Assembly (NCBI GenBank): GCA_964558675.1
Contig: CAZLEY010000002.1
Coordinates: 9,359-73,358 of the forward strand
Source of the DNA: an uncultured Dehalococcoidaceae bacterium
Lineage (GTDB): Bacteria; Chloroflexota; Dehalococcoidia; Dehalococcoidales; RBG-16-60-22
Direction: 5' to 3'
Length of the DNA: 64,000 bases
Numbering within the stretch: position 1 is the stretch's first letter; each line of letters starts with the position of its first letter. The notes under the pieces are model-generated. The model was not told where the DNA came from and made no database searches. It saw only the letters and a list, made by a program, of their open reading frames with translations. The position numbers and the translations under genes were made by a program. This document shows, one piece after another, positions 1 through 64,000 of this stretch.

Positions 1-421
1 TGACATTTCTGGTAATGGCAATGAGGAGCAGGACGATGCCGCTGCTTATGAGCAGTTCTACCGGTGTTAGAGCGACGAGTACGCCCAATACTGTGGCCGC
101 CCCCTTGCCGCCCTTGAATTTCAGGAAAACAGGCCAGTTATGCCCGATGATAGCTGCAAAACCGGCAACGCAAATCCATGCGAGAGAGAGGCCGAGCCAT
201 TTAGCCACGAGTACTGCCAGTGTACCCTTGATGATGTCCGCGGCCAGGACACCCAGGCCGAATACCGGGCCTATCTCACGGTATGTATTTAAGGCACCCA
301 CGTTGCCACCGCCGACGTCCCGGATATCGACCCCCTTCTTCAGGCGGGCGGCGATATAGGCAAAAGGTATAGAACCCAGAATATAGCCAATAACTATGGC
401 CGCAGTAACATTAAAATCCAT
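1..421 (-). CDS. plsY: Glycerol-3-phosphate acyltransferase PlsY, N-terminal part (C-terminus lies beyond the window edge)
   Basis: Not in the ORF track because it runs off the edge. The reverse complement from ATG at 421-419 reads MDFNVTAAIVIGYILGSIPFAYIAARLKKGVDIRDVGGGNVGALN. This matches the PlsY N-terminus and its GxGNxGAxN motif. Confidence 0.8.
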   Translation of the reverse strand, partial: MDFNVTAAIVIGYILGSIPFAYIAARLKKGVDIRDVGGGNVGALNTYREIGPVFGLGVLAADIIKGTLAVLVAKWLGLSLAWICVAGFAAIIGHNWPVFLKFKGGKGAATVLGVLVALTPVELLISSGIVLLLIAITRNV

Positions 422-1288
422 TTAATTATCCATCTGGCCTTCTGTGTAAAAAGCGACACCTACCGTCCCGGTGCCACAGGCATAGCCCATTACCGGACTG
501 AACTCGGCAAGCCATAGCTCGGTACAGTTAAATTCGGACGCTACGCGCTCTTTCAGTTTTTCCGCCTCATCCGGGGCATAGGCGTGCGTCACGGCAGCAT
601 GCACCGGATTATTACCAACCTTATCTCTCATCATCCTGAGGACACGCTCAATCCCCTGTTTTCTGTTTCTAGCTATACCGGCAAAGCTCACTACCTTGGA
701 TACAGTAAGAATGGGCTTGATGTTGAGTATCGAGCCTATCTGAGACGCTACCTTGGGTATACGTCCGGAGCGGTAAACATGGCGGATTGTATCCAGGAAA
801 ATAATGGCATGGACTCTATCCCTTATTTCCTCGGCTGTACGTACTACTTCCGGCAGGTCCTTACTTTCGGCGGCCGCCCTGGCGGCAGCTAAAGCTACCA
901 TACCTTCGGAAGGGGTTGCTGTATATGAGTCCACGACCTCAATTGAGGTATCAGGAAGCTCAGTTTTGGCCATCTCTTTAGCTTCCCGGGCGGCCTCATA
1001 CATCATGCTCAATTTGGCCGAGACGGTAATGCAGAGGATATTCTCGGCTTTCTGGCTGGCACTGCGGTAGCTTTGAAGGCAGTCTTCGGGTGAAGCTGCC
1101 GACGACTTAAAAGAATCAGGGTCTTTCAGGAATAGCTCGTATGCTTCAGAAGGAGTTATGTCTACCCAGTCCTTGTAGAGTTGGCCATCCGCGTAGAAGT
1201 TAATGGGGATAATCTCAATCCCGTACTGGTCAACCAGTTCCCGGGTGAGACAGGCGATACTATCCGTTACGATAGTCACCTTCGACAT
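422..1288 (-). CDS. DegV family fatty-acid-binding protein
   Basis: 288-aa ORF starting MSKVTIVTDSIACLTRELVDQYGIEIIPINF, a typical DegV N-terminus. It abuts the plsY start, so the two are probably an operon. Confidence 0.8.
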   Translation of the reverse strand: MSKVTIVTDSIACLTRELVDQYGIEIIPINFYADGQLYKDWVDITPSEAYELFLKDPDSFKSSAASPEDCLQSYRSASQKAENILCITVSAKLSMMYEAAREAKEMAKTELPDTSIEVVDSYTATPSEGMVALAAARAAAESKDLPEVVRTAEEIRDRVHAIIFLDTIRHVYRSGRIPKVASQIGSILNIKPILTVSKVVSFAGIARNRKQGIERVLRMMRDKVGNNPVHAAVTHAYAPDEAEKLKERVASEFNCTELWLAEFSPVMGYACGTGTVGVAFYTEGQMDN

Positions 1289-1312
1289 CAGTATTCTCCC
1301 TTATAATACGCT

Positions 1313-2266
1313 TCATGCATGTTGTTTAATTCTGGGGTTATCCGTACGCCTGCGTCTCCAGGGTAATATACAGCCGTGCCTGATACGGTGTTCCAGCAGC
1401 GCTGGAATCAGGAAAACCCCCCACATCACAAGCATCAGCCCCGCAAAACTAAGCGTGTTCAGTCGGCCGCTGGTATAATAAATCACCAGAGTTAGAGTCA
1501 GAATCCCCGATATGGCTAACAGGCCTATTCTCAAGTAGCGTTGTCGCAGGCGGAGGAATGTGGCTATGGTTAGCGCCAGAGTGATAAAGCTCAGCCCGAT
1601 CCAGGGGGCCAGGGAATAAACCTGCTGTACACTGTATTCGGTAAACCGGCCTGCCGGTGATATAGCCAGAAACCAGCCGATGATAATCGGTATCGGCAGC
1701 AGCATCAGAGAACTGAGAAGCCAGTCTTTCTTGGTTGTCTGAATGATTATGTGGATCAGCCACCATGAAGCGAGCGGGAGATATACGGGTATAGCCAGCA
1801 GCGACCAGCCTTTGGGTAGATAAAGCAGGAGGATACCGACGGCCAGTACGGGCAGTAAAGAGTAACCCAGCCACGAAAAAACCCAGTTCGGTTTGCCATG
1901 CCACCAACCGTAGATTGTCGTACCGAGTACCAGGGACAGCACTATCGTTAGCCAGCCGATATGGTGCCACCAGTTGAGAGCAAACAATGCACCGAAAAGC
2001 AGGTGGGGCATTGAGGTTAATAGGACATGCTTCCAGCTGCCCTGACTGTATGCCTCGTAGATTTGCCGGGCTACTGACGTTGGTGAGCCCAGCTGCCCCA
2101 AACAGGTCTCGATTGCTTCCTCTTCGGAAAGCCCGGAATCCGTCAATTCCTGGAGCTTATCTTCAATGTGTGTCTCAAGTTCACTGATGACTTCTCTTTC
2201 ATCAGAGGGGCTAAGCTTCGAAGTGTATCTGATACTCTCCAGGTAATGAGTTAATTCCTGTGTCAC
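1313..2266 (-). CDS. Multi-pass membrane protein with a soluble helical N-terminal domain (partner of PadR, DUF1700/HAAS-like)
   Basis: 317-aa ORF. It has a ~75-aa acidic helical N-terminus followed by about 8 hydrophobic segments, and lies 12 nt downstream of padR. Confidence 0.6.
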   Translation of the reverse strand: MTQELTHYLESIRYTSKLSPSDEREVISELETHIEDKLQELTDSGLSEEEAIETCLGQLGSPTSVARQIYEAYSQGSWKHVLLTSMPHLLFGALFALNWWHHIGWLTIVLSLVLGTTIYGWWHGKPNWVFSWLGYSLLPVLAVGILLLYLPKGWSLLAIPVYLPLASWWLIHIIIQTTKKDWLLSSLMLLPIPIIIGWFLAISPAGRFTEYSVQQVYSLAPWIGLSFITLALTIATFLRLRQRYLRIGLLAISGILTLTLVIYYTSGRLNTLSFAGLMLVMWGVFLIPALLEHRIRHGCILPWRRRRTDNPRIKQHA

Positions 2267-2278
2267 TGTCCATACCTC

Positions 2279-2629
2279 TTAAGGACTCGATGCCCCCGGT
2301 TGGATTATCAACTTCACGGCATTGAGGAAGTCCCGCCACTGGGTTCTCTCCGTGGCCATTTTGGCGGAGCCCTTGGCTGTAATATAGTAGTAGCGTCGTT
2401 GCCGGCCATTGGACAGCGTTTGCCACTTCCCCGTGACCAAGCCCGATTCCTCGAGACGGTGGAGGGCTGGATAAAGGGTGCCTTCTTTAAATTTAAAGTA
2501 GCCCTGGCTTCTTGATTCGAGCTCCTTAACAATCTGATAACCGTACATTGGCTGCTGCTCCAGTAAACAGAGGAGCAGGGAGTTGGAACTACTTTTTAAT
2601 ATATCACGTCTCGCTGCCACGAAAATCAC
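2279..2629 (-). CDS. PadR family transcriptional regulator
   Basis: Contains LLLCLLEQQPMYGYQIVKELE...GTLYPALHRLEESGLV, the winged-helix signature of PadR. Confidence 0.85.
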   Translation of the reverse strand: MIFVAARRDILKSSSNSLLLCLLEQQPMYGYQIVKELESRSQGYFKFKEGTLYPALHRLEESGLVTGKWQTLSNGRQRRYYYITAKGSAKMATERTQWRDFLNAVKLIIQPGASSP

Positions 2630-2845
2630 CTCGCCTGCTTTTATTTACTTAGATATTCTATGTATGTCAATACTATCAGAGATTCCTTGTATTTGCAAGA
2701 GGTTAGAATAATTATTCTTATATATTGTGTGCTGCTATGTCAATAGTCTACTTGAGGCGAGCCCTGTAAAATGCTATATTACGGTGAGACGGTCGTGTCT
2801 TGGACTCAACTTGAGTTGTCTATTAGGTTGTAAATATATCGCCTC

Positions 2846-2927
2846 GGGGAAGTGCCGGAACTGGCAGACGGGCCAGATTTAGGATCTGGTGCAGCGATGC
2901 GTGGGGGTTCGAGTCCCCCCTTCCCCA
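2846..2927 (+). tRNA. tRNA-Leu, anticodon UAG
   Basis: Acceptor stem GGGGAAG (2846-2852) pairs with CTTCCCC (2920-2926). Anticodon stem is CCAGA/TCTGG with loop TTTAGGA. T arm is GGGGG-TTCGAGT-CCCCC. A long variable arm marks a class II tRNA. No encoded CCA. Confidence 0.9.
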
Positions 2928-3009
2928 TTCCAAGGACTTAACGAATACTTTCATTTTTACAGTTTGTGGGACGCACCGGTTTCGTCTGTGGGTAAAAACC
3001 CATTCGGTT

Positions 3010-4470
3010 TCATGTCTTTATATTCCTGTCCAGGTATTCCAAAGCATTTTTACCGGCAATCCGGCCGGAATTAAGGGCAAAGGCCGATGAAAGCCCCGAG
3101 GAGTCCTTGATAGAGTAACTATCTCCATACATTCCGCCGGCGTCATAACCGGCAGCATACAGACCGGGAATAACCGTGCCTTTCTTATCTAATACTTCCG
3201 TTCGGTGATTTATCCTTATGCCACCGAGCGTTCCCAGGAAGACAGTGCGTGCCTTTATCGCATAGAATTTGGGCCCTTTTATCGGCCGGAGGTATTTCTG
3301 GTCCTTGGCGAAGAGTTCATCGTGCCCTTTTGCACAGTACCCGTTATACTCGTCAATTGTAGACTGTAATACCGTTGGGTCAGCCCCGATTTTCTCAGCC
3401 AGTTCCTGTATGGAATCCGCTTCGTAAACATCCGTGCTCTGGCTCTTCAGGGCGGCATCCAGTTCCCGTGCCAGGTCGGTAGTCCGCGAGCCGGGGGGGA
3501 AATCCATTATCAATGCCTTCTCAATGCCATTCTCGATGAGGTACTGCATTATCGCACTATCAAATATACTGAACGAATAGCAATCCTTCTGCCGGGCGTT
3601 GACATTGCCTATAGAAGTGTCATAAAACGCAACGCTTTCATCGCAGAATCGCACGCCCTGATTATCAACCCAGAGGTCAGGCTGGGCAGCAGCATTCTCA
3701 AGGTGCGACCCCATGACGAATTCAGGTCCTATCGGGCCGGCGCGAAATAGCTCAAGGATACCGAGTCCTTCTTCGGCGGCGCCGACCTCGAAGGCCATGC
3801 GGATGCCGTCCCCCATCTTGTCAACGTTGCCGATGGGAAGCAGATTTACATCCAGGTCGAAACCCGTATATTTCTTAATCCATTCCTTGTTGTTGGCATA
3901 CCCTCCACTGGCTATGATGACGGCTTTCGCCTTCAGGGGCACGTCCTCTTCGTTCTCCTCCACGATGACACCGGTAATGCGGCCGCCCGTTCTGGCTAAT
4001 TGCTTAACCGGCGTTGCCGGTAAGATATTTGCCCCTCGTTCCCTGGCCCTGTCGGTGAGAGCCTTTACAATTGCTTCTCCCTTTCCCTTTATAAGGTGAT
4101 ATGTACGGGGTGAATCGGGCATGTTGATGGCAGCGTCAGCGAACTCTACCCCTGCCTGCTGGAGCCAGCCGATAGTGGGTCCGGACTCGTTAACGATAGC
4201 CCTTACCAGACGAGGGTCAGCCCGCCAGTGGCTATATTCCATGATATTTTTAAATGCCTGGTCGCGACTATAATTGATGTACCTTTCGCGCTGCATATCG
4301 CTTTCTACGGCGAACGTTCCGTGAAAGAAGTTGGAGGTGCCCCCCAGCGCGCGCTCTTTTTCAAAAACAATGACTCTGGCACCGCCTTCCGCCGCGGTTA
4401 ACGCCGCCGCCAGGCCGGCGGCGCCGGAACCTACCACAACAACATCGGTTTCTGCAGTTATTTGACTCAT
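3010..4470 (-). CDS. Soluble FAD-dependent oxidoreductase of the fumarate reductase / urocanate reductase flavoprotein type (FAD_binding_2)
   Basis: N-terminal dinucleotide fold VVVVGSGAAGLAAALTAAEGGARVIVFEKERALGGTS and C-terminal AAGYDAGG motif. 486 aa. Confidence 0.7.
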   Translation of the reverse strand: MSQITAETDVVVVGSGAAGLAAALTAAEGGARVIVFEKERALGGTSNFFHGTFAVESDMQRERYINYSRDQAFKNIMEYSHWRADPRLVRAIVNESGPTIGWLQQAGVEFADAAINMPDSPRTYHLIKGKGEAIVKALTDRARERGANILPATPVKQLARTGGRITGVIVEENEEDVPLKAKAVIIASGGYANNKEWIKKYTGFDLDVNLLPIGNVDKMGDGIRMAFEVGAAEEGLGILELFRAGPIGPEFVMGSHLENAAAQPDLWVDNQGVRFCDESVAFYDTSIGNVNARQKDCYSFSIFDSAIMQYLIENGIEKALIMDFPPGSRTTDLARELDAALKSQSTDVYEADSIQELAEKIGADPTVLQSTIDEYNGYCAKGHDELFAKDQKYLRPIKGPKFYAIKARTVFLGTLGGIRINHRTEVLDKKGTVIPGLYAAGYDAGGMYGDSYSIKDSSGLSSAFALNSGRIAGKNALEYLDRNIKT

Positions 4471-4527
4471 TATTAACTCTCCTTTCGCAAGTTGAATCTG
4501 GTCCTTTTGCCTGATATTACTGCTATT

Positions 4528-6633
4528 TCAATAGTTACCCCAGAATTTGACCGGTGTAATCTTGAGCCTCAAATCGCATTGCAGACAGCGCTTCGCTTCA
4601 TTCTCTACTTCTTTTTCATCCATATCCTGCACCACCCGGCAGAAACTCTTTAATCGTTCTTCCATGGCAACGTGTGCGTCCCTGCATCGCTCCAGTGAAG
4701 CAAAACCATCCCACGGGCCGAGGTATGGCTTATCCTCTGAGCGGGGAGCCAGTTCTTCGTCGATATTTCCGCTGCCCTCCAGAAACCTGTCCAGGGCTAT
4801 CGCCGCTTTTCTCCCGGAAGCGATGGCTTTAATTACAGAGGATGGGCCGGTTACAGCATCGCCGGCGGCAAAAACTCCGTCCCGGCTGGTGGTATACGTA
4901 AATGAGTCCAGCTCAATAAGATTACTTGCCGAAGTATCAAGTCCGAAGCCATCAGGTATCTCCGGCTGCTGGCCTATCGCGAAAATCACCGTATCAGCTT
5001 CGAGGATATGACCGGAGCTTTCACGTGCCTCTATCCGTGGGGTATTATCTTCATCGAAAAAGAAAGATTCGACTTCAAGGCATTCCACGCCGGTGACCCT
5101 TTCATCTTCGCATAAAATCCGGGTAAAAGTACGGGCAGGGTAAAGGGAAACACCTTCCTCTTCGCCCTGTTTTATTTCATCGCTGGCTGCCGTCATAGCC
5201 TCTCTGGATTCGAGACAGGCTATCTTCACCTGCTCCGCCCCCAGTCTACGCGCCACGCGAGCGCAATCAAAAGCCACATTCCCTCCGCCCAGCACCAGGA
5301 CGCTTTTACCGATGCTGACCTTTTTCCCCAGATTAATATCCCTTAAAAAATCAACACCTGTTAATACGCCGGCATTATCGGCTCCGGGAATCGGGAGCTT
5401 TTGACCCCTATGAGTCCCTATCGCCACGATGATGCCATTATAGCCCTCTTCAAGGAGCTTTTCTATCGATTCGATACGGGCACCGGTCCTGATGTTTACA
5501 CCCGTATTCTCTATATACTTAATCTCGCTATCGAGCACCTCCCGGGGGAGGCGGTATCCGGGAATTCCAAAGCGCAGCATCCCTCCGGCGAGAGGCAGTG
5601 ACTCAAACACGGTTACCTCATGTCCCTGTTTTGAAAGGTAGCAGGCTGCCGTCAGGCCGGCCGGGCCAGCACCGATTACGGCCACCCTGTTGCCGGTGGC
5701 AGGTTTGCAGCTGGAATTCTTCTCCCATAGTTTTTCCTCATCATGTTCAGCCGCAAAGCGTTTAAGTTCTCTTATTGAAATCGGCTGGTTAATTTCTCCC
5801 CGGCGGCAAACATCTTCACAGGGATGGTCACACACATAACCAAGCACCCCGGGGAAGGGGGCCTTTTCTCTTATCACCGCTGTCGCGGCAGAGTAATTCT
5901 TTTCACCGATAAACCGCAGATACCTGGGGACATCTATTTCAGCCGGGCAGCCGTATTTGCAGGGAACAAGTGCCGCCTTTCGCTTTTTCCCTTCAACAAG
6001 CTCTTTCTTGTCCTGAATGGCGCCGGTAGGACAGACCTCGGCGCAGGCACCGCAGAACCGGCAACCGGAATCGGCAAGCGGTAAATCCGAAGCCGTACCG
6101 GTGATTGTTTCCTTGCCTTTCTTGACATAAAACAGGACGCCGACGCCGCGGAGCTCCTCGCATGCCCTCACGCACCGTCCACATGCCACACATTTATTGG
6201 GGTCATGTATAAAAAGCGGATTGCCGGAGTTTATCGGCAGTAATTTTGAACGCCTTCTTACGCTCAGCTCTTCAACGCCGAGATACTGCTTGAGCGACTG
6301 GAGTTCACAGTTAAGGTACTTATCACAGGAGCCGCAATCCGCCGGATGCCCGGCAAGCATCAGTTCCATGGCGAGCCGGCGCATGCGCTCGATACTCTCG
6401 GTTTTCGTCCTGACCGTCATGCCGTTTTCAGCGGGTGTTACGCATGACGGGTGAATTCCTTCAATTCCTTCAATCTCTACGATACACAACCGGCAGGCAC
6501 CGATGGGTGGCAGGTCGGGATGATGGCAGAGATGAGGGATGTAAATCCCTGCATCCAGGGCCGCTTCAAGGATACTCTTCCCCGCTTCTGTTTCAACATC
6601 GCGTCCATCTATATTGAGCTTAATGATTTCCAA
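4528..6633 (-). CDS. Fe-S fusion protein: NuoG-like 2Fe-2S N-terminus, 4Fe-4S ferredoxin motifs and a GltD/NfnB-like FAD/NAD(P)H module
   Basis: Motifs seen: CHHPDLPPIGACRLCIVE, CVACGRCVRAC, CRFCGACAEVCP, then CDHPCEDVCRRG, VAVIGAGPAGL and GGGNVAFDCAR. Confidence 0.75.
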   Translation of the reverse strand: MEIIKLNIDGRDVETEAGKSILEAALDAGIYIPHLCHHPDLPPIGACRLCIVEIEGIEGIHPSCVTPAENGMTVRTKTESIERMRRLAMELMLAGHPADCGSCDKYLNCELQSLKQYLGVEELSVRRRSKLLPINSGNPLFIHDPNKCVACGRCVRACEELRGVGVLFYVKKGKETITGTASDLPLADSGCRFCGACAEVCPTGAIQDKKELVEGKKRKAALVPCKYGCPAEIDVPRYLRFIGEKNYSAATAVIREKAPFPGVLGYVCDHPCEDVCRRGEINQPISIRELKRFAAEHDEEKLWEKNSSCKPATGNRVAVIGAGPAGLTAACYLSKQGHEVTVFESLPLAGGMLRFGIPGYRLPREVLDSEIKYIENTGVNIRTGARIESIEKLLEEGYNGIIVAIGTHRGQKLPIPGADNAGVLTGVDFLRDINLGKKVSIGKSVLVLGGGNVAFDCARVARRLGAEQVKIACLESREAMTAASDEIKQGEEEGVSLYPARTFTRILCEDERVTGVECLEVESFFFDEDNTPRIEARESSGHILEADTVIFAIGQQPEIPDGFGLDTSASNLIELDSFTYTTSRDGVFAAGDAVTGPSSVIKAIASGRKAAIALDRFLEGSGNIDEELAPRSEDKPYLGPWDGFASLERCRDAHVAMEERLKSFCRVVQDMDEKEVENEAKRCLQCDLRLKITPVKFWGNY

Positions 6634-6653
6634 AGCATGCTCCAGGCTTTAAC

Positions 6654-8321
6654 CTATTTGTTTGCCGGACATCTTTTTTCTCTAATATGGGCGTCATAAT
6701 CTTCTCGGAATAGCTTGATACTGCTCAAAACCGGAGCGGGTGCAGTTTGGCCAAGGCCACATATACTGCCGGTTTTCATTCCTTCGCCCAGCTCGGTCAA
6801 CAGGTCCAGGTCCTGAGGTCTGCCCCTGTATTCAGCGATATCTGTCAAAATTTCGGACATTTGAAAACTTCCCTCGCGGCAGAAAACACATTTGCCGCAC
6901 GATTGGGTCTGGATGTAAGAGATGGCGTCTCTGGCCATTTCTACCGCACATATATCGCCGTTGAAGACTTCAACCGTCCCCGAACCGATGATGGAATCGG
7001 CTTTTTCCATGGCCTCATAACTGACAGGAGTATCCAGAGAGCTGCCGGCAAAATACGCACCGGTCGGCCCGCCGAAATGCACGGCTTTAGTGTCTTTACC
7101 GTCCGGGGCTCCTCCCCCGATGTCCTGCACCAGAGTACGAAGAGTTGTTCCAAGGGGGACTTCAACGGTATATTTATGGGCTATCTGGCCGCAGAGGGTA
7201 ATAACTTTCGTCCCCCTGCTTTTTTCTGTGCCGATGCCGGAGGCCCATTCCGGATTATTCTGAAAAATAGCAGATACATTCGCCATGGTTTCGATATTGT
7301 TGATTAAAGTGGGCCTGTTTTTATAGCCATTGGTGGCCGGATAGGTCGTACGCAGGTAGGGAATTGCCTGTTTTTCCTCCAGAGTGCGCAGGAGCGCCGT
7401 CTCTTCACCCGCGACCAGGCAGGCGGATACTTCCTTTATTTCTATCTCCGCACTGAAATTAGAATCCAGAATATCTCTGCCCAGCAGGCCATACTTTCTC
7501 ATCTGTTCTAATGCCTTCCTGAGCGTTCTGACCGCATGAACATGCTCGCCGTTGACGCAAATAAAGCAATGAGAAGCTCCTGTGGCGTAGGCCCCGATTA
7601 AGAGGCCTTCCAGAACGGAGTGGGGGTCACCTTCCAGGAGAAGCCATGCGGTGAGAGCCCGGGGGTCGGCATCGACGGCATTGCAGACCGCATACTTTTC
7701 GCCGCCTTCAGCGTCGTGACAGATTTGCCATTTATCCGCCGTAAAAAAGCCGGCGCCGCCTCTGACTCTCAGGCCGGACTTTTTTAGCTCCCGGATGACA
7801 TCAGACTGCTTCATCTGCAAAGCCCGGGAGAGTCCGGAGTAACCTTTACCGTGTACGATATAGTGGTTGATGTTCTCGGGGTCGATATACCCGCAATTTC
7901 GCAGGGCTATCCTGTTTTGCAGTTTGAATAAAGGCAGTTCAGAGACATTCGGAATGCCGCTTAACTTTTTACTGCCGGTGCTGCAAAGGGCCATATCGGG
8001 TCCTGGGTTGTCTTTTATCAAATAGTCATTCACCAACTCCGAAGCCATTTCCTGAGTTACATTATTGTATATAACCGTAACAGCGGATTCACCTGGCTTT
8101 TCGATTAGTACAACAGGTTCAAGCTCGTAACAGCCGAGGGAACCGGTGGCGATAACTCTCGCTTTTATGCCGCATTTTTCGGTCTCTTTTTGAAAAGCGC
8201 TGAATACGCTGGCAGCAGCAGAGTTATCGGCTGACGAGGAGACGTAGATTTTTATGCAATCCCTGTCATTGAGATAATCGCATTCCGACTTAGCCCTGGT
8301 ATAAATTTGCTCAAAGTGCAT
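6654..8321 (-). CDS. NuoF/HydB-like flavoprotein subunit (51-kDa family) with a thioredoxin-like N-terminal domain
   Basis: 555 aa. Paralogous to the N-terminal half of the ORF at 55950. Has the C-terminal 4Fe-4S motif SCGKCVFCREG...CGLGQTAP. The FMN loop is atypical (RGGAGFFTADKW). Confidence 0.7.
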   Translation of the reverse strand: MHFEQIYTRAKSECDYLNDRDCIKIYVSSSADNSAAASVFSAFQKETEKCGIKARVIATGSLGCYELEPVVLIEKPGESAVTVIYNNVTQEMASELVNDYLIKDNPGPDMALCSTGSKKLSGIPNVSELPLFKLQNRIALRNCGYIDPENINHYIVHGKGYSGLSRALQMKQSDVIRELKKSGLRVRGGAGFFTADKWQICHDAEGGEKYAVCNAVDADPRALTAWLLLEGDPHSVLEGLLIGAYATGASHCFICVNGEHVHAVRTLRKALEQMRKYGLLGRDILDSNFSAEIEIKEVSACLVAGEETALLRTLEEKQAIPYLRTTYPATNGYKNRPTLINNIETMANVSAIFQNNPEWASGIGTEKSRGTKVITLCGQIAHKYTVEVPLGTTLRTLVQDIGGGAPDGKDTKAVHFGGPTGAYFAGSSLDTPVSYEAMEKADSIIGSGTVEVFNGDICAVEMARDAISYIQTQSCGKCVFCREGSFQMSEILTDIAEYRGRPQDLDLLTELGEGMKTGSICGLGQTAPAPVLSSIKLFREDYDAHIREKRCPANK

Positions 8322-8532
8322 TGATTTTACCTTAACTGGACGTTCTTTACCGGTAATGTGGTTGGGTTTTCAAGAAGAGCCAAGCATTCTACCTGCTACT
8401 GAAATATATTATCACTTTTTGGCATACGGTATCTATTTTAGATTTTATTTGCATATGGTTGCCAGGGGGTAATTTATGGATTCGGAATTAACGTCAATTG
8501 AATTTTTTGGAATCAGCATGTTACTTTGGTTT

Positions 8533-8832
8533 TTAATTTAATGCGGTATTTTGCCATAAAGTTCTGAAGGAGAAATAGAAGAATATGAGGAATGACAACC
8601 ATAAAGACTTTATAGAGTAGTAAAAAAGCCATCCGGCACTACCTGTCAGGCATACTAGAATAAGAATAAAAGCGGGAAGTGGCATATATTCAGGATGACT
8701 GAGAAAATATTGAATCAAGAGAAAATCGCCAAACCCACCGAAGGCAATTGAAAATATTGCGCTGATAATTTTCTCAGGGTTCCTGTAGGGAATATTATAG
8801 AGAGAAAAGCAAACAAATGCAAATAAAACCAA
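8533..8832 (-). CDS. Hypothetical small membrane protein (uncertain gene)
   Basis: 99-aa ORF with 3-4 hydrophobic segments in an AT-rich intergenic region. No recognisable family. Confidence 0.3.
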   Translation of the reverse strand: MVLFAFVCFSLYNIPYRNPEKIISAIFSIAFGGFGDFLLIQYFLSHPEYMPLPAFILILVCLTGSAGWLFYYSIKSLWLSFLIFFYFSFRTLWQNTALN

Positions 8833-8844
8833 CTAACCTGTGAT

Positions 8845-8873
8845 TTGACAGACTGGGGATAACAGTATATAAT
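8845..8873 (+). promoter_or_regulatory. Consensus sigma-70-type promoter of fur
   Basis: TTGACA at 8845-8850, a 17-nt spacer, then TATAAT at 8868-8873. Confidence 0.6.
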
Positions 8874-8876
8874 GTA

Positions 8877-8901
8877 TTTGCAAATGAATAGCATTAGCAA
8901 A
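8877..8901. promoter_or_regulatory. Candidate Fur box (imperfect palindrome) just downstream of the fur -10 element
   Basis: TTTGCAAATGAATAGCATTAGCAAA. The arms TTGCAAATG and CATTAGCAA differ by 1 mismatch. It shares the core TGCAAATGA-N3-GCATT with the site at 9362-9382. Confidence 0.45.
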
Positions 8902-9342
8902 AAATCACAGGTAGACCCAAGGGCCGTTGTCGACGCCACATTACATGACGCTGGAACGAGGGTTACCAGTCAGCGTGCCCTGATTCTGGAGATAATCCAA
9001 CGTGGGCAGGGACATCTTGACGTTGATGAGATACACCGCCGGGCCCGTGGCAGGCAACCCCGCCTCAGTCTGTCGACAGTGTACCGTACCATACAGGTAC
9101 TGAAAAAACTCGGTCTGGTAGAAGAGGTACACATTGATGCTACACGCCACCATTATGAGACGAAGCAGGCTGCTGACCATTATCACCTTATTTGTCTTAA
9201 ATGTGGACGGGTCATTGAATTTAGCTATCCGTTGGCTCGGCGAATAAAGAAGTCGGTTCCTGAAGCGAAAGACTTCGAAATCGTCAATATTGAGTTTCGG
9301 GCAACAGGATATTGCCCGAAATGCCGGACTAAAAGCCTATAG
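8884..9342 (+). CDS. fur: Fur family metal-uptake regulator
   Basis: Contains TSQRALILEII...HHYETKQAADHYHLICLKCGRVIEF...GYCPKC. The track start at 8872 lies inside the -10 element, so the in-frame ATG at 8884 is preferred. Confidence 0.8.
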   Translation: MNSISKKSQVDPRAVVDATLHDAGTRVTSQRALILEIIQRGQGHLDVDEIHRRARGRQPRLSLSTVYRTIQVLKKLGLVEEVHIDATRHHYETKQAADHYHLICLKCGRVIEFSYPLARRIKKSVPEAKDFEIVNIEFRATGYCPKCRTKSL

Positions 9343-9357
9343 TTTTTTTAGTCAATA

Positions 9358-9385
9358 TTGCTGCAAATGAGAAGCATTTGTATTT
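9358..9385. promoter_or_regulatory. Candidate Fur box upstream of feoA
   Basis: Core TGCAAATGAGAAGCATTTGTA at 9362-9382. The arm CAAATG and its reverse complement CATTTG form an inverted repeat. Confidence 0.45.
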
Positions 9386-9435
9386 AACCAGTCTGGCTGT
9401 GGGAAAGACCGGGGAAAGCGCAGGAGACATACCAT

Positions 9436-9690
9436 ATGAGTGATAGAAAGCAGGTATCTCTGACCATGCTGAAAGCTGGCCAGAGCGGCAGAATAGTCCA
9501 GGTTCAGGGCGGGCCGGGCTTAATCAACCGGCTTAGCGTAATGGGTGTAAGACCGGGCGGGCGTATAACCAAAGTGAGTTCCATGCTTATGAGGGGTCCG
9601 GTTACCGTCCAGATTGGCAGAACTCAGGTAGCCATGGGTTTCGGCATGGCCAGGAGAGTGATTGTTGAGGTGGTAGGGGCGGGGACGTGA
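9436..9690 (+). CDS. feoA: Ferrous iron transport protein FeoA
   Basis: 84-aa SH3-like protein with LTMLKAGQSGRIVQV...RLSVMGVRPG. Its end overlaps the feoB start. Confidence 0.85.
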   Translation: MSDRKQVSLTMLKAGQSGRIVQVQGGPGLINRLSVMGVRPGGRITKVSSMLMRGPVTVQIGRTQVAMGFGMARRVIVEVVGAGT

Positions 9691-11393
9691 AAATTCTGCT
9701 TATGGGCAATCCCAATGTCGGGAAGAGCGTTGTCTTCTCCCGCCTTACCGGCGTTGGCGTCATCGCTTCCAACTATCCGGGGACGACTGTAAGCTATACC
9801 AGAGGCTTCACGAAAATCGGAGATGACAGGGTTGAGGTCATTGATGTCCCCGGCACCTATACGCTGGAGCCGACCAGCGAAGCCGAGGAAGTTGCCGCGC
9901 GGATGCTTGATGAAGGGGACGTGGTTGTAAATGTTGTCGATGCTACCAACCTGGAACGGAACCTTTATTTAACCCTGCAACTATTGGAAAGACATGTTCC
10001 GGTAGTGGTCGCCCTGAATATATGGGATGACACCAAGCATCGTGGGATAAATATTGACCTGGAAAAGCTTAGAGAGCTTCTGGGTATACCTGTAACCCCG
10101 ACGGTGGCGGTAGCTGGTGAGGGCATAAAGGAACTGGTAGATAGTATTCCCAGAGCTGTCTCGCCCGATATGCCGGCTCGGAGCCGTGATGAGCGCTGGG
10201 CCGCCATCGGCGGTATCATTGACCAGGTTCAGCACATTACTCACCGCCATCATACCTGGCGGGAGAGGTTGGCCGATGCCAGTGTCAAGCCCCTGAGTGG
10301 AGGAGTCATAGCACTGGTCATCTTGGCCTGCGCCTTTTTTATCGTCCGTTTTATCGGCGAGAGCCTTATCGGCTATGTGTTTGACCCCCTGTTTAATACC
10401 CTGTGGACACCGGTTCTGTCGTGGTTAGGCAACCTCATGGGTAGTACGGGTTTTCTCCACGATATCGTAATCGGTAAGCTCATCGATGGCGAACTGGACT
10501 TTGTTCAGTCATTCGGATTATTATCCAGCGGTCTTTATGTGCCTTTTGCCATGGTCCTGCCTTATATTTTCTCTTTCTATCTCGTACTTGGGCTACTTGA
10601 AGATGCAGGATATTTGCCCCGGCTCGGGGTTTTGATGGATACAGTCATGCACCGTCTGGGCTTGCACGGATATGCTATCATTCCGACCTTGCTTGGACTT
10701 GGCTGCAATGTGCCGGCTATCCTTGCCACGCGTATCCTGGAAAGCACTAGAGGGAGGTTTATTGCCGCCACGCTGATTTCTATTGCCGTACCCTGTGCTG
10801 CACTGCAGGCGATGATTTTCGGCCTTGTTGGCGAGCGTGGAGTGCAGTATGTTGCCATCGTCTACGGCACACTGTTCGTGGTCTGGGTCATTCTGGGTAT
10901 TATACTCCGCCATACTACCAGGGGATTTACTCCTGAGTTGCTCATCGAGATTCCTCCATATCGTATGCCACTATGGCAAGCCGTATTACAGAAACTGTGG
11001 ATGAGGACCTATGGTTTCCTGAAGGAAGCCGTGCCCATAATCCTGGGGGCCGTCCTGGTCATCAACGTTCTCTATTTCCTCGGGGTATTTGGCGCCATTG
11101 CTGATTTCACGGCACCGGTGATAACCGGTCTTCTGGGGCTGCCCAAGGAAGCGGTAACGGCTTTAGTAATCGGTTTTCTCCGCAAGGATGTAGCCTTGGG
11201 TATGCTGGCTCCGCTGGCGCTGAGCTCTGAGCAACTGGTCGTTGGCAGCGTTGTTCTGGCTATGTTTTTCCCGTGTATTGCGACCTTCGTTGTTCTCCTT
11301 AGAGAACTCGGGGTGGTAAACATGCTTAAGTCGGCCGGTATAATGATTTCCTCGGCACTCATCGCTGGGGGAATATTGAATTTGATTCTCTAG
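9687..11393 (+). CDS. feoB: Ferrous iron transporter FeoB (short form)
   Basis: N-terminal G-domain GNPNVGKSVVFSRLTG...DVPGTY...NIWD followed by a polytopic membrane domain. GTG start. Confidence 0.9.
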   Translation: MKILLMGNPNVGKSVVFSRLTGVGVIASNYPGTTVSYTRGFTKIGDDRVEVIDVPGTYTLEPTSEAEEVAARMLDEGDVVVNVVDATNLERNLYLTLQLLERHVPVVVALNIWDDTKHRGINIDLEKLRELLGIPVTPTVAVAGEGIKELVDSIPRAVSPDMPARSRDERWAAIGGIIDQVQHITHRHHTWRERLADASVKPLSGGVIALVILACAFFIVRFIGESLIGYVFDPLFNTLWTPVLSWLGNLMGSTGFLHDIVIGKLIDGELDFVQSFGLLSSGLYVPFAMVLPYIFSFYLVLGLLEDAGYLPRLGVLMDTVMHRLGLHGYAIIPTLLGLGCNVPAILATRILESTRGRFIAATLISIAVPCAALQAMIFGLVGERGVQYVAIVYGTLFVVWVILGIILRHTTRGFTPELLIEIPPYRMPLWQAVLQKLWMRTYGFLKEAVPIILGAVLVINVLYFLGVFGAIADFTAPVITGLLGLPKEAVTALVIGFLRKDVALGMLAPLALSSEQLVVGSVVLAMFFPCIATFVVLLRELGVVNMLKSAGIMISSALIAGGILNLIL

Positions 11394-11460
11394 TATGCCT
11401 GGATGTGAAAACACCAAACCAGCGCACGGTCATAAAATATAGCCAACGTTTCTGTGCCTA

Positions 11461-11490
11461 TTGATAATACCTTACGGGGTAGGGTATAAT
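11461..11490 (+). promoter_or_regulatory. Candidate promoter of metVF
   Basis: TTGATA at 11461-11466, an 18-nt spacer, then TATAAT at 11485-11490. Confidence 0.4.
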
Positions 11491-11593
11491 ATTTATGGTT
11501 TACTTCATGCAATACCTATTTAGAGCTGACGCCATATTCCAGCGCTGGTCAACGTCTTATGTCAGCAAATTATGAAATCAGGGGGGTGTATCT

Positions 11594-12313
11594 ATGCATG
11601 CAACAATTCAGAAGCCGATTGACGAAATACTGGGCTATCTCAAGCCCGATGAGCGGGTGTTCGTCGTCGGCTGCGACAACTGCGCCGCCAAATGTCAATC
11701 GGGAGGTATACCCGAGACTGAGGAAATGGCAAATCGGTTAAAGGAAAAAGGGGTGAATATAGTTGGGTGGTGTGTACCCCAGCCAAAGGGAATATCACTC
11801 TGCAAACTCTCAAATACTGCGAAAGTGCTCCAAGAGGAATATGGCGAGGAGACCAAACAGGCAGATTCCTTTTTGGTTCTTGCCTGTGGACAGGGCTTTC
11901 ATACCGTAATGGATGCTACTGACGGCGGCATGGTTCACCCCGGGTGCGATACCATCTTCGGGGGCGAGACAGTGACTGATAACTTTATCACGGAATACTG
12001 CTCCTTATGCGGAGAATGTATCGTGGAGTATACCGGCGGTCTGTGTCCGGTAACGCTCTGTGCCAAGAGCCTGCTTAACGGTCCCTGTGGAGGAGCCAAG
12101 GACGGCAAGTGCGAAGTGGATAGAACCCGGGACTGCGGCTGGCAGCTTATCTATGACCGGCTCAAGGAGCTTGGCCGTCTGGATGAAATGAATGCATACA
12201 GGGAACCCAAGAACAATTCCAGGTGGAGCCGGCCGCGTTCGCTGACTATCGGTGAAGGGGAAGCAACCTTCAGGTCGCTCTCCGGTGAACAAAAGGTCGC
12301 CAGCCACGCTTAG
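11594..12313 (+). CDS. metV: Methylene-THF reductase-associated Fe-S/zinc-ribbon subunit MetV
   Basis: Cys-rich: GCDNCAAKC...CSLCGECIVEYTGGLCPVTLCAKSLLNGPCGGAKDGKCEV. This is typical of the MTHFR C-terminal-domain protein encoded next to acetogen metF. Confidence 0.75.
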   Translation: MHATIQKPIDEILGYLKPDERVFVVGCDNCAAKCQSGGIPETEEMANRLKEKGVNIVGWCVPQPKGISLCKLSNTAKVLQEEYGEETKQADSFLVLACGQGFHTVMDATDGGMVHPGCDTIFGGETVTDNFITEYCSLCGECIVEYTGGLCPVTLCAKSLLNGPCGGAKDGKCEVDRTRDCGWQLIYDRLKELGRLDEMNAYREPKNNSRWSRPRSLTIGEGEATFRSLSGEQKVASHA

Positions 12314-12348
12314 AGCGGGTGGACTTTTAAGAAGGAGCATAATAAAAG

Positions 12349-13254
12349 ATGAGCAAACTGAGACAGACACTTGAAAGCGGGCAATTCGTGGTTACCGGGG
12401 AAATCGGGCCGCCGAAAGGCGTTGACTTGGATAAATGCCTCCATGATGCAGAGGTAATGCGAGACCATGTGACCGCTATTAACGTTACCGACCTGCAAAG
12501 TGCTGTATTGCGTATTGGCTCGATGGCTGTTTCCACAAGATTGATTGAGCGAGGTCTGGAGCCGATTTACCAGCTTACCTGCCGTGACCGGAACCGGCTG
12601 GCACTTCAGTCAGACCTGCTGAGTGCGTGGGCACTGGGGATAGAAAATGTTCTGTGCCTTACCGGCGACCATCCCATCCTGGGTGACCACACCGAAGCGA
12701 AGCCGGTTTATGACCTTGACTCGGTCCAGCTGCTTAAAGCAGCCAGCACTCTAAACCAGGGACGCGATATGGCGGGTCACGAACTGGATAGCGCCCCTGG
12801 CTTTTTTCTGGGTGCAGTGGTAACCCCTGGTGCAGAGCCCCTGGAGCCGCAAATTATCAAAATGAAGAAGAAGATTGAGGCTGGAGCCAGGTTCTTCCAG
12901 ACCCAATCCGTTTACGAGCCGGATAAATTCGAGCACTTTATGGGTCAGGTTCAGGGCTTTAATGTTCCGGTTATAGCTGGAATTGTGGTACTAAAAAGCG
13001 CTGCCATGGCCAAGTTTATGAATTCAAACGTGGCTGGAATTAGCGTGCCGGAGGGCATCATCCGTGAGATGGATGAGACCAAAAAGGAGGACCGCAAGAA
13101 AAAGGCGGTGGAGATTACCGCACGCATTATCCGGCAGGTCAAGCCGCTTTGCCAGGGAGTCCACATTATGCCTCTGGGATGGGACGAACTGATACCGGAA
13201 ATTATCAGCGAAGCAGAACTAAGCTGGGAGGCGAGAACTCCGCAGGAGAAGTAG
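12349..13254 (+). CDS. metF: 5,10-methylenetetrahydrofolate reductase MetF (acetogen/anaerobe type)
   Basis: Starts MSKLRQTLESGQFVVTGEIGPPKG, with later CLTGDHP and FFQTQSVYE motifs. 301 aa. Confidence 0.85.
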   Translation: MSKLRQTLESGQFVVTGEIGPPKGVDLDKCLHDAEVMRDHVTAINVTDLQSAVLRIGSMAVSTRLIERGLEPIYQLTCRDRNRLALQSDLLSAWALGIENVLCLTGDHPILGDHTEAKPVYDLDSVQLLKAASTLNQGRDMAGHELDSAPGFFLGAVVTPGAEPLEPQIIKMKKKIEAGARFFQTQSVYEPDKFEHFMGQVQGFNVPVIAGIVVLKSAAMAKFMNSNVAGISVPEGIIREMDETKKEDRKKKAVEITARIIRQVKPLCQGVHIMPLGWDELIPEIISEAELSWEARTPQEK

Positions 13255-13269
13255 CCTTAAAGCAGGGTA

Positions 13270-13659
13270 ATGTATAAGATTCTGATAATCGATGACGACG
13301 CTGACTTCATTGCCGTAACGAAGATGGTACTTGAGTCCAGGTCTGACTACCAGGTGCTTACCGCAGATAATGGTGTTTTTGGCCTGCCAATCGCCAAAGC
13401 CGAAAAACCTGACCTTATTATCCTGGACGTTATCATGCCCTTTGAGGATGGGTTCACAACGTCCAGACAGTTCAAGGCTGACCCGGAACTGAAAAAAATC
13501 CCGATAATAATACTTACCAGCTTCTCGCAGAGGATGGGTGAGACTGATGTCTCCGTCGCTCAGGGCATGGACCTCGAGGCTGAAGACTATGTTGAAAAAC
13601 CTGTCAGCCCCCAGCAACTCCTTGACAGGGTGGATAGGCTGCTCCAAGCAGAAGGATAA
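13270..13659 (+). CDS. Stand-alone response-regulator receiver domain (CheY-like)
   Basis: ILIIDDD...PDLIILDVIMP...IPIIILTS. 129 aa with no output domain. Confidence 0.85.
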   Translation: MYKILIIDDDADFIAVTKMVLESRSDYQVLTADNGVFGLPIAKAEKPDLIILDVIMPFEDGFTTSRQFKADPELKKIPIIILTSFSQRMGETDVSVAQGMDLEAEDYVEKPVSPQQLLDRVDRLLQAEG

Positions 13660-13730
13660 CTATAATATTATAGGTGGGTGGGAAGGAGAACAACAACGCC
13701 TTAATATCTGGACCGAGCAGGGTAAGCTTT

Positions 13731-14426
13731 ATGAAGGTGATTGGGCTGATCGGGGGAATGAGCTGGAATTCAACTCTGGAATACTACCGCCTTATCAACG
13801 AACTGGTGGCTGACAGACTGGGTGGCCTGCATTCAGCTCGTATAGTGCTGTATAGTCTCGACTTTGAAGAGATAGAGCGTGCTCAACGGGAGGCAAATTG
13901 GGGCGAGGCTGCAGACACTCTTGTTGCGGCTGGTATAGCCTTGAAGCAGGCGGGCGCCGATTTTATCCTGATATGCACCAACACCATGCACAAAGTTGCC
14001 GATGTGGTATCTGAAAGAGCCGATTTACTGTTGCTTCATATCGTTGATGTGGTCGGTAATGACATTAAAAAGCTGGGTTTACATAAGGTAGGATTGCTCG
14101 GAACAAGGTTTGTCATGGAAGAGGAATTCTATCGAGAAAGGCTCGAAAAATCCTTTGGCATTGAGGTTCTAACGCCGCTCAAAGAAGAAAGGCCCGTGAT
14201 TGATATGATAATATATAAAGAACTGTGCCAGGGAAGAATAGAGGATACTTCGCGTCAGACCTGCATTGAAATGATTGATGGTCTGACAGGGCGTGGAGCC
14301 GAGGGCGTAATCCTAGGGTGTACCGAACTGCCACTGCTTATAAACTCCGGTGATGTACCGGTTCGCCTGTTCGATACAACCAGACTGCATGCTGAGGCTG
14401 CAGTAAGACTTGCGTTGGAAGAATGA
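13731..14426 (+). CDS. Aspartate/glutamate racemase family protein
   Basis: MKVIGLIGGMSWNSTLEYYRLINE...ILICTNTMH...ILGCTELPLL. The start is moved to the internal ATG at 13731, which matches the family N-terminus. Confidence 0.8.
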   Translation: MKVIGLIGGMSWNSTLEYYRLINELVADRLGGLHSARIVLYSLDFEEIERAQREANWGEAADTLVAAGIALKQAGADFILICTNTMHKVADVVSERADLLLLHIVDVVGNDIKKLGLHKVGLLGTRFVMEEEFYRERLEKSFGIEVLTPLKEERPVIDMIIYKELCQGRIEDTSRQTCIEMIDGLTGRGAEGVILGCTELPLLINSGDVPVRLFDTTRLHAEAAVRLALEE

Positions 14427-15064
14427 AAATTACGGTTGTCTACGATAATCGCACGGTCAAAGCAGGACTGAGAACCGGCTGGGGATTTTCGTCTCTTATA
14501 GAGACTGACGACGCACCACCGCTTCTCTTCGATACCGGCGCTGATGGCCCTACTCTACTTTACAACATGAAACAGCTTGGCATTGACCCTGATAGTATAG
14601 AGGTAATCGTTATCTCCCACCGTCATAGCGACCATACCGGTGGCCTGTCCGACATACTGGAGGCAAACGGGCACGCTGTGATTTATCTCCCGGCTTCCGT
14701 CGGGGTAAGGCTGCCGGGAAGAACGGTAATCTCGGTCAGCCAATCTGTTCGCATCTCAGATACCGTATTTTCTACTGGTGAGCTAAATAACACTGAACAG
14801 TCGCTGGCTGTAAAAACAGGTAAAGGTATACTGGTGGTCACAGGCTGCTCCCACCCTGGAGTCGGAGCAATCCTTGATGCTGCTTCTCAACATGGCAGCG
14901 TTTACGGCATAATCGGTGGGTTCCACGGCTTTCGCGAATTCAATCGGCTGGAAGGCCTGTCCCTGGTATGCCCCTGTCACTGCACTCAACACACGTCTGA
15001 GATACAGCAGCTGTTCCCTGACCAGTATATAGCCTGCGGGGCAGGTCTTGAGATGGAGCTATAA
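14423..15064 (+). CDS. MBL-fold metallo-hydrolase
   Basis: Has the HRHSDHTGG metal-binding motif. Its start overlaps the racemase stop in an ATGA arrangement. Confidence 0.75.
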   Translation: MKITVVYDNRTVKAGLRTGWGFSSLIETDDAPPLLFDTGADGPTLLYNMKQLGIDPDSIEVIVISHRHSDHTGGLSDILEANGHAVIYLPASVGVRLPGRTVISVSQSVRISDTVFSTGELNNTEQSLAVKTGKGILVVTGCSHPGVGAILDAASQHGSVYGIIGGFHGFREFNRLEGLSLVCPCHCTQHTSEIQQLFPDQYIACGAGLEMEL

Positions 15065-15075
15065 AAAGGAATTAA

Positions 15076-15288
15076 ATGGCGAAGGAATCCAGTTCATTCG
15101 GGCATAGCGTCGAGCGCCGTCGGGAAATACTGTACGGCACACCGGGAATAGTGATTTACCGTGATGGCCGGCCGGTTCTCTGGATACCGGATGAATTCGG
15201 CAAACTTACTAAAGAGCTTTCGTACAAGGACCTTGAGGCACTCCAGAAGGAGCTGAAGAAATATCTGAAGTCAGAGACTTCGGATTAA
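15076..15288 (+). CDS. Hypothetical protein
   Basis: 70-aa ORF lying 11 nt after the MBL gene. No recognisable motif. Confidence 0.4.
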   Translation: MAKESSSFGHSVERRREILYGTPGIVIYRDGRPVLWIPDEFGKLTKELSYKDLEALQKELKKYLKSETSD

Positions 15289-15377
15289 GATACTGGAGAT
15301 ATTAGCCAGTTACCCTCTAATACTGATTTTATATCCGGGGGACTCGTATTCTCCTTTCCTCACTTCAGGGCAGAGGG

Positions 15378-15406
15378 TTGACAATAACAGGGCAGAGAAG
15401 TATAAT
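15378..15406 (+). promoter_or_regulatory. Consensus sigma-70-type promoter of the cofactor island
   Basis: TTGACA at 15378-15383, a 17-nt spacer, then TATAAT at 15401-15406. Confidence 0.6.
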
Positions 15407-15422
15407 GTAAGTGGGCATATGA

Positions 15423-15457
15423 CCATAATAGTAAATCATTTATATATTAAATTATGG
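15423..15457. promoter_or_regulatory. Candidate metalloregulator operator in the leader of the island
   Basis: Inverted repeat CCATAAT (15423-15429) / ATTATGG (15451-15457) encloses the near-palindrome TAAATCATTTA (15432-15442). The region resembles AT-rich Fur-type boxes. Confidence 0.35.
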
Positions 15458-15489
15458 ACATAGAACATAAATTGCAAGGATAATGAGTC

Positions 15490-15990
15490 ATGGGAAGACA
15501 ACCACGTTGGCGGCGGGTAGGCAGTATACCCGAGGTAACCTATTTCAAGCCTGCGGGCATACCTCTGGCTAATATTCAGGAGGTGTGCCTGTCCATTGAT
15601 GAAGCTGAGGCGGTTCGACTTAAGGACATAGAGGGGCTTGAGCAGGATGAGTGTGCCCGAAAAATGAACGTATCACGCTCTACTTTTGCCCGGATACTGC
15701 TCTCGGCGCGTCAGAAGATGGCTGATGCCCTGCTCAATGGAAAGGCGATAAGGATTGAAGGCGGTAATTATGAGATGGCGGTACGGCATTTCCGCTGTAG
15801 GAACGGTCACGAGTGGGAGGTACCTTTTGAGAAAATGATAGAGCAACCGCCGGAGCTCTGCCCTACCTGCAATACACCCGAAATCATGTCATTGTGGCCC
15901 TGGAGACCCGGCTTACGGGGTGGCGGCAGACGGCTCAGGGGAAGACACAGAATTGGTGAAGAAGCTCAGGCGGGCAGATTAACCAGATGA
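15490..15990 (+). CDS. DUF134 (UPF0251) HTH protein with a C-terminal zinc-ribbon and an Arg/Gly-rich tail
   Basis: Starts [25 protein letters not shown], with [37 protein letters not shown]. This is followed by CRNGH...CPTCNTP and [16 protein letters not shown]. Confidence 0.7.
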
Positions 15991-16066
15991 CCTCTATCGG
16001 TGGTGGTCTATTCTATCGGGGCTGATGGTAGGCTATCTGAGGATGTGAATCTCGTTAAGGTTTAAT

Positions 16067-16792
16067 ATGATGAAAATTATTGAAGATTTACTGTCTACTT
16101 TGCATTACGATACCCAGGTAAGGGATATAAGGCAGGGTCTTTTCCATACCGCCGTGGTGACTAGAAACTGCGGGCTGGCGGCAACGCTTCCACGTGACGC
16201 CCTCCGTCAGGAGCCGCCATTGATGAAGGAGCCGGGGTTCCTGTTGGAGAAAAGTGCCCTGGAACTGGCCCGGATGTCTTACTCGGAAAGCATTCCAGAA
16301 GCGGCCATTGGTATGGCGACCATTAATTCGCTTCTTGATATTGACGAAGGTAGTTGCGCTAATCTTAATGCGCGGGACCTCATTTCTGAAAAGGGAAGGG
16401 GCAGGAGAGTAGCTATCGTAGGTCACTTCCCCTTTATACCCGGGCTCCGTGATGTGGTTAAGGAGCTCTGGGTAATTGAGAAGAATCCAGAGGAAGGCGA
16501 CTTGACCGAAGCCGAAGGGGCGACCTATATCCCCCAGGCTGATGTCGTGGGTATCACCGGCACCGCCTTTACCAACCATACCATCGACCAGCTTATGGAG
16601 TTATGCAATCCTGATGCTTACGTGGTGATACTGGGTGATACCGCTCCACTATCTCCCATTCTCTTTGATTATGGTATTGATGCTGTATCAGGCACAAAAG
16701 TGACCGATACAGACCTTGCCTTGCGCTGTGTCAGTCAGGGGGCTACCTACCGGCAGATTAAAGGAATTTCACAGCTCACCATGAAGAACTAG
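16067..16792 (+). CDS. DUF364 / putative heavy-metal chelation domain protein
   Basis: 241 aa with a Rossmann-like C-terminal half (RVAIVGHFPFIP...ADVVGITGTAFTNHT). Confidence 0.55.
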   Translation: MMKIIEDLLSTLHYDTQVRDIRQGLFHTAVVTRNCGLAATLPRDALRQEPPLMKEPGFLLEKSALELARMSYSESIPEAAIGMATINSLLDIDEGSCANLNARDLISEKGRGRRVAIVGHFPFIPGLRDVVKELWVIEKNPEEGDLTEAEGATYIPQADVVGITGTAFTNHTIDQLMELCNPDAYVVILGDTAPLSPILFDYGIDAVSGTKVTDTDLALRCVSQGATYRQIKGISQLTMKN

Positions 16793-16825
16793 ATAAAGAA
16801 ATGGACTACCATATAGGTACATGCA

Positions 16826-17281
16826 ATGAAAGCGACGACTGAAATAGACGGAAAATTCACCGGGCGAAACACCCAGCAACGCCAGATAATCCTGAAAATA
16901 ATCAAGCAGGCTAACGGACATATTGACGCTGACGGAATTTACTGGCAGGCCCGGCGGAAATCACCCAGCATCAGCCTGTCCACGGTATATCGCAGTTTGC
17001 AGCTTTTCAAGGAATTGCGGCTGGTCGAGGAGCATCAGCTTGACGGCATGCGGCGGTACTATGAAAGCGCGCCGTGTTACAAACATCACCATATGGTATG
17101 TCTCGGGTGCGGACGAATCTTTGAGTTTACCTGCCCGTCAACGGAGAGGATTAAGTCCAGGCTCGGCCGGGAAGAGGGCTTTAAAGTGACCGGTGTAGAT
17201 GTGCGTCTGGTAGGCTACTGCCCGGAGTGTCAGCGGCATTTTCTGGACACAGTGGATGATAAAAAAATAGAGAAAGGATAA
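16826..17281 (+). CDS. Fur family regulator, second paralogue embedded in the island
   Basis: NTQQRQIILKII...HHHMVCLGCGRIFEF...GYCPECQ. Confidence 0.8.
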   Translation: MKATTEIDGKFTGRNTQQRQIILKIIKQANGHIDADGIYWQARRKSPSISLSTVYRSLQLFKELRLVEEHQLDGMRRYYESAPCYKHHHMVCLGCGRIFEFTCPSTERIKSRLGREEGFKVTGVDVRLVGYCPECQRHFLDTVDDKKIEKG

Positions 17282-17294
17282 GAGGAGGTAAAAA

Positions 17295-17636
17295 ATGACT
17301 TATGGATTTGGACGAGGTAGAGGCTCTGGCCGTGGTTTCGGTGGCGGCATGGGCTTTGGCTTCCACGGAATGTCTCCTCCCTGGCCTTATGTAGGCCGTG
17401 GTAGAGGGGGACTACCCAGGTGCGGCTACTTCATGGGCGGCGCTGGTGCGCCTCAAGCATGGCCGTATCCGCAGGCTCCTTATTACGGAGCGCCACCTGC
17501 TTACGAATATGGTCCTACTGCCGGTCCGATGACCGGAGAGGAAGAGCTTAACTATCTGAAAGACCAGGCAGAGGCGATAAAGGGTGAGCTCGAGCAAATC
17601 GATTCTAGGATGCGCGACCTTGAAGCTCAGGAGTAA
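17295..17636 (+). CDS. DUF5320-like protein: Gly/Arg/Met-rich N-terminus, Pro/Tyr-rich middle and C-terminal coiled coil
   Basis: GRGRGSGRGFGGGMGFGF...EEELNYLKDQAEAIKGELEQIDSRMRDLEAQE. Confidence 0.65.
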   Translation: MTYGFGRGRGSGRGFGGGMGFGFHGMSPPWPYVGRGRGGLPRCGYFMGGAGAPQAWPYPQAPYYGAPPAYEYGPTAGPMTGEEELNYLKDQAEAIKGELEQIDSRMRDLEAQE

Positions 17637-17674
17637 CACGCACACAGGAATTGTTAAGGTAAAGGAGGTGTATT

Positions 17675-17962
17675 ATGCCGGGATTTGATGGTACCGGTCC
17701 TATGGGGATGGGGCCAATGACAGGCGGTGGCCGGGGCTTTTGCAGTCCCCGGGGAATGGTAGGTGGGAGACGGTGGTACGGTCACCCCCGCTGGACACCT
17801 TATGCCTATCCTTACTACAGTCCATCTGTTTTCAGCCCGTTTTCTCCACGGATGACCCGTGAGCAGGAAGTGGAGTTCTTAAAAAACGAGGCTCAGGCTA
17901 TGAGAGATGAGCTTAAGGAACTGGAAGCCAGGATAGGGCAACTGTCCACGGAAAAGGAATAA
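17675..17962 (+). CDS. DUF5320 family protein
   Basis: Starts MPGFDGTGPMGMGPMTGGGRGFC, the canonical DUF5320 opening. Has the C-terminal coiled coil REQEVEFLKNEAQAMRDELKELEARIGQL. Confidence 0.7.
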   Translation: MPGFDGTGPMGMGPMTGGGRGFCSPRGMVGGRRWYGHPRWTPYAYPYYSPSVFSPFSPRMTREQEVEFLKNEAQAMRDELKELEARIGQLSTEKE

Positions 17963-17971
17963 GGAGGGAAC

Positions 17972-18568
17972 ATGAAAATTGCCATTTCAGCTCAAGGCTC
18001 CACGCTGGATGCTGAGGTAGACCCAAGGTTCGGGCGCTGCCAGAATTTCATTATAGCCGACCCGGAGACGATGGAGTTTGAGGCTGTTGGTAACTCGAGC
18101 GCCATGGCATCCGGCGGCGCCGGCATCGCTACGGCTCAGATGATTGTCGATAAAGGCGTCGAGGCGGTTCTGACCGGTAACTGTGGTCCCAATGCCTACC
18201 AGGTGCTATCCTCGGCGCCTGTCCAGATAATAACCGGTGTATCCGGTAAAATAAAGGATGTTATCGAGGACTACCGTTCGGGTAAATTCAAGGCCAGTGG
18301 CCAGGCTAATGTGGCCGACCATTTTGGTATGGGAGGTGGCTCCGGTACGGGAATGGGTCGCGGCATGGGGAGAGGTATGGGACGCGGTATGGGGAGAGGC
18401 ATGGGAATGGGGGGAGGTATGGGAATGGGGGGAGGTATGACCCCGCCCATGAACGTGGCACCGCAAAGTCCGGAGCAGGAACTCGAGGCGCTCAAGGAAC
18501 AGTCACAGGCGCTGGCGCAGCAGATGGAAGATATCCAGCGGCGGATTGAAGGGCTGGAAAAGAAATAA
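17972..18568 (+). CDS. NifB/NifX-family cofactor-binding domain fused to a (GMGR)n/(GMGMGGG)n repeat and a DUF5320-like coiled coil
   Basis: N-terminal MKIAISAQGSTLDAEVDPRFGRCQNFII, then GMGRGMGRGMGRGMGRGMGMGGGMGMGGGM, then PEQELEALKEQSQALAQQMEDIQRRIEGLEKK. Confidence 0.75.
   Translation: MKIAISAQGSTLDAEVDPRFGRCQNFIIADPETMEFEAVGNSSAMASGGAGIATAQMIVDKGVEAVLTGNCGPNAYQVLSSAPVQIITGVSGKIKDVIEDYRSGKFKASGQANVADHFGMGGGSGTGMGRGMGRGMGRGMGRGMGMGGGMGMGGGMTPPMNVAPQSPEQELEALKEQSQALAQQMEDIQRRIEGLEKK
18350..18439 (+). repeat. In-frame tandem repeat: four 12-nt GMGR units, then a perfect 18-nt duplication
   Basis: ATGGGAATGGGGGGAGGT occurs at 18401-18418 and again at 18419-18436. A 12-nt periodicity (GGN ATG GGN CGN/AGA) runs over 18350-18397. 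Confidence 0.85.
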
Positions 18569-18688
18569 GAAGTCAATTAGGATATAAAGCTCTGCCACAG
18601 GATATAGTAGCGTTTCCTGATAGATAAACGCGCTGTGGTAAACAAGTTATAATAGAATAATTATTAAATAAAAGGGAGGTAACATAGC

Positions 18689-18871
18689 TTGCCTGTCTAT
18701 GAATACGAGTGTCAGAAATGCGGAGAGCGTTTCGAGTTGCGCCGGAGCATGAGCGATACTGACCAGGACATAAAATGTCTCAAGTGTGGGGCAGAGAATC
18801 CCCGCCGCATCTTCTCAACTTTTGCCACCGCCTCCGGCGGTGGCTCCTGTGCCCCGGGAGCATCTACCTGA
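18689..18871 (+). CDS. FmdB-family zinc-ribbon protein (CxxC_CxxC_SSSS)
   Basis: MPVYEYECQKCGERFE...CLKCGAE. TTG start preceded by GGGAGG. Confidence 0.75.
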   Translation: MPVYEYECQKCGERFELRRSMSDTDQDIKCLKCGAENPRRIFSTFATASGGGSCAPGAST

Positions 18872-18941
18872 AGCATAAGTCGGTGAGGCAGTTAGCCTTA
18901 AATCCATTGATTTGTAAAGAGGAAGGAAAAGGAGGTGTGTA

Positions 18942-19280
18942 GTGAGGTATGCCGTACCGGTGAGCGGCGGAAGGGTTTCGCCGCACTTCGGTCATTGTGA
19001 ACACTTTGCCATGATAGATGTTGATGAAGAGAGCAAGGAAATAATCAGCAAAGAGCTTGTCCCGTCACCGGGGCACCAGCCGGGGCTGCTCCCTGAGTGG
19101 CTTGCAGAGCAGGGAGTGGCCTTTGTGATTGCCGGCGGGATGGGCTCCCGGGCGCAGAGCCTTTTTCAGCAAAATCGCATAGGAGTCATCCTTGGTGCCC
19201 TGGAAAACGACCCGGAAGCAACGGTCCTGAATTATCTACAAGGAAGACTGGCTACGGGAGAAAATATTTGTGACCATTAA
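18942..19280 (+). CDS. NifB/NifX-family (dinitrogenase FeMo-cofactor-binding-like) protein
   Basis: MRYAVPVSGGRVSPHFGHCEHFAMIDVD...AFVIAGGMGSRA. GTG start with an AAGGAGGTG ribosome-binding site. Confidence 0.75.
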   Translation: MRYAVPVSGGRVSPHFGHCEHFAMIDVDEESKEIISKELVPSPGHQPGLLPEWLAEQGVAFVIAGGMGSRAQSLFQQNRIGVILGALENDPEATVLNYLQGRLATGENICDH

Positions 19281-19302
19281 GCGATGACATTGGAGGAAAA
19301 CT

Positions 19303-20307
19303 ATGGTAACCGAAGAGCAAGTAAAGGAGAGCCTGGAAACGGTACTGGTGCCCGCCGTCAAACGCAGCATCATCGGGATGAACCTGGTACGTGAGGTCAG
19401 CACTACAGATAAGACGGTAAAAGTCACCCTGGCATCAACCGGGCTGATTCCGGGCGCGCAGGACTGGATTAAAAACAAGGCTGAGGAAGCTATCAAGAAG
19501 CTGCCTGAGGTCAGTGAAGTAAACGTCGAATATACTGATATCAAGGCAAAAGACCTGAACGAAATCGACCATATTATCGCTGTAATGAGCGGCAAGGGAG
19601 GGGTGGGCAAGTCTCTGGTGTCAAGCCTGCTTGCCATTGCGCTGAAGCGCCAGGGCTACGACGTAGGCATTATGGACGCCGATATTACCGGTCCGAGCAT
19701 TCCCAAGATGTTCGGCCTTAACCTCCCGCCGAGCGGCAACGAAAGCGGACTGCTGCCGGTACTCTCAAAATCGGGCGTTGAGGTCATGTCTATTAACCTT
19801 CTTCTTCCCAGCGAGGATGATGCCGTAATATGGCGAGGTCCTCTGATTGGAAATACTATCAAGCAGTTCGGTGAAGACGTGCTCTGGGGAAAGCTGGACT
19901 ATCTGATTATAGACCTGCCTCCTGGTACCGCCGATGCCCCTCTTACGGTAATGCAGACCTTCCCCATTTCGGGGGTAATAGTTGTCTTCACTCCTCAAGA
20001 CCTGGTTGAGATGATTGTCAGGAAGGCCGTGAATATGGCCCGAAAAATGGAGAAACGCATTCTCGGCGTCGTCGAGAATATGAGCTACTTCTATGTACCG
20101 GAAATAGACAAGAAGATAGAAATCTTCGGCAGAAGCCGCGGTGAAGAGATGGCCAGTTCCGCTCAGGCCCCGCTGCTGGGGCAGTTGCCCATAGACCCAG
20201 AGCTGGCCAGGCTCTGCGATGAGGGGAATATTGAGCGCTACAATGGCGAAATTGTAGCCAGTCTGGGTGAATCTCTCGTTAAGGCATTGTCAGCCGAGGT
20301 CAAATAA
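19303..20307 (+). CDS. Mrp/NBP35/ApbC-type Fe-S cluster carrier ATPase with an N-terminal DUF59 domain
   Basis: Deviant Walker A motif SGKGGVGKS, the motif IIDLPPGTAD, and a DUF59-like N-terminus. Confidence 0.85.
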   Translation: MVTEEQVKESLETVLVPAVKRSIIGMNLVREVSTTDKTVKVTLASTGLIPGAQDWIKNKAEEAIKKLPEVSEVNVEYTDIKAKDLNEIDHIIAVMSGKGGVGKSLVSSLLAIALKRQGYDVGIMDADITGPSIPKMFGLNLPPSGNESGLLPVLSKSGVEVMSINLLLPSEDDAVIWRGPLIGNTIKQFGEDVLWGKLDYLIIDLPPGTADAPLTVMQTFPISGVIVVFTPQDLVEMIVRKAVNMARKMEKRILGVVENMSYFYVPEIDKKIEIFGRSRGEEMASSAQAPLLGQLPIDPELARLCDEGNIERYNGEIVASLGESLVKALSAEVK

Positions 20308-20322
20308 TGAGGAGGCGAAAGG

Positions 20323-20772
20323 GTGTCCAGTGATTTTGATGAACTCCAGAAACTGGTCATGGCAGATGCCCGCAAGGTCTACTCTGACACGGTCATTGAC
20401 CACGCTATGAACCCGCGGAACCTGGGTGATATACCGGATGCTGACGGCTTCGCCAGGGTGACCGGACCCTGTGGCGATACTATGGAAGTATGGCTGAAGG
20501 TAAAGAATGATAATATCTACCAGGCTTCTTTCTTCACCGATGGCTGCGGTACAAGTATTGCCTCGGGAAGCATGGTTACCGAAATGGCCAGAGGGAAGGG
20601 TGTAACCGAAGCCCAGAAAATAACTCAGCGCTATGTACTGGATGCCCTGGGAGGGTTACCCGAGGAAAGCGAACACTGTGCTCTTCTGGCCACAAACACC
20701 CTTAAGGCAGCCATAAAAGACTACATGGCCATGAAGCGAGAGCCGTGGAAGAAGGCATACCGAACCTATTAA
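20323..20772 (+). CDS. NifU/IscU-like Fe-S cluster scaffold protein
   Basis: CGDTMEVWLKV...DGCGTSIASGSM...EHCALLATNTLKAAI. The three scaffold cysteines are present. Confidence 0.8.
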   Translation: MSSDFDELQKLVMADARKVYSDTVIDHAMNPRNLGDIPDADGFARVTGPCGDTMEVWLKVKNDNIYQASFFTDGCGTSIASGSMVTEMARGKGVTEAQKITQRYVLDALGGLPEESEHCALLATNTLKAAIKDYMAMKREPWKKAYRTY

Positions 20773-20805
20773 GGTGGCGGGAGTAATGCATAGAGGGAAA
20801 GATTC

Positions 20806-21774
20806 GTGATTAGCTCTATTGCCTACGGTCCCGTCCCATCCCGAAGATTAGGCCGCAGTCTGGGTATAAACAATATTCCTCCCAAGACATGCAGTTATTC
20901 CTGTGTCTACTGTCAGCTCGGGCGCACTACAGATATGCACATAGAGCGTGGCGCTTTCTATAAGCCATTAGAAATAGCCCGGAGTGTAACGGAAAAGGTC
21001 AGATGTGCTGGAGAAAAAGATGAACCTGTTGACTACATCACCTTTGTGTCTGATGGCGAGCCGACTCTGGATATCAATCTGGGCGAAGAAATTACGTTTC
21101 TCAGCAAGTCGGGTATCAAAATCGCAGTTATTACCAATGCTTCACTTATCTGGCGTGAGGACGTTATAAGGGATTTACAAAAAGCTGATTGGGTATCAAT
21201 TAAGGTAGATGCAATTACCCCGGGAGTATGGGACAGGATTAATCGACCGCATGGAGCCCTCAGGCTTGATGTGGTGCTTGAAGGCATAATCAGTTTTGCC
21301 CGGTCATTCGTGGGTATTCTTACTACAGAAACCATGCTTATCAAGGGGATAAACGATGATATTGGTGAAATCGGGCAAATAGCGGATTTTCTGGTAAAAT
21401 TGGAGCCGGCTACGGCCTATCTGGCCATACCGACAAGGCCGCCGGCGGAACGTGTAGAGTCTGCCACCGAGCAGAATATCAATATGGCATATCAAATTTT
21501 CACAGAGAGATTGAACAATGTGGAATACCTTATCGGCTACGAGGGAAATGATTTTGCCAGCACGGGCAACGTACAGGAGGATATCCTCAATATTACGGCA
21601 GTTCATCCTATGAGGGAGGAGGCGGTAGCCGAGTTCTTAAGTAGAAGCGGCGCCAGTTGGGAGGTTGTCCAGAATATGGTAGAGAAACGCATTCTTGTCG
21701 AATTGGAATACCTGGGAAAGAAATTTTTCATGCGGAAGCTGCACGGGTATCACGCGAGTCTGCCGCATCCATGA
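20806..21774 (+). CDS. Radical SAM protein (NifB/MoaA-related, COG0731-like)
   Basis: GPVPSRRLGRSLGINNIPPKTCSYSCVYCQLG contains the CxxxCxxC motif. Confidence 0.75.
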   Translation: MISSIAYGPVPSRRLGRSLGINNIPPKTCSYSCVYCQLGRTTDMHIERGAFYKPLEIARSVTEKVRCAGEKDEPVDYITFVSDGEPTLDINLGEEITFLSKSGIKIAVITNASLIWREDVIRDLQKADWVSIKVDAITPGVWDRINRPHGALRLDVVLEGIISFARSFVGILTTETMLIKGINDDIGEIGQIADFLVKLEPATAYLAIPTRPPAERVESATEQNINMAYQIFTERLNNVEYLIGYEGNDFASTGNVQEDILNITAVHPMREEAVAEFLSRSGASWEVVQNMVEKRILVELEYLGKKFFMRKLHGYHASLPHP

Positions 21775-21784
21775 GTATCCCCCT

Positions 21785-21898
21785 GCAAATATCGGGGTGA
21801 AGTGGTTAACGTTGCATGGCTTCAATGCAACCAAAGCTGAGCTTTACCTTGAGGGTTACTGCCCGGGGTGTGAAGGGAATATGAACTATAGAGAGTAA
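21785..21898 (+). pseudogene. Possible remnant of a Fur-family C-terminus
   Basis: Translation HGFNATKAELYLEGYCPGCEG aligns with the C-termini of both Fur paralogues (DFEIVNIEFRATGYCPKC and GFKVTGVDVRLVGYCPEC). No N-terminal DNA-binding part is present. Confidence 0.3.
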
Positions 21899-21899
21899 A

Positions 21900-22064
21900 A
21901 TGAGTAAAGAAAAAGTAAGCGAGATTGAGGAGAAAATAGCCGACCTCAAAGCCCGATGGCCGGCTCATTCCGTGCCGCTGTCAATGTGGCAGCAACTGGA
22001 GGAACTGGAGGACGAACTGGAGGAAGCGAAGAAGGAGGAGACTAGCGGGAGTGAAACAGCCTGA
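21900..22064 (+). CDS. Small acidic helical protein, 54 aa (below the ORF-track cutoff)
   Basis: MSKEKVSEIEEKIADLKARWPAHSVPLSMWQQLEELEDELEEAKKEETSGSETA. The ATG at 21900 follows the preceding stop directly. Confidence 0.4.
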   Translation: MSKEKVSEIEEKIADLKARWPAHSVPLSMWQQLEELEDELEEAKKEETSGSETA

Positions 22065-22090
22065 GAAGGGAGAAGGTTGTGCCAAGAAAG

Positions 22091-22291
22091 ATGGCGTTAG
22101 TTGATTTCAATAAATGCCATCCCGATAAATACGACAGTGGTATTTGCGCCGCAGCACTGGCATGTTCTCATGGTCTGCTGAAGCAAGAAGCTCCCTAAGA
22201 AATACCTATGACAGACCCGTTTCTTTGCCGGGGTTGTGAGGACTGCGTCCGCGCCTGCCCGTTCAAGGCTATCCAGATAGTAGGAATGTAG
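22091..22291 (+). pseudogene. Ferredoxin-like Cys-rich protein interrupted by an in-frame TAA
   Basis: Reads MALVDFNKCHPDKYDSGICAAALACSHGLLKQEAP, then TAA (22196-22198), then EIPMTDPFLCRGCEDCVRACPFKAIQIVGM. Both halves are in one frame. Confidence 0.6.
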
Positions 22292-22310
22292 AACAGGAAA
22301 AGAGAGGAAG

Positions 22311-23089
22311 ATGAAGATATCCGTTTGTGGAAAAGGAGGAAGTGGTAAAAGCACCATAGTCACTCTTCTGGCGAATGAAGCCTTGAAAAGAGGCTATCGG
22401 GTGCTGGTGGTGGATTCCGATGAATCCAATTCGGGGCTTTTCCGCATGCTCGGCTTTGACCGCCTGCCCGTGCCTTTGATGGAACTCGTGGGGGGAAAGA
22501 GAGGACTGAAACAAAAGCTGGGGCAGCCGAACGTTCTTAGCGAAACGAATATACAGACAGCAAACATCCCTGATGGATATTTGCTCCAGAAAAATGGGCT
22601 CAAGCTGGTGGCCATAGGTAAAATCATGCAGTCGCTGGAAGGCTGCGCCTGCCCTATGGGCGTATTAAGCCGTGAGTTCTTAAAAAACTCGCTCTGGCAG
22701 ACGATGAGATGGCCATTGTGGACATGGAGGCGGGAGTGGAACATTTCGGCAGAGGTGTGGAGACCAGCATCGACAGCGTTCTTATCGTTGTCGAGCCTCC
22801 CCTGGAATCGGTAAACGTGGGTCAGAAGATTCACGAGCTGGCTTCAGGAATCGGCATTAAGGATATCTGGGCTGTCCTGAACAAGGTGCCAACAAGAGAG
22901 ATAGCTGCTAGAATGGAAATGGAATTGCAGGAGCGTCACATCGAGGTGGTCGGGTGTATCTACTTTGACGCCGATATCTTCACGTCAAGTATGGAAGGTA
23001 GAATCCCTGTAGATGGGATAGCGGTTCGAGAAGCTAAAGAGGTCATAGATAATATCTTTTCAAGGGCAGGTATGCCGACACCAGGATGA
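22311..23089 (+). pseudogene. cooC: CooC/AcsF-type Ni-insertion ATPase with a frameshift in an A6 run
   Basis: Starts MKISVCGKGGSGKST and contains CACPMG. The frame is lost after REFLK at the A6 run (22682-22687). The sequence KKLALADDEMAIVDMEAGVEHFGRG continues in the next frame as far as 23089. Confidence 0.75.
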
Positions 23090-23124
23090 TGTAACTGCTC
23101 TTGTGGGACGAACGGAGGTGTAAA

Positions 23125-23328
23125 GTGTGCCTGGCCAAGGCTTATTTAAATAAACAGGATAATGAACCGATGCTTCAGGATATCGCTTATGTGCGGCTGC
23201 ATGAAGACCGTGTGGAACTGGAGACATTGTTTGGTGAGGAGCAGGTTGTACACGGCAGGTTGGTCGAAATAAATTTCGCTACTTCGAAAATACTGCTCCA
23301 TAGTGACCGCCAGGCTGCCCAAGCTTAG
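23125..23328 (+). CDS. cooT: CooT-family small nickel-binding protein
   Basis: GTG-TGC start gives MCLAKAYLNKQDNEPMLQDIAYVRLHEDRVELETLFGEE. Cys2 is conserved and a GGAGGTG ribosome-binding site lies at 23114-23120. Confidence 0.65.
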   Translation: MCLAKAYLNKQDNEPMLQDIAYVRLHEDRVELETLFGEEQVVHGRLVEINFATSKILLHSDRQAAQA

Positions 23329-23341
23329 TTGAGGAGAAGGT

Positions 23342-24052
23342 ATGTCACCGAGCGACCACGGAACTCCAAAGTCAATGGCAGGAATGGAACAAAGCGGCAG
23401 TCATTTTTCTCCCTTTGATGATCTGGCTCTGGAATATGATGCCTGGTTTGATAAAGATGGAAGCCTTATCTTTTTCATTGAGGTGCAGGCGTTCCAGGTA
23501 CTGTTGTCATCCCTGCCGAAGCCCTGGCTCGAAATCGGGGTTGGCAGCGGCCGTTTCGCCCAGGCTTTGGGCATCGAAACCGGGGTCGACCCTTCTATTA
23601 AGCTTATCGAGATGGCACGAAAGAGAGGAATAAACGCCTTTATAGGTCGAGGAGAACAGGAGCCGTTTGATGAAGAATCATTCGGTACGGTCTTCTTGAT
23701 TGTCACCCTGTGTTTCCTTGATTCGCCTTTGGATGTTCTCAAGGAAGCCAACCGCATCCTGGTGCCCGGCGGCAAGATAGTACTGGGGTTGGTTTTACAA
23801 GAGAGTCCGTGGGGTCAGTTTTATCGGCGCAAGAAGGCGGAAGGGCACCGCTTCTATAGACACGCCAAATTCTATAGGTATGATGAGGTGTTTAGTCTGC
23901 TGGTCAAAGCGGGTTTTGTGACCGAGAAGGTTGTTTCGACACTTTTTCAGAAGTCGGATAAGGTGTATCATATGGAAGAGCCCAGGGAGGGCTATTACCC
24001 GGATGCTGGCTTTACGATAATCACGGGGGCAAAACGTGGCAGTGAAATGTAA
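23342..24052 (+). CDS. Class I SAM-dependent methyltransferase
   Basis: Motif I WLEIGVGSGRFA and post-I/II motifs (FDEESFGTVFLI, LVPGGKIVL). Confidence 0.75.
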   Translation: MSPSDHGTPKSMAGMEQSGSHFSPFDDLALEYDAWFDKDGSLIFFIEVQAFQVLLSSLPKPWLEIGVGSGRFAQALGIETGVDPSIKLIEMARKRGINAFIGRGEQEPFDEESFGTVFLIVTLCFLDSPLDVLKEANRILVPGGKIVLGLVLQESPWGQFYRRKKAEGHRFYRHAKFYRYDEVFSLLVKAGFVTEKVVSTLFQKSDKVYHMEEPREGYYPDAGFTIITGAKRGSEM

Positions 24053-24067
24053 TAGGAAGGTGAGATT

Positions 24068-24361
24068 TTGAAGGACAACGTAATCTTGCGGGTAAGGAAA
24101 GACCTATGTCTCGGCTGCGGGCTGTGTGCCGAGAGTTGCCCTCAGCAGGCTATCTCCCTGCAGTCGGGTCAAGTAAAGATATACCACAACAGATGCAACC
24201 ATTGCGGCCTCTGCCTTGATGTCTGCCCCCAGGGGGCAATTGTTGAGGTGACACCCGTGTCACAGCATGACCTGCAGGACACTGTTGCCGCACTGAAGGG
24301 CCGGGCGGGAGACATCATCGCTAGAATTGAGAGGCTAACCGAGCAGCAACGGCAAAGTTAA
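24068..24361 (+). CDS. 2x[4Fe-4S] ferredoxin with a C-terminal helical tail
   Basis: CLGCGLCAESCP and CNHCGLCLDVCP, followed by LQDTVAALKGRAGDIIARIERLTEQQRQS. Confidence 0.8.
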   Translation: MKDNVILRVRKDLCLGCGLCAESCPQQAISLQSGQVKIYHNRCNHCGLCLDVCPQGAIVEVTPVSQHDLQDTVAALKGRAGDIIARIERLTEQQRQS

Positions 24362-24372
24362 TAGGAGAAATC

Positions 24373-24531
24373 ATGAAGACCTATCTTGATTGTTTGCCGT
24401 GTCTGATTGATGTCTTTCATTCTTTCCATTTCCCGCAGGTAGATGATAGAATAAGATGGCTGGGTGAAATTTGCAGAGTCATGAAGCCCCCAGTAAAGCG
24501 TGATATGTTCCTACTCTTACCAATAAACTAA
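24373..24531 (+). pseudogene. 52-codon fragment beginning like a DUF89/ARMT1-type protein
   Basis: MKTYLDCLPCLIDV matches the conserved DUF89 N-terminus (MxTYLDCxPC). The rest is unrelated and the ORF stops early. A good AGGAG ribosome-binding site is present. Confidence 0.35.
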
Positions 24532-24542
24532 AAGGAGGTAGT

Positions 24543-24884
24543 ATGAGCAAGATAATAGAGATTACCGATCAAAATTTTGAGGAGGAAGTCCTGAAATCAA
24601 ACCTGCCCACAGAGGTAGATTTCTGGGCGCCCTGGTGTGGCCCGTGCCACATGGTTATACCGATATACGAAAAACTCTCCGAGGAGTATGAAGGCAGATT
24701 TAAATTCTGCATGATTAATGTGGATGAAAACCAGCAGACAGCAGTAAAATATCAGATTATGAGCATACCAATGCAGATGTACTTTGTTAACGGTGAGAAG
24801 GTTGACGAAATCCTCGGCGCCGTCCCGGAGCATATTATCCGGACAATGGTAGACAGCATCCTCCAGAGTCCGCCGACAGATTAA
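24543..24884 (+). CDS. trxA: Thioredoxin
   Basis: WAPWCGPCHM active site. 113 aa. Confidence 0.9.
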   Translation: MSKIIEITDQNFEEEVLKSNLPTEVDFWAPWCGPCHMVIPIYEKLSEEYEGRFKFCMINVDENQQTAVKYQIMSIPMQMYFVNGEKVDEILGAVPEHIIRTMVDSILQSPPTD

Positions 24885-25085
24885 AAAGGTAGGCTCAAAG
24901 CGCTCTTGACCTTATGTGTTGAGCAGGACAGGCGGGATAGTGAGAACCCGGGAAGTGAACCGAGAGTGCCCATAATGTAGAGAGCGAATCGATTTACAAT
25001 CAACTTATAGTCAACAAGAGAAGAATCGGGGAAAGCCAACAAGAGGCCACCCCAGCGTTCACAAATTACAAGGAGATAGATAGAC

Positions 25086-26402
25086 ATGAAAGTATGCATT
25101 ATCGGAGCCGGTGCTGGCGGCAGGGGCGCCTCGGGACGGATTCGACAGCTGGACAAACAAGCCCAGATAGACATCTTCAGTACCCAGAGTGAGATTGGTT
25201 ATGCGCCCTGTGAACCACCCTTTGTACTTAAAGGGGTTTCCCGCTGGGACGATATATTTTATCCCGGCAAATTTTTCGAGGAGAGAAATATAACTGTTCA
25301 TTTGAGCACGGAAGTCACCGATATTCTCAGGAAGGGAAAACGCATTATCGCTGGGGGTAAAAGCTATCCTTACGATAAGCTAATTCTAAGTCCCGGGGCT
25401 GTCCCCTCCGTTCCTCCAATCCCCGGGCTGGATGGCAAAAATGAGTTTACTCTCAGCACGAATATTGCCGATGGTAAAGCCCTGGATAAAATCATCCCGA
25501 AATACACCAGTGCTGCCGTCATAGGTGCGGGAGCTATCGGGGTAGAGCTAACCCTGGCTCTTATTGCCCGAGGCTACAAGGAAGTCTACCTCATGGACAT
25601 GCTGGAGAATATCCTGCCCGCTGGCCTGGATAAGGATATGACGGGCAAGGTTGAGCAGACAATGCGAAAGAATGGCGTGGAGCTGATTACGTCTGCCAGC
25701 ATCAGCAGCGTAAAAACCGAGTCTGGAAGGAAACGTATCATTCTTCCTGACCGAGAACTGGAAGTAGATCTTATCTTCCTGACCACCGGCGCCAGACCTA
25801 ACGTCGAGCTAGCCCGAAAAGCAGGAATTGAAATAGGAGAGACAGGGGGAATACTGGTGAACCAGTATTTACAGACAAGTGACCCCGATATCTATGCCGC
25901 TGGTGATTGCATGGAGAACTGGGATATGATGACCGGCGCAAAGACCCGCCGCCTGATGGTTACCTCCGCCGGCAGGACCGGCAATGTGGCCGGTGAGAAT
26001 TTGGTTTCAGGAAATTCTTTGCCCTATGAAGGCACCCTCATGACCTTCACTATTGAAATCTTTGGCTATCAAATAGGTGCCGCCGGTTTTACGGAGAGGG
26101 TTGCCCGAGAGAAAGGGCTGGATATCATATGCGCCACAAGTACCTTCCCCAGCACGCGACCAAAATATGGTGGTAAGCTCGTTCACTCCAAGCTTATCGC
26201 TGAACGCCGGACCGGCACCTTGGTTGGGGCACAGATTATCTCGGAGGAGATGGTAAGAGGTCTGGTCAGTGAAATGGCTCTCGCCATAGCCGAGAAAGTG
26301 CCGTTGCACAGACTGGTCCTGCTTGAGTCCCCTTATTCGCCGGCGGTAGGAATGGATCCGATAGGGGTGGGGGTAAGAGAGCTAGCGGATAAGCTCGGCT
26401 GA
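25086..26402 (+). CDS. CoA-disulfide reductase / NADH oxidase-family flavoprotein, paralogue 1
   Basis: IIGAGAGG, single Cys in YAPCEPP, second dinucleotide fold VIGAGAIGVE, and AAGDCMEN. Confidence 0.7.
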   Translation: MKVCIIGAGAGGRGASGRIRQLDKQAQIDIFSTQSEIGYAPCEPPFVLKGVSRWDDIFYPGKFFEERNITVHLSTEVTDILRKGKRIIAGGKSYPYDKLILSPGAVPSVPPIPGLDGKNEFTLSTNIADGKALDKIIPKYTSAAVIGAGAIGVELTLALIARGYKEVYLMDMLENILPAGLDKDMTGKVEQTMRKNGVELITSASISSVKTESGRKRIILPDRELEVDLIFLTTGARPNVELARKAGIEIGETGGILVNQYLQTSDPDIYAAGDCMENWDMMTGAKTRRLMVTSAGRTGNVAGENLVSGNSLPYEGTLMTFTIEIFGYQIGAAGFTERVAREKGLDIICATSTFPSTRPKYGGKLVHSKLIAERRTGTLVGAQIISEEMVRGLVSEMALAIAEKVPLHRLVLLESPYSPAVGMDPIGVGVRELADKLG

Positions 26403-26492
26403 TGCCTGGTGCTCCTCTACTCAATGATATGGAGATAAGGGCTCAAGAGGCACGATAGGACATGGAAGAGAGATTAATGACAGGAGGCCAAA

Positions 26493-27818
26493 ATGAAGGT
26501 AAGCATTATTGGAACCGGTGACGGCGGTGCTACGGCGGCCAACCAGATTAGCCGCATGGGTAGCGAGGCGCAAATCGATACTTTCAGTCGAAGGTTGGAG
26601 CTTGGTGTTCCACCGTGCGAGATGCCGCTGGTCATCAGTGGGGATATCGCCAGCTGGGATGAGTTGGCTCGCGGCTTTCGTAGTATGTCGTTCTGGGAGA
26701 AGCGCAATATAGGGATGCATTTGAATACCGAGGTTACCGAAATTGACAGGCGGGATAAATATCTGGTTGCCAATGGTAAAAAATATGGGTATGACAAGCT
26801 CATCCTGGCTCTCGGTGCTGCGCCTGTCATTCCTTCCTTTCCAGGGTTGGACAGAAAGAATGAATATGCCATGAGCACCGATATGGCTGATGGAGTTGTT
26901 CTGGCGAGTGTCATTCCTCAGTGTACCGAGGTGGCTATCATTGGCGGTGGCTTCATCGGCCTGGAGATTGCCGCGGCTCTGAAAGCCAGGGGATATAGCA
27001 AGGTCTACCTTCTGGTCAGACGAGCTATATTGCGGGCAAACCTGGACCAGGATATGGCAGAAAAGGTAGAAAGCGTTCTGGCGGAGAACGGGGTGGAAGT
27101 GATTATGCCAGCCGATGTTAAAAGCGTGGTCAGCGATAGAGGTAAAAAGCGTGTGATTCTCTCCGACCGGGAGCTTGATGTGGATTTCATCTTCTTTGGA
27201 ACCGGGGCTGTGCCCGATGTTGGTCTGGCTCGAAAAGCGGGGCTGGATGTAGGCGAGACAGGGGCAATAGTGGTGAACCGGTATCTTCAGACGAGTGACC
27301 CTGATATCTATGCCATTGGTGATTGTATGGAGAACTGGGATATGGTTACGGAGTCGAAGAGGCAGCACCAGCTGGCCAGTAACGCCATTCGGACCGGGTT
27401 TATAGCCGGCAGAAACGTAGCCCTGGGCAATCTGCTCACTTACGAAGGCACCGTGATGCCTTTCGTTACCAGTATATTTGGTCATCAGATAGGGGCGGTA
27501 GGCTTTACCGAGAGAGAAGCGGAGGAAAGGGGATTGAACGCCGTGTCGGTCACCGTTGACACGCCTCGTCTTCGGGACAGGTTCAACGGGAAACCTGCCC
27601 GTTACAAACTTGTTGCCGACGGCAAGACCGGGACCCTAATCGGCGCCCAGATAATCTCCGAGGAGATAGTAACCGGTACGGTGGACAAGCTGGCGGTAGC
27701 TATTGCCTGTAAGATGCCGCTGGCAAAGCTGGTTCAGATTGACAGCAGCTACTCACCTCACGTACAGGAAGACCAGATAGCTGTCCCTTTGCACCGTTTA
27801 ATTGATAAACTTGGCTAA
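26493..27818 (+). CDS. CoA-disulfide reductase / NADH oxidase-family flavoprotein, paralogue 2
   Basis: About half of its residues are identical to the preceding ORF by eye. Same motif order: IIGTGDGG, VPPCEMP, IIGGGFIGLE, AIGDCMEN. Confidence 0.7.
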   Translation: MKVSIIGTGDGGATAANQISRMGSEAQIDTFSRRLELGVPPCEMPLVISGDIASWDELARGFRSMSFWEKRNIGMHLNTEVTEIDRRDKYLVANGKKYGYDKLILALGAAPVIPSFPGLDRKNEYAMSTDMADGVVLASVIPQCTEVAIIGGGFIGLEIAAALKARGYSKVYLLVRRAILRANLDQDMAEKVESVLAENGVEVIMPADVKSVVSDRGKKRVILSDRELDVDFIFFGTGAVPDVGLARKAGLDVGETGAIVVNRYLQTSDPDIYAIGDCMENWDMVTESKRQHQLASNAIRTGFIAGRNVALGNLLTYEGTVMPFVTSIFGHQIGAVGFTEREAEERGLNAVSVTVDTPRLRDRFNGKPARYKLVADGKTGTLIGAQIISEEIVTGTVDKLAVAIACKMPLAKLVQIDSSYSPHVQEDQIAVPLHRLIDKLG

Positions 27819-27845
27819 GGAAATAGCTGAAGGGGTATAATAAGC

Positions 27846-28145
27846 ATGGCAAAATTCAGCGAGATAGAAGAGGCGCGAAAGTTACTGGGACTCGGTGAGA
27901 CAGCTACGCTTAAGGAGATAAAGAGTGCCTACCGGCGTATGGCGAAGCAGCATCATCCTGATAAGGTTGTCGACAAAGACCAGGCCGAAAGCGCAACTAT
28001 GAAAAGATTGAACTGGGCTTATAAACTCCTTCTGGACTACTGTGCCGGCTATAAGTATAGCTTCAGGAAGGATGATGTAGCCCGTACCTATCCGTATGAC
28101 GAATATATGGAAACTTTCAAAGAAAAGTGGTTTAACAGCATCTAG
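27846..28145 (+). CDS. Small J-domain protein
   Basis: YRRMAKQHHPDK carries the HPD motif. 99 aa. Confidence 0.75.
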   Translation: MAKFSEIEEARKLLGLGETATLKEIKSAYRRMAKQHHPDKVVDKDQAESATMKRLNWAYKLLLDYCAGYKYSFRKDDVARTYPYDEYMETFKEKWFNSI

Positions 28146-28264
28146 TCAGAGTCATATGGCACTGCGTAGTGCTTTACATAATACTATTTTATACCAGTGA
28201 TAAACTCCTATAGCACATCTTCAAGCATAACTAAAGCCATCCCGTGGATAAAAAAACAACCGTC

Positions 28265-28507
28265 TTATTTCTTATTCTTATCGCGGGGGTTCTCTTCTCG
28301 TTGGTGACCCGGGTTCAGGATTTGGGGATGGAACAGCAGGTACAATATTGAGCCGAAGCAGGGAATTATCAGTATCGCTATTACCCATGGGGGCTTATAC
28401 CCCCCGAATACCCTCTGCCGGGACGCTAGGTCATGGATTAAAACCCCGGCCAATATCCAGTGAACTATACCAAAAAGGATTATCCTTAAAACCCATTCGG
28501 GGTCCAT
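28265..28507 (-). CDS. PLD-nuclease N-terminal (PLDc_N) small membrane protein
   Basis: Two transmembrane helices with WVIAILIIPCFGSILYLLF. Confidence 0.55.
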   Translation of the reverse strand: MDPEWVLRIILFGIVHWILAGVLIHDLASRQRVFGGYKPPWVIAILIIPCFGSILYLLFHPQILNPGHQREENPRDKNKK

Positions 28508-28605
28508 GTCCTCGCTCCGGTTGGGGTTCTTCCCGTTGCATTATACATCAAAAAGCCCGAGTAGTTATGGTATGGATTTTAGCCAGCTGAGTTGATGAGT
28601 TCCAG

Positions 28606-29334
28606 CTAGACTTTTTTACGGTAGTGGGTGATATCTCTGAATATAGAAATCTGGCACACTGTCCCATCAGAATCGACGTAGGGAGCTGCCACTATCTCAT
28701 AGGTTCTGCCATCTGGAAACTGGCATTCCCAGTTCATGACTTTTCCATTGTTGATAACTTCCGGTATTTTACAGTCCTGCATGCAGGGAGTATTAGCTTT
28801 TTTCAGGTGTTCGTAGCAGGTAGAACCGGTGCCCTCGCCAAAATCATTCACCATATTGGAATTCATGAATCGTATCCTGTAATCCGGGCCGGTGATGATG
28901 ACGCCATCTGCCATACCATCGACGATTTTCAGAAGCTTGTCTCTTTCGGCGGTTATCACTGTCTCCAGTTGCCGGGATTTTTCTGCCTGATTTCGTATAA
29001 TACCAACAAGGCAGCCAATAACCCCGGCGAATAAGGTAAAAATTATCATCCTGAGTAAAGGGTCAGGAAAAGGAGATATGAAAAAAGCGCGGGGCAGGAA
29101 GATAATGAAGCTCACCAGCGTGAGGATAATCGCTCCTTTAACCTTGGCGGTATAGCCGGCGTATATTATTGGTGCCAGAAACAGAAGACGGTGTATATCG
29201 TGCACACCGTAAAAGAAATTGGCCCTAAGGGTATTCCATGCCGCCCAGTCTACCAGTTCACCGAAATAGTAAAACAGGGTGCATAATACGAGGAGCAGAG
29301 GCATGATGAATGCCCTGAAACCAACATTATTCAT
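28606..29334 (-). CDS. Membrane protein (about 4 transmembrane helices) with a C-terminal Cys-containing PAS-like domain and no output domain
   Basis: The hydrophobic N-terminal half is followed by ERDKLLKIVDGMADGVIITGPDYRIRFMN...CYEHL...CMQDC. Confidence 0.55.
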   Translation of the reverse strand: MNNVGFRAFIMPLLLVLCTLFYYFGELVDWAAWNTLRANFFYGVHDIHRLLFLAPIIYAGYTAKVKGAIILTLVSFIIFLPRAFFISPFPDPLLRMIIFTLFAGVIGCLVGIIRNQAEKSRQLETVITAERDKLLKIVDGMADGVIITGPDYRIRFMNSNMVNDFGEGTGSTCYEHLKKANTPCMQDCKIPEVINNGKVMNWECQFPDGRTYEIVAAPYVDSDGTVCQISIFRDITHYRKKV

Positions 29335-29362
29335 AGTTTCTCACTGATGTCCTGAATATATT

Positions 29363-29821
29363 TTACTCTGTGGTTCTCAGTTCATCAACAATCATTTCGA
29401 CGCAAAGGGGTATCGCCTCTGTCACTTCGGGGGTACATTCCTCACTGAAACGGCTTGTATCTGCCGCTTCGATGGCGAATATGTCAATCCGGGATGGCAA
29501 AGCCATGCCGAGCTTCCTGCCGAGTTCAAGAGCCGTAGCGAAATTAACATCATGGACCGAGGCAGCGTGCCGGGTGGCATCAAATACCTCCGGGTCAAGC
29601 CGGTAAATCTGGCCTGCCCTGCCCCCGACGGTCTGAATGGCATCAATGATAATAGCCCTGTCATAGTCAGCCAGCAGGTCCAGTATGTCAAGACCAGCCA
29701 GGCTCGTCTCCATAACTGTCGCCTCATGGTCGAGTCTGCGTTCCAGTTCGTTAGCAACCCGGACACCTGCACCGTCGTCGGTGAGAATAGGGTTGCCCAG
29801 TCCCAGAACCAGTGTCTTCAT
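29363..29821 (-). CDS. [NiFe]-hydrogenase maturation endopeptidase
   Basis: MKTLVLGLGNPILTDDGAGVRV and DAIQTVG motifs. Confidence 0.85.
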   Translation of the reverse strand: MKTLVLGLGNPILTDDGAGVRVANELERRLDHEATVMETSLAGLDILDLLADYDRAIIIDAIQTVGGRAGQIYRLDPEVFDATRHAASVHDVNFATALELGRKLGMALPSRIDIFAIEAADTSRFSEECTPEVTEAIPLCVEMIVDELRTTE

Positions 29822-29863
29822 TTCCCAATCCTCTTATGTACGTGTAACTCTCACCTTAAGTGG

Positions 29864-31345
29864 TTAGGAGGGCAGGTGCTGACTGAGCCTGTCAATCACC
29901 TCTCCCTTGCTATCACGAATAACCACCTCCAGCGGCATCTGTCCTGGCAGCGCGTGGGTAGCGCAGGCCATGCACGGGTCGTAGGCGCGAAATGCCATCT
30001 CGACCATATTCAGCAGTCCTTCCGATGCCACCTGGCCCTTCTTAATCAACCCCTGGGCTGCCCTCTTGACCGACATATTCATCGCCGGGTTATTCATTAC
30101 CGTAGCCACAATCAGGTTCACCTTCTCGATAATGCCTTTATCATCGGTCTGATAATGGTGAATCAGAACGCCGCGAGGAGCCTCAACAACACCGACTCCC
30201 TCGTCGGGAGTGGCCGTTGGGATGGTCCTGACCTCGGGGCTGGTTATCTCACTATCCTGGCAGAGCTCCAGGAGACGCTCGGCGGCGTACAGTATCTCGA
30301 TTAGCCTGGCCCAGTGGAAGGCAAGTGTGGCATGCACCGGCTTGCCGCCCAGTGTCTCATACATCCTTTCGTACTCAGCCTGAGCCAGAGGTGTAGCCAT
30401 GCCGTCAGCCACATTAAGTCTGGCCAGAGAATTCACCCGGTAAACGCCGCTGTCCTTGCCGTCAACGAGGCCCTTCCAGCCGACATTTTTCAGGAAGGGG
30501 AACTTCAGGTAAGACCAGGGCTCAGTGTGCTCGGCTATATAGTCCAGATAGTCAGCCGCTTTAAATCTGGCAGTCTCCTTCCCATCGGGGTCGACCACGC
30601 GGAGGTCGCCTTCATAGAAGTTCACCTTGTTATTGCTGTCAACCATGCCCATGTAGTAGCTGTTCATGGTGTAGATGTCACCGGTTATCAGCTCCAGGTA
30701 TTCTTTATTGGCCAGCACCAGGTCGTCGAACAGCTTTATGCCTAGTTTGCCGAACTCAACCAGTGATTTGGCTTTCTCCTCGAAGTCTTTTCGCTCCTCC
30801 TCGGTAATTGGCTTGCTCATGCCTCCCGGCAGACCGCAGACAGGATGGGTCGCCTTGCCCCCGATAACCGCCTGAATATCCTGGGCATAGGCCCGGTGCT
30901 TTATCACCTCGCTGCCAATGTCAAGGCCAACCTTGGCTACCAGCCCGAGGATATTTCTCTCGGCGGGGTCGCTGGTGGGTCCCAGGACAAAGTCTGGGGC
31001 GGCCAGGGCATAAAAGTGAGCAACATGGGAGTGAATCATGTGGGCGCAGTAGAATAATTCCCTCAGCTTCTTGGCGGCTGGCGGTGGGTCTACGTGGTAG
31101 ACGGCATCGGCTGCCTTGGTGGATGCCATGTGGTGGGCACCGGGGCAGACCCCGCAGATGCGCGTCGTTATCCGGGGCATCTCCTCAACCGGCCTTCCCT
31201 CACAGAATTTCTCGAAACCGCGAAGCTCAGGTATCTGTAGATAGGCGTTCTCAACATCCCCCTCGTCGTTCAGGAATATTTCTATCTTGCCGTGTCCCTC
31301 GAGCCTGGTTATGGGGTCAATGCTGATCTTTTCCATTTCACTCAC
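29864..31345 (-). CDS. mvhA: [NiFe]-hydrogenase large subunit, MvhA/Vhu type (group 3c-like)
   Basis: [10 protein letters not shown]...[11 protein letters not shown] near the N-terminus and DPCMACATH at the C-terminus. Confidence 0.85.
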
Positions 31346-31415
31346 TCCTTAATTGTTATGGAGCATTTTCTCCTTCAGCTTCTGATTAAATTACCCGAAT
31401 ATGTCTGCCACAAAT

Positions 31416-32378
31416 TTAAGTTTTAGGGAGGCGTTTTCGCTTCAACATAGAATCGGCCAGCCCGAATCTATAGAAAGTACCCGCCGGGTCAACCACTTCA
31501 TCCACCAGTTTCTTAATCTCCTCCTCGCTCTCACCCTGATAGATAGACGCGATGGCGCTGACCAGCTTGGCGCCCTGGTCAGCTACCCCCGGCGGCGGGC
31601 CGAAGCAGCCGCGGCAGGGCATATTGGCGTTAATGCAGCGGAGACCACAGCCTCCCCGCGTTGCCGGCCCGCAACAGATTATACCCTGTTCCAGCAGGCA
31701 TTTCTCAGGGTCAGGTATAATCTCATGGGGACGGTAAAGCTTGGTTATCTTCTTTTCTTCTTTTTTGCGTTCACACTCGTCACAAAGCGTCTTATCCGAG
31801 GCAATCACCGACCCCACCGGAGGTAATTCGCCCTTAGCGAAGAGATTCACCAGCTTAAGGATAAGGTCTACCGGCGGCGGGCAACCCGGGACAAAGTATT
31901 CCACGTCAACTACCTGCGCCAGCGTCAGCACCGTGTCGAATAATTCAGGCAGTTCTAGCTCTCCTTCGGCAACCTTGGTCACGGTTTGAGGGAAAGTGCC
32001 GTTAGCATTGTTGTTTGACGGTGCTTCAATGTAAGCCCGCTGGAATATCTCGTCACGGCTGGTGAAATTGGCCAGTGCCGGTATGCCGCCGAAGCAGGCA
32101 CAGGCTCCAAAGGCCACCATTACCTTGGACTTATCACGCAGCAGTCTGGCAATCTCTTCCTGCTCGGTGCTTCTGACAGCCCCGTTGAAGAGGCATAAAT
32201 CAATGCTCTTATCCTCCATAGCCTTAACATGATGGTATTTAAAGTCTACGGCGATTGGCCAGAACACTATGTCGACCAGGTTGGCGATATCCAGTATCTT
32301 TTCATTGGTGTCAAGCACAGCCACATCACAGCCGCCGCAGGAAGCCGCCCAGTACAGCGCTAATTTCGGTTTAGCCAT
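31416..32378 (-). CDS. mvhG: [NiFe]-hydrogenase small subunit, MvhG type
   Basis: [23 protein letters not shown]. The ATG at 32378 overlaps the mvhD stop in an ATGGCTAA arrangement. The track start at 32393 is also possible. Confidence 0.8.
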   Translation of the reverse strand: MAKPKLALYWAASCGGCDVAVLDTNEKILDIANLVDIVFWPIAVDFKYHHVKAMEDKSIDLCLFNGAVRSTEQEEIARLLRDKSKVMVAFGACACFGGIPALANFTSRDEIFQRAYIEAPSNNNANGTFPQTVTKVAEGELELPELFDTVLTLAQVVDVEYFVPGCPPPVDLILKLVNLFAKGELPPVGSVIASDKTLCDECERKKEEKKITKLYRPHEIIPDPEKCLLEQGIICCGPATRGGCGLRCINANMPCRGCFGPPPGVADQGAKLVSAIASIYQGESEEEIKKLVDEVVDPAGTFYRFGLADSMLKRKRLPKT

Positions 32379-32793
32379 TCTCACTACCTCCATTACGACT
32401 GAAAGGTCCCAGTTGCCTTATTTGCTCCGTCATCTCGTTAACGACGGCAGCAAAGCGGTCTCCCTCTGACGCCGAGACCCATTCCAAACGTACCCGCTCG
32501 TCTTCAATCCCGAGCTGAGCCAGCATTTTCTTCAGTAAGGGTATCCGGCGGGCTGTCTTCTTATTACCATCCAGGTAATGACATTCACCGAGATGTCAGC
32601 CGCAGACCAGGACGCCGTCAGCACCCTTTTCAAATGCTTTCAGGATGAAGGTAGGGTCTACCCTTCCGGAGCACATGACCCGTACCACTCTAATATTGGG
32701 CGCATACTTCTTCCGCGAAGTGCCGGCAAGGTCAGCGCCGGCATATGAGCACCAGTTGCACAGGATACCTACAATCTTTGGTTCAAAGCTCAT
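32371..32793 (-). CDS. mvhD: MvhD-type hydrogenase/heterodisulfide reductase delta subunit, selenocysteine form (TGA at 32598-32596 read as Sec)
   Basis: The 65-aa track ORF ends VLVCG at a TGA. The same frame continues [48 protein letters not shown]... to TAA at 32373-32371. GC(U)HxGxCHY is the MvhD signature. Total length is 140 aa. Confidence 0.75.
32563..32579 (-). promoter_or_regulatory. Candidate SECIS hairpin for mvhD
   Basis: In the mRNA, AUUACC-UGGAU-GGUAAU begins 16 nt after the UGA. Confidence 0.35.
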
Positions 32794-32868
32794 GCTAACA
32801 CCCCCTGAATTTCGGCTAAAATTCGGTCCGCAGTGCTGATATAAATCAACGGTTTTTGTCGTTTGACC

Positions 32869-34545
32869 TTAGACGAGTGTTTTATCAGCTACACGTTCCT
32901 TAGCCACAGATTCATGGTAAGCTACCATTGCCTGCTCGGCTGCATTTACTATGTGATATACTATGGGAGAACCAGTAAGCGCTGGATGTGTCCCTATCTG
33001 GGAAAAACGAATATCCTCAGCCGTTGCCTTGTTCGCCACCAGAACAGCTAGAGCATTTGTCAGCTCTCCAACTGACACCCCACCATAGGCTTCGCCTCCC
33101 AGTATCCTTCCGCTGCTTCGGTCAGATATCAGGTTGACCTGCATCGGCTGGGCACCGGGCATACTGCCTGGATGCTTGTCTGGAGCACTCGCCTTACCGA
33201 TGAGCACGTCAAACCCTGCCTCTCTTGCTGCCTTCTCTGTCAGCCCGGCTGTACCTACGGCAACGTCTCCAACCCTGGTGCTAAACACTCCTATAACACC
33301 CTTGTTCTCCACGCAGGGCCTGAAGAGATTGGACGTAGCTATCCTGGCCTCATTTGTGGCAATTGAGGCCAAACGTAACGGGACCGGCTTGGCGGTAAAG
33401 AAGGAGTATTTCTCGGCGCAATCCCCTATAGCAAAAATGTTGGGGTCACTGGTCCTCATATATTGGTCTACTTTTATGCCCTTGGTAGCACCGATCTCGA
33501 GGCCTGCCTCTTGCGCCAACCTAGTATTAGGTGCCGAGCCAATGGCCATCATGACCAGGTCTGCCTTTAGTTGCTCTCCGCTGGACAACTCTACATGACT
33601 GACCTTACCGTTGCCGAGAATCTGATTAACACCATTTCCACATAATACTTTTATGTTAGCCTTCGCCAGCTCTTCCTCCACCCGTATGCAGAACGGTTCA
33701 TCACAATTTAAGGAGAGACAATGCGGCAATAATTCGACGATGGTCACATTCAAGCCCCGCTTGCGTAATTCATCGGCAAATTCTACCCCGATAAACCCGC
33801 CTCCTATGACCACTACATCTTTTGCCTTGGCCAGCGCCTTATCCAATGCCTGCAGGTACTCTACATCCTTTTTAACGGTATATACATTGTCTAACTCTCT
33901 ACCTGGTATTGGAGGCACCGCAGGCAGAGAGCCGGTGGCTAGTATTAGCTTATCGTAGCCGATGTTCCTGCCCCCGGCTGTGGTAACCCTCTGAGATTCC
34001 CTGTCGATTGAGGTTACCTCGTCGATTACTAACTCAGCATCCCCTATGGCGCCGTCAGGTATCAAGTTCTTTTCCGCTGAGCCAAGAGTACCAAAAATGT
34101 AAGGAATACCGCAGGGCACCAATACCTTGGACTCTTTTCGAATAACCGTTATCTTCCCTACATTGTTGTTAAGCCTTTTGGCTGTAATCGCTGCCTGAAT
34201 TCCGGCAGCGCTACCTCCCACAATGACTAGTTCAGCTTTCTCCGCTGCAGGTACAGGCATCGGCGTTACCCACGTTGGCAATGCTGCTTCGCTTTCCGCC
34301 TCTCTAGAGACAGCCTGTCCTTCTTCCGCAGCCTCTATCGCTTCAAGTATTGAGCGGTCTACAGCCTGCTTATTCCTGATAATCTGCATCGCCTCACGCA
34401 CCAACCGGCGAGCAGCCGCTCTCCTTTCGCGTGCTTCCTTGGTATTGGCGTGGAGACCGAAAATAGTCAGGTATAAAACGAATGCCACGGGGATAAGGAT
34501 TATAGGTATGGCTATGCCCAGCGCTAATACAATCTCCCACTGCAT
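32869..34545 (-). CDS. Membrane-anchored pyridine nucleotide-disulfide oxidoreductase (CoADR/Nox-like) encoded between hdrA and mvhD
   Basis: N-terminal transmembrane helix MQWEIVLALGIAIPIILIPVAFVLYLTIFG and a basic linker. Then VIVGGSAAGIQAA, LVPCGIPY, VIGGGFIGVEFA and AIGDCAE. Confidence 0.7.
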   Translation of the reverse strand: MQWEIVLALGIAIPIILIPVAFVLYLTIFGLHANTKEARERRAAARRLVREAMQIIRNKQAVDRSILEAIEAAEEGQAVSREAESEAALPTWVTPMPVPAAEKAELVIVGGSAAGIQAAITAKRLNNNVGKITVIRKESKVLVPCGIPYIFGTLGSAEKNLIPDGAIGDAELVIDEVTSIDRESQRVTTAGGRNIGYDKLILATGSLPAVPPIPGRELDNVYTVKKDVEYLQALDKALAKAKDVVVIGGGFIGVEFADELRKRGLNVTIVELLPHCLSLNCDEPFCIRVEEELAKANIKVLCGNGVNQILGNGKVSHVELSSGEQLKADLVMMAIGSAPNTRLAQEAGLEIGATKGIKVDQYMRTSDPNIFAIGDCAEKYSFFTAKPVPLRLASIATNEARIATSNLFRPCVENKGVIGVFSTRVGDVAVGTAGLTEKAAREAGFDVLIGKASAPDKHPGSMPGAQPMQVNLISDRSSGRILGGEAYGGVSVGELTNALAVLVANKATAEDIRFSQIGTHPALTGSPIVYHIVNAAEQAMVAYHESVAKERVADKTLV

Positions 34546-34591
34546 CAGTACACCTCCTTCTGCACAGTTGTGCTCAAATTCGTAAATCCTT

Positions 34592-36553
34592 TCATACTAG
34601 TACCCCCTCAATTTCAGACATTATTTGCTCGGTGGTAAAGTGTTTACCCTTAATGGCACCGCTGGGGCAGGCGGCCACGCAGGTGCCGCAGCCCTTGCAG
34701 AGCGCCTCATTGATGCTGGCAACCTTCTTCTCTTCATCAAAGGTTATGGCCTTGTAAGGACAGAGGTCAATGCATATCTTGCAGCCGGCGCAGTGCTCCT
34801 CATCCACAACGGCGATGGCGGATTCGATTTCCACGCTGCCCTTACTTATCATGGCAAGGACTCTGGCGGCGGCCGCCGATGCCTGAGCTACCGTGTCCGG
34901 GATGTCTTTCGGACTCTGGCAGCAGCCGGCGACGAAAATTCCCTCTGTCGTCGTGGCGACGGGGTCAAGCTTGGGATGCTTCTCCAGGAAGAACCCATCT
35001 GCCTTGCGGCTCAGTGAGAAGAGCCTGGCGACATCCTCGATATCGGCACGGGGCTCTAAAGCGCAGCTCAGGATAACCATATCCACGGGGAGCCGCCGTT
35101 TGCGGCGCACCAGCGTGTCCTCGCAGATGACAATAAGCTTGCCCTCTTCTTCAGGGCTTTCGGCGATGTCGGTAATCTCACCCGCCTTCCCCCGGACGAA
35201 GTTTACCCCCTCCTCCTGAATCCGCTCGTAGAACTCTTCGTAGCCTGAGCCGGCGCAGCGCATATCGATGTATAGCTGATATACAGTCGCCTCGGGCACC
35301 TTCTCTTTCAGCAGGTGAGAGAATTTCAACGAGTACATGCAGCACACCCGCGAGCAATATTTATGATAATTCTCATCACGGCTGCCAATACAGTGCAGGA
35401 TAGCTACGCTGCGTGGCGGTGAGCCATCCTTGAGTACCAGCCGGCCGTCCGTGGGGCCGGAGGCATTGCTCATTCTCTCAAACTGTATGCCGGTAAGAAC
35501 GTTATCGTATTGGCCGTAGCCGAACTGTGGGATTACGACGGGGTCGAAAGAATCAAAACCACTGGCAACAATAATATTACCCACATCCACTTCAACCGAT
35601 TTTTCCTTTTGCTCGAAGTCAATCGCCTTCGCCTCGCAGAACATCTCACAGGCGCGGCACTTACCTTTAAGGAAATAGGTGCAATGCTCCGTGTCGATAA
35701 CCGGCACATTGGGCACTGCCTGGGGGAATGGTGTGTAGATTGCCTTTCTCGTCCCAAGCCCGCAATCAAATTCGTTATCCGCCTTCATGGGGCATTTCTC
35801 CTGGCAGGTGCCGCATCCGGTGCATTTACTTTCATCCACGTAACGCGGTTTCTTTTTTATTTTTACCTTGAAATTGCCCACGTAGCCGGATACATCCACA
35901 ACCTCACTGTATGTCATCAGCTCGATGCTTTCGTGTGACCTCACCGAGGCCATCTTCGGTGTGAGTATTCAGGCAGAGCAGTCTAAGGTGGGGAAGGTCT
36001 TGTCCAGCCGGGCCATATTACCGCCGATTGAAGGCTCCCGCTCCACCAGATAGACTTTCTGGCCGGAATCCGCTATCTCCAGGGCTGCCTGTATCCCGGC
36101 GATACCGGCGCCTACCACCAGCGTGCACGGATTAACGGCGACTTCCTTTGTTTCCAGTGGCTCATGGAGGAAGACGCGTCTTACGGCAGCGGTAACCAGC
36201 GCTTTTGCCTTCTGAGTAGCCTTCTCACTGTCCTGATGCACCCAGGCGCATTGCTCACGGATATTGGCCATCTCAAATAGATAAGGATTCAAACCGGCGC
36301 TGGCCACGGTGTGCCGGAAGGTAGGCTCGTGTAATCGGGGTGAACATGAGGCCACCACGACGCGGTTCAGCCCCATTTCCTTAATATCGTTCTTGATTAA
36401 ATCCTGCCCGGGGTCTGAGCACATGAATTTGTAATCACGGGCCACCACCACCGACGGGAGGGTTTTGGCGTATTCGGTGACCTGCCCCACGTCAACCGTG
36501 CCGGCAATATTGGCTCCACAGTGGCAGACATAGACACCAATTTTTGGCTCCAT
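34592..36553 (-). CDS. hdrA: Heterodisulfide reductase subunit A, selenocysteine form (TGA at 35971-35969 read as Sec)
   Basis: Track ORFs 35969..36553 and 34592..35953 lie in one frame. The junction reads [18 protein letters not shown], the HdrA motif that carries Sec in known seleno-HdrA proteins. Total length is 653 aa. Confidence 0.8.
35940..35965 (-). promoter_or_regulatory. Candidate SECIS hairpin for hdrA
   Basis: The mRNA sequence CUCA-CA-CCGA AGAUGGCC UCGG-UGAG forms a 4+4 bp stem with a 2-nt bulge and an 8-nt G-rich loop. It starts 3 nt after the UGA. Confidence 0.3.
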
Positions 36554-36563
36554 TTTCCGCTCC

Positions 36564-37436
36564 TTAGATATATTTTGACAAGACCTTTTCTACGGGTACG
36601 ATACCATTCTTCAAACCGAGTTCCTTTTCGCCAAGTCCAAAGGCAATGCCCATAAGCTGGGTGAAGAAAAGGACAGGGAGGTTGAAGTGGGTCTTAAACT
36701 TCTTGTTTACCCGGCTTTGATACGCATCCAGATTCGTCTGGCATAATGGACAAACCGTAACAATACACTGAGCCCCGTTGCTTGAGGCGGAATCGAAAAT
36801 TTTATGAATCAGGTCTAATGCCACGTCTTCTTCGGAAATAATCAGTGAGCCCCCGCAGCAGCGGGCCTTGAGTGGGAATGGGGTGGGCTCTGCCCCCAGA
36901 CTGGCTACCAGTTTATCCAGGGATTGGGGAGCCTCGGGGTGGTCAAAACCAAATTTGGGGCGGACTACCTGGCAACCATAATAGGGGGCTACCTTCAGTT
37001 CGCTCAGGGGTTTTTTCACCCTGGACGCGATGGCATCATAGCCAATATCGGTGGTTATAACATCAAGGAGATGCCTGACTTTCACCGTGCCGTGGTATTT
37101 CAGTCCGCCAGCAGCCAGAGCCTCGTCTACTTTAGCCTTAAACTGGGGATACCCCTTAAGGTAAGCGTTGGTATGGTTAAAAACAACGTAGCAAGCACTG
37201 CATGGCGTTACCATATCGAGCCCTCGCTTTTCGGCCAGGGCCAGGTCACGTGACGCCATGCAAAAGGCACCGAGTTCATCAACGGAACTTGATGGCGTCG
37301 AGCCGCAGCAGTTCCAGTCTTCCAGCTCAGCGAGGTCAATATCTAGGAGCTTGCTCACGGCCCGGGCTGACCAGTTATACGCCTTGGCGCCTCCCTCAGA
37401 GGCGGAACAGCCGGGGAAATATGTATAATATTTCAA
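36564..37436 (-). CDS. hdrB: Heterodisulfide reductase subunit B (two CCG domains)
   Basis: FPGCS...NCCGS...YYGCQ...RCCGGS...CPLCQ. Confidence 0.85.
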
Positions 37437-38002
37437 CTGACACCTCCTAGAGATTCAGCTTTATCAAGGATAGCTCTTAGCTGATTGGTCCCTTCCGGTG
37501 TCAGCCTTCTCGCCCTTATAGACAGGCGGTCATGCCTGAACAGACTCAATGCTATCGGAATCATCCGCCAGGCACGCAGTGGATTACTAAATATATAGAA
37601 CCAGGTCATGAATCCGAATTCGGGGAGACTTCCCAGGCTGCAGGCGAAATGGTTGAAGCTTCGGTACATAGTGGGCGTGAAGCTCCCGGCATAGCTCAGG
37701 CCGGCGCGTTCTGCCAGACACTCCAGGGCATGCATCAGGCCTGTCTGTTTTATTCCTCTTGGACAGCGCACCGTGCACAGGTAGCAGGATAGGCAATACC
37801 ACATGGCATTGCTCGATAAAACTTCCTCGCGCATGCCCGCCCGCGCCATAGCTATGAGCTGTGAGGGTGTATGGTCCATTTTTTCGGCATTAGGACAGGA
37901 AGCGGTGCAGGTACCACACTGGATGCAGAGTCGAATACCTTCACCGCCGGGGATAGCACAAATTTCATCTACAAAAGTTACAGCCTTTGCCTCTACTACC
38001 AT
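37433..38002 (-). CDS. hdrC: Heterodisulfide reductase subunit C
   Basis: CIQCGTCTASCP and CLSCYLCTVRCP. Overlaps the hdrB start by 4 nt. Confidence 0.85.
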   Translation of the reverse strand: MVVEAKAVTFVDEICAIPGGEGIRLCIQCGTCTASCPNAEKMDHTPSQLIAMARAGMREEVLSSNAMWYCLSCYLCTVRCPRGIKQTGLMHALECLAERAGLSYAGSFTPTMYRSFNHFACSLGSLPEFGFMTWFYIFSNPLRAWRMIPIALSLFRHDRLSIRARRLTPEGTNQLRAILDKAESLGGVS

Positions 38003-38082
38003 AAAACTCCCCCTCTCGATATATAGGCCACTGATAATTCAGTTTGGGTTTGTAATTAAACAACACGTCTTATTCAGATGAA

Positions 38083-38108
38083 AAAAGGGAGTATTAATAC
38101 TCCCTTTT
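38083..38108 (-). terminator. Intrinsic terminator (perfect palindrome) between the MEWQ peptide genes and hdrC
   Basis: AAAAGGGAGTA-TTAA-TACTCCCTTTT. On the minus-strand RNA the hairpin is followed by UUUUUU. It overlaps the stop codon of the 63-aa ORF. Confidence 0.6.
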
Positions 38109-38298
38109 AAGTAACCTCGTGAGCTACCGTTTCTTCAACTGGCGTTACCGCTTTCCTTCGTGTGATGGTGACGCGCCGCCGTAGCCTGTCACGGGCAACC
38201 TGGTATAGACCACTGACGACCGCTATCCAGACCAGTAACGGGACGAAAATGATTACGGGTATTGCAATTACCAGGGCCAGTATTACCTGCCATTCCAT
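38107..38298 (-). CDS. MEWQ single-pass membrane peptide, copy 2 (63 aa)
   Basis: MEWQVILALVIAIPVIIFVPLLVWIAVVSGLYQVARDRLRRR... with an AAGGGGGA ribosome-binding site. Confidence 0.6.
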   Translation of the reverse strand: MEWQVILALVIAIPVIIFVPLLVWIAVVSGLYQVARDRLRRRVTITRRKAVTPVEETVAHEVT

Positions 38299-38352
38299 CT
38301 TGTGTTATTCCCCCTTTCTAAGTATTTCTGTTTATCTCTTCTGGTGTCATGG

Positions 38353-38523
38353 CTATTTGGTCTTGGCTGTTACCTTGACACCTTTCTCGCGGATAACTCG
38401 TCTCGCTCTCGATTCCTTAATGGCAGCGTAGATGCCACCAATGTTCAGGTACCAGACAAACGCTGCCGGGAACAGGATGATTGGTATTGCTATTACCAGC
38501 GCAACTATAAACTGCCATTCCAT
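38353..38523 (-). CDS. MEWQ single-pass membrane peptide, copy 1 (56 aa, below the ORF-track cutoff)
   Basis: The reverse complement from ATG at 38523 reads MEWQFIVALVIAIPIILFPAAFVWYLNIGGIYAAIKESRARRVIREKGVKVTAKTK, ending at TAG (38355-38353). AAGGGGG ribosome-binding site. Confidence 0.55.
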   Translation of the reverse strand: MEWQFIVALVIAIPIILFPAAFVWYLNIGGIYAAIKESRARRVIREKGVKVTAKTK

Positions 38524-38554
38524 CACTCACACCCCCTTTCAAGCGGAGATTCTA

Positions 38555-38622
38555 TAGAGGTAAGAGCTGGATTATGGAGCTAAGCCGAAGAGACTTCCTT
38601 CCATCCTCTCCTCTTACCTCTA
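38555..38622 (-). promoter_or_regulatory. Long hairpin in the leader upstream of MEWQ copy 1
   Basis: Perfect 12-bp inverted repeat: TAGAGGTAAGAG (38555-38566) and CTCTTACCTCTA (38611-38622), separated by 44 nt. Confidence 0.45.
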
Positions 38623-38860
38623 CTTTCAGACTACTATCATGTTGGAAATTTATCTTCCGTATTAATGCCTGTTTCCGATGCTGTAAACAACTAAACCGCT
38701 AGCCTTCAACTTACACTTTATACCTAGTCGCAACTGTGAAAATTAGGCATAAATGCTTATCAATATGAGGTATTTATACCTATGGTTTAGGCCTTTTCTG
38801 AATTGAGTACCCAACCTTAAAGGGGTATTATAGAGATATCCCAAAAAGAGGGAGTGCCAT

Positions 38861-39526
38861 GTGGGTAAGATAAGAATTTTAATCGCTGATGACCACGCCA
38901 TGGTGCGCGAGGGCACGCGCCAGATATTAGAGCAGGAGAAAGACCTGACCGTAGTTGCTGAGGCTGGTGATGGTGAGGAAGCGGTACGGTCGGCCGGTAC
39001 CTTCAAGCCGGACGTTGCCATAATGGACATCGCCATGCCCAGGCTTGACGGTATTGGGGCTACCAAGCAGATTAAGGCACTTTATCCTTCTATAGCCGTG
39101 TTGATACTTTCGGCTTATGATGACGACCAGTTTGTCATCAGTTTTTTAGAAGCCGGGGCGGCTGGCTACCTGTTGAAAAGTGTGCGAGGTCGTGAACTTG
39201 TTAATGCCGTACGAGCCGTATATGCTGGAGAGTCGGTGCTTCATCCGGCAATTGCCCGTAAGGTGCTGAACCGTTTTGTGCCTGCTGCCGGTAACCTGGC
39301 GAGGCGGGAAGCATCAGAGCTGCTAAGTGAGCGAGAGATGGATGTTCTCAAGCTGGCGGCCAAAGGATTGCGCAGTGAGGATATCGCCCACGAACTGAGC
39401 CTCAGTCTCCGTACGGTTCAAAATCACCTGAACCATGTATTCAATAAGCTGCGGGTGAGCTCGCGGACCGAAGCCGTGGTACGCGCCTTAAAGGAGGGCT
39501 GGATTTCTCTTGATGATGTGCCATGA
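38861..39526 (+). CDS. NarL/LuxR-family response regulator
   Basis: Receiver domain ILIADDHAMVREG...DVAIMDIAMP plus a C-terminal LuxR HTH (LSEREMDVLKLAAKGLRSEDIAHEL). GTG start. Confidence 0.85.
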   Translation: MGKIRILIADDHAMVREGTRQILEQEKDLTVVAEAGDGEEAVRSAGTFKPDVAIMDIAMPRLDGIGATKQIKALYPSIAVLILSAYDDDQFVISFLEAGAAGYLLKSVRGRELVNAVRAVYAGESVLHPAIARKVLNRFVPAAGNLARREASELLSEREMDVLKLAAKGLRSEDIAHELSLSLRTVQNHLNHVFNKLRVSSRTEAVVRALKEGWISLDDVP

Positions 39527-39707
39527 AGGTTGACACTTCTGCGGAATCAACATATGGATGTAGCGTACCCAAATCACCCGCCTGCCAACACTGGCTGAAT
39601 ACTTCGTTAACTGTAATAACATTTCGCCTTCAGCTGTTTACAGCTAAGCCCAATCATGATATATTCATATATACTGAGCAGTAGTTGAACAAGGAGGCAT
39701 TAGATTC

Positions 39708-40337
39708 ATGGTGGACTATGAAGCTTTAAAGAAAAAAGTAGACGAAATGGCGCGTAGAGAATGGGACGTGGCGGCGATTGAGGCCAGAGTTAAGAAATTT
39801 TCCGAAGAAGGGATTCCCAGGAAAAAACTCGATGCTAAAGAGATACTGGCTAACAGGGAGCAAATCCTCGACCGCGTTCAACGGCGGGCTGAGGAGTATA
39901 ATTTCTTTTTCAAAAACTGTGCCCAGGGTACAGCGATGGCTCTGATGGAAGAGTTCGGTCAGGGCAGCATGGAGGTTATTCAGGCTTTGGCTCTATTTCC
40001 CGGGATAGGCGGTACCGGTAATATGTGCGGGGGCATAACCGGTAGCCTGATTAACTTCGGGCTCTATTTTGGCCGCACTGACCGGCCCGGTCCTCAAACG
40101 ATGGAAGTAGCTATGGCGACTGCCCAGAATTTTATGGCGGCATTCGAAGCCGAATTAGGTAATAAGTATTGCGCTGACATAATAGAAAAGGTGACAATTG
40201 GGTATAGACTGAATCCCGGAGATGGCGCCGAGGCTATGCAGACCTTTGCCAAAGAGAAAGGTTTTGAGAAATGCAGCATGGTTCCAGGTATAGGTGTCAG
40301 GCTTGCTGCCGGGTTTATTATAGATACCATGAAATAA
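39708..40337 (+). CDS. C_GCAxxG_C_C family protein
   Basis: NCAQGTAMAL and NMCGGITG motifs, with later YCADI and KCSM cysteines. Confidence 0.65.
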   Translation: MVDYEALKKKVDEMARREWDVAAIEARVKKFSEEGIPRKKLDAKEILANREQILDRVQRRAEEYNFFFKNCAQGTAMALMEEFGQGSMEVIQALALFPGIGGTGNMCGGITGSLINFGLYFGRTDRPGPQTMEVAMATAQNFMAAFEAELGNKYCADIIEKVTIGYRLNPGDGAEAMQTFAKEKGFEKCSMVPGIGVRLAAGFIIDTMK

Positions 40338-40397
40338 AATCGCAGGTGTTCACAGTCTCGTCCCACTCAGGGGGCAGTAATTATCACCGGAATAATG

Positions 40398-40427
40398 AAA
40401 AACCCCGTCCTTTATGGCGGGGTTTTC
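40398..40427. terminator. Bidirectional intrinsic terminator between convergent genes
   Basis: AAAACCCCG (40399-40407) pairs with CGGGGTTTT (40418-40426). An A-run and a T-run flank the stem. Confidence 0.65.
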
Positions 40428-40476
40428 GTTATCTAAGTGAGGAGGTCGCAAGACCAGACTCTGTCCCGGCGCTGTA

Positions 40477-41184
40477 CTATCCGGGCCCAAACCGGGGGGC
40501 TTCCTGCGGTGGCCACAGCTCCTCAGCTAAATCATCCAGCTCGATATCGGCGATGGGCACCTTCATCTCTCCCCTGGCTACCACTGCCTTGAGCTTTTTG
40601 GAGCCCATCACCGACCCCAAGCCCGAGCGCCCGGCAGCATCTCCCTTATTGCTCATAATACAGGCTACAAGGGCGACCTTTTCTCCGGCCGGACCGATGC
40701 TGACGACTTTTGACGTTGGGCCGTGTTCCGCCTCCAGCGTGTCTTCAGTTTCATAAGTGCCTTTTCCCCAGAGGTAAGCGGCGTCTCTTAATTCGGCCCT
40801 GCCATTGTCAATGAGAAGGTAAACCGGCTTTTCTGAAATGCCGGTAAAGAATACACCATCATAGCCGGCAAACTTGAGATGAGGTCCAAAATGCCCGCCG
40901 GAATTGGCGTCACCCCAGCCGCCGGCAAGTGGCGATTTGGCTACGACTGCGTATCGGCAGCAGAAAGTGGCCGGCGTGCCGGTGAGCGGGCCGGTAAGCA
41001 GGCCAAACGTGTTCTCAGGCCCCAGTGCGTCCACTCCGCCCCGCTGCCGGCTGTAAAGAATCTTTGCCCCGACGCCGTAACCCCCTATGAAATCTCTGTA
41101 GAGGCTCTCGTCAGGTGCCTCATCCTTCATCTCCCCTGTGGAAAGGTTCACGAACAGGAGTTTGCCCATATATCCTCCAGCCAT
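40477..41184 (-). CDS. Aldehyde:ferredoxin oxidoreductase N-terminal domain only (truncated AOR)
   Basis: GKLLFVNLSTGEMKDEAPDESLYRDFIGGYGVGAKILY is the AOR_N opening. The ORF stops after 235 aa, whereas AOR enzymes are about 600 aa. Only ~140 nt remain before the next gene. Confidence 0.65.
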   Translation of the reverse strand: MAGGYMGKLLFVNLSTGEMKDEAPDESLYRDFIGGYGVGAKILYSRQRGGVDALGPENTFGLLTGPLTGTPATFCCRYAVVAKSPLAGGWGDANSGGHFGPHLKFAGYDGVFFTGISEKPVYLLIDNGRAELRDAAYLWGKGTYETEDTLEAEHGPTSKVVSIGPAGEKVALVACIMSNKGDAAGRSGLGSVMGSKKLKAVVARGEMKVPIADIELDDLAEELWPPQEAPRFGPG

Positions 41185-41405
41185 TTCTTGCTCCTTCTAG
41201 AAACTTTTTGACAATTGCTGATATTGTATTGCCGGTTTGGTAATAAGAGGCAGGATTAAGTTCTGAGGTTGGTAAATACTTTATAAAAATCCTCTGCTTT
41301 CACCACTTCTCTATAATAAGTGTCAGCAGATAAAAGTCACGTGATGTTTTTATTCCAGCCAGTGAAATAAGCAGATTTAGGTATATTGCAGTCCGGACCC
41401 TTAAG

Positions 41406-42110
41406 CTACAGTCCTAAATATGCCTTCCTTACATGGTCGCTTTGGAGGAGCTCATCGCAGGTGCCCTCCAGAGCCAATCGGCCGTTTTCTAGAACACATG
41501 CCCGGTCAGCTATCTCCAGGGTGTGTTTGACATTTTGCTCAATCAGTAATATGGTAATTCCCTGCTCGCGAAGCGATTTTATTATCTGAAAAACTTCCAG
41601 CACCAATCTTGGTGCCAGACCATTTGACGGCTCATCGATAATGCACATTTTGGGTCGGGACATCAATCCCCGCCCCATGGCTAACATTTGTTGCTCGCCA
41701 CCGCTTAATGTGCTCGCCAATTGTCTCTCTCTCTCTTTTAATACAGGGAATGTTTCATACACCCGCTCGATCGTTTCATCCTTCTGTTTCCAGGCGCGTT
41801 TGGGGTAGGCACCCATCTCCAGGTTTTCGTGAACTGACATATCGGTAAAGAGTTTTCTACCCTCGGGTATATGAGAAATACCAAGCTCTACTATAGAGTG
41901 AGCCGTCAGCCCGTCTATCCTCTGTCCGAGGAATGAAATACTCCCTGAGGTGGGACGTAATAGACCGGATATGGTGTGTAGCAGCGTCGATTTACCGGCT
42001 CCATTGGCACCCACTAAAGCGAATATCTCCGCCTCGTTGACATTGAAGCAAACATCCCATAATGCCTGGATCTTGCCATAGAAAGTACATACATTATTGA
42101 CCTCAAGCAT
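41406..42110 (-). CDS. livF: Branched-chain amino acid ABC transporter ATP-binding protein (LivF-like)
   Basis: Walker A GANGAGKST, signature LSGGEQQML, Walker B IIDEPS. Confidence 0.8.
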   Translation of the reverse strand: MLEVNNVCTFYGKIQALWDVCFNVNEAEIFALVGANGAGKSTLLHTISGLLRPTSGSISFLGQRIDGLTAHSIVELGISHIPEGRKLFTDMSVHENLEMGAYPKRAWKQKDETIERVYETFPVLKERERQLASTLSGGEQQMLAMGRGLMSRPKMCIIDEPSNGLAPRLVLEVFQIIKSLREQGITILLIEQNVKHTLEIADRACVLENGRLALEGTCDELLQSDHVRKAYLGL

Positions 42111-42834
42111 TGGCCTGTTCTCCTAAGTATACTTCGATAACTCTATCGCTGGTGGCGATTTCCTGTGGCGTTCCTTCGGCAATCTTCTCACCATGATGGA
42201 GCACCATAATTCGGTCACATACGTTCATGATAGCCTTCATAACATGCTCAATCATGACAATGGTAATTCCCCTGTCCCGAATCTTCTTTACCAATTCCAT
42301 AGCCTGGGCTACTTCCGTGGCGTTTAACCCCGCCATCAGTTCATCAAGCATTAATAGCTCCGGGCCGGTGGCCAGCGCCCTGGCTACCTCAAGTCGCTTC
42401 TGGTTGGCCAGCGTCAGGTCTCTGGCCGGGGTCGCGCTCATGGCTGATAACTCCACAAACTCCAATGCCTCTCCGGCTTCCCTGGTAGCGTCCGCTGACG
42501 ACAGGCCGGGTGATTTCCCGAAATACGAGCCCAACCGTACGTTATCAAGGACTGATATATTGGCGAAAATTTTGACCGATTGGAACGTCCTGGCTACTCC
42601 CATCCTGCAGATTCTATACGGCTTCATGCCGGTGATATTCTTACCTTTAAATTTTATTGTCCCGGGTTTGGGAACAAGGGCTGCCGATATCAAATTAAAC
42701 AGCGTTGTCTTACCAGCCCCATTGGGACCAATCAGACCTATAATTTCGCCCTCGTCAACGTGAAAATCAACATTCGATACGGCGGCCAACCCGCCGAAGT
42801 ACTTGGTTACTCCTTCACCTTCAAGTATCGGCAT
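42103..42834 (-). CDS. livG: Branched-chain amino acid ABC transporter ATP-binding protein (LivG-like)
   Basis: GPNGAGKTTLFN and MLDELMAGL. Overlaps livF. Confidence 0.8.
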   Translation of the reverse strand: MPILEGEGVTKYFGGLAAVSNVDFHVDEGEIIGLIGPNGAGKTTLFNLISAALVPKPGTIKFKGKNITGMKPYRICRMGVARTFQSVKIFANISVLDNVRLGSYFGKSPGLSSADATREAGEALEFVELSAMSATPARDLTLANQKRLEVARALATGPELLMLDELMAGLNATEVAQAMELVKKIRDRGITIVMIEHVMKAIMNVCDRIMVLHHGEKIAEGTPQEIATSDRVIEVYLGEQANA

Positions 42835-43786
42835 GTTGTCCTCCTGGCCTTCGTTTCCAGAGATTTTGCACCAGACCTACAAGTCCATTAGGCAGGTATA
42901 ATATAGCCAATACTAATATAATACCAAAAATAAGCATATAGTAATAGGGGAACTCGGTTTGCAGCGTTTCTTGCAGGTAGGCAAAAATAGCGGCGCCTAT
43001 TACCGGACCGTAAATTTGCCCCATACCGCCGAAGATTGCCATCAAGACCGGCAGGAAAGAAAAGAGAACACTAAAGGCTACATGTGGGTTAATATATGTT
43101 AATTTTGTAGCCCAGATTGCCCCGGTTGCCCCCATAAAGAAAGCGCTGATGGCAAAGGTGATGACCTTAACCATGGTGACGTTAATACCTATGTGGGACG
43201 CGGCTTCCTCATTCTCCCCGATACTCCGCATGGCTAAACCGAATTTGGAACGCTGAATAAAGAAGGTGGTGAGCATTACCAGGACAAAAATACCCAGCAT
43301 GGTGTAAAAGATAACGTTATTATCCACCAGTATGACGTATCGACCAAGTAAGTGGGATACAGAAAGCTCCCACCAGTTGAGAAGCTCCATTATGAGCACA
43401 ACGAGTCCGAAGGTGAAAATTGCGAAATATATGCCCCTCAGCCTTAGAGTTAGAGCGCCGACGCCAAGGGCGATTATGCTGCTGGCTAGACCGCCTATCA
43501 AGACTACCACCAGTACCGGAAGTACCGCTCCTGTGGTCGGCAGAAACAGGGCTGAAGCATAGATACCGATTCCGAAGAAGGCAGCCGTAGCCAGTGACAT
43601 ATAGCCGGTAAGACCGGAAAAAAGTACCCAGCTCACCGTAAGGTTAGCATACAGCAAGAGGGTTGTTACTAGTATGACGTTGTAGAGCGAACCAAAGAAG
43701 GGCAGAGTAACTAACCCGACGAATATGATGAGAGTAATTATTCCCGTTATATAGAACCTTTTAGAGGTAAATCTAGCTATATCCAT
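42821..43786 (-). CDS. livM: Branched-chain amino acid ABC permease (LivM-like)
   Basis: 321-aa polytopic membrane protein in the liv gene order. Confidence 0.75.
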   Translation of the reverse strand: MDIARFTSKRFYITGIITLIIFVGLVTLPFFGSLYNVILVTTLLLYANLTVSWVLFSGLTGYMSLATAAFFGIGIYASALFLPTTGAVLPVLVVVLIGGLASSIIALGVGALTLRLRGIYFAIFTFGLVVLIMELLNWWELSVSHLLGRYVILVDNNVIFYTMLGIFVLVMLTTFFIQRSKFGLAMRSIGENEEAASHIGINVTMVKVITFAISAFFMGATGAIWATKLTYINPHVAFSVLFSFLPVLMAIFGGMGQIYGPVIGAAIFAYLQETLQTEFPYYYMLIFGIILVLAILYLPNGLVGLVQNLWKRRPGGQHADT

Positions 43787-43789
43787 ACT

Positions 43790-44668
43790 TTACTTCCCAA
43801 AAATACCTTTCGGTCTCACCAGGAGCAGGAGCATGAAGATGAAATAGTAGGCAGCCAGTGATAAGCTCGGGTCTATATAAGTTACTATTTCGCCTATAAT
43901 ACCCAGTATAAAACCCCCGATAAAAGCGCCGGGGATGCTGCCCAGCCCGCCTAATACGATAACTATGATGGCAATGACGGTATATTGCAGACCCATAGCT
44001 GGATTGAGGGGGATCCGCATGCTGTAAAGTACGCCGGCCAAACCGGCCATGGCGGCACCAAAGCCGAAACATATAGCCAGCACGTGGTTAATGTTTACCC
44101 CCATGAGGCTGGCAGTTGTCGGGTCTTGAGCGGAAGCCCGGATTCCCTTTCCCATGCGGGAACGGGCTAAAAATGTGTAGAAGGCTAAACCTATGCCTAT
44201 AGCAAAGCCGAGGATTACCAGCTTGTTGGCACTAAATATCGCCCCCCCCAAATCGACCCCAAAATTTAAGTAAGAGTACGCCCTATAGTCGGCACCCCAC
44301 GCCAGCAAAGCTATATTTTGGATGATGAAGAGGAGACCAAAAGTGGCTAACAGAGAACTGGCCTCATAGGCACCCGGGTTTGGCGCCGAGATTCTAAGAC
44401 GGGTGAACAGAGTCCGCTGAAGTAGAAAACCGATTATGAATATAATAGGACCAACAATGGCAAGACAAATAAGCGGGTTGATACCAACCACGGTGTAAAG
44501 CGTAAAGGTGACGAAAGCCCCGAGCATAATGAATTCGCCGTGAGCGATATTCAGCACCCGGGCAACACCGTACTGCAGGCTCAAGCCCATGGCAATCAGG
44601 GCATAGATACCGCCCAGCAGCAAACCGCCAATCGCTATATCCAGGATGGTTACAATGCTTTCAGGCAT
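43790..44668 (-). CDS. livH: Branched-chain amino acid ABC permease (LivH-like)
   Basis: 292-aa polytopic membrane protein with LNIAHGEF typical of LivH. Confidence 0.75.
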   Translation of the reverse strand: MPESIVTILDIAIGGLLLGGIYALIAMGLSLQYGVARVLNIAHGEFIMLGAFVTFTLYTVVGINPLICLAIVGPIIFIIGFLLQRTLFTRLRISAPNPGAYEASSLLATFGLLFIIQNIALLAWGADYRAYSYLNFGVDLGGAIFSANKLVILGFAIGIGLAFYTFLARSRMGKGIRASAQDPTTASLMGVNINHVLAICFGFGAAMAGLAGVLYSMRIPLNPAMGLQYTVIAIIVIVLGGLGSIPGAFIGGFILGIIGEIVTYIDPSLSLAAYYFIFMLLLLVRPKGIFGK

Positions 44669-44872
44669 AATGATAGCTTTCTAGTCTTGTCAATCACGGG
44701 TGCAGGCTGTCTATAGGGCACAGGAGAAGTCAACTGGTGAAACAAGGCACCTCTAACAGGTGTTATCTTCGCACCCTTCAGACAGCCTGCTCAGTATTAT
44801 ATTGCATATGGCAATATTATTTTTTCTATACTCTGTATTTGTTTTTACTATTCGGTTTATGGTCATTCCGGC

Positions 44873-46201
44873 TTAGGGTCCAGCAGGCCAATCCGGCTTG
44901 GGATAGATCCAATCTGCGGTAAGCGTCACGCCAGGCCAGTCACCGCCGCCTACGATTTCACAGACACCATCCATCCACTGACCAATCTCACCGGGATGGG
45001 TTTCCTTGACCATAAGTCCGCCGCCGCCTTCACCGAACATCTCGAAATAGGTATCTCCCAGAATGGTATCGAAATGGTGCGTGGCTATGTAATCCCTTAA
45101 TACGTCCTGGTCAAGGGTTCCGGTCGTCACGATAGCATCCTCCCAGATGTCCACCAGGGGTGCGTAGAATGGATGACCCCAGAAATCCAGCATAGCCGGG
45201 CCAACGATAGCCTCGAGGTCAGCATATAGTTGGGCAAATTCGGGAGATGATTTCTCGTTGGCTGCGGCAAAAGTGCTTACCCCGTTTATTACGCTAATAT
45301 CCTCGCCAAACGAGAATTTATAAAACCCGAAATTGCCTCCGGGCCCGACTACGAAGGCCGGCGGGTTGAAGCCAATTGCCATGGCCTCACCGGTAACCGG
45401 CAGGACTATAGGGGGATAGGCGAAAACGCAAAAGACATCGGGATTAGCCGCCTTGGCTTCCTTAACTAAGAGTGAGAAGTCCGTATAGGTTATTGGAACG
45501 GATTTGTTAGCGATTACTTCAATTCCTACCTTGGGGAATTCTATAGCCGCCACGCCGCCGTACTCCACGCCGTGGAGGTCGGCAATGGAGATTATGTACG
45601 CCGTCTTGGCGCCCTTGGCAGCAGCCATTTCAGCGAGAACCGGCAGCTGGTAATGGTCGGAAAAAGGCAGGGAGATAAACACGTAGGGCAGACCGTAAAG
45701 CGCGTCCCTCATAATGGTGGCGCCGCCTTCGGCTGTGACAAGTACCTTCCCGTACTTATTGGCTATGGGGGCTTGGGCAGAAATAAAAGCGGTGCCGCAG
45801 GCGGAGAACAGGATGTCAACCTCGTCCTCCAATATCAGCTTTTCTGTCAGCCTTACCATGGTGCCCACATCAGTGGCATCATCATATATGATGTACTCTA
45901 TGGGTAATTTCTTGCCATACTCTTCCACATAGAGCCCGCCATCGGCATTGACTCTTTGCTCCCACATTTGCATAATCGGCCCGAATGCCGCGTCTCCGAT
46001 AGCAGCGTTTGGACCGGAGAGAGGCCTGGAGGCGCCAATAAGGATTTTATCCTTGGCTGGTGGCGCCGGTGTTGGCTCTGGCGCTGGTGCCGGTGTTGGT
46101 TCAGGCTCCGGCTCTTCCTCGCAAGCCGCCATAAACATCGGAGCGACTAGCATTGAAATCAGGCAAATGCCAATCAATAGTGTTAATAGTGTCTTTTTCA
46201 A
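44873..46201 (-). CDS. ABC substrate-binding lipoprotein (Leu/Ile/Val-binding family) with a Pro/Glu/Ala-rich linker
   Basis: Probable TTG start at 46201 after GGAGGA. Signal peptide ends in the lipobox MAAC, followed by EEEPEPEPTPAPAPEPTPAPPAKD and then a periplasmic binding fold. Confidence 0.7.
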   Translation of the reverse strand: MKKTLLTLLIGICLISMLVAPMFMAACEEEPEPEPTPAPAPEPTPAPPAKDKILIGASRPLSGPNAAIGDAAFGPIMQMWEQRVNADGGLYVEEYGKKLPIEYIIYDDATDVGTMVRLTEKLILEDEVDILFSACGTAFISAQAPIANKYGKVLVTAEGGATIMRDALYGLPYVFISLPFSDHYQLPVLAEMAAAKGAKTAYIISIADLHGVEYGGVAAIEFPKVGIEVIANKSVPITYTDFSLLVKEAKAANPDVFCVFAYPPIVLPVTGEAMAIGFNPPAFVVGPGGNFGFYKFSFGEDISVINGVSTFAAANEKSSPEFAQLYADLEAIVGPAMLDFWGHPFYAPLVDIWEDAIVTTGTLDQDVLRDYIATHHFDTILGDTYFEMFGEGGGGLMVKETHPGEIGQWMDGVCEIVGGGDWPGVTLTADWIYPKPDWPAGP

Positions 46202-46620
46202 GTGAATCCTCCTTCGTGAGATTTCAGAGCAATTAGCTGATATGAACATACTATCTCATGTATCACCCCCTCTCATCTGTGTTACCAAGTCTTTCGTTTC
46301 GGTTCTGATTTAATCAGCATTTAAACGAAGTATCGCGGCAATATCCGCCTTGACCTAGACATTCAAGCACTTAATTATTTATTGGTTAATTTAACACAAT
46401 GCGCGCCAGATTGCAATACCATATAGTGGAAATTTCTAAATAACACCATAGAAATGTTACAGTTATAGCCAAATGAAGCGAATTATGAATAAAAACGTAT
46501 ATATATGGCTTGGTATAGCGTTTTTATTCAGGTAATGTAGCGGAGCTATTGGGGCTGGTTGACTTCTTTTTAATAAGTCTTTTGCGCTGCGTCGTGAGTA
46601 ATGTCAGTAATCCGATGATA

Positions 46621-48159
46621 TTATGAAAACGGTTTCTTATTTACATCAAACGGCTGGGCATTATGATGCAATATACCGGATAGGTCATCCAGCCGCCGGC
46701 AAAGGCTTTCGCTCTGCTGGAATATGATAGAGAGAAATTCCTTCATGGTTGTATTATCTGATATATCATCCTCAAGCATCAATCTGGCGAAGCCATGTAT
46801 GGAATGTAATGGGGTGCGCATCTCGTGCAATGCGGCAGCAACATAGCCTGGAGCAACATTATCTAGTTTACCAGAGTAGTTATCGGCTTCTGTCCCTGCT
46901 TCTGATAGCCTGTTCAATACCATGCCGGGGTTTTTACCGGCTGCCTCAATTTCCTGCCTCGTCCTGGCGATTTCGGCTTTATTCATACTGATAATATGCT
47001 GCTGGGCTAGTGTCATGGCTTCGTTTGCCCTTAACATACTTGATTCGGCTTCCTCTTTCGCTTTTCGACTTTCATCCTCGGCTTTAGTGATGGCTTCATG
47101 CGCTATCCTCTTAATAGTTTCAATCTCCTCTTTTAACTTCAAGACCTCATCCCGAGCCTGAATGGCAGAAAGCTGCGATTGCCGTTGTATTGCCTCTATT
47201 TCTTCGGCGGCTGCTTTTACTTTTTCCTGAGCTAAGGTAATAGCTACCTGAGCATGATTATTGGCAGCCTCTACTTCTTCTTTGCTCCTGTTAGAATCAT
47301 CTCTGGCCTGTCGGATGGCAATATCGGCAGCCACTTTAGCCGCCCTTACCTCTTCCTTGGCTCTAATAATGTCGTCCGCAACTTTGCTTATGGCTTCCTG
47401 CTTGGCTTTACTAACAGCTATCTCAACTGTTCTTCTAGCCATTTCAGCTTCCTCTCTCGCCTTCATAGTTTCCTCCCGGGCCTGGCTAACGGCTGCCTCA
47501 GCAGCTTTTTTAACCATCTGAGCTTCATCAAGCGCTTTTTGTGCCTTTATTCTGGAGGTATTGGCTTCTTCTATAGTTTCTCCAGTTTTACTCGGAGCCT
47601 TTCCCTCAGTTAGATTCTCTATTAGTTGACGGAGCAGGCCACTCGGCTCCAACTCTGGATGGCAGGATTCTTCCGTTTTTTCCGAGTCAATATCAGTTGC
47701 TTTGTTGCCGAACAAGTTGTTTAAAGAATGATTCCCGTTATTGAAGATTTTTTGCATCAATCCTGATTTGGCAGGTTTAGGGTGGTATTTTGATATCCCA
47801 GGCTCCCAGTTATCCTTATTATCTTCTATAGAGGGTTCCCCGATGCCTGTATCGCGTGATTCGTCTCTTTTCCTTACGGTACTCTGCATGGCCTCATTAA
47901 TAGCTTTAGCCAGTGTCTGGGCCGATGCTTCGCTCTCTTTATAGACCCGATCGATTGCCTCCATGGCAGCCTCTTTGGCGGATACGGCGTTTTCCTGGGC
48001 GGCAATGAGCGATGTATGCGCATCAGCGGGGAGTGGGTCGAATTCGTAGGTTCCCCGTTGAGATTCAACCTGTACCGGAGATGTCATATCGGTTTTGTTA
48101 TTGTCTTCGTTGTTTTTTTCTCCGGTTGTGAAGCTTTTAGTCATAGGGCACGCTCTCAA
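46621..48159 (-). CDS. Long Ala/Glu/Lys-rich coiled-coil protein ending in a HisKA dimerisation/phosphoacceptor domain, with no ATPase domain
   Basis: About 250 aa of helical repeats (KAREEAEMARRTVEIAVSKAKQEA...), then the H-box LHEMRTPLHSIHGFARLM. The ORF stops about 70 aa later without N/G1/G2 boxes. Confidence 0.6.
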   Translation of the reverse strand: MRACPMTKSFTTGEKNNEDNNKTDMTSPVQVESQRGTYEFDPLPADAHTSLIAAQENAVSAKEAAMEAIDRVYKESEASAQTLAKAINEAMQSTVRKRDESRDTGIGEPSIEDNKDNWEPGISKYHPKPAKSGLMQKIFNNGNHSLNNLFGNKATDIDSEKTEESCHPELEPSGLLRQLIENLTEGKAPSKTGETIEEANTSRIKAQKALDEAQMVKKAAEAAVSQAREETMKAREEAEMARRTVEIAVSKAKQEAISKVADDIIRAKEEVRAAKVAADIAIRQARDDSNRSKEEVEAANNHAQVAITLAQEKVKAAAEEIEAIQRQSQLSAIQARDEVLKLKEEIETIKRIAHEAITKAEDESRKAKEEAESSMLRANEAMTLAQQHIISMNKAEIARTRQEIEAAGKNPGMVLNRLSEAGTEADNYSGKLDNVAPGYVAAALHEMRTPLHSIHGFARLMLEDDISDNTTMKEFLSIIFQQSESLCRRLDDLSGILHHNAQPFDVNKKPFS

Positions 48160-48187
48160 ACAAGATATTTTATCGCCATTAATCCCA

Positions 48188-48403
48188 TTATGAATTATGA
48201 CCTTTGCAGATTCGATTGGCTTCTGAGATTAACGTATTCACATCATCTTCTGTAAAAAGTCGCCAGCTCCTTCTATCACGGTAATTTTGTATATCTAGAG
48301 AGTCCTCTTTTAACCAGCGTAGCAAAGTGCTCCTGCTAATGCGGGCCATCCGGCACACTTCCGAGGTTCTATAGTAGGTTCTATCGTTAATGGACACTGG
48401 CAT
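48188..48403 (-). CDS. Small MerR-superfamily/excisionase-type HTH protein (BldC-like size)
   Basis: YYRTSEVCRMARISRSTLLRWLKE...RDRRSWRLFTEDDV. 71 aa. Confidence 0.6.
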   Translation of the reverse strand: MPVSINDRTYYRTSEVCRMARISRSTLLRWLKEDSLDIQNYRDRRSWRLFTEDDVNTLISEANRICKGHNS

Positions 48404-48508
48404 GGCAATACCCCCTCAAATGCTAACGGTGTAACATCATTTGCTACATCTTGATATAACGTAACATACTTTCAATTCGTTTAAGATGTTAAGGGTTTCA
48501 CGGCGAAA

Positions 48509-48536
48509 CAACTAGGGAGATAACCCTAGTTTTATT
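48509..48536 (+). terminator. Terminator-like hairpin with no annotated upstream gene on this strand
   Basis: AACTAGGG-AGATAA-CCCTAGTT followed by TTATTT. Confidence 0.4.
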
Positions 48537-48873
48537 TGGGGGTTAGCACCCATGTTAATAAGTCCCGCATTCAGGTAGTATATAGTACGATTATTTGCCT
48601 GAATATAGTACTAATTTATCTGTTAGTTGCTTACTAATGGACTATTGGCTATATCTCTATGAGTGGTTAAAATTTATATAAGTAATGTCATCTTAGTAAA
48701 TGGTGGAATTTATATCTGTGCTGCCATCCGGGTAGGATAGAGATATTGTTTTTTATTTAGGAGGCTGATACCAGGGCCCCGGATAATCCGGGCCGGTAGG
48801 GCATAGACCCGTAAACAGTGGATAGACGAATTTATAGTTTCACTGCAGGTAAGGTGTCTATGTAGAAATAGAG

Positions 48874-51800
48874 ATGAAAGGTCATTTTACCACTTTGGGA
48901 ATTATTAAAAGGATTCTTATCATAACCACAGCTTTATCGCTGGCATTTATCATCGGGACTGCTACCACAGGCTCTCACTACATCGTAAAAGCATCAGGCC
49001 CCGGGCCTGACCTGATTGTCAAGGACATCGCTATGTCACCGGAAAATCCGGCTATAGGGGATACGGTAACATTCACTTTTACGATAAAAAACCAGGGGAC
49101 TGAAGAGGCTGGTGTCTCACGTGTAACTTATTATATCGATGATAACTACATTCAATCAGATTCTATTAGCTCCATAAACGCCGGTGTCTCCGTAACAAAA
49201 ACTCTAACCTGGGAGGCGCAGGGGGGCTCGCATGTCATCAAAGCAATAGCTGATTCTAATGAACAGGTTGCCGAGACAGACGAGGCCAATAATACCAGGA
49301 CGTTTACCCTATCCCCCCTGGCGCCCGATTTAATCATCCAGTCGATATCATGGTCCCCGGAAGAGCCATCAAGGGGCGATAGTATAACCTTCAGCATTAA
49401 CATAAAGAACCAGGGTAGTAGTAAGGCTAATTTCTCCCGCATTAATTTCTGTATTGATGGAAATTCCAGAGGTTACCAGGACGTTTCTAGTATTGAAGTG
49501 GGTGCTACCGTAACCAAAACCTACACCTGGGTTGCTACGGTAGGCCAGCATGATATTACGGCGATTGCCGACGCGGGTGATTCTGTGGTGGAGAGTAACG
49601 AGTCTAATAACGAGTGCGCCGTAACATTCTCAACCCTTCCTCCCGACCTGATTGTTGAGGATATTACCTGGTCTCCTGAAAGTCCGTCCATGCAGGATAC
49701 CGTGAGCTTTAACGTCACCATAAAGAACCAGGGCAGCGGCCGGGCCGATTCCTGTACCGTTGCCTATTATATTAATGAAAATTTATTGACTTCAGATTCT
49801 CTCGACCCACTGGAGGCGGGTAACTCGGTTAATATGACCTTCAGCCGGGCAGCTGTGGAAAATCCCAGCAGCATCAAAGCAGTTGTTGATGTGTATAAGC
49901 ACGTAACCGAGAGTAATGAGACCAATAATGAGAAGACGGTGATATTCTCAGCTGCTCTCCCTGACCTTGTTATTGAAGATGTTACCTGGTTGCCGATGGA
50001 TACAGCTGTTGGCGATAACGTTACCTTTACCGTGACTGTCAGGAATCAGGGTAGCGGCAAAGCCGGGGAGTCTCGTATCCAGTTCTATATCGGCACTCTT
50101 CACACGGAATATCTCGATGTGCCGGAGATAGCTGCCGGTAGTAAAGTAACAGCGAGCTTTATTTGGGCTGCCCAGTCAAACCCGAACGAGGTCAGGGCGG
50201 TGGCTGATTGCGATAGTGGATTAGCTGAGAGTAATGAAAATAACAATGCATTTACCAATGACATTTCTGTCATTCCTCCTGACCTTATCATACAGGACAT
50301 CACATGGACGCCGACGGATGCAATTGTTGGGGATACAGCGACCTTTACAGTCATTGTCAAGAATCAGGGCAGTGGAAAAGCCGAGGACTTCTACGTGGCC
50401 TGCTATGTTGATGGTGATTTATTAACTTATGAATTCATCAACCAGGTAGCAGTTGATGCTACAGGAAATGCGACCTTTACGTGGATGGTCCAGAGCAGTT
50501 CACATGCCATAAGGGCGGTTGTTGACTACAATCAGAAGTTGCTTGAGAGTGATGAGGATAACAATGAGACTACGATTACCATGGCCCCGGCAATGCCCGA
50601 TCTGGTTATTGATACCATTACGTTGTCGCCGACAGAGTTTTCAGCCGGGGATGAAGTGGATTTTAATGTCATCATAAAGAATCAGGGCAGTCAAAAGGCT
50701 CATGCCTTCCGGGTCGCTTATTATGTTGATGATTCAGCTGCCGGTTACCAGGATGTCACGTACGTTGATGCCGGTGCTACGGTGACGTATAAATTCCCGT
50801 GGACGGCTCTGGATGGTAACCATAGCATCAAAATAGCGGCCGATTCCAATAATCAGATTGACGAGGTTGAGGAAAATAACAACGTAAGGACGTTGAATAT
50901 ACCTTCTCCTGACCTTATCGTACAGGAAATTACCTGGTCGCCGGCGGATGCTGCTGTTGGAGATACCGTGACCTTTACCGTTATTACCAGGAACCAGGGT
51001 AGCGGTGAAGCTGGCAGTTCACAGGTAACTTGTTCTGTCGATGGCTCTATTGTAGGTAGCGATGAAGCGCCGGCTATAGACGCGGGTATTGGAGCCTCCA
51101 CGACTTTTAAATGGGTCGCCGAGGCCGGTATACACATTATTGAGCTGTTTGTTGATCCTGATGACCAGGTTACAGAGGTTGATGAGACTAACAATGAGAA
51201 GCTGATAGAGTTCTCAACTCTTACTTCTGACCTGGTAATTAAGGATGCCCTCTGGTCGATGGAAAATTCGTTGATAAGCAATGACGTAGACTTTGTAATT
51301 ACCATAGAGAACCAGGGCAGTAATACAGCCGGCGTCTCCGAGCTGATTTTATATATTGACGATGTTTCCGCAGGTAACTGTGAGGTGCCGCAGATACCCG
51401 CGGGCGATTCAGTCACAAAGACCTTCACGAGAAATGTTAGGACGGGAGCGCACACTGCTAGGGTAGTAGCTGACTCTGGTGACCAGGTTGCAGAAATTGA
51501 TGAGGCTAATAATGAGAAAACGCTGGACTTCTCAACTCTTTATCCTGACCTCATCGTCAGGGATATCACTTGGTCGCCGACATCTGCAGCCGTCGGGGAA
51601 ACAGTTACCTTCACTGTTAACATAAAAAATCAGGGTAAAGAAGAAGCCAGAAATGCCTGTGTGGCTTTATATATTAACGATTCACTGGTGGGCAGCACTG
51701 ATCTGGAAGAGATAGATACGGGTGGTGTGGTAACCGAGACATTCGACTGGATTGTTGAGGCGGACTCCTTTGAACTCAGAGCGGTTCTTGACCTTGATGA

Positions 51801-52020
51801 GATGGTTGTGGAGAGTAATGAGAACAATAATACGGTATATCAAACGCTGTCTCTGCAAGGTGCAGAGGGTACGACTGGCGTGACTGGAAAGACAATAGGT
51901 ACCCTTAAGCAGAGCCGGAGTTTTGTCGGAGACTGGTGGTGGCTGCTCGTGATGGTTGGGGTGATATTTGGCGGTATCGCGTTTGTATCCGCTATGAAGG
52001 CTTTTAAAAAAAGCCGTTGA
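48874..52020 (+). CDS. Cell-surface protein with 9 tandem CARDB-like domains, an N-terminal signal/anchor and a C-terminal transmembrane anchor
   Basis: PDLIVxDITWSPxxPxxGDTVTFTVxIKNQGSGxA...ESNExNN recurs 9 times. C-terminus is WWWLLVMVGVIFGGIAFVSAMKAFKKSR. Confidence 0.8.
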   Translation: MKGHFTTLGIIKRILIITTALSLAFIIGTATTGSHYIVKASGPGPDLIVKDIAMSPENPAIGDTVTFTFTIKNQGTEEAGVSRVTYYIDDNYIQSDSISSINAGVSVTKTLTWEAQGGSHVIKAIADSNEQVAETDEANNTRTFTLSPLAPDLIIQSISWSPEEPSRGDSITFSINIKNQGSSKANFSRINFCIDGNSRGYQDVSSIEVGATVTKTYTWVATVGQHDITAIADAGDSVVESNESNNECAVTFSTLPPDLIVEDITWSPESPSMQDTVSFNVTIKNQGSGRADSCTVAYYINENLLTSDSLDPLEAGNSVNMTFSRAAVENPSSIKAVVDVYKHVTESNETNNEKTVIFSAALPDLVIEDVTWLPMDTAVGDNVTFTVTVRNQGSGKAGESRIQFYIGTLHTEYLDVPEIAAGSKVTASFIWAAQSNPNEVRAVADCDSGLAESNENNNAFTNDISVIPPDLIIQDITWTPTDAIVGDTATFTVIVKNQGSGKAEDFYVACYVDGDLLTYEFINQVAVDATGNATFTWMVQSSSHAIRAVVDYNQKLLESDEDNNETTITMAPAMPDLVIDTITLSPTEFSAGDEVDFNVIIKNQGSQKAHAFRVAYYVDDSAAGYQDVTYVDAGATVTYKFPWTALDGNHSIKIAADSNNQIDEVEENNNVRTLNIPSPDLIVQEITWSPADAAVGDTVTFTVITRNQGSGEAGSSQVTCSVDGSIVGSDEAPAIDAGIGASTTFKWVAEAGIHIIELFVDPDDQVTEVDETNNEKLIEFSTLTSDLVIKDALWSMENSLISNDVDFVITIENQGSNTAGVSELILYIDDVSAGNCEVPQIPAGDSVTKTFTRNVRTGAHTARVVADSGDQVAEIDEANNEKTLDFSTLYPDLIVRDITWSPTSAAVGETVTFTVNIKNQGKEEARNACVALYINDSLVGSTDLEEIDTGGVVTETFDWIVEADSFELRAVLDLDEMVVESNENNNTVYQTLSLQGAEGTTGVTGKTIGTLKQSRSFVGDWWWLLVMVGVIFGGIAFVSAMKAFKKSR
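49006..51840 (+). repeat. Nine ~315-nt coding repeats (CARDB modules), diverged at the nucleotide level
   Basis: The PDL(I/V)(I/V) motif recurs about every 105 codons. The repeats are conserved at the protein level but not as identical DNA. Confidence 0.8.
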
Positions 52021-52136
52021 TAACGTTGTTACGTATATCTGAATTCTTTAAATCTCCCATTATACGGCATGGTCCGCTATCGTAAAGCAATGATTGTTAA
52101 AGAACTGGATAGGGAATTAAGACCATGCTGGCTGCA

Positions 52137-54095
52137 CTAACTGGGAATCCTCAGGGTTACCGTGGTGCCCGTATCTGGCTCTGATTGTACGATTAAGGTC
52201 CCCCCGATAAGGCGTGCCCTTTCGCGCATCCCGATGATGCCTATCTTCCCGGACAGGGCCAGATCGCTTGTCCTTTCGGGCATATTAAATCCTTGACCGT
52301 TGTCGCTTATGATTAAAGTCAAAGCGTCAGCGCCAAAATCCAGATTCATCTCAACCGCTGAAGCATGTGAATGTCTCCTGACATTGCTTAATACTTCCTG
52401 AGCGATGCGGAAGACGGTCAATTCCTCTTCCGGCGCAAGCCGACGCCTTTTGCCGGTGATATTGACCCGCGTGGTAATCTCGTAGCTCTTTTCAAGGTCG
52501 GTAATGAGCCACTCCAGCGCCGGTATCAACCCCAGGTCATCCAGTATTGATGGTCTGAGGTCCTGGCTGAAGCGGCGTACGCCTTCGAGAGCGGAGTCAG
52601 ACATCTCATGCAATTTATCCAGGCGCTCTGTTATCGGCTTGGTCAGTTCCTTCTCTTCCGTGATAAGCGAGTCCAGGCCGCGTGAAAGAGTGGCCAGAAT
52701 TTGAGCAGTGTCGTCATGGAGTTCACGAGAGATGCGCAATCGTTCATCCTCCTGGGCTCTTGTCACCTGTTTTATGTAGTACTCCATATTCTGCCGTAAT
52801 TCCTTTTCCTCGGTTACGTCCTGGGCAATAACCTGCAGACCGATTACCTCGTTTCTTCTGAGCAAAGGGCCAATCCTGAGCTCGAAAAACGCCTCTGTTC
52901 CATCCTTTCTGGTCAGGCCGACTTCCTCAACCCCGCCGACCGTTACCTGCTCCATTTTTTCCGAGAAAAGCTGTTTGACCTTCTCCTGGCTTACGCCGGA
53001 AAAGAGTTCGTAGATGGACGTGGATGTCAGTTCTTTCTGTGTGAAGCCGGTGAGCTGTTCACAGGTCTTATTAACCGAGATAATCCTGGCTGTCGTGGAG
53101 CAGATAAAAATGGCATCACTGGAATTTTCAAACAGTCCTCTGTAGCGCTCCTCTGATATCCGCAGTTGTTGAGCGGTAATCTGCTGTTGCTGATAAAGGT
53201 GTGCGTTTTCAACGGCAACGCCAATCTGATTGCCGATGGCGGTAAGCAATTCCACTTCCTCCGGCTGAAACTGGCGGTAGCTGTACATGGAAATGCAGAT
53301 GGTACCGTTGACCTTCCTTTTGGAACTTAGCGGAACAATCAGTGTGGAGTGCAGTTTGAATTTACTGACGACTTCCCTGGTAAGTCTGGGGTCCTGGGAA
53401 GCATCCTCGACAAACAGAGGTTGCCCGGACTGGGCTACACTACCGTTGAAACCTTCTCCCAGCTTAAGCCTGTCCACGCCCCGGGCAAGCTCTTCGGATG
53501 AGCCACGGTGAGTCGCCAGGGCAAGCTCATTGGTTTTTTCATCCAGAAGAAATATCCAGCCAATGTCGGCTTGCATGACATCGACGACACTGTCTATAGC
53601 GTTACTCAGGACATGGCTCAGTTCCAGAGATTCGGAGACGGTGCCTGATATCTGGTTAAGAGCGGCAAGTCGTCTCTCATCATCTCTGATGACCTGCACA
53701 TTTGCCTGAAGCTCCTGCTGGGCATTCTCCAGTTGATGAACCGCCCGTTGTTGCCGATGAATAAGCCAGCTAACCAGCAGTCCGATTAAGAAAAAAGCAA
53801 TGGTCTCGGTTATTGCTTCCGGCACCTGGGTGGAGAAGAGTATAGCCCGTGGCAGGAGCGCTATACTGATGAAAACGGCCGTAATTATCCCGCCCTGCAG
53901 TCTGAAGACGAAGGCAGCGTAAGCGACCGGGATGATGGAGAGGATACGGTATGTTGAATAGCGAGCCAGCTGAACAGGTGTCTGAGGCACTATAGTCTGA
54001 AGCAAGGGAATCTGGTCAGCATAGTAAATAAGGGCCCCAAAAACCATGATAGCCAGGATAATCCAGAAATGCGGAACCCTGTATATACTCTTCAC
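52137..54095 (-). CDS. Sensor histidine kinase (membrane, GAF, PAS, HisKA_3, HATPase)
   Basis: About 4 N-terminal transmembrane helices. H-box RISRELHDDTAQILA. C-terminal GIIGMRERARLIGGTLIVQSEPDTGTTVTLRIP. Confidence 0.85.
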   Translation of the reverse strand: MKSIYRVPHFWIILAIMVFGALIYYADQIPLLQTIVPQTPVQLARYSTYRILSIIPVAYAAFVFRLQGGIITAVFISIALLPRAILFSTQVPEAITETIAFFLIGLLVSWLIHRQQRAVHQLENAQQELQANVQVIRDDERRLAALNQISGTVSESLELSHVLSNAIDSVVDVMQADIGWIFLLDEKTNELALATHRGSSEELARGVDRLKLGEGFNGSVAQSGQPLFVEDASQDPRLTREVVSKFKLHSTLIVPLSSKRKVNGTICISMYSYRQFQPEEVELLTAIGNQIGVAVENAHLYQQQQITAQQLRISEERYRGLFENSSDAIFICSTTARIISVNKTCEQLTGFTQKELTSTSIYELFSGVSQEKVKQLFSEKMEQVTVGGVEEVGLTRKDGTEAFFELRIGPLLRRNEVIGLQVIAQDVTEEKELRQNMEYYIKQVTRAQEDERLRISRELHDDTAQILATLSRGLDSLITEEKELTKPITERLDKLHEMSDSALEGVRRFSQDLRPSILDDLGLIPALEWLITDLEKSYEITTRVNITGKRRRLAPEEELTVFRIAQEVLSNVRRHSHASAVEMNLDFGADALTLIISDNGQGFNMPERTSDLALSGKIGIIGMRERARLIGGTLIVQSEPDTGTTVTLRIPS

Positions 54096-54119
54096 AGCTA
54101 TTATCCTCTTTGTCAGGCA

Positions 54120-54782
54120 CTACGCCAGGTCGTCCAGACTTAACCAGCCTTTTCTCAGTGCCTGCAAAACAGCCTCGGTTCTAGAGCCTACGTCCATCTT
54201 GCGGAAAATATTGGCCAGATGGGCCTGCACGGTACGTCGGCTTACAAATAGCTTATCGGCGATATCCTGATTGCTCATGCCTTGGGCAGCTAACTTCAAT
54301 ATCTCCGTTTCACGTTCACTGAGTTCCGCTAGCTGTGTCGGCTCGCTGGAATCCTGACCGACGCCGAAGCGGCTAAAGACCTTCTGGGCAATGGCTGGAT
54401 GGAGTACCGCCTCCCCGGCATATACGGCACGAATAGCGTTGATTAAGTCCTTGCCGCTGACATTCTTTAACAGGTATCCAGCCGCCCCTGCCTCCAGCAG
54501 TGCCATAATATACTGGTCGTTATCATAAGCGCTTAGAATCAGTACGGCTGTAGAAGGTTGGCTGGCTTTAATCTGTCGCGTTGCCTCAATACCATTGACC
54601 TTGGGCATGGCAATATCCATTAAAACCACATGGGGAGATTTTTTGCTGGCAAGCTCAATGGCCTCTTCGCCGTCGCTGGCCTCGCCGATAACCTCCATAT
54701 CCTTCTCTTTATCAATCAGGTTGCGCGTTCCCTCACGGAAAAGCGCATGGTCATCAGCGATAATAACATTTATCTTGCCCAT
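54120..54782 (-). CDS. NarL/LuxR-family response regulator
   Basis: VIIADDHALFREG...HVVLMDIAMP plus LSERETEILKLAAQGMSNQDIADKL. Confidence 0.85.
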   Translation of the reverse strand: MGKINVIIADDHALFREGTRNLIDKEKDMEVIGEASDGEEAIELASKKSPHVVLMDIAMPKVNGIEATRQIKASQPSTAVLILSAYDNDQYIMALLEAGAAGYLLKNVSGKDLINAIRAVYAGEAVLHPAIAQKVFSRFGVGQDSSEPTQLAELSERETEILKLAAQGMSNQDIADKLFVSRRTVQAHLANIFRKMDVGSRTEAVLQALRKGWLSLDDLA

Positions 54783-55041
54783 ATGGTTATAGCCTTTTAT
54801 ACCTCAGCGGCATCTCCTCGTACCATTATAGTCTGTGATAAGCAAGAGTTCAAAGTCACCCGAATCGTTTAAGATGGCGTTTAAGTGGAGACTACGTGAT
54901 GTAATCGAAGCTTGGCAATATGCACACATGGCCTAGTAAAGAAATAGGCCAAGATGACAGGTCAAATTAGGTCAGGTGACAGATGAAAGACCGTAAACTC
55001 GGTGTTAACATAAAATTAGAGGGAACTAAGGGAGGTGACAT

Positions 55042-55380
55042 ATGGAGAGGGAAGAGGACGATAATTTCATCAGTATCTCGACAGTGCTTGATGAACTGGA
55101 AAAAGACTTATCATCCCGCACAATCAGCCTGAGAAAGGAAAAGGCTCCCTGTGGCAAGGAAGCAATCCTTGAAGTGCTGGCCAGGGCTGCCGATGACCAT
55201 AAGTTTCTGGCCCGGCTGGCGGAGGACCCTGCCAGGGTGCTTAAAGAGTATAACCTGACGTCAGAGGAGAGAGCTGCCCTGGCGTCAGGTGACTTGCGCC
55301 GGATAGAATCATGGGTCGGTAAGCTGGATAAGCGAATGAGCACCTGGATATGGTGCCGACTTCAGCAGGAGAAGTGGTAA
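55042..55380 (+). CDS. Small protein carrying a ~65-aa helical domain also found at the FdhA C-terminus (LigA-subunit-like by eye)
   Basis: FLARLAEDPARVLKEYNLTSEERAALASGDLRRIESWVGKLDKRMSTWIWCRLQQEKW compared with the FdhA tail FFTRLAENPAEALKEYDLTPEEKVAIASGDLRKIESWVGKLDERLKKWLVARLAQEKW. Confidence 0.6.
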   Translation: MEREEDDNFISISTVLDELEKDLSSRTISLRKEKAPCGKEAILEVLARAADDHKFLARLAEDPARVLKEYNLTSEERAALASGDLRRIESWVGKLDKRMSTWIWCRLQQEKW

Positions 55381-55397
55381 ATAAAGTGAGGTCTGAA

Positions 55398-55913
55398 ATG
55401 AGTATAGCCGAGGTAACAAAGGATACACATGCGGTTGCTCCAAGAGATGAAGTAACTGTTGTTGAAACTCGAGTAAGCGAAATTCTGGCGTCATATACGG
55501 GCGAAAAAGCTGAGCTGATACCGATATTACAGGATGTCCAGCACGCTTTTGGCTATTTGCCCGAGGAGGCTATGAGACAGATAGCGCAGTTTGTTAATGT
55601 ACCGGAGTGCACTGTCTTCGGGGTGGCTACTTTTTACGCTCAGTTCAAGCTTGTTCCCACGGGACGGAATATCGTCAGGGTTTGCCGGGGAACGGCCTGC
55701 CACGTACGGGGAGGCGCGCGCATCCTTAAAGAAGTGGAGAGAAAGCTGGGTATTAAGCCGGGCGAAAGCACAGCGGACCTTGAATATGCCCTGGAAACCG
55801 TTGCCTGCATCGGTGCCTGCGCTCTGGCGCCCAACATGACGATAAACGACAACACCTACGGCCAGATGACCACCAGGAAGGTGGCTGGAATCCTGGGTAC
55901 AAAGAAGGCCTGA
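55398..55913 (+). CDS. NuoE/HydC-like [2Fe-2S] thioredoxin-like subunit
   Basis: VCRGTACHVRG...CIGACALAP. The start at ATG 55398 is preferred because the track start overlaps the upstream gene. Confidence 0.8.
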   Translation: MSIAEVTKDTHAVAPRDEVTVVETRVSEILASYTGEKAELIPILQDVQHAFGYLPEEAMRQIAQFVNVPECTVFGVATFYAQFKLVPTGRNIVRVCRGTACHVRGGARILKEVERKLGIKPGESTADLEYALETVACIGACALAPNMTINDNTYGQMTTRKVAGILGTKKA

Positions 55914-55949
55914 TGGGCTGGTCTGGCTAAGCGGAGGTTACGAAGGGGT

Positions 55950-58900
55950 ATGACAATGGATTTTGAGAAAATAAAGGCTCAAGCAATCTCAGAATGGAAA
56001 ACGATGGAAAGCAGTGATAAGCCCCGTATTTTTATTGGCGCTGCTACCTGCGGTCGGGTAGCCGGTGCATTGGCTGTACTTGATGCGGTTAATGCAACGC
56101 TTTTAAAACATAATCTGGAGGCTGCAATTACCCAGGTTGGCTGTATCGGGCTTTGTTATGCCGAGCCTATAATTAATATCATTAAGCCGGGACGCCCGCA
56201 GATTTACTACGGGAGCCTCACGCCGGAACTTGCCTCTCAACTTATCGAGGACTATCTTATCAAGGACAATCCCCGTCCAGACCTGGCTCTCGGTACTGTT
56301 GGTGACGGTTCTATCGAGGGAATTCCCAAGTTGTTCGATTTGCCGATGCTTAAGCCACAGGTGCGTATAGCTCTACGTAATTGCGGCCTCATAGACCCTG
56401 AGAATATAAATCACTATATAGCCAGAGGTGGTTATGGTGGTTTTCTCAGGGCGCTGGAAATGTCGCCAGAAGCAGTGATTGAGGAGATAAAGAAGTCGGG
56501 TTTACGTGGGCGCGGCGGCGCCGGTTTTCCCACCGGCCTCAAGTGGCAGTTCTGCCGGCAGTCACCTGGTACCATGAAGTACATAATCTGCAACGCCGAT
56601 GAAGGCGACCCCGGAGCCTTTATGGACAGGTCACTTTTAGAGGGTGACCCCCATGCTGTTCTGGAAGGTATGCTCATCGGCGCTTATACTATAGGTGCAA
56701 AGGAAGGGTATATCTATGCACGAGCCGAGTACCCGCTGGCTATCGAGCGCCTGAATGTGGCTCTAGAGCAGATGAGTGATATCGGCTTGCTGGGCGAGAA
56801 TATCCTCGGGTCTAATTTTAGTTTCCACCTGAAAATCAAGCAGGGAGCCGGGGCTTTTGTCTGTGGTGAAGAAACAGCCCTGATAGCGTCTATTGAAGGT
56901 GAGCGTGGCTTGCCTCGTCCCCGTCCACCCTTCCCCGCTCAGGCAGGATTATGGGGCAAGCCGACGAATATCAATAATGTTGAAACCTGGGCGAATGTCT
57001 CGGCAATTTTAAAAGATGGCGCCGATTGGTATGCCAGTTATGGCTCAGAGGGGAGTAAGGGGACCAAGACTTTTGCTCTGGCTGGTAAAATCCAGCGTAC
57101 CGGCCTCATTGAGGTGCCACTGGGCATAACCCTGAGCGAGATAATTTTCGATATCGGCGGTGGTATTCCCAACGGCAAACGCTTTAAGGCGGTGCAGACC
57201 GGCGGGCCGTCCGGAGGGTGTTTACCGGCCAGCTTTCTCAATTCTCCGGTTGATTATGAATCCCTGGCCAGTGCCGGTTCTATTATGGGGTCGGGTGGTA
57301 TGGTGGTATTGGACGAGGATACCTGCATGGTGGATATGGCCAGGTTTTTCCTTTCCTTTACTCAGTTTGAATCCTGCGGTAAGTGCATCCAGTGCCGCTG
57401 GGGCACCAAGCAGATGCTGGCCATTCTGGAAGATATTACCAGTGGTAGAGGACGGCCCGATGATATCGACCTTCTGATTGAGTTGAGCGAAGCGGTTAAA
57501 AACGGGTCGCGCTGCGGGCTGGGCCAGACAGCGCCCAACCCCGTGCTCTCTACCATACGTTACTTCCGGGATGAATACGAATCTCATATTATGAAATTAC
57601 ATTGCCCGGCGGCTGTATGCAAGGGGCTGGTCAAAGCGCCCTGCAGTCATACCTGCCCGGCTGGCGTTGATGTGCCGCGCTATATTCGCCTGATTTCCGA
57701 GGGAAACTATGATGAAGCGCTGTCTGTCATAAGGGAAAAAATCCCGTTCCCGTCTGTCTGCGGATACGTATGTATCCACCCCTGTGAATCGAAGTGCCGC
57801 CGGGGTCAGCTGGATGAGTCCATTGCCATCAGGGCGTTAAAGCGCTTTGCCGCTGACTATGGCGGTAAGAGTGCTGCCGAACCTGTGATAGCGTCACCCT
57901 CCGGAAAGCGGGTAGCTGTCGTAGGGTCAGGTCCGGCCGGTCTGACCGCTGCCTATTACCTGGCCAAGCTATGCGGTCACGCCGTCACCGTGTTTGAATC
58001 CCTGCCGGAGGCAGGCGGGATGATGAGGGTTGGTATCCCCAGATACCGGTTGCCCGGTGACTTACTTGACGCCGAGATAGATGCCATCAGGCAGGTCGGT
58101 GTAGAGATAAAGACGAATACCAGGATAGATTCCGTGGCATCGCTCCGTGAGCAGGGGTACGACTCTGTATTTCTCGCCCTCGGTGCCCATGCCGGCATAC
58201 CCATGCGTGTTGAAGGAGAAGATACAACGGGGGTAATGGACTGCGTATCGCTGCTCCGTGATGTCAGTCTGGGCAAGGAGGTAAAGCTCGGCAAGAGGGT
58301 GGCCGTTGTCGGTGGGGGCAATGCGGCGATTGATGCCTCCCGCACCGCCCTGCGACTCGGTGCCAAAAAGGTGACCATTTACTACCGGCGCACCCGTGAC
58401 GAGATGCCGGCCGCCGATGAGGAAATAAATGAAGCGTTGGAGGAAGGCGTCGGTATAGAATTCCTTGCCAACCCCAGCAAGATATGGCGAGAGAACGGGC
58501 ACCTCAAGATGAATTGTGTCCGAATGAAGCTGGGGGATATTGATGATAGTGGCCGCCGACGGCCGGAGCCTATCCCTGGCAGCGAATTTGAAGAAGAGTT
58601 TGATGTCATCGTGGCGGCCGTCGGTCAGAGGCCGGAGATTCCCGACCAGATGGGGGTAAAAACCAATGGCCGGAGTACCATAGATACTGACCAGTATACG
58701 CTCGCCACTGACCTGGACGGTGTGTTTGCGGGTGGGGATGTCGTCAGTGGACCGGCTTCGGTAATCGAGGCGATTGCCGCCGGACGGCAGGCCGCTATTT
58801 CCATAGATAAATACCTCGGTGGCCGGGGCCTGATTGACGAAAGACTGGCTCCGCCTGAAGATATAGCGGCATCTCCGGCGGTGGAAGAAGATGAAGAAAG

Positions 58901-59036
58901 AAGGCGACCCGAAATGCCGGTGCTGGCTGTTGACCGGCGTCTTAAGGACTTCAGTACCGTCGAGCTTGGCTACACGGTGGAAGCGGCGACTGAGGAGGCG
59001 GGGCGCTGCCTGAGGTGCGACCTTGAGGAAGACTAA
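55950..59036 (+). CDS. NuoF-like FMN/NADH subunit fused to a GltD/NfnB-like FAD/NAD(P)H module (1028 aa)
   Basis: GRGGAGFPTGLKW and CGKCIQCRWG...CGLGQTAP, then CIHPCESKCRRG, VAVVGSGPAGL and GGGNAAIDASR. Confidence 0.8.
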   Translation: MTMDFEKIKAQAISEWKTMESSDKPRIFIGAATCGRVAGALAVLDAVNATLLKHNLEAAITQVGCIGLCYAEPIINIIKPGRPQIYYGSLTPELASQLIEDYLIKDNPRPDLALGTVGDGSIEGIPKLFDLPMLKPQVRIALRNCGLIDPENINHYIARGGYGGFLRALEMSPEAVIEEIKKSGLRGRGGAGFPTGLKWQFCRQSPGTMKYIICNADEGDPGAFMDRSLLEGDPHAVLEGMLIGAYTIGAKEGYIYARAEYPLAIERLNVALEQMSDIGLLGENILGSNFSFHLKIKQGAGAFVCGEETALIASIEGERGLPRPRPPFPAQAGLWGKPTNINNVETWANVSAILKDGADWYASYGSEGSKGTKTFALAGKIQRTGLIEVPLGITLSEIIFDIGGGIPNGKRFKAVQTGGPSGGCLPASFLNSPVDYESLASAGSIMGSGGMVVLDEDTCMVDMARFFLSFTQFESCGKCIQCRWGTKQMLAILEDITSGRGRPDDIDLLIELSEAVKNGSRCGLGQTAPNPVLSTIRYFRDEYESHIMKLHCPAAVCKGLVKAPCSHTCPAGVDVPRYIRLISEGNYDEALSVIREKIPFPSVCGYVCIHPCESKCRRGQLDESIAIRALKRFAADYGGKSAAEPVIASPSGKRVAVVGSGPAGLTAAYYLAKLCGHAVTVFESLPEAGGMMRVGIPRYRLPGDLLDAEIDAIRQVGVEIKTNTRIDSVASLREQGYDSVFLALGAHAGIPMRVEGEDTTGVMDCVSLLRDVSLGKEVKLGKRVAVVGGGNAAIDASRTALRLGAKKVTIYYRRTRDEMPAADEEINEALEEGVGIEFLANPSKIWRENGHLKMNCVRMKLGDIDDSGRRRPEPIPGSEFEEEFDVIVAAVGQRPEIPDQMGVKTNGRSTIDTDQYTLATDLDGVFAGGDVVSGPASVIEAIAAGRQAAISIDKYLGGRGLIDERLAPPEDIAASPAVEEDEERRRPEMPVLAVDRRLKDFSTVELGYTVEAATEEAGRCLRCDLEED

Positions 59037-59095
59037 AAAGAAATTAAACATGACGATAAATTATATTGGATACTACCTTTCCGACGGAGGATAAC

Positions 59096-62059
59096 ATGGC
59101 TACGATGATTCCAACCACCAGGGAAGAGCAAAAGCTGGATACTGTTACCGTGACTATTGACGGTAAGAAGATTGAAGTACCACAGGGAGCTACCGTACTG
59201 GAGGCAGCACAGAGTGCCGGCATTTATATCCCGACTCTCTGCCATGACCCTGACCTCAAGCCGTACGGGGCCTGCTGCCTCTGTGTCGTTGAGGTTGAGG
59301 GTATGCGCGGCCTGCCCACCTCATGTACCACGCCGGCAACCGATGGCATGGTGGTGCATACCGAGTCGACCATGGTGACTCAGTCCCGGCGTATTACCAT
59401 GGAGCTTATCATGGCTAATCACCACGGTGACTGCCTCACCTGTGCCAAGAACCAGCAGTGTGATATACAGAAAATAGCACGGTACCTGGGCGTTGAACAG
59501 GAGCACTTTGACAGGATGCGGAAAAGCCAGGAGCTGATTCCTGTTGATGACAGCCATCCCGCTTTTACCCGTGACCCTAATAAATGTATTCTCTGCGGTA
59601 AGTGCGTTCGTGCCTGCCACGAAATTGCCGGTGTCGGGGCTATTGACTTGGCTTTCAGAGGCGACTCGGCCAGAGTAAGCACCTTCGGCGATAAACCCCT
59701 TATCAAATCCATATGTGAGTCATGCGGTGAGTGCCTGGCGCGGTGTCCTACCGGCGCCCTTGTAGCTAAAAGCACCCGCCAGCCGACCCGTGAGGTTAAG
59801 ACAACCTGTCCTTACTGCGGCGTAGGCTGCTCCATATATCTGGGGATTCGTGGAAATGAAATAGTCAGCGTGCGGGGCGATACGGAAAGTCCCGTCAACA
59901 GGGGCGGCCTCTGTGTCAAGGGGAGGTTTGGCTTTGACTTCGTTAATCACCCCGACAGGCTTACCCGTCCGCTGATAAGGAAAGAAGGCTGGAGTAAGGA
60001 TGTCGAGGTGAATGGCAATTTCAAAGACATCTTCCGCGAAGCCAGCTGGGACGAAGCCCTTGAACTGGTGGCGGACAATCTCTCCAGAATCAAAACGGAA
60101 CACGGTCCGGACAGCCTTGGTGTACTGAGTTCGGCCAAGTTTACCAACGAGGAAAACTACCTGGTGCAGAAGTTCACCCGGGCTGTATTGGGCACCAATA
60201 ACGTTGACCACTGCGCCCGGCTCTGCCATGCCTCGACAGTGGTCGCTGCCGCCGCTGCCTTCGGTGATGGTGCCATGAGCAATTCCATTGACGATTTTGC
60301 CAAGGCTGATGTCCTGTTTATCATTGGCTCCAATACCACTGAGTGTCATCCCATCATCGGACGGATAATACGCCAGCGCGTAAAATCAGGGAACGCCAAG
60401 CTGATAGTAGCTGACCCCCGCGCCATCCAGTTAGCCAAACTGTCTACTGTTCATCTGCGCCACAAACCAGGAACAGACGTTGCCCTGATTAACGCTATGA
60501 TGAATGTGATTCTCCAAGAGGGACTGCATGACCAGAAATTTATTGAGGAACGTACCGAAGGTTTTGAGGAGCTGGCAGAGACCGTCAAGCAGTACACCCC
60601 TAAGATGGCACATGAGATAGCCGGCGTTTCTGAGGCCAGTATTGTAAGAGCCGCGAGACTCTTCGCCGGTGCCGAGAAGGCGGCTGTCCTCTACGGCATG
60701 GGTATAACCCAGCACACCACGGGTACGGACAATGTTAAAAGTCTTGCCAACCTGCTGATGCTGACGGGGAATATTGGCCGTGAGGGCACCGGCTTCAGCC
60801 CGCTCAGGGGTCAGAACAACGTTCAGGGAGCGTGTGATATGGGGGCCCTGCCCAATGTCTTCCCCGGCTATCAACAGGTAGCCAATCCGGAGGCCAGGCA
60901 GAAATTCGAGACAGCTTGGGACTGCACTATCAAGGATAAACCGGGGCTGCCCGTTACCGAAATGGTAGAAGCCGCTGCACAGGGGCAGATAAAGGCCATG
61001 TACGTGCTCGGAGAGAATCCCATAATGAGCGAACCTTACACATTCCATACCAAGCGGGCTATACAACAGCTGGAATTTCTGGTAGTCCAGGACATATTCC
61101 CCACGGAGACGGCCGTTCTTGCCGATGTTATTCTGCCGGCGGCTACCTTCGCCGAAAAGGATGGCACTTTTACCAGCACCGAGAGGCGGGTGCAGAGAAT
61201 AAGGAAAGCCATCGAGCCTCCCGGTGAAGCCAAACCTGACTGGCAGATTGTCTCTTTGCTGGCTGATAAGATGGGTTATCCGTGTAATTACCAGAACGCC
61301 GAGGAGATAAACGAGGAAATGACGGCGCTTACCCCTATCTATGGCGGTATGCATTATGACCGTCTGGAGGATTACGGACTACAATGGCCCTGCTATGACC
61401 GGACCCACCCCGGGACGTCCACTCTTCATGTGGGTAAGTTTACTCGCGGTCTGGGTAAGTTCCATGCTGTTGAATACAAGCCTCCGGCGGAATCGGTTTC
61501 TGCCGACTATCCCCTCATTCTTACCACCGGGCGAGTGCTGGAGCACTGGCACACGGGCAGCATGAGCCGGAGGACCAAGGTGCTGCACGACCTCTATCCA
61601 AAAGGTGCCGTTGATATCCACCCTGATGATGCCTTGAAACTGGGTATCGTAGATGGCGACCTCGTCACCATAGCTTCGGAGCGAGGCAAGATAGAAACCC
61701 CGGTTCGTGTTACTGATGAGACATCTCCCGGGCTTGCTTTCATGGCTTTACACTGGAAAGAGTCACCGGCCAATGTTTTGACCAATGCGGCTCTGGACCC
61801 TGTAGCCAAAATCCCGGAGTTCAAAGTCTCTGCCGTCAAGGCGGTATTGGCGGTACTGGACAGGGCTACTCAGGACAACGCCTTTTTTACGCGTCTTGCC
61901 GAGAACCCCGCTGAGGCGTTGAAAGAATATGACTTAACGCCTGAAGAAAAAGTGGCCATTGCCAGCGGCGATTTGCGGAAAATCGAGTCATGGGTTGGCA
62001 AACTGGATGAACGCCTGAAGAAATGGCTTGTTGCCAGACTGGCACAGGAAAAATGGTAG
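59096..62059 (+). CDS. fdhA: Formate dehydrogenase catalytic subunit, Cys type, with a NuoG-like Fe-S N-terminus and a C-terminal ~70-aa extension
   Basis: 2Fe-2S and 4Fe-4S motifs, CPYCGVGC, and NNVDHCARLCHAS with Cys codon TGC at 60224-60226 where seleno-FDHs have Sec. The Mo-bisPGD domains end at PEFKVSAVKA. ATG 59096 follows a GGAGGA ribosome-binding site. Confidence 0.85.
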   Translation: MATMIPTTREEQKLDTVTVTIDGKKIEVPQGATVLEAAQSAGIYIPTLCHDPDLKPYGACCLCVVEVEGMRGLPTSCTTPATDGMVVHTESTMVTQSRRITMELIMANHHGDCLTCAKNQQCDIQKIARYLGVEQEHFDRMRKSQELIPVDDSHPAFTRDPNKCILCGKCVRACHEIAGVGAIDLAFRGDSARVSTFGDKPLIKSICESCGECLARCPTGALVAKSTRQPTREVKTTCPYCGVGCSIYLGIRGNEIVSVRGDTESPVNRGGLCVKGRFGFDFVNHPDRLTRPLIRKEGWSKDVEVNGNFKDIFREASWDEALELVADNLSRIKTEHGPDSLGVLSSAKFTNEENYLVQKFTRAVLGTNNVDHCARLCHASTVVAAAAAFGDGAMSNSIDDFAKADVLFIIGSNTTECHPIIGRIIRQRVKSGNAKLIVADPRAIQLAKLSTVHLRHKPGTDVALINAMMNVILQEGLHDQKFIEERTEGFEELAETVKQYTPKMAHEIAGVSEASIVRAARLFAGAEKAAVLYGMGITQHTTGTDNVKSLANLLMLTGNIGREGTGFSPLRGQNNVQGACDMGALPNVFPGYQQVANPEARQKFETAWDCTIKDKPGLPVTEMVEAAAQGQIKAMYVLGENPIMSEPYTFHTKRAIQQLEFLVVQDIFPTETAVLADVILPAATFAEKDGTFTSTERRVQRIRKAIEPPGEAKPDWQIVSLLADKMGYPCNYQNAEEINEEMTALTPIYGGMHYDRLEDYGLQWPCYDRTHPGTSTLHVGKFTRGLGKFHAVEYKPPAESVSADYPLILTTGRVLEHWHTGSMSRRTKVLHDLYPKGAVDIHPDDALKLGIVDGDLVTIASERGKIETPVRVTDETSPGLAFMALHWKESPANVLTNAALDPVAKIPEFKVSAVKAVLAVLDRATQDNAFFTRLAENPAEALKEYDLTPEEKVAIASGDLRKIESWVGKLDERLKKWLVARLAQEKW

Positions 62060-62153
62060 CCAGCAACTGGAATGAGTGGTAGAATGCATTTGGATTAATG
62101 TCAACCCAAATGATGAATGGCGGAAGCACATCTGGAAATTCGGGTAGAGATAA

Positions 62154-62474
62154 CGTCAACAGGAAGCAGAGACCCAAATTAGGAGCCAGTTCCTGGCTGC
62201 TGCGTGTCAAAGCGACCAGCGTTCGGTCGCTTTACAGTCGGCACAGGGTGAAATCGAAAGCGGCAGTAAGCTGACTCCGCGGGAGATTGAGATATTGAGG
62301 CTGGCATCTCGCGGTATGAGCAACAAAGAGTTGTCCGAGAAGCTCTCGGTTAGTCTGCGTACCGTTAAAGCACACCTGAGCAATATTTTCAACAAAATGG
62401 GCTGTATCAGCCGTACCGATGCCATCATCAAAGGGCTGAAGCAGGGATATATCAGCCTGGATGATATTCAGTAG
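62154..62474 (+). pseudogene. Remnant of a NarL/LuxR response regulator (HTH output domain only, no start codon, no receiver)
   Basis: The stop-to-stop frame reads ...LTPREIEILRLASRGMSNKELSEKLSVSLRTVKAHLSNIFNKMGCISRTDAIIKGLKQGYISLDDIQ. This is colinear with the C-termini of the two intact regulators in the window. Confidence 0.55.
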
Positions 62475-62568
62475 CCGTTGCGCATGTCGGCTACTCTGGA
62501 TATGGAGTTGTAATCATTTACCTACGCATATTTAGACGGGTATCCGTAACCATCTCCAATCCTCATTT

Positions 62569-62715
62569 ATGGGCAGGCTGGGCCTTATGGGTATGTATGA
62601 GCGCGCCGGGCTCCTGAATGGCAGTCTGGAAATACAGTCGAAGCCAGGCGAGGGTACGAAAGTAGTCGTGAAATTGCCCTGGTACGTCCAGGGTAAGGAA
62701 AAGCGAGTCAATTGA
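62569..62715 (+). pseudogene. Remnant of a histidine kinase C-terminus (end of the HATPase domain)
   Basis: MGRLGLMGMYERAGLLNGSLEIQSKPGEGTKVVVKLP, compare GIIGMRERARLIGGTLIVQSEPDTGTTVTLRIP in the intact kinase at 52137. Confidence 0.5.
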
Positions 62716-62879
62716 CGGCTGTAATCTACGCTCCATCTTTGATGGATTGGCAAGCTGGGCTCTGGTGGCTGACACGGTCTTTTCAGCGTTTGTTTTCATT
62801 ATCTATTTCGTAATCGGAAGATGGAAGAAGAAGAAAGTCTAGTTGTCGCAGTATATAATTACGGCAGGAGGTGTTGTTT

Positions 62880-63488
62880 ATGGATATTGAAGAACTTGCC
62901 AGGAAAGTCCAGTACCTTATCGACCTTGAGGAAATCAAGAAACTACAGCGTAAATATCAGTACTGGCTGTTCAAGCAGGACTATGAAAAAATAGTCGAGC
63001 GCTGTTTTGCCCGGAAGACTCCCGGCGTGAGGATGGAGGCATCAGATAGCGGCGTCTTCAAAGAACCTGAAGGTGTGAGGCGGTTTTTTCTGGATATGGT
63101 GGGTCAGCAGAGGACACGACCTGGCGGTTTTACCATGCACATGGCGGTAGGTCCCGTAATTGAGATTGCCAGAGATGGTGAAACGTCCCGGAGCATATGG
63201 TTTTCACCGGGTTGCGCCGGTCCGATGTGGATATGGGGAGTGTATATGGTAGACTATGTTAAAGAGGACGGAGAGTGGAAGTTCTGGCACATGATTTTCA
63301 GTCCGTTCTTCAGGACGCCTTATGATAAGGGCTGGACTGAAGTCCCTGTTTCGGGGACGCTGAGGTCGGGTCTGGAGGATGGGCCGCCTTCACGGTGGAA
63401 TCCGTATGATAAAGCAAAAGCCGGCCAGGAACTCTTCTCACATCTATTAGATGCACCGGAACCTTATGATAGCATGAATATAGAATAA
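62880..63488 (+). CDS. SnoaL-like / NTF2-fold protein
   Basis: About 200 aa, with a coiled N-terminus followed by an alpha+beta cone-like pattern. ATG 62880 lies 8 nt after AGGAGG. The family assignment is tentative. Confidence 0.45.
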   Translation: MDIEELARKVQYLIDLEEIKKLQRKYQYWLFKQDYEKIVERCFARKTPGVRMEASDSGVFKEPEGVRRFFLDMVGQQRTRPGGFTMHMAVGPVIEIARDGETSRSIWFSPGCAGPMWIWGVYMVDYVKEDGEWKFWHMIFSPFFRTPYDKGWTEVPVSGTLRSGLEDGPPSRWNPYDKAKAGQELFSHLLDAPEPYDSMNIE

Positions 63489-63602
63489 CAGGTCACGATT
63501 GGAGTCGGTTTTCCGGTGTTTTAGTCTGGTTGCCCTGATATAATAATGCCGGGGTGGCAAATGAAGGGATATGCTGGCAAAGAATTAACAAAAGGAGGAA
63601 AA

Positions 63603-64000
63603 AATGGAACTGCTTTTAAAAGATAAGGTGGCACTGGTAACCGGAGCCGGGAGCCAGATAGGCTATGGCAGAGGTATAGCTGTACTGTTGGCGGAGGAGG
63701 GGTGTCATATCGTCGCTGCCGATATTGACCTTGATGGAGCTAAAAAAACGGCGGCGGATGTCGGGTCTCTGGGCCGCGAAGCCCTGGCGGTGAAAGTGGA
63801 TGTGACCGAAAAGGCTGAGGTTGACGGTATGGTTAAAAAGGCGCTGGAAAAGTTCGGCAAAATAGATATCCTGGTAAATAATGCCGGCTCCAGCAGTCAG
63901 TTAAGGCCGTTCATTGAGATGACGGAAGAAGATTGGAACTATGACATCGGTGTTAACCTTCTCGGCCAGATGAGGGTCGCCCGGGCGGTACTTCCCCACA
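63603..64000 (+). CDS. Short-chain dehydrogenase/reductase (SDR), N-terminal part (continues beyond the window)
   Basis: KDKVALVTGAGSQIGYGRGIA...ILVNNAG. Confidence 0.8.

Follow-up and report, generated by a model that had tools for sequence, protein, structure and literature searches.

The island at 15378-24361 on the + strand of the window, the whole stretch of 64,000 nucleotides that was analysed, is, judged by its gene order, a real unit of strict anaerobes with wide conservation, probably an operon, and by homology its core is kin both to the "orange protein" (ORP)/MrpORP system of Desulfovibrio and to IssA, an iron-sulfur store of archaea. As far as sequence can tell, storage and hand-out of Fe-S material is its most likely job. 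The best reading, to which we give somewhat better than even credence, is a system under iron regulation that holds Fe-S (metal-sulfide) material and delivers it, and with a similarly measured degree of confidence we consider the island to be a reduced, Dehalococcoidia-type version of a cluster widespread in strict anaerobes. The preliminary description had proposed an undescribed system, a view that the homology of the core to Desulfovibrio ORP/MrpORP and IssA-type proteins does not support.

Gene content and organization

15378-15406, +: sigma-70-type promoter TTGACA-17-TATAAT (12/12 consensus match)
15411-15426, no strand: 16-bp palindrome GTGGGCATATGACCAT, operator candidate, immediately 3' of the -10 box
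15490-15990, +: DUF134 HTH regulator (PF02001, 87 bits; sigma-70 region-4-like HTH)
16067-16792, +: DUF4213+DUF364 protein, enolase-N-like plus Rossmann fold (Pfam; PDB 3L5O, 8.9e-19)
16826-17281, +: Fur-family regulator, the window's second Fur (PF01475, 107.6 bits)
17295-17636, +: DUF5320-like protein a (Pfam, 25.8 bits, slightly below the Pfam cut-off of 27)
17675-17962, +: DUF5320 protein b (PF17253, 70.8 bits)
17972-18568, +: NifX::tail protein, NifX-like domain (PF02579) with (GMGR)n and a DUF5320-type coiled-coil helix (Pfam)
18689-18871, +: FmdB-type zinc ribbon (PF09723, 55.6 bits; TIGR02605, 68 bits)
18942-19280, +: NifX-like protein, Di-Nase-type (PF02579; NCBIfam MrpORP NF041136 positions 265-365, 120.9 bits)
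19303-20307, +: Mrp, DUF59 (FeS_assembly_P) plus Mrp/NBP35-type P-loop ATPase (ParA/NUBPL, 298 bits)
20323-20772, +: IscU/NifU-type scaffold, NifU_N (PF01592, 115 bits)
20806-21774, +: radical SAM enzyme, COG0731-like (PF04055)
23342-24052, +: class I SAM methyltransferase (Pfam Methyltransf_11)
24068-24361, +: 2x[4Fe-4S] ferredoxin with a C-terminal helix (Pfam; conserved in the closest relative, L091)

The genes named in the preliminary description were all found in the order and at the + strand places given there, with Pfam-backed identities, and their parts do come from metal-cluster handling families. Its count of about 20 same-strand genes behind one promoter stood as to strand, places and the 12/12 promoter, while the number came down to 17-18 + strand ORFs, all downstream of that promoter. 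Intergenic gaps are mostly 9-40 bp, with longer ones of 120, 125 and 181 bp at 18568, 21774 and 24361, and no convincing + strand terminator was found inside the island. The reported lack of cysteine desulfurase, nitrogenase and CODH in the window agrees with zero Aminotran_5, nitrogenase and Prismane/CODH matches among the window ORFs scanned.

Promoter, operator candidate and regulators

The -35 and -10 boxes are kept in the relatives L006, L091, L008 and L009, and the palindrome, whose consensus across loci is ATGRRCATATGYYCAT, is preceded at about 33 nt by a TTGAC[AT] box in nearly all DUF134 loci. Allowing at most three mismatches, the palindrome occurred upstream of DUF134 in 40 of the 44 regions scanned, the window included, against a chance level of about 3% of random 320-nt windows; it is mostly missing from loci without DUF134, and the whole window holds a single match, at 15411-15426. 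There was no recognisable Fur box at the island promoter. The DUF134 protein has a C-H-C-C zinc knuckle, whose residues C103, H107, C124 and C127 recur in 40-45 of 48 homologues, and its C-terminal tail is rich in Arg and Gly; relatives' DUF134 proteins likewise end in G/R/W-rich tails. DUF134 and/or Fur lead the cluster, the lead gene being Fur in Planctomycetes, Omnitrophota and Eubacteriales loci, and the promoter and operator candidate are the island's own and conserved, in agreement with the earlier claim that it has regulators of its own. Both Fur paralogues of the window gave similar scores against Fur and PerR models; the Fur family includes PerR-type peroxide sensors.

The NifX::tail and DUF5320 proteins

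The N-domain of NifX::tail found its best PDB matches in ORP (2WFB, 2.5e-17) and MTH1175 (1EO1). In the AF2 model this domain has a pLDDT of about 90 and residues 119-164 score under 50, with a helix running from 167 to 197; the (GMGR)n segment is cationic and predicted to be disordered. Among 93 homologues C23 is conserved in 84, C71 in 67 and H117 in 80. Protein a consists of a cationic Gly/Arg/aromatic/Pro-rich N-part (pI 9.8) with one Cys, followed by a C-terminal heptad helix, and protein b reads MPGFDGTGPMGMGPMTGGGRGFC... before its own C-terminal helix. An HMM of the shared helix matched exactly three consecutive genes, namely NifX::tail and the two DUF5320 genes (3.7e-17 for a, 7.3e-16 for b); the DUF5320 proteins are tail-only versions of NifX::tail and have this C-terminal helix in common with it. 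The same HMM did not detect the C-terminal helix of the island ferredoxin; relatives' ferredoxins have GMGR tails, coiled-coil helices or a fusion to DUF5320. For protein b, 1055 representatives of 50%-identity clusters were matched at E<=1e-3.

The split MrpORP, the scaffold and the accessory genes

The best PDB match of the 18942-19280 protein is TM1290, and its HFGHCE, PGHxPG and CDH motifs match those of PMC6345978. Since this protein covers the distal part of the MrpORP model and the adjacent Mrp covers positions 1-233 (317 bits), the NifX-like and Mrp genes are, on model coverage, a split MrpORP. The preliminary description had credited Mrp with carrying Fe-S clusters, which is not transferable to the island Mrp because it lacks the CXXC motif, reading ENMSYFYVPEIDKK at the site of the canonical CPxC; all 36 of 36 Dehalococcoidia-type homologues are without CXXC and keep C305. 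The CXXC binds a transferable cluster in all characterised members of the Mrp family. The ligand motifs of NifU (Cys-Gly-Asp, Cys, His-Cys) are intact by sequence, and it scored 135 bits against TIGR03419, under the cut-off of 187.9.

In the radical SAM enzyme the only invariant cysteines are C29, C33 and C36 (CX3CX2C) and it is therefore not NifB-like; its fold resembles NifB, TYW1 and viperin no more than generically (TM about 0.5 each), and JGI labels its homologues 'wyosine synthetase (radical SAM superfamily)'. Nothing points to an exotic cofactor product. In L091 the methyltransferase gene directly adjoins or overlaps the radical SAM gene; in L006 and several further loci it lies close by, and by position it is the partner of that gene. 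Of 45 related loci, 23 have the FmdB zinc ribbon gene. The sole characterised member of the DUF364 family is a SAM-derived azetidine-carboxylate synthase.

Conserved gene order and flanks

The gene-order check across anaerobes suggested earlier gave strong conservation across loci taken from a one-genome-per-species collection, 49 of them Chloroflexota and 31 belonging to archaea or to other bacterial phyla. The recurrent order, found in these 80 species loci and in three metagenome loci, runs (optional genes in brackets) DUF134, (DUF364), (Fur), one to three DUF5320-like genes, NifX::tail, (zinc ribbon), (G/R-rich Cys6 ORF), two MinD-ferredoxin ATPases, NifX-like, Mrp, NifU, (radical SAM), (methyltransferase). 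Its core holds in distant phyla and archaea, in keeping with the claim that the island is a genuine conserved unit and no chance juxtaposition. Presence of NifX::tail was the ground on which the 80 loci were picked, and Chloroflexota supply 49 of them, so the frequencies that follow are conditional and phylogenetically correlated: in the 45 loci that extend 6 kb or more downstream the first MinD-ferredoxin ATPase was found in 38, the second in 37, Mrp in 30 and NifU in 22, and in the 59 that extend 2.5 kb or more upstream DUF5320-like genes were found in 45, DUF134 in 33 and DUF364 in 16. Domain fusions also join the parts, as NifX::DUF5320, ferredoxin::DUF5320 and, in MrpORP, Mrp::Di-Nase.

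Conserved synteny is wider than the limits 15378-24361 first drawn, and forms a co-directional block of about 8872-28145, from Fur-FeoAB to the J-domain gene.

8872-11393, +: Fur-FeoA-FeoB, ferrous iron uptake (gene calls and Pfam, same-species contig L001)
24543-28145, +: thioredoxin, two CoA-disulfide/persulfide-reductase-like flavoproteins and a 99-aa J-domain protein (Pfam, NCBIfam)

In L091 Fur-FeoAB directly adjoins DUF134, and the 24543-28145 flank is syntenic in L091 and L006. The best PDB match of the flavoproteins is P. horikoshii CoADR (3KD9/4FX9, 6e-62); next come Npsr and a CoA-persulfide reductase. The island had been called self-contained; no sulfur donor lies within 15378-24361, however, and its plausible partners, FeoAB, thioredoxin, the flavoproteins and the J-domain protein, lie outside. 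PF02579 and FeoB rank among the top anaerobe-indicator families.

An inserted coo cassette

21743-23406, +: inserted cassette, acidic ORF to cooT (blastn against L091 and L006, counterpart absent)
21900-22064, +: 54-aa acidic ORF
22091-22291, +: RLI-type ferredoxin-like ORF with an in-frame TAA at 22196-22198
22311-23089, +: cooC, with a frameshift in the A6 run 22682-22687
23101-23328, +: cooT

The acidic ORF, ferredoxin-like ORF, cooC and cooT had been counted as members of the island, but on comparison with the closest relatives they are a lineage-specific 1.6-kb insertion outside the conserved system. In L091 and L006 the methyltransferase gene stands directly 3' of the radical SAM gene, and among 45 related loci CooC-like genes were seen in two and CooT in one. 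The stop and the frameshift noted before are both real features of the sequence and both sit within the insertion: the TAA aligns with a Tyr of the L029 homologue, and one A added to the A6 run yields a CooC of 259 aa bearing a GCACPMG motif. The cassette is a later, unrelated nickel-chaperone insertion that seems inactivated.

Proposed working and alternative explanations

We propose that transcription starts from the conserved sigma-70 promoter, with the DUF134 regulator probably binding the palindromic operator and the Fur paralogue possibly adding iron control. NifX::tail would co-assemble with the two tail-only DUF5320 proteins through the C-terminal helix into a multivalent cationic scaffold which, by analogy with IssA and ORP, may bind anionic Fe-S species. 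Homology to MrpORP and IscU suggests that clusters would be built, or passed to acceptors such as the island ferredoxin, by the IscU/NifU scaffold together with the Di-Nase-type NifX-like protein and, in a part that is uncertain, the CXXC-less Mrp-like ATPase. The syntenic FeoAB would supply Fe2+, thioredoxin and the two CoADR/persulfide-reductase-like enzymes may provide reductant and possibly sulfide, and the J-domain protein may give chaperone help. DUF364, the radical SAM enzyme and the methyltransferase would be conserved accessories of unassigned chemistry, and the four genes of the insertion presumably take no part.

A sequestration or stress system, buffering excess iron and sulfide or redox/sulfane stress instead of supplying Fe-S biogenesis, would fit the production of IssA only under abundant iron and sulfide, the syntenic thioredoxin and persulfide-reductase-like genes, the similar Fur and PerR scores of both paralogues and the expression of Desulfovibrio orp, which tracks redox potential; but the core neighbours NifU/IscU, Mrp-like ATPase and ferredoxin fit delivery and not storage alone, IssA passes clusters to ferredoxin in vitro, storage and supply can coexist, and we regard such a buffer as unlikely. 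Distinctly unlikely, in our estimate, is the handling of Mo/W (and Cu) sulfide in place of Fe-S, in which the ORP-like protein and its cationic, Met-rich partners would keep thiomolybdate- or thiotungstate-type anions for the cell's Mo/W enzymes (FDH, AOR). Among solved structures the N-domain has its best relative in ORP, which binds [S2MoS2CuS2MoS2]3- non-covalently, DUF364 is genomically linked to molybdate/tungstate transporters and cofit with nifH in M. maripaludis, the Met-rich GMG repeats might bind Cu(I), and the window encodes FDH and an AOR fragment. Against this, mod/tup transporter and moa/moe genes were absent in and beside the cluster in every locus examined, the conserved neighbours are iron (Fur, FeoAB) and Fe-S (NifU, Mrp) genes, ORP lacks the conserved Cys/His ligands of the family, and DUF364 occurs in just the 16 of 59 loci given above.

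That there is no single system, only a co-directional mosaic of small independent operons kept together by descent in one lineage, appears very improbable. Internal promoters could fit in the 120-180 bp gaps, many components are optional from locus to locus, one internal block is demonstrably inserted and a single phylum makes up 49 of the 80 loci, yet the core order is kept across distant phyla and archaea, most gaps are short, no + strand terminator is outstanding and the fusions tie the parts together. Scarcely credible is a role in which MinD-like ATPases would serve cell division or put some cellular structure in place, like the one first proposed for the Desulfovibrio ORP complex: MrpORP is found at one cell pole and the ATPases of relatives are MinD/ParA-type, whereas MinD-ferredoxin ATPases are missing from both the window and its closest relative, in which the remainder of the cluster is kept, no division gene is syntenic, and later MrpORP work points to Fe-S maturation.

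Relation to ORP/MrpORP and IssA

The Fe-S holding and delivery system that we favour differs from its known relatives in several respects. Most relatives have two MinD-ferredoxin ATPases of Orp3/Orp4 architecture, and the window has neither. The nearest solved relative, ORP, binds a Mo-Cu cluster and not Fe-S, which counts against the Fe-S reading, as does the cell-division role proposed for the ORP complex, and is without the Cys/His ligands conserved in the NifX::tail family. By the operational IssA/IssX criteria NifX::tail falls outside that group, with a pI of 5.27 and one Gly among its last 40 residues; its cationic Gly/Met/Arg tail nevertheless recalls that of IssA, in which the same domain carries a cationic Gly-rich tail and which binds thioferrate and reconstitutes ferredoxin by transfer in vitro.

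Gene content, promoter and candidate operator

ORF listing and Pfam scans recovered every gene which the preliminary description of this locus had named from the sequence alone, all of them on the + strand between 15490 and 24361. The sites and genes referred to here are as follows.

15378-15406, + strand, promoter
15490-15990, + strand, DUF134 regulator
17295-17636, + strand, first DUF5320 gene
17675-17962, + strand, second DUF5320 gene
17972-18568, + strand, NifX::tail, a PF02579/ORP-type N-domain with a cationic (GMGR)n segment and a DUF5320-type coiled-coil helix
18942-19280, + strand, NifX-like (Di-Nase) protein
19303-20307, + strand, Mrp
20323-20772, + strand, NifU
20806-21774, + strand, radical SAM enzyme
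21743-23406, + strand, inserted cassette
23342-24052, + strand, methyltransferase
24068-24361, + strand, ferredoxin

The promoter was borne out as TTGACA-17-TATAAT without a mismatch, and inside the island no + strand terminator was convincing. As had been claimed, no cysteine desulfurase, nitrogenase or CODH was found among the window ORFs scanned, and [NiFe] hydrogenase, Hdr, FDH and NuoF-like genes are present in the window. The DUF134 protein additionally carries a zinc-ribbon-like C-terminus, and the "DUF364" protein is DUF4213+DUF364 in Pfam. Exact-protein look-ups found contigs of the same species in JGI sediment metagenomes, and among genomes the best matches were MAGs of Dehalococcoidales/Dehalococcoidia.

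The region upstream of DUF134 was alignable across relatives, which retained the -35 and -10 boxes with a palindrome immediately after them. Allowing up to three mismatches, this palindrome, ATGRRCATATGYYCAT, was found in 40/44 DUF134 upstream regions (the window counted) versus ~3% of random 320-nt windows; it was mostly missing from loci without DUF134, and a scan of the DUF134 upstream regions placed a TTGAC[AT] box ~33 nt upstream of it. Since boxes and palindrome are conserved in relatives, the promoter is more than a chance match to the consensus and an operator can be nominated, the palindrome being the candidate operator of the DUF134 regulator. DUF134 proteins of the cluster have in common a C-x3-H...C-x2-C knuckle and a Gly/Arg/Trp-rich tail. 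We also observed that this tail (e.g. GWGRRGWGRRHRGGR) is of the same sequence kind as the tails of the presumed target proteins. A Fur box was not found at the island promoter, nothing better than 5-6 mismatches being present near 15290-15490. Neither was a sigma-54 promoter found, as -24/-12 matches were as frequent as expected by chance and the match close to the promoter lacked GG, and the cluster has no gene for an enhancer-binding protein. Our search found no literature on DUF5320, or on DUF134 in such a cluster context.

Two other genes of the window may be mentioned. An ORF of 235 aa at 40477-41184 (- strand) encodes only the AFOR_N domain of aldehyde:ferredoxin oxidoreductase (250 bits). 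Since no ORF for the C-terminal domain follows on the - strand, it is probably either what remains of a gene or an artefact of assembly. A 1048-aa protein encoded at 48874-52020, with nine CARDB repeats and DUF11, is presumably located at the cell surface and is unrelated to the island.

Conservation of gene order

The synteny sample consisted of 3 long metagenome/MAG loci with close NifX::tail homologues and 80 loci from a one-genome-per-species collection, anchored on NifX::tail. The 80 loci comprised 49 from Chloroflexota and 31 others, from Acidobacteriota, Planctomycetes, Omnitrophota, Clostridia, Synergistota, Aerophobetes, Thermodesulfobacteriota, Methanosarcinales, Methanocellales, Bathyarchaeia and Thermoproteota. 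Window proteins were compared with all ORFs of these loci using phmmer. The order which recurred was DUF134, (DUF364), (Fur), 1-3 DUF5320-like genes, NifX::tail, (FmdB ribbon), (G/R-rich Cys6 mini-protein), MinD-ferredoxin ATPase A, then B, (ribbon), (AF_2379), NifX-like, Mrp, NifU, (radical SAM) and (methyltransferase).

Recurrence of genes around NifX::tail homologues. Downstream genes were counted in 45 loci with at least 6 kb downstream and upstream genes in 59 loci with at least 2.5 kb upstream. Each query being a single sequence, the counts are minima; they are conditional on the anchor gene NifX::tail and come from a sample dominated by one phylum.
MinD-ferredoxin ATPase A, 38/45
MinD-ferredoxin ATPase B, 37/45
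G/R-rich Cys6 mini-protein, 31/45
Mrp, 30/45
FmdB ribbon, 23/45
NifU, 22/45
NifX-like, 19/45
Methyltransferase, 12/45
Radical SAM, 11/45
CooC-like, 2/45
CooT, 1/45
DUF5320-like, 45/59
DUF134, 33/59
DUF364, 16/59
Fur, 9/59

The genes were thus not scattered in related genomes; the order recurs across loci, and therefore the island is a real unit, as had been proposed. The cluster was present in at least 279 tblastn-confirmed stretches of the one-genome-per-species collection, in many bacterial phyla and in archaea. Its lead gene is Fur, not DUF134, in Planctomycetes, Omnitrophota and Eubacteriales. In the closest relative (L091, ~80% nucleotide identity to the window) the order is Fur-FeoA-FeoB-DUF134-DUF364-DUF5320-NifX::tail-ribbon-Mrp-NifU-rSAM-MTase-ferredoxin-2 flavoproteins-J-domain. 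Synteny also reaches past the limits first drawn for the island. Upstream it extends to Fur-FeoAB (8872-11393), and downstream it continues through thioredoxin, two flavoproteins and a J-domain protein as far as 28145. Among solved structures, the two flavoproteins come closest to Pyrococcus CoA-disulfide reductase, Npsr and a CoA-persulfide reductase. A third flavoprotein of the CoADR/NADH-oxidase type (32869-34545, - strand; 558 aa, Pyr_redox_2 and dimerisation domain) sits between the Hdr and [NiFe] hydrogenase genes.

Some further features came to notice in this comparison. Between feoB and DUF134 (11394-15489) the window is 4.1 kb longer than L091, and this additional stretch contains DUF5981, MTHFR, a response regulator, an Asp/Glu racemase, an MBL-fold protein and a 70-aa ORF. 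Of these, the racemase and MBL-fold genes stand as a pair upstream of DUF134 in two other loci too (L006 and L022). The mini-protein of ~75 aa, which the window does not have, was seen at L006:10870-11100 and in 57 other loci. Its N-terminus is rich in G and R (MPRGDGTGPP...), and it contains a knuckle of the Cys6 type (CxCPxCG...PCY...CPxCG). No Pfam or NCBIfam model matched it, and it is nearly always just upstream of the two MinD-ferredoxin ATPases. Between the ferredoxin and thioredoxin genes the window has a 52-aa ORF (24373-24531, MKTYLDCLPCLIDV...), which resembles the beginning of a longer protein and may be a remnant.

An inserted cassette with two lesions

The stretch 21743-23406 had no counterpart in L091 or L006 by blastn; in both of these the radical SAM gene runs directly into the methyltransferase gene. 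It contains an acidic ORF, a ferredoxin-like gene, cooC and cooT, and both lesions of the island lie within it. These genes had been counted as members of the system, a place which they lose as an insertion absent from the closest relatives.

In the ferredoxin-like ORF (22091-22291) an in-frame TAA occurs at 22196-22198. Selenocysteine was considered here and rejected, as the codon is TAA, and we read it as a nonsense change because one close homologue (L029) has Tyr at the aligned position. The codon which the organism reads as selenocysteine is TGA, in HdrA: two HdrA-like ORFs on the - strand (34592-35953 and 35969-36553) are in one frame, split by a TGA at 35969-35971, which probably marks a selenocysteine-containing HdrA and not a split gene.

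The cooC gene is broken in an A6 run (22682-22687) and as sequenced gives ORFs of 167 and 126 aa, while addition of one A gives a 259-aa CooC with P-loop and the CxC motif GCACPMG. CooT matches PF10133. The sequence at the break (22681-22688), TTA AAA AAC, forms in the 0 frame the canonical -1 slippery heptamer A_AAA_AAC. Slipping by -1 there would give the complete CooC of 259 aa, so that leaky expression is conceivable. However, mutation or sequencing error is likelier than slippage because cooC homologues are single-frame. Exact-protein look-ups and metagenome DNA scans found no independent assembly covering the frameshift and the TAA, the same-species contigs ending before this region. The best explanation is that the cassette is a broken nickel-chaperone insertion, its lesions being read from one assembly.

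NifX::tail and the DUF5320 proteins share a helix

NifX::tail is a protein of 198 aa with a PF02579 N-domain (82 bits) and a tail matching DUF5320 (35.4 bits). Among PDB entries, its residues 1-105 matched D. gigas ORP best (2WFB, E=2.5e-17), MTH1175 also being close; its family conserves Cys23, Cys71 and His117, unlike ORP and MTH1175. The AF2 model has a confident N-domain, a disordered stretch at 119-164 (pI 12, 44% Gly) and a C-terminal helix.

Against a Pfam gathering threshold of 27 bits for DUF5320 (PF17253), the 17675-17962 product scored 70.8 bits and the 17295-17636 product 25.8 bits, just under it. The C-terminal 38 residues of 96 DUF5320-like proteins were made into an HMM, whose consensus PQMTREQELDFLKNQAEALKDQLERIEARIRELEKK has a clean heptad pattern. 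In the window it matched three genes and no others, all consecutive, namely the DUF5320 pair and NifX::tail, and it detected the family helix in the 17295-17636 product at 3.7e-17. The same HMM did not detect such a helix on the ferredoxin (24068-24361) or the acidic 54-aa ORF. The N-parts of the DUF5320 proteins are cationic, with a pI of 9.8, and contain much Gly, Arg, Pro and aromatic residues, usually with one Cys; the family has 1055 representatives at 50% identity. Relatives encode ferredoxin::DUF5320 fusions, GMGR-tailed ferredoxins and ferredoxins with coiled-coil helices. Tailed, helical or DUF5320-fused ferredoxins for 2x[4Fe-4S] clusters were seen at L058:12778-13065, L046:3359, L064:3650, L061:12605-12898 and L076:8337-8630. 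On the simplest reading, the DUF5320 pair and NifX::tail would co-assemble via their common helix into a multivalent cationic scaffold, to which a ferredoxin could be recruited.

A split MrpORP, NifU and accessory enzymes

For MrpORP, the Fe-S carrier with two domains in the ORP complex of Desulfovibrio, an NCBIfam equivalog model (NF041136) exists. Window Mrp matched positions 1-233 of this model (317.1 bits) and the NifX-like protein positions 265-365 (120.9 bits), both below the cut-off. The two are separate genes with the Di-Nase gene upstream of Mrp, and as neighbouring genes matching one model they therefore constitute a split MrpORP. The 18942-19280 product has SPHFGHCE (Ser for the first Cys of CXHFGHCE), PSPGHQPGLLP (for TPPPHXPGXXP) and a terminal CDH; the motifs HFGHCE, PGHxPG and CDH have been proposed to hold a [3Fe-4S] cluster (PMC6345978).

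Mrp itself (PF10609, 298 bits) has the deviant Walker A GKGGVGKS and a DUF59 N-domain, and in place of ENMSxxxCPxCG it has ENMSYFYVPEIDKK. The CXXC was lost in 36/36 Dehalococcoidia-type cluster homologues of Mrp, in which the single C305 is invariant, while 20 Mrp homologues from other phyla kept CXXC and were without DUF59. It had been stated that Mrp carries Fe-S clusters; the window protein is without the CXXC that defines cluster binding, and because of this its role as a classical carrier is doubtful. It may work jointly with the Di-Nase protein or NifU. The CXXC-less Mrp forms a subfamily (DUF59 and P-loop, Cys in LCDEG), represented by window 19303-20307 and 36 related loci, e.g. L006:13210-14214, and its gene is usually located between the Di-Nase gene upstream and NifU downstream. 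NifU (PF01592, 115 bits) has its three Cys, Asp and His ligands intact in GPCGD, DGCG and EHC, and scored under the cut-offs of the NifU equivalog models.

The radical SAM enzyme is COG0731-like, and only its CX3CX2C cysteines are invariant among 26 homologues. A NifB-like enzyme making a complex cluster was rejected, as no Cys for the K1/K2 auxiliary clusters is conserved and there was no NifB NCBIfam hit; the top fold match to NifB (TM 0.51) was no better than those to TYW1 or viperin and is hence generic. The single characterised member of DUF364 is a SAM-derived methyl-azetidine-carboxylate synthase, and the family is otherwise linked to metal transporters.

Interpretation of the island

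We favour, with somewhat better than even confidence, that the island is a reduced form of an iron-regulated, ORP/IssA-related operon for holding and delivering Fe-S (metal-sulfide); the statements on homology and synteny are made with much higher confidence than this functional claim. The link to iron consists of a Fur paralogue within the cluster, Fur as leading gene in other phyla, and the adjoining Fur-FeoAB. The preliminary description had proposed that the island looks like a self-contained line of cofactor assembly and delivery and is a candidate for an undescribed system. A conserved and real unit stands; novelty of kind and membership of CooC/CooT do not, and Mrp as a classical carrier is doubtful.

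Other roles were weighed against this holding and delivery operon. That the genes serve sequestration or stress buffering we regard as unlikely, and handling of Mo/W-Cu sulfide as quite unlikely. With a gene order which recurs across loci, it is very doubtful that the island is a mosaic without unity, and a role in cell division seems highly improbable.

As an extension of the holding and delivery operon we put forward, tentatively and as a rather unlikely proposal, a coiled-coil-anchored iron-sulfide store which feeds Fe-S assembly independent of cysteine desulfurase. In it, DUF5320 and ORP-domain::tail proteins would form a hetero-oligomeric scaffold whose cationic tails are disordered; this scaffold, which may be a condensate or nanoparticle, would store iron-sulfide polymer in mesophilic bacteria and archaea. 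Fe2+ would enter via Feo and sulfide would be released by the syntenic CoADR/persulfide-reductase-like enzymes; delivery would pass through NifU, the Di-Nase protein and the CXXC-less Mrp-type ATPase, and DUF134 might sense the load by its own Gly/Arg/Trp tail or zinc knuckle.

If true, the proposal would amount to a fourth Fe-S supply system, one of anaerobe type, and would give a function to the long-unexplained ORP complex. Strict anaerobes have very large complements of Fe-S proteins whose assembly is poorly understood, especially with sulfide, not cysteine, as a possible sulfur source, and respiration in Dehalococcoidia depends on Fe-S enzymes. The locus, with its relatives, joins in one conserved operon two isolated leads, namely the ORP cluster of unsettled function and IssA, for which Pyrococcus is the sole source of characterisation. 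To these it adds uncharacterised conserved parts, namely DUF5320, DUF134 with its operator candidate, DUF364, the radical SAM/methyltransferase pair and the CXXC-less Mrp subfamily, and it gives testable hypotheses for a bacterial Fe-S store and delivery chain.

Comparison with known systems

The cassette resembles the CooC/CooT nickel insertion system in the P-loop and GCACPMG of the restored CooC and in a CooT of PF10133. It differs from CooC/CooT of CODH by the frameshifted cooC, the nonsense codon in the neighbouring ferredoxin-like gene, a window without CODH and its own absence from the closest relatives. With the ISC system including HscB the island has in common a NifU_N with intact ligands and, syntenic downstream, a small J-domain protein with HPD motif; unlike ISC, it is without IscS/NifS, HscA and ISC-type Fdx, and its J-protein is not HscB-like by any model. 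The likeness to Mrp/NBP35/ApbC carriers lies in PF10609, GKGGVGKS and a DUF59 as in bacterial ApbC/Mrp, whereas the CXXC bridging a transferable [4Fe-4S] cluster is replaced by YVPEID, C305 being the only Cys.

IssA of P. furiosus combines the domain of NifX::tail with a tail that is disordered, cationic and Gly-rich; it holds Fe and S in the form of thioferrate, makes nanoparticles and is able to rebuild a ferredoxin cluster. Its authors placed MTH1175 in the IssA clade and noted an uncharacterised mesophile clade, "IssX" (PMC5524996). NifX::tail resembles it in an IPR003731/PF02579 domain, close to MTH1175, followed by a disordered cationic Gly-rich stretch with few cysteines, a likeness drawn from described features. 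The DUF5320 N-parts likewise share the described Gly/Arg/aromatic/Pro composition of the IssA tail, usually with a single Cys. The operational criteria of the IssA authors are an IPR003731/PF02579 N-domain, pI >= 9 for IssA or >= 8 for IssX, and a Gly-rich end (PMC5524996 supplement). NifX::tail has a computed pI of 5.27, only the internal segment 111-160 being cationic (pI 12.0), and its last 40 residues form an acidic coiled coil with 1 Gly, the Gly-rich part being internal; pI >= 8 was found in 19/69 long homologues. Its segment is also Met-rich, not Trp-rich, and the tail function appears spread over separate DUF5320 proteins. Membership of IssA or IssX was thus rejected on pI and Gly-end, and by its sequence features NifX::tail is IssA-like in architecture, not a member.

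The ORP complex and MrpORP are known from D. vulgaris and D. alaskensis, with Orp3, Orp4, Orp5, Orp8 and Orp9 (PMC6345978, PMC8359166), and the ORP system has been described as anaerobe-specific and of unsettled function. The window differs from it in several respects. No ORF for a MinD-ferredoxin ATPase was found in the 64-kb window, nor in L091, so that an Orp3/Orp4 homologue is missing. The MrpORP version is split into two genes in reverse order, and its ATPase lacks CXXC and has DUF59 at the N-terminus. Where the Desulfovibrio cluster has sigma-54/OrpR, the window has a sigma-70 promoter together with DUF134 and Fur. The ORP-like protein has a cationic tail, coiled coil and conserved Cys/His, and there are additional components, namely DUF5320, DUF364, NifU, the radical SAM enzyme and the methyltransferase. 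Like the ORP complex, the cluster is restricted to anaerobes and has a PF02579 protein of the ORP (Orp8) type, with 2WFB as best PDB hit. Like MrpORP, it has an Mrp-type ATPase and a Di-Nase domain with HFGHCE, PGHxPG and CDH. Most relatives also encode two MinD-type (CbiA/ParA) ATPases into which a 2x[4Fe-4S] ferredoxin domain is inserted, and which are like Orp3/Orp4 by architecture only. The ORP-like N-domain, the split MrpORP and the Orp3/Orp4 architecture in relatives therefore identify the conserved core, which had been put forward as a candidate for an undescribed system, as an ORP-type cluster related to ORP, MrpORP and IssA.

Follow-up and report, generated by a model that had tools for sequence, protein, structure and literature searches.

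The stretch of DNA analysed here (the window) comprises 64,000 nucleotides of contig CAZLEY010000002.1 from an uncultured Dehalococcoidaceae bacterium, and carries on its minus strand a gene cluster in the order hdrC-hdrB-hdrA(Sec)-[558 aa]-mvhD(Sec)-mvhG-mvhA-hycI, as assigned with Pfam and NCBIfam. The features of the locus, in window positions, are:

38861-39526, plus strand: divergent NarL/LuxR-type response regulator (Pfam Response_reg and GerE)
38353-38523, minus strand: free-standing MEW peptide of 56 aa, upstream of hdrC (ORF)
38107-38298, minus strand: free-standing MEW peptide of 63 aa, upstream of hdrC (ORF)
37433-38002, minus strand: hdrC (Pfam Fer4_8/Fer4_17)
36564-37436, minus strand: hdrB, with two CCG domains (Pfam CCG, 3.7e-26)
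34592-36553, minus strand: hdrA, a selenoprotein of 654 aa (NCBIfam HdrA2, 889 bits, TGA read as U)
32869-34545, minus strand: gene of the 558-aa flavoprotein (ORF)
32371-32793, minus strand: mvhD, a selenoprotein (CG-U-HLGECHY) with an in-frame TGA (Pfam FlpD, 9.2e-57, 191 bits)
31416-32393, minus strand: mvhG (Pfam Oxidored_q6; top NCBIfam model VhuG)
29864-31345, minus strand: mvhA (Pfam NiFeSe_Hases; top NCBIfam model VhuA)
29363-29821, minus strand: hycI-type maturation protease (Pfam HycI)
28606-29334, minus strand: TMPAS, a membrane and PAS protein, last gene of the operon (PAS_9, weak)

The gene order given in the original prediction, hdrC through to the protease with short gaps, is borne out by these assignments. 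The 558-aa gene is separated from hdrA by 46 nt, which include a ribosome-binding site (GAAGGAGG), and from mvhD by 75 nt; the stop of mvhD overlaps the start of mvhG, and hdrA contains a single in-frame TGA (35969-35971). A promoter and terminator belonging to the 558-aa gene had been proposed as a counter-test, and a search for promoter-like and terminator-like sites on the minus strand at both of its junctions found none. The gene is probably co-transcribed with hdrCBA and mvhDGA. Thiol-redox genes are abundant nearby (a thioredoxin at 24543-24884, two paralogous flavoproteins and a C_GCAxxG_C_C protein).

All components of an MvhADG-HdrABC-type operon are co-located, i.e. HdrA, HdrB with its two CCG domains, HdrC, MvhD (FlpD) and the small and large NiFe subunits. 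Like the Vhu/HdrA selenoprotein form of hydrogenotrophic methanogens, the operon combines the six subunit types with a maturation protease and has selenocysteine in both HdrA and MvhD. It differs from the methanogen systems in its bacterial host (Dehalococcoidia), in starting with genes for MEW membrane peptides and ending with one for a membrane PAS protein, in the additional tethered flavoprotein gene between hdrA and mvhD, and in its NCBIfam scores, as all of the operon proteins fall below the methanogen-specific equivalog cut-offs (e.g. HdrA2 889 vs 1100, VhuA 448 vs 800).

The 558-aa protein was found to consist of four parts, all encoded on the minus strand:

34450-34545, minus strand: MEW transmembrane helix, residues 1-32 (hydrophobic; AF2 helix 2-32)
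34237-34449, minus strand: Arg/Glu-rich helical stalk (residues ~33-82) and disordered spacer (83-103) (AF2)
32968-34236, minus strand: FAD and NAD(P)H core of the CoADR/persulfide-reductase type with dimerisation domain (Pfam, PDB phmmer, Foldseek)
32869-32967, minus strand: extra C-terminal helix, residues 527-558, and stop codon (AF2 helix 527-553)

The N-terminal transmembrane helix and the complete CoADR/Nox-type fold with LVPCGIPY that had been predicted were recovered with Pfam, AF2 and alignment, while the linker, put at ~90 aa, is actually about 70 aa long (residues 33-103). Within it, the AF2 model has a helix at residues 36-82 of low pLDDT, values below 50 for residues 76-101, and disorder across the spacer (83-103). 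The helix is predicted to lie N-out/C-in, following the positive-inside rule on its flanks (MQWE before, KEARERRAAARR after). Pfam places Pyr_redox_2 at residues 105-382 (1.2e-64) and Pyr_redox_dim at 425-524 (8.9e-14), together with Pyr_redox, and detected neither an Fe-S domain nor a rhodanese domain; the C-terminus is a single helix in the AF2 model. C145, in VPCGIPY, is the counterpart of the CGLPY redox cysteine in the solved CoA-persulfide reductase and Nox (8a56, 6ruz). Alignment revealed four further family-specific, invariant cysteines in the core (C276, C281, C286 and C376), of which the first three are absent from solved relatives, and a C-terminal extension that is present in MEW-bearing forms and missing from soluble 443-aa forms. 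The enzyme probably prefers NADH, as suggested by E271 at the end of beta-2.

The core displays the features of the broad CoADR/Nox/Npx single-cysteine class: an FAD fold, an NAD(P)H fold, a dimerisation domain, and the redox cysteine of a CG(L/I)PY motif ~40 residues into the core. A phmmer search of the PDB returned 8a56 at 1e-55, along with 6ruz and 6pfz, and the top Foldseek matches were CoAPR, CoADR-RHD and Npsr (TM about 0.7, probability 1.0). The protein shares the two-dinucleotide fold, the dimerisation domain and the single redox cysteine in CG(I/L)PY with CoAPR 8A56 from Enterococcus faecalis, 4FX9 from Pyrococcus horikoshii, Npsr 6PFZ from Archaeoglobus fulgidus, CoADR-RHD 3ICR from Bacillus anthracis and Npsr 3NTA from Shewanella loihica, at 26-32% identity (phmmer E 1e-47 to 1e-55, TM about 0.7). 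It is nevertheless set apart from the CoA-persulfide, CoA-disulfide and Npsr reductases, as it scores below all curated equivalog cut-offs, carries the N-terminal membrane helix, the stalk and the C-terminal helix in addition, possesses the invariant C276, C281, C286 and C376, and is encoded within an hdr-mvh operon. For the CoA-disulfide reductase equivalogs TIGR03385 and NF007123 the scores were 252 bits against a cut-off of 579 and 217 against 458, respectively, and the C-terminal rhodanese domain with the second catalytic cysteine of Npsr and CoADR-RHD persulfide reductases is missing. A Desulfovibrio 'Nox', DVU3212, has been proposed as a partner of Qmo/Apr (PMC3333476). Identity to the solved relative from Desulfovibrio vulgaris, 3IWA, is no more than about 29%.

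As Nox and Npx also appear among the structural neighbours (phmmer/Foldseek), the protein might oxidise NADH with O2 or H2O2 at the membrane, as a scavenging oxidase or peroxidase, and thereby shield the selenocysteine, Fe-S and NiFe enzymes of the surrounding genes, which are sensitive to oxygen; the thiol-redox-rich neighbourhood would fit such a role, as would the JGI label of its homologues, 'NADH oxidase (H2O2-forming)'. However, persulfide and CoA-disulfide reductases match better than Nox does, and the Streptococcus Nox model NF046103 gave 185 bits against a cut-off of 600. Nox and Npx have an active-site histidine within the first dinucleotide motif, GxxHxG, which reads GGSAAG here and lacks this residue. 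We regard a scavenging function as very unlikely.

Its core makes the protein part of a large flavoprotein family, soluble and ~443 aa in length, whose usual neighbours are genes for Fe-S handling (NifX-like, Mrp/MinD-ferredoxin, NifU_N) and not hdr. In the phylogenetic tree, all 14 MEW-bearing forms, assigned as such from sequence lengths, were found on one side of a branch with an SH-aLRT value of 99%, apart from 106 soluble forms. No second member of the subfamily is encoded in the same genome, where paralogues are at most 33% identical. The 558-aa protein may have arisen by the joining of a soluble ~443-aa family member to a MEW-peptide anchor.

The MEW family is defined by an N-terminal M-[EQD]-W followed by a hydrophobic helix of ~25 residues ending in WYLNxGGxY and then a basic tail. 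According to alignments, the N-terminus of the 558-aa protein conforms to this pattern, with a local departure (VLYLTIFGLH), and is 51% identical to the free-standing MEW peptides over about 46-51 aa; the MEW profile matched it in its own genome at E 1.3e-24, the profile having included the 558-aa sequence. When the MEW peptides and the first 104 residues of the 558-aa protein were searched against Pfam and NCBIfam, matches were at chance level only, whereas the MEW profile retrieved 509 cluster representatives at E ≤ 0.001 among 1.84 billion proteins. These single-pass peptides constitute, on the basis of sequence, an undescribed family with no model in Pfam or NCBIfam.

The anchor is not exclusive to the 558-aa protein, since the free peptides also head non-Hdr operons (e.g. 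NrfCD-like), and MEW arrays also occur in genomes in which no HdrB match was found. TMPAS forms a conserved 3' bracket of MEW-headed operons, with orthologues of 52-77% identity (tblastn/blastp matches, some over partial ORFs) closing those with hdr-mvh cargo (L033, L036) as well as those with NrfCD-like cargo (L054, L055, L058, L059, L062, L064). The NarL/LuxR-type regulator is a conserved 5' neighbour of MEW arrays, its orthologues (67-78% identity) adjoining arrays at twelve loci (L001, L039, L045, L047, L051, L055, L056, L058, L059, L062, L064, L065). In layout, a short membrane protein gene beside its catalytic partner recalls RdhB, the anchor of RdhA in Dehalococcoidia, and the LiaI-type anchors. 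The adjacent LuxR/NarL-type regulation is plausibly a further parallel to LiaI-type anchors under NarL-type two-component control. Unlike either, MEW is both fused to an enzyme and found as arrays of free peptides; the likeness is one of layout, with no sequence relationship claimed.

The order hdrA-[MEW-flavoprotein]-mvhD was found on four other contigs, with flavoprotein identities of 96, 92, 83 and 73%, whereas in 10 other genera of the same family hdrA abuts or overlaps mvhD with no insert. The new Hdr-Mvh variant of the original prediction is thus real and recurrent, and conserved in some relatives, but not general. On a tree of the HdrA C-terminus (225 columns only; 121 for L050) the distribution of the insert is patchy and requires at least two changes, so that a single gain is unsupported and the 558-aa gene appears as an optional add-on. 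In L047 and L066, a GltD/NfnB-like Fe-S flavoprotein lies between hdrA and mvhD, and in L067 it follows hdrA. This alternative occupant has Fe-S clusters and ends in an HdrA-like ferredoxin domain, and the N-terminus of the L047 protein (P0270) is 68% identical to residues 3-78 of the 558-aa protein, although the two proteins differ in their catalytic domains. The hdrA|mvhD junction is hence a variable slot that is empty or holds a MEW-CoADR-like or a MEW-GltD-like protein. That two kinds of NAD(P)H flavoprotein share this position along with their anchor and stalk is an argument for a functional link between the slot and Hdr/MvhD. Over a length range of 395-1256 aa, a search of 5.8 billion proteins found the anchor and stalk fused only to these two enzyme types. 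MEW-flavoproteins of a second clade (clade B) are encoded within MEW arrays that immediately precede hdrCBA genes of other types (L001, L047), and one further copy (L045) has no hdr within 15 kb. Searches of the literature for hdrA/mvhD in combination with Nox, CoADR or pyridine nucleotide-disulfide oxidoreductase, and for Hdr-Mvh in Dehalococcoidia, yielded no account of the arrangement.

Patchiness among close relatives, together with soluble homologues that act in other contexts and the L045 copy away from hdr, could also indicate that the gene is an unrelated passenger: the MEW-coding repeats that flank such loci on both sides could drive recombination, which would have placed a housekeeping CoA-disulfide/persulfide reductase with a MEW tag in the operon, with nothing shared but transcription. 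Conservation of the arrangement down to 73% protein identity speaks against this, as do the independent placement of clade-B copies beside other hdrCBA types and the fact that the slot occupants seen are pyridine-nucleotide flavoproteins only. A chance insertion of this kind seems improbable to us.

At the other extreme, the protein could be a true structural subunit whose stalk or core docks on HdrA/MvhD, tethering the bifurcating complex and passing NAD(P)H electrons in or out, which would create a membrane-bound complex with three ports (H2, NAD(H) and ferredoxin/disulfide). The GltD/NfnB-like occupant, with its Fe-S clusters and ferredoxin domain, is a classic electron-input module that shares slot, anchor and stalk with the 558-aa protein, and coexists with mvhG in L066; moreover, the stalk is conserved across differing catalytic domains, and C276, C281 and C286 have no equivalents in solved relatives. 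These three cysteines are, however, just as invariant in soluble homologues away from hdr, CoADR-type enzymes hand hydride to a cysteine rather than single electrons to Fe-S chains, and close relatives work with an empty slot. In line with the original prediction, the protein has a membrane anchor and an active site of the pyridine-nucleotide/thiol type, but it has no Fe-S domain for wiring to MvhD/HdrA. Integration as a subunit, with anchoring of the whole complex, is a possibility to which we give rather little weight.

Among known Hdr systems, FlxABCD-HdrABC and the HdrL or NfnB-fused Hdr of sulfate reducers have a gene for a pyridine-nucleotide-binding flavoprotein together with those for HdrABC and for an MvhD-like protein. 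The locus shares this general idea, and P0270 is of the NfnB/GltD type; in contrast, the 558-aa protein is of the CoADR type, has no Fe-S clusters, is membrane-tethered, and stands alongside the Mvh hydrogenase instead of replacing it.

We prefer to regard the 558-aa gene as encoding an optional accessory enzyme, a membrane-tethered NADH:thiol/persulfide oxidoreductase beside Hdr-Mvh in a membrane-associated regulon, and consider the chances of this to be about even. This reading builds on the operon packing without signals of its own, the intact redox cysteine and both dinucleotide folds with CoA-persulfide, CoA-disulfide and NADH-persulfide reductases as nearest solved relatives, the lack of another subfamily member in the genome and the split of MEW from soluble forms, the order kept on four contigs, clade B beside other hdrCBA types, the GltD-like occupant with its related anchor and stalk, and the fusion of that anchor and stalk to only two enzyme types in the length-restricted search. 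Weighing against it are the 10 genera without the insert and the patchy HdrA tree, the lack of an Fe-S domain, the soluble members beside Fe-S-handling genes, the L045 copy, and the MEW arrays that head NrfCD-like operons or occur in genomes with no HdrB match. The accessory enzyme would work as an oxidoreductase homodimer with FAD as its cofactor, use a single redox cysteine in the manner of CoA-disulfide/persulfide reductases and probably prefer NADH, with the N-out/C-in MEW helix and the long charged stalk keeping it on the cytoplasmic side of the membrane. Electrons would pass from NADH via FAD to a sulfenate or mixed disulfide of C145, and the reduced C145 may then reduce a disulfide or persulfide, of low molecular weight or bound to protein, that is drawn from the thiol pool on which HdrB acts. 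Both this substrate class and any coupling to Hdr are putative, and the outcome would be a pyridine-nucleotide port at the membrane for the H2/ferredoxin/disulfide system.

More broadly, and as a speculation that we hold only lightly, the junction could be a cassette slot for MEW-stalk-tethered pyridine-nucleotide flavoproteins (CoADR-like or GltD-like) that dock on Hdr-Mvh. Joined by the free MEW peptides and TMPAS, they would convert the bifurcating complex, classically a soluble one, to a supercomplex bound to the membrane, in which H2, NAD(P)H and ferredoxin would be coupled with a sulfane or disulfide substrate, and MEW would represent a new general class of anchor for redox enzymes in quinone-lacking bacteria. 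Hdr-Mvh-like complexes are very common in anaerobic bacteria. A defined slot that holds an NADH flavoprotein of the thiol/persulfide type, or else an NAD(P)H module of the GltD type, offers a concrete handle on the high-potential substrate of the bacterial complexes and on their link to the remaining metabolism, as its content is suggestive of a substrate pool of sulfur, disulfide or persulfide and of a pyridine-nucleotide link. The MEW tether is also a hint that a place at the membrane is important for a complex that is mostly regarded as soluble, and brings to light a small, undescribed membrane peptide family that heads several kinds of redox operon in Dehalococcoidia.

On the minus strand of the window, positions 28606-38523 hold a tightly packed row of genes, running from small peptides to a membrane protein with a PAS domain (TMPAS). 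ORFs and Pfam/NCBIfam-type model matches along this strand reproduced the gene order of the original prediction:

38353-38523, minus strand: small peptide at the row start, upstream of hdrC; 56 aa, begins MEWQ, helix and basic tail
38107-38298, minus strand: second small peptide upstream of hdrC; 63 aa, begins MEWQ, helix and basic tail
37433-38002, minus strand: hdrC
36564-37436, minus strand: hdrB
34592-36553, minus strand: hdrA (HdrA2 model, 889 bits with TGA read as U)
32869-34545, minus strand: 558-aa ORF
32371-32793, minus strand: mvhD (FlpD, 191 bits with TGA read as U)
31416-32393, minus strand: mvhG
29864-31345, minus strand: mvhA
29363-29821, minus strand: HycI-type protease
28606-29334, minus strand: membrane + PAS protein (TMPAS)

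One in-frame TGA each was found in hdrA and mvhD, at sites with known selenocysteine forms, and reading it as U gives an HdrA of 654 aa and an MvhD of 140 aa. The 558-aa gene lies 46 nt from hdrA, with a ribosome-binding site GAAGGAGG, and 75 nt from mvhD; a consensus scan of the minus strand found no promoter-like or terminator-like sites at either junction, such sites having been named beforehand as speaking against the protein being an extra subunit of a new Hdr-Mvh variant. The canonical MvhADG-HdrABC complex is soluble and is not known to include a tethered flavoprotein, whereas the window operon has an extra gene for a flavoprotein anchored by a membrane helix. In Flx- and HdrL-type systems the NAD(P)H modules are of other kinds, unlike the CoADR/Nox-class protein encoded here. 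No published description of such an arrangement, hdrA-[MEW-flavoprotein]-mvhD, was found in the literature searched, MEW denoting a family of single-pass membrane peptides named for their N-terminal motif. Convergent to the operon, on the plus strand (24543-28145), are genes for a thioredoxin, for two CoADR-like paralogues in tandem (438 and 441 aa), which share ~30% identity with the 558-aa protein, and for a J-domain protein of 99 aa; this layout is also found in the 96% relative (L011/L033). Elsewhere, the only match of a 235-aa ORF (40477-41184, minus strand) is to the N-terminal domain of aldehyde:ferredoxin oxidoreductase (AFOR_N, 1e-74); no adjoining frame obviously encodes the rest of the enzyme, so the ORF could be a gene fragment or a gene that has been interrupted.

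The product of 32869-34545 is a single-Cys flavoprotein, intact and equipped with a membrane helix, and its gene is packed into the operon. The predicted two-dinucleotide-fold domain was recovered by Pfam (Pyr_redox_2, residues 105-382; dimerisation domain, 425-524). An AlphaFold2 model (44 homologues as input, mean pLDDT 79) shows the predicted membrane helix as a hydrophobic helix at 2-32, followed by a long helix of low confidence (36-82), a disordered spacer (83-103), the core and an additional C-terminal helix (527-553). The predicted linker is present but measures ~70 residues, not 90. Only MQWE precedes the N-terminal helix, and the segment behind it, KEARERRAAARR, is strongly basic; the positive-inside rule would then place the flavoprotein domain on the cytoplasmic side, and the helix is probably not a signal peptide since it has no positively charged n-region. 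The nearest solved relatives (E 1e-47 to 1e-55, ~30% identity) were the CoA-persulfide reductase 8A56, Thermus CoADR 6RUZ, A. fulgidus Npsr 6PFZ, CoADR-RHD 3ICR and the Pyrococcus CoA persulfide/polysulfide reductase 4FX9, the same ones being closest by fold comparison, and C145 (VPCGIPY) aligns with their redox cysteine. Because the protein reaches no curated equivalog cut-off (CoADR 252 vs 579, Nox 185 vs 600), and lacks both a rhodanese domain and the His found in the first motif of Nox/Npx, it is assigned to the broad single-Cys CoADR/Nox class only. The second strand of the NAD(P)H fold ends in E271, which points to NADH as the probable preferred cofactor. An HC-x4-C-x4-C motif (C276, C281, C286; 33688-33720) follows beta-2 of that fold, in the loop and the ensuing helix; together with C376 of GDCAE (33418-33420), these cysteines are invariant in 44/44 aligned family members, soluble and anchored, and not present in the solved CoADR/Nox relatives. 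Their role may be to bind a metal or a cluster, or to act as a redox relay.

Thousands of relatives were returned from 5.8 billion proteins searched; of the best 120, the vast majority are soluble proteins of 442-446 aa that are 60-65% identical to the core; an N-terminal extension was present in ~14 clusters. In a core-only tree, whose sample is biased towards the query and whose root is uncertain, one branch (99% SH-aLRT) splits the 14 extended from the 106 soluble forms, which is compatible with a single fusion event. Sampled soluble members neighbour Fe-S-handling genes (NifX-like, Mrp/MinD-ferredoxin, NifU_N, DUF5320), soluble orthologues in L004-L007 and L008-L010 lying usually within an Fe-S-handling cluster that also includes a Zn-ribbon gene; one sampled member follows a Hox-type hydrogenase, and none adjoins hdr. 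A soluble subclade of ~583 aa (P0032, P0053 and ~12 further clusters) carries a C-terminal response-regulator receiver domain, which suggests a phosphorylation-controlled flavoprotein. In the window's own genome (95% complete), the 558-aa protein is the sole subfamily member, with paralogues ≤33% identical and no soluble copy anywhere. Among 150 other genomes of the order, 14 encode an orthologue, in all 14 the soluble form.

MvhD orthologues were located in 40 other genomes of the family, and 12 loci were fetched. The hdrA-[MEW-flavoprotein]-mvhD order recurs in a same-genus genome (96% identity) and in metagenome contigs L048 (92%) and L050 (73%); in L049 (83%), only hdrA is seen upstream before the contig ends, most related contigs being short. 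In ten other genera (L034-L043), by contrast, no gene separates hdrA from mvhD, which follows directly (gap 0-3 nt or overlap; ~11 nt in L041), and several of these loci retain MEW peptides upstream of hdrC. These counts are not independent, as the sampled genomes share kinship. In a tree of the HdrA C-terminus, based on a short alignment, loci with and without the insert are intermingled, and the pattern requires at least two changes. The 558-aa gene is thus found more than once but is not a constant component of the operon; the flavoprotein is an optional addition. The strong reading of the original prediction is weakened, absence from orthologous loci having been named beforehand as counting against it. 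HdrA itself is split near residue 290 in L001 (12440-17500), L040, L042 and L044; the halves lie ~1.4 kb apart in the latter three, and in L001 NuoE- and NuoF-like genes stand between them, the second half being fused to a 2Fe-2S N-terminal domain.

The first ~46-51 residues of the 558-aa protein share 51% identity with the first free MEW peptide, and its anchor is a borrowed MEW peptide. No Pfam/NCBIfam model matches these peptides; a MEW profile gave 509 matches at E ≤ 0.001 and 236 at E ≤ 1e-10 among 1.84 billion cluster representatives, the best 150 being almost all 50-90 aa, some with two or three tandem copies. Two tandem helices also occur in the MEW-flavoproteins P0010 (652 aa; L047 2685-4643) and P0011 (679 aa; L045 5192-7231), and L047 encodes in addition a 151-aa protein with two MEW units. 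A fourth copy in the window's own genome (53 aa, G000:C5:56020-56163; L017 8021-8182) is away from any hdr gene and stands alone, between unrelated genes for methylmalonyl-CoA mutase, aldolase, alcohol dehydrogenase and purine salvage. By hand count, the family has roughly 35 MEW arrays, ~11 of which adjoin close orthologues of the window's hdrB. Twelve further arrays were fetched, and six, from other genera (L054, L055, L058, L059, L062, L064), share a frame of LuxR regulator/kinase, MEW peptides, cargo and a TMPAS orthologue (52-77% identical); their cargo, in place of hdr-mvh, is a Fer4_11 four-cluster ferredoxin and an NrfD-like membrane protein, with a molybdopterin subunit in L055. MEW peptides and TMPAS are therefore not Hdr-specific; they make up the conserved frame of a regulon whose redox cargo can be exchanged.

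A second MEW-flavoprotein clade (62-69% identical) is found inside arrays of free MEW peptides, beside a LuxR-type regulator and a GAF-PAS kinase. Two of its members lie immediately upstream of hdrCBA clusters of other types, in L047 and in L001, where NuoEF-like genes split hdrA; in L045 one neighbours a membrane-bound NiFe hydrogenase, and hdr is absent. In L047, hdrA and mvhD flank a gene (8783-10939) for P0270, a 718-aa protein whose residues 1-78 are 68% identical to the anchor and stalk of the 558-aa protein, followed by a GltD/NfnB-like module (Fer4_20, Pyr_redox_2) and a ferredoxin domain with two clusters that resembles the C-terminus of HdrA, down to the HdrA-like end of these GltD-like proteins (…IMSEIEEVLV). 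This arrangement recurs in L066 (2482-4638), with mvhG after mvhD, and partly in L067 (1191-2840). Among proteins of 395-1256 aa, anchor and stalk were fused only to CoADR-like and GltD-like enzymes. Since empty loci exist alongside CoADR-like and GltD-like occupants with a shared anchor and stalk, the hdrA-mvhD junction is a slot, either empty or filled by one of two mutually unrelated kinds of MEW-tethered pyridine-nucleotide flavoprotein. This variability is the best argument that the occupant would work with Hdr/MvhD.

The 558-aa protein would be a dimer facing the cytoplasm that reduces a disulfide or persulfide with NADH. As HdrB is itself a disulfide reductase, the simplest model would have both enzymes share one thiol pool; a direct electron connection into MvhD/HdrA is less likely because the 558-aa protein has no Fe-S domain. 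Through a shared pool, the flavoprotein would link the H2/ferredoxin/disulfide system to NAD(H). Speculatively, this link could run both ways with a low-potential dithiol and only from NADH to disulfide at a heterodisulfide-like potential; the latter direction, combined with Hdr-Mvh in reverse, would convert NADH and reduced ferredoxin to H2.

Follow-up and report, generated by a model that had tools for sequence, protein, structure and literature searches.

The window analysed in the current work, being the whole stretch of 64,000 nucleotides from the genome of an uncultured Dehalococcoidaceae bacterium, contains on its (-) strand a hydrogen-driven redox operon which starts with two small tandem genes, here named pep1 and pep2. 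The first of these (38353-38523) specifies a product of 56 aa starting with MEWQFIVALVIAIPIILFPAAFVWYL, and the second (38107-38298) a product of 63 aa starting with MEWQVILALVIAIPVIIFVPLLVWIA, representing type 1 and the Hdr-linked type 2, respectively, of a family of microproteins designated MEWQ. They are followed by hdrCBA (34592-38002), consisting of hdrC (37433-38002), hdrB (36564-37436) and hdrA (34592-36553, present as two ORFs split by an in-frame TGA), by the gene of a CoADR/Nox-type FAD flavoprotein of 558 aa predicted to be membrane-tethered (32869-34545, between hdrA and mvhD), and by an mvh block (29363-32793). The latter comprises mvhD with its FlpD domain (32371-32793, split ORFs), mvhG (31416-32393), mvhA (29864-31345) and the gene of a HycI-type protease (29363-29821), the block being assigned by phmmer and from the Pfam labels of the orthologous genes in loci L001 and L010. 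The last gene of the operon (28606-29334) encodes memPAS, a kinase-less sensor-like protein which combines a membrane module of four helices (4-TM) with a Cys-rich PAS domain (weak PAS matches), and which directly follows the MEWQ genes in L001 and L004. Its constant partner p80, an 80-aa PLDc_N-like small membrane protein, is encoded at 28265-28507, also on the (-) strand. Divergently, on the (+) strand, lies the gene of a NarL/LuxR-type response regulator (38861-39526; Pfam Response_reg and GerE), an orphan with no adjoining kinase.

Several candidate control elements surround the small genes. Two adjacent 7-2-7 palindromes, TAGGCATAAATGCTTA and GAGGTATTTATACCTA, at 38744-38782 (no strand assigned) represent a candidate operator to which the NarL-type regulator may bind: a search of the 64-kb window with TAGGTATNNATACCTA, allowing up to 3 mismatches, returned only two matches, both at this position, which is also the best match genome-wide, with another match upstream of a solo MEWQ copy on contig C5. 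A conserved promoter-proximal box, AACAGGCATTAATACGGAAG (38654-38673, (-) strand), is followed by a TGnTAAGCT-like -10 region and would thereby form part of a putative promoter; its family consensus, AAATAGGTATCAyGGCGGAAG, was derived from words enriched across 43 intergenic regions between regulator and MEWQ genes, and the box is found upstream of all three MEWQ loci (3/3) of the window's genome. The 5' leader of the MEWQ transcript contains a hairpin (38555-38622, (-) strand; -33 kcal/mol for the folded segment) with an outer stem of the type GGAGGTAAGAG/CTCTTACCTCC and the conserved UCUCUUCGGCUUAGCUCC at its apex. Such a hairpin is present in about half of the regulator-linked loci with differing stem sequences (double changes at 5 of 7 consensus pairs), and Rfam holds no family for it. 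Finally, a hairpin with a T-run, resembling an intrinsic terminator (38081-38108, (-) strand) overlaps the stop codon of pep2, 80 nt 5' of hdrC. In many loci the last MEWQ gene is followed by a hairpin of this kind; the overlap itself was considered as a general attenuator and rejected, the terminator being located 45-100 nt from the stop codon in most loci.

The original prediction had drawn attention to three related N-termini, i.e. those of pep1, pep2 and the 558-aa flavoprotein (residues 1-26: MQWEIVLALGIAIPIILIPVAFVLYL), to the ribosome-binding sites and DNA-level similarity of the small genes, and to the Arg/Lys-rich tails behind each helix, all of which are present in the sequence as described. 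The motif GAAAGGGGG is located 8-11 nt 5' of the ATG of both pep1 and pep2; over the first 26 codons pep1 is identical to pep2 at 52 of 78 nucleotides and to the flavoprotein gene at 56 of 78; and the ratios of K+R to D+E in the tails amount to 9/2, 8/4 and 9/3 for pep1 (..WYLNIGGIYAAIKESRARR..), pep2 (..VSGLYQVARDRLRRR..) and the flavoprotein, respectively. When the window's own genome was searched with the family profile, the only matches were pep1 (E 1.4e-34), the flavoprotein N-terminus (8e-24), pep2 (4e-22), the fourth, solo copy on contig C5 (2e-22) and a single truncated remnant. In the flavoprotein the match extends beyond the helix into the KEARxRR tail, the first ~50 residues of this protein being homologous to pep1 and pep2 in the profile search, and the likeness of the three N-termini goes far beyond a chance resemblance of hydrophobic helices. 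With dN/dS values versus orthologues of 0.04-0.15 (pep1), ~0.1 (pep2) and ~0.1 (flavoprotein anchor), all three segments are under strong purifying selection. The two small genes, each specifying a single hydrophobic helix followed by a basic tail, are to be regarded as real genes for predicted single-pass membrane microproteins.

The family comprises 1786 clusters of relatives (about 1,800 at 90% identity), which come only from Dehalococcoidia MAGs, as do all of the 79 genome loci. When 1.84 billion representatives were searched with the family profile, the matches were almost exclusively proteins of 50-90 aa or fusions of two to three repeats. Among 301 Dehalococcoidia genomes sampled across the class, 20 contain a match at E <= 0.001, of which 16 are strong (E <= 1e-15). 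Representatives at <=50% identity share the near-invariant residues W3, A8, L9, P14, L17, P19, W24, Y25, N27 and G30, a conservation of the helix that is much tighter than a passive anchor needs; the helix contains no His, and no His or Cys cofactor ligands. Pfam returned only YqfD at E 0.048 for pep1 and no match for pep2, NCBIfam nothing significant for either, the PDB no significant structure when searched with the family profile (best match psbK, E 0.77), and a literature search for motif strings and related topics no description of the family, in agreement with its having gone unrecognised at first sight. On sequence evidence, MEWQ is a large, undescribed and entirely unannotated family that is restricted to Dehalococcoidia. 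The helix was also considered as a generic N-terminal enzyme anchor, and this was rejected: the flavoprotein cluster P0124 (558 aa) was the sole enzyme fusion among the best 150 matches, which also held P0238 (240 aa) and P0256 (223 aa), two longer proteins left unclassified, and only 4 clusters were returned when flavoprotein residues 1-45 served as the query of a word search.

The genomic neighbours of MEWQ genes differ between the two subtypes. Type 1 is the first gene of varied energy-metabolism operons adjoining a NarL-type regulator and operator-like palindromes, its downstream cargo being Hdr-Mvh, NrfD/molybdoenzyme operons, a methyltransferase operon, sensor genes or, where the gene stands alone, none. 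The commonest neighbour is the divergent NarL-type response regulator (orthologues at E about 1e-100), found at 39 of 78 arrays, often with its kinase; hdrC is located <=1 kb downstream in 18 of 79 evaluable arrays, memPAS is found downstream in 19 of 47, and about one third of arrays have no reference neighbour within reach; one MEWQ copy of the window's genome stands solo. Operons headed by type 1 commonly close with memPAS and the 80-aa membrane protein, and kinases beside MEWQ arrays carry the same 4-TM module as memPAS. In the class sample, a memPAS relative is present in 16 of 16 strongly MEWQ-positive genomes versus 29 of 285 others, counts which are inflated by shared ancestry.

Type 2, on the other hand, is almost confined to the slot directly 5' of hdrC and tied to hdrCBA, being the final small gene ahead of hdrC in the majority of hdr-linked arrays. 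Where the last gene of an array was scored as type 2, hdrC or hdrB followed in 15 of 17 cases, and three of the four unclassified arrays preceding hdrC proved on inspection to end in type-2 variants, so that, combined, hdrC or hdrB comes next in about 18 of 20 arrays that end in type 2 (exceptions L124 and L140). Type-2-like genes adjoin memPAS-type kinases or another membrane protein, not hdr, in L053, L055 and L124. The recurrence of the motif beside hdr/mvh genes in other genomes, on which the original prediction depended, is seen in several Dehalococcoidia families. At the locus of the closest relative (L010/L065) the regulator is lost and the peptides and hdr genes are kept. Within the window's genome, a second hdrCBA cluster (contig C23) has no MEWQ gene, and the second regulator/kinase pair of the window (52137-54782) has neither a MEWQ gene nor a matching box upstream.

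The 558-aa flavoprotein matches Pyr_redox_2 (1.2e-64) and Pyr_redox_dim (8.9e-14) in Pfam and contains the LVPCGIPY motif with the N-terminal redox Cys; with both domains and this Cys it qualifies, on sequence, as a CoADR/Nox-type pyridine-nucleotide-disulfide oxidoreductase. Its score against the NCBIfam model for CoA-disulfide reductase is 252 bits at a cut-off of 579 bits, and it is therefore not an equivalog of that enzyme. The neighbouring 441-aa paralogue, which was considered as the source of the anchored enzyme, was dismissed as such because it is only 32% identical. The N-terminus of the flavoprotein is a complete MEWQ unit (residues 1-~45) plus a helical linker (to ~77, RRLVREAMQIIRNKQAVDRSILEAIE), together encoded at 34315-34545 on the (-) strand and representing a portable module (profile E 8e-24), being 50% identical over 60 aa to a long-tailed type-2 repeat of L053 and 53-58% identical to the N-terminus of unrelated GltD-like enzymes. 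In L136 an orthologous anchored flavoprotein (67% identity) is located within the MEWQ array, ahead of hdrC, and in L144-L149 the same anchor and linker are found on a 717-aa GltD-like FeS flavoprotein between hdrA and mvhG. The module is borne by two unrelated NAD(P)H flavoenzymes, of the CoADR/Nox type and GltD/NfnB-like, respectively, in the same operon slot between hdrA and the mvh genes. The 120 clusters closest to the flavoprotein consist of 13 that are anchored, 12 with a receiver (REC), 94 plain and one other; REC takes the place of the anchor as REC-GltD-like in L150, L183 and others, and as CoADR-like-REC in L110 and 12 further clusters. This interchange could also have arisen from two solutions that are unrelated to each other, without any equivalence of roles.

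Natural fusions link these helices to each other. Proteins of the arrangement type1-TM-type2 exist, in which the third helix is of the pep2-like sequence type, and in P0280 and P0281, both of which contain two profile domains, type 1 and a TM helix precede the anchored flavoprotein. Type 1 is joined in this way both to type 2 and to the anchor, and the fusions argue for MEWQ helices residing in one membrane assembly. From the three-helix fusions an N-out/C-in topology is predicted, with the short acidic N-terminus (M-E/Q-W-Q/E) outside, a proline-kinked helix, and the Arg/Lys-rich tail in the cytoplasm. An AlphaFold2 model of a type1-TM-type2 fusion consists of three helices with low packing confidence (pLDDT 70, pTM 0.42), and is therefore silent on how these pack. 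The proposal that the free peptides pair in the membrane with the flavoprotein anchor would fit P0280 and P0281; as a general role it fails, since hdr operons with free peptides are mostly without an anchored flavoprotein (e.g. L135, L099, L108 and L150). The associated idea of a docking site for Hdr-Mvh finds partial support, being consistent with type 2 and with the flavoprotein anchor, and not with type 1, which also heads unrelated cargo.

Considering that anchor and linker sit on flavoenzymes in the position where other lineages carry a receiver, the unit has the appearance of a module for docking at the membrane or for regulation. Our preferred reading, to which we give a little less than an even chance, is that the MEWQ assembly provides both the membrane docking and the regulatory input of a two-component-controlled Hdr-Mvh redox module. 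The helices would assemble as a small membrane hetero-oligomer, probably beside the 4-TM module common to the neighbouring kinases and memPAS; the soluble Hdr-Mvh complex would be docked, together with its NAD(P)H flavoprotein, by the cytoplasmic tails and the linker; and the assembly would play the part of the phosphorylatable REC domain of other lineages, with possible feedback to the kinase. A bolder version, in which helix and linker constitute a new signal-input/docking domain, a membrane-embedded adaptor that is interchangeable with REC and by which a membrane sensor (kinase or memPAS) would itself hold and switch a soluble, electron-bifurcating Hdr-Mvh/NAD(P)H complex, with the free peptides as its stand-alone subunits, seems rather unlikely to us.

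Among the competing explanations, the one that survives best, and which we consider doubtful to the same degree as that bolder version, is that the peptides are pure feedback modulators of a sensor kinase in the manner of MgrB and SafA, induced by the regulator, tuning signalling through binding to the membrane module of the kinase, and without a structural role in Hdr-Mvh. It would account for the regulator, with or without kinase, being the commonest neighbour, for the operator-like sites upstream of every MEWQ copy in the window's genome, for the peptides coming first in the regulated unit with a terminator of their own, for the sensor's membrane/PAS module in all strongly MEWQ-positive genomes and for the unrelated cargo behind type 1, but it leaves unexplained why one subtype tracks hdrCBA, why a complete unit with linker is present on two different flavoenzymes of Hdr-Mvh operons, and why peptides are kept without an adjacent regulator in L010/L065. 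Less probable still is that the helices are passive anchors or small structural subunits which hold the soluble Hdr-Mvh at the membrane and take no part in signalling, as in the docking idea in its simplest form. The position of type 2 directly 5' of hdrC, the same helix anchoring the flavoprotein of the same operon and the existence of helix-enzyme fusions are in its favour, yet type 1 also stands solo or heads operons for NrfD complexes, which are in the membrane already, or for methyltransferases, which are unrelated, the second hdrCBA cluster of the window's genome does without a MEWQ peptide, sister enzymes have REC in place of the anchor, and the helix, with no cofactor ligands, is constrained far beyond what a simple anchor needs. 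That the small ORFs are attenuator leader peptides or type I toxin-like peptides, of which only the act of translation or the toxicity matters, is extremely improbable: the structured leader hairpin, the terminator overlapping the pep2 stop codon and the small, hydrophobic and basic products are outweighed by a strong conservation of amino acids where synonymous sites are saturated (with the low dN/dS given above), by a motif kept across hundreds of divergent clusters, by tandem paralogues and fusions to each other and to enzymes, and by a terminator that does not adjoin the stop codon in most loci.

Anoxic sediments and aquifers harbour Dehalococcoidia in abundance, and to our knowledge little has been established on the control and organisation of their energy metabolism. 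MEWQ genes mark the start of regulated redox operons in this class, with type 2 as the specific companion of Hdr-Mvh and the same helix borne as a portable module by accessory NAD(P)H flavoenzymes, and the MEWQ profile together with the subtype motifs allows the annotation of hundreds of missed MAG genes. If the preferred reading of combined docking and regulation is true, the attachment of a soluble bifurcating complex to the membrane and its coupling to a two-component sensor would both be achieved without a cofactor-bearing membrane subunit, and the peptides would constitute a new class among the small-membrane-protein regulators, the existing ones being known mainly from enterobacteria.

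The closest known systems are MgrB, SafA and other small membrane proteins of this kind, which modulate the sensor kinase PhoQ in Enterobacteria. MEWQ peptides likewise are single-pass membrane proteins (about 50-65 aa) encoded in the neighbourhood, and perhaps in the regulon, of a two-component system, and here too one pathway may be the target of several small proteins. Unlike MgrB and SafA, to which they have no sequence similarity (no Pfam match), they are predicted to be N-out/C-in with a long basic cytoplasmic tail, form tandem paralogue arrays, are fused to enzymes and include a subtype that tracks a redox operon. HdrE, QmoC, DsrM and HmeC are multi-helix haem-b membrane subunits that carry electrons; MEWQ type 2 resembles these in adjoining hdr genes and in its presumed role of connecting a cytoplasmic Hdr module to the membrane, but type 1 does not generally share this hdr adjacency. 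Since MEWQ peptides consist of one helix, with no haem ligands and no homology or profile match to these subunits, they would at most dock and not conduct.

The enzyme-fused REC, a soluble phospho-acceptor domain, shares with the MEWQ unit its position on both flavoenzyme families as well as the operons in which these are encoded, whereas the MEWQ unit is a membrane helix with a linker, the equivalence of their roles being suggested by their interchange. Lastly, as in FlxABCD-HdrABC and the NfnB/GltD-type modules, an NAD(P)H-type flavoprotein is encoded within the hdr/mvh operon, but here it is of the CoADR/Nox type (GltD-like in other lineages) and equipped with a lineage-specific membrane anchor.

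The two small open reading frames of the MEWQ family of single-helix membrane microproteins, pep1 (minus strand, 38353-38523, 56 aa) and pep2 (minus strand, 38107-38298, 63 aa), are real genes, and the 558 aa flavoprotein (minus strand, 32869-34545) carries a third copy of the helix at its start. When 23 family members are aligned, flavoprotein residues 1-50 are 52% identical to pep1, and because this match includes the juxtamembrane KEARERR, it is the whole microprotein, more than its hydrophobic stretch, that has been fused. A profile derived from this alignment matched the 2.49-Mb genome at five places only: pep1 (E 1.4e-34), the flavoprotein N-terminus (8e-24), a solo copy on contig C5 (56020-56172; 2e-22), pep2 (4e-22) and, weakly and partially, a truncated remnant on contig C3 beside a regulator/kinase pair. 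Codon comparisons, in which synonymous sites are near saturation, yielded dN/dS values of 0.04-0.15 for pep1 and of 0.1 for both pep2 and the anchor. The relatedness of the three N-termini, as claimed in the original prediction, is confirmed by these analyses, and the ribosome-binding sites claimed for both small genes are present as GAAAGGGGG, located 8-11 nt ahead of each ATG. A GTG one codon upstream of pep1 was ruled out as the family start, since relatives open with M-E/Q-W.

Relatives of pep1 form 1786 clusters at 90% identity, every one of which is "hypothetical" or unnamed, and when 1.84 billion representatives were searched with the family profile, 517 clusters scored E <= 1e-3 and 258 of these E <= 1e-10, nearly all of them 50-90 aa long. 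The family has no match in Pfam, NCBIfam, PDB or the searchable literature, consistent with the failure to recognise it at first inspection. All 79 loci taken from species-representative genomes belong to Dehalococcoidia/Dehalococcoidales MAGs, the genomes compared being MAGs with short contigs. Within an even sample of the class (301 genomes), 20 contain a match (E <= 0.001), 16 of them a strong one (E <= 1e-15), usually with 2-10 copies, and the small complete genomes that the sample includes from the same order had no match.

The neighbours of 87 arrays in these 79 loci (48 pairs, 31 singles, seven triples and one quadruple) were annotated with a fixed panel of window proteins as references, "no neighbour" meaning none of that panel. 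A divergent NarL-type regulator, orthologous to that at 38861-39526 and usually followed by a HisKA_3 kinase, is located within 1.5 kb of 39 of the 78 evaluable arrays, hdrC is found within 1 kb downstream in 18 of 79, and memPAS (a kinase-less membrane-PAS sensor-like protein) together with p80 (an 80-aa PLDc_N-like membrane protein) lies downstream on the same strand in 19 of 47, either right behind the peptides or past 2-6 kb of cargo. Such cargo consists of hdrCBA-mvhDGA-hycI, of a TAT-exported Sec-containing molybdoenzyme with an FeS protein and NrfD, or of corrinoid methyltransferases. The gene order of the window matches this plan in full: regulator, pep1 and pep2, hdrCBA-flavoprotein-mvhDGA-protease, memPAS (28606-29334) and p80 (28265-28507). 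The N-terminal 4-TM module of memPAS is common to kinases adjoining MEWQ arrays, and all 16 genomes with a strong MEWQ match in the class sample contain a memPAS relative, versus 29 of the 285 others (nominal Fisher p 4e-15, inflated because related genomes are non-independent samples). The peptides might, with such partners, act in pure kinase feedback, a reading which we consider possible and rather unlikely.

Both hdrA (34592-36553) and mvhD (32371-32793) are split into two ORFs at an in-frame TGA, as expected for selenocysteine, and FdhA-like cargo genes at related loci show the same split (187 aa + ~806 aa). The window also encodes a further regulator/kinase pair, which belongs to the same families (52137-54782, minus strand; E 3e-84 and 3e-158 against the MEWQ-linked pair), and the divergent genes beside it, from 55000 onwards, have neither a preceding MEWQ gene nor a matching promoter box.

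Three elements recur in 43 regulator-MEWQ intergenic regions: a 7-2-7 palindrome (TAGGTAT-NN-ATACCTA), a box (AAATAGGTATCAyGGCGGAAG) and a TGnTAAGCT-like -10 region. The palindrome has only two matches in the window, adjacent to one another at 38744-38782, which is also the best match genome-wide; another (C5:55854) lies ~170 bp upstream of the solo copy on C5. The promoter-proximal box is present ahead of all three MEWQ loci of the genome, while at L135-L137 a second palindrome and box directly precede hdrC. We infer that the palindromes mark MEWQ promoters, in some lineages with a second promoter ahead of hdrC, that the regulator binds them, and that the box and -10 region have promoter activity; the distribution of the palindromes suggests one regulon of the NarL-type regulator. 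At about half of the loci, among them the window (38555-38622, minus strand), L069, L072, L115, L118, L129, L134, L068, L109 and L110, the first MEWQ gene is preceded by a structured 5' leader that is conserved, a hairpin with a conserved apex (UCUCUUCGGCUUAGCUCC) and an outer stem which varies in sequence with pairing kept and resembles a Shine-Dalgarno/anti-Shine-Dalgarno pair (GGAGGUAAGAG / CUCUUACCUCC). This hairpin, for which Rfam holds no family, may be a translational or transcriptional riboregulator. Many loci have a terminator-like hairpin past the last MEWQ gene (38081-38108 in the window). The C5 copy is an intact type-1 gene with its own palindrome and box, near which no two-component, hdr/mvh or memPAS reference gene is found, and the C3 remnant (~97150-97560; MQWELVIALVIAVPKAVLYNQFKKGER, followed by a stop) retains promoter box and leader hairpin and adjoins an intact regulator/kinase pair.

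The family comprises two subtypes, type 1 (pep1; continuing ...WYLNIGGIYAAIKEARARR), linked to the regulator, and type 2 (pep2; continuing ...SG(L/I)Y(Q/T/R)VxR(D/E)xxxRR), linked to hdr. When the last gene of an array was scored as type 2, hdrC or hdrB came next in 15 of 17 cases, the exceptions being L124 (another membrane protein) and L140 (contig end); type-2-like genes also adjoin memPAS-type kinases at L053 and L055. Inspection of four unclassified arrays preceding hdrC revealed three type-2 variants (NVSGIYTVLRET...) and one type 1 (L084). Where memPAS, a kinase or some other gene comes after the array, the last member of the array is type 1. The recurrence near hdr/mvh expected from the original prediction is thus borne out, though by a single subtype. 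The genome's second hdrCBA cluster, which is without mvh, has no MEWQ gene.

In many lineages both subtypes are joined in single proteins of 130-200 aa, in which a type-1 helix leads through a connecting helix and a G-W-Q/E turn into a type-2 helix (P0125-P0136; genes at L048, L053, L073, L074, L086, L097, L102 and L130). By the gene-fusion argument this indicates that the two types would work together, and the arrangement places the MEWQ end outside and the basic tail inside. AlphaFold2 modelled one such fusion as three helices with unreliable packing (pLDDT 70, pTM 0.42). Another protein retrieved, P0256 (223 aa), is a double-MEWQ form whose C-terminal tail is rich in Cys (CWEASHCPPEIRDECP...C..C). 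Across representatives at <=50% identity, W3, A8, L9, P14, L17, P19, W24, Y25, N27 and G30 are 83-94% conserved, giving the motif M-x-W-x4-AL-x2-AIPxILFPxAFxWYLNxGG. Such helices could serve for passive anchoring, as their place on the flavoprotein might suggest, but two prolines within so tightly conserved a helix suggest specific contacts, and we regard passive anchoring as improbable. That the small ORFs are a leader peptide or toxin is very hard to credit for genes of this conservation.

The anchor and its linker (RRLVREAMQIIRNKQAVDRSILEAIE), which best match long-tailed type-2 repeats, are modular. Among the 120 clusters closest to the window's CoADR/Nox-type flavoprotein, 13 carry the MEWQ anchor, 12 a C-terminal receiver (REC) domain, and 94 are plain (~444 aa). 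In the anchored forms P0280 and P0281 a full type-1 helix and a connecting helix precede the anchor, so that a "free-type" peptide is directly fused to the anchor helix of the enzyme. At L136, in another lineage, a 67% identical orthologue with anchor and linker lies within the MEWQ array that precedes hdrC. Anchor and linker share 53-58% identity with the N-terminus of a non-homologous enzyme, a 717-aa GltD/NfnB-like FeS flavoprotein whose gene fills the same operon slot, between hdrA and mvhG, at L144-L149. In many other hdr/mvh clusters (L150, L182, L183, L187, L190 and others) an N-terminal receiver domain replaces the anchor of the GltD-like enzyme, and at L110 a CoADR-like enzyme with a C-terminal receiver domain adjoins a MEWQ gene; thus, all four combinations of CoADR-like or GltD-like enzyme with MEWQ anchor or REC occur in this neighbourhood. 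REC-fused flavoproteins within hdr/mvh clusters (REC-GltD/NfnB-like, 745-756 aa; CoADR-like-REC, about 583 aa) were observed on metagenome contigs L150, L151, L152, L182, L183, L186-L188, L190 and L191, and also L110, and are apparently NAD(P)H modules under direct phospho-control. One flavoprotein (P0278, 503 aa) retains 'MEWQ' and the linker and has lost the helix. Just past the operon end, at 25086-27818 (plus strand), lie two anchorless CoADR-like paralogues of 438 aa (matched by phmmer only) and 441 aa (sharing 32% identity with the anchored enzyme), and a DnaJ-domain mini-protein comes next.

Free peptides also occur in operons with a REC-type flavoprotein or none (L150, L135, L099, L108), so pairing with the flavoprotein anchor, as originally proposed, is not their general purpose. 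We tentatively favour, at somewhat under even odds, a combined role in docking and regulation, in which MEWQ helices would form a small membrane hetero-oligomer, probably beside the sensor's 4-TM module, and the soluble Hdr-Mvh complex, along with its NAD(P)H flavoprotein, would dock on their tails and linker. Such an assembly would provide the docking and regulatory input that the REC domain would supply in other lineages.
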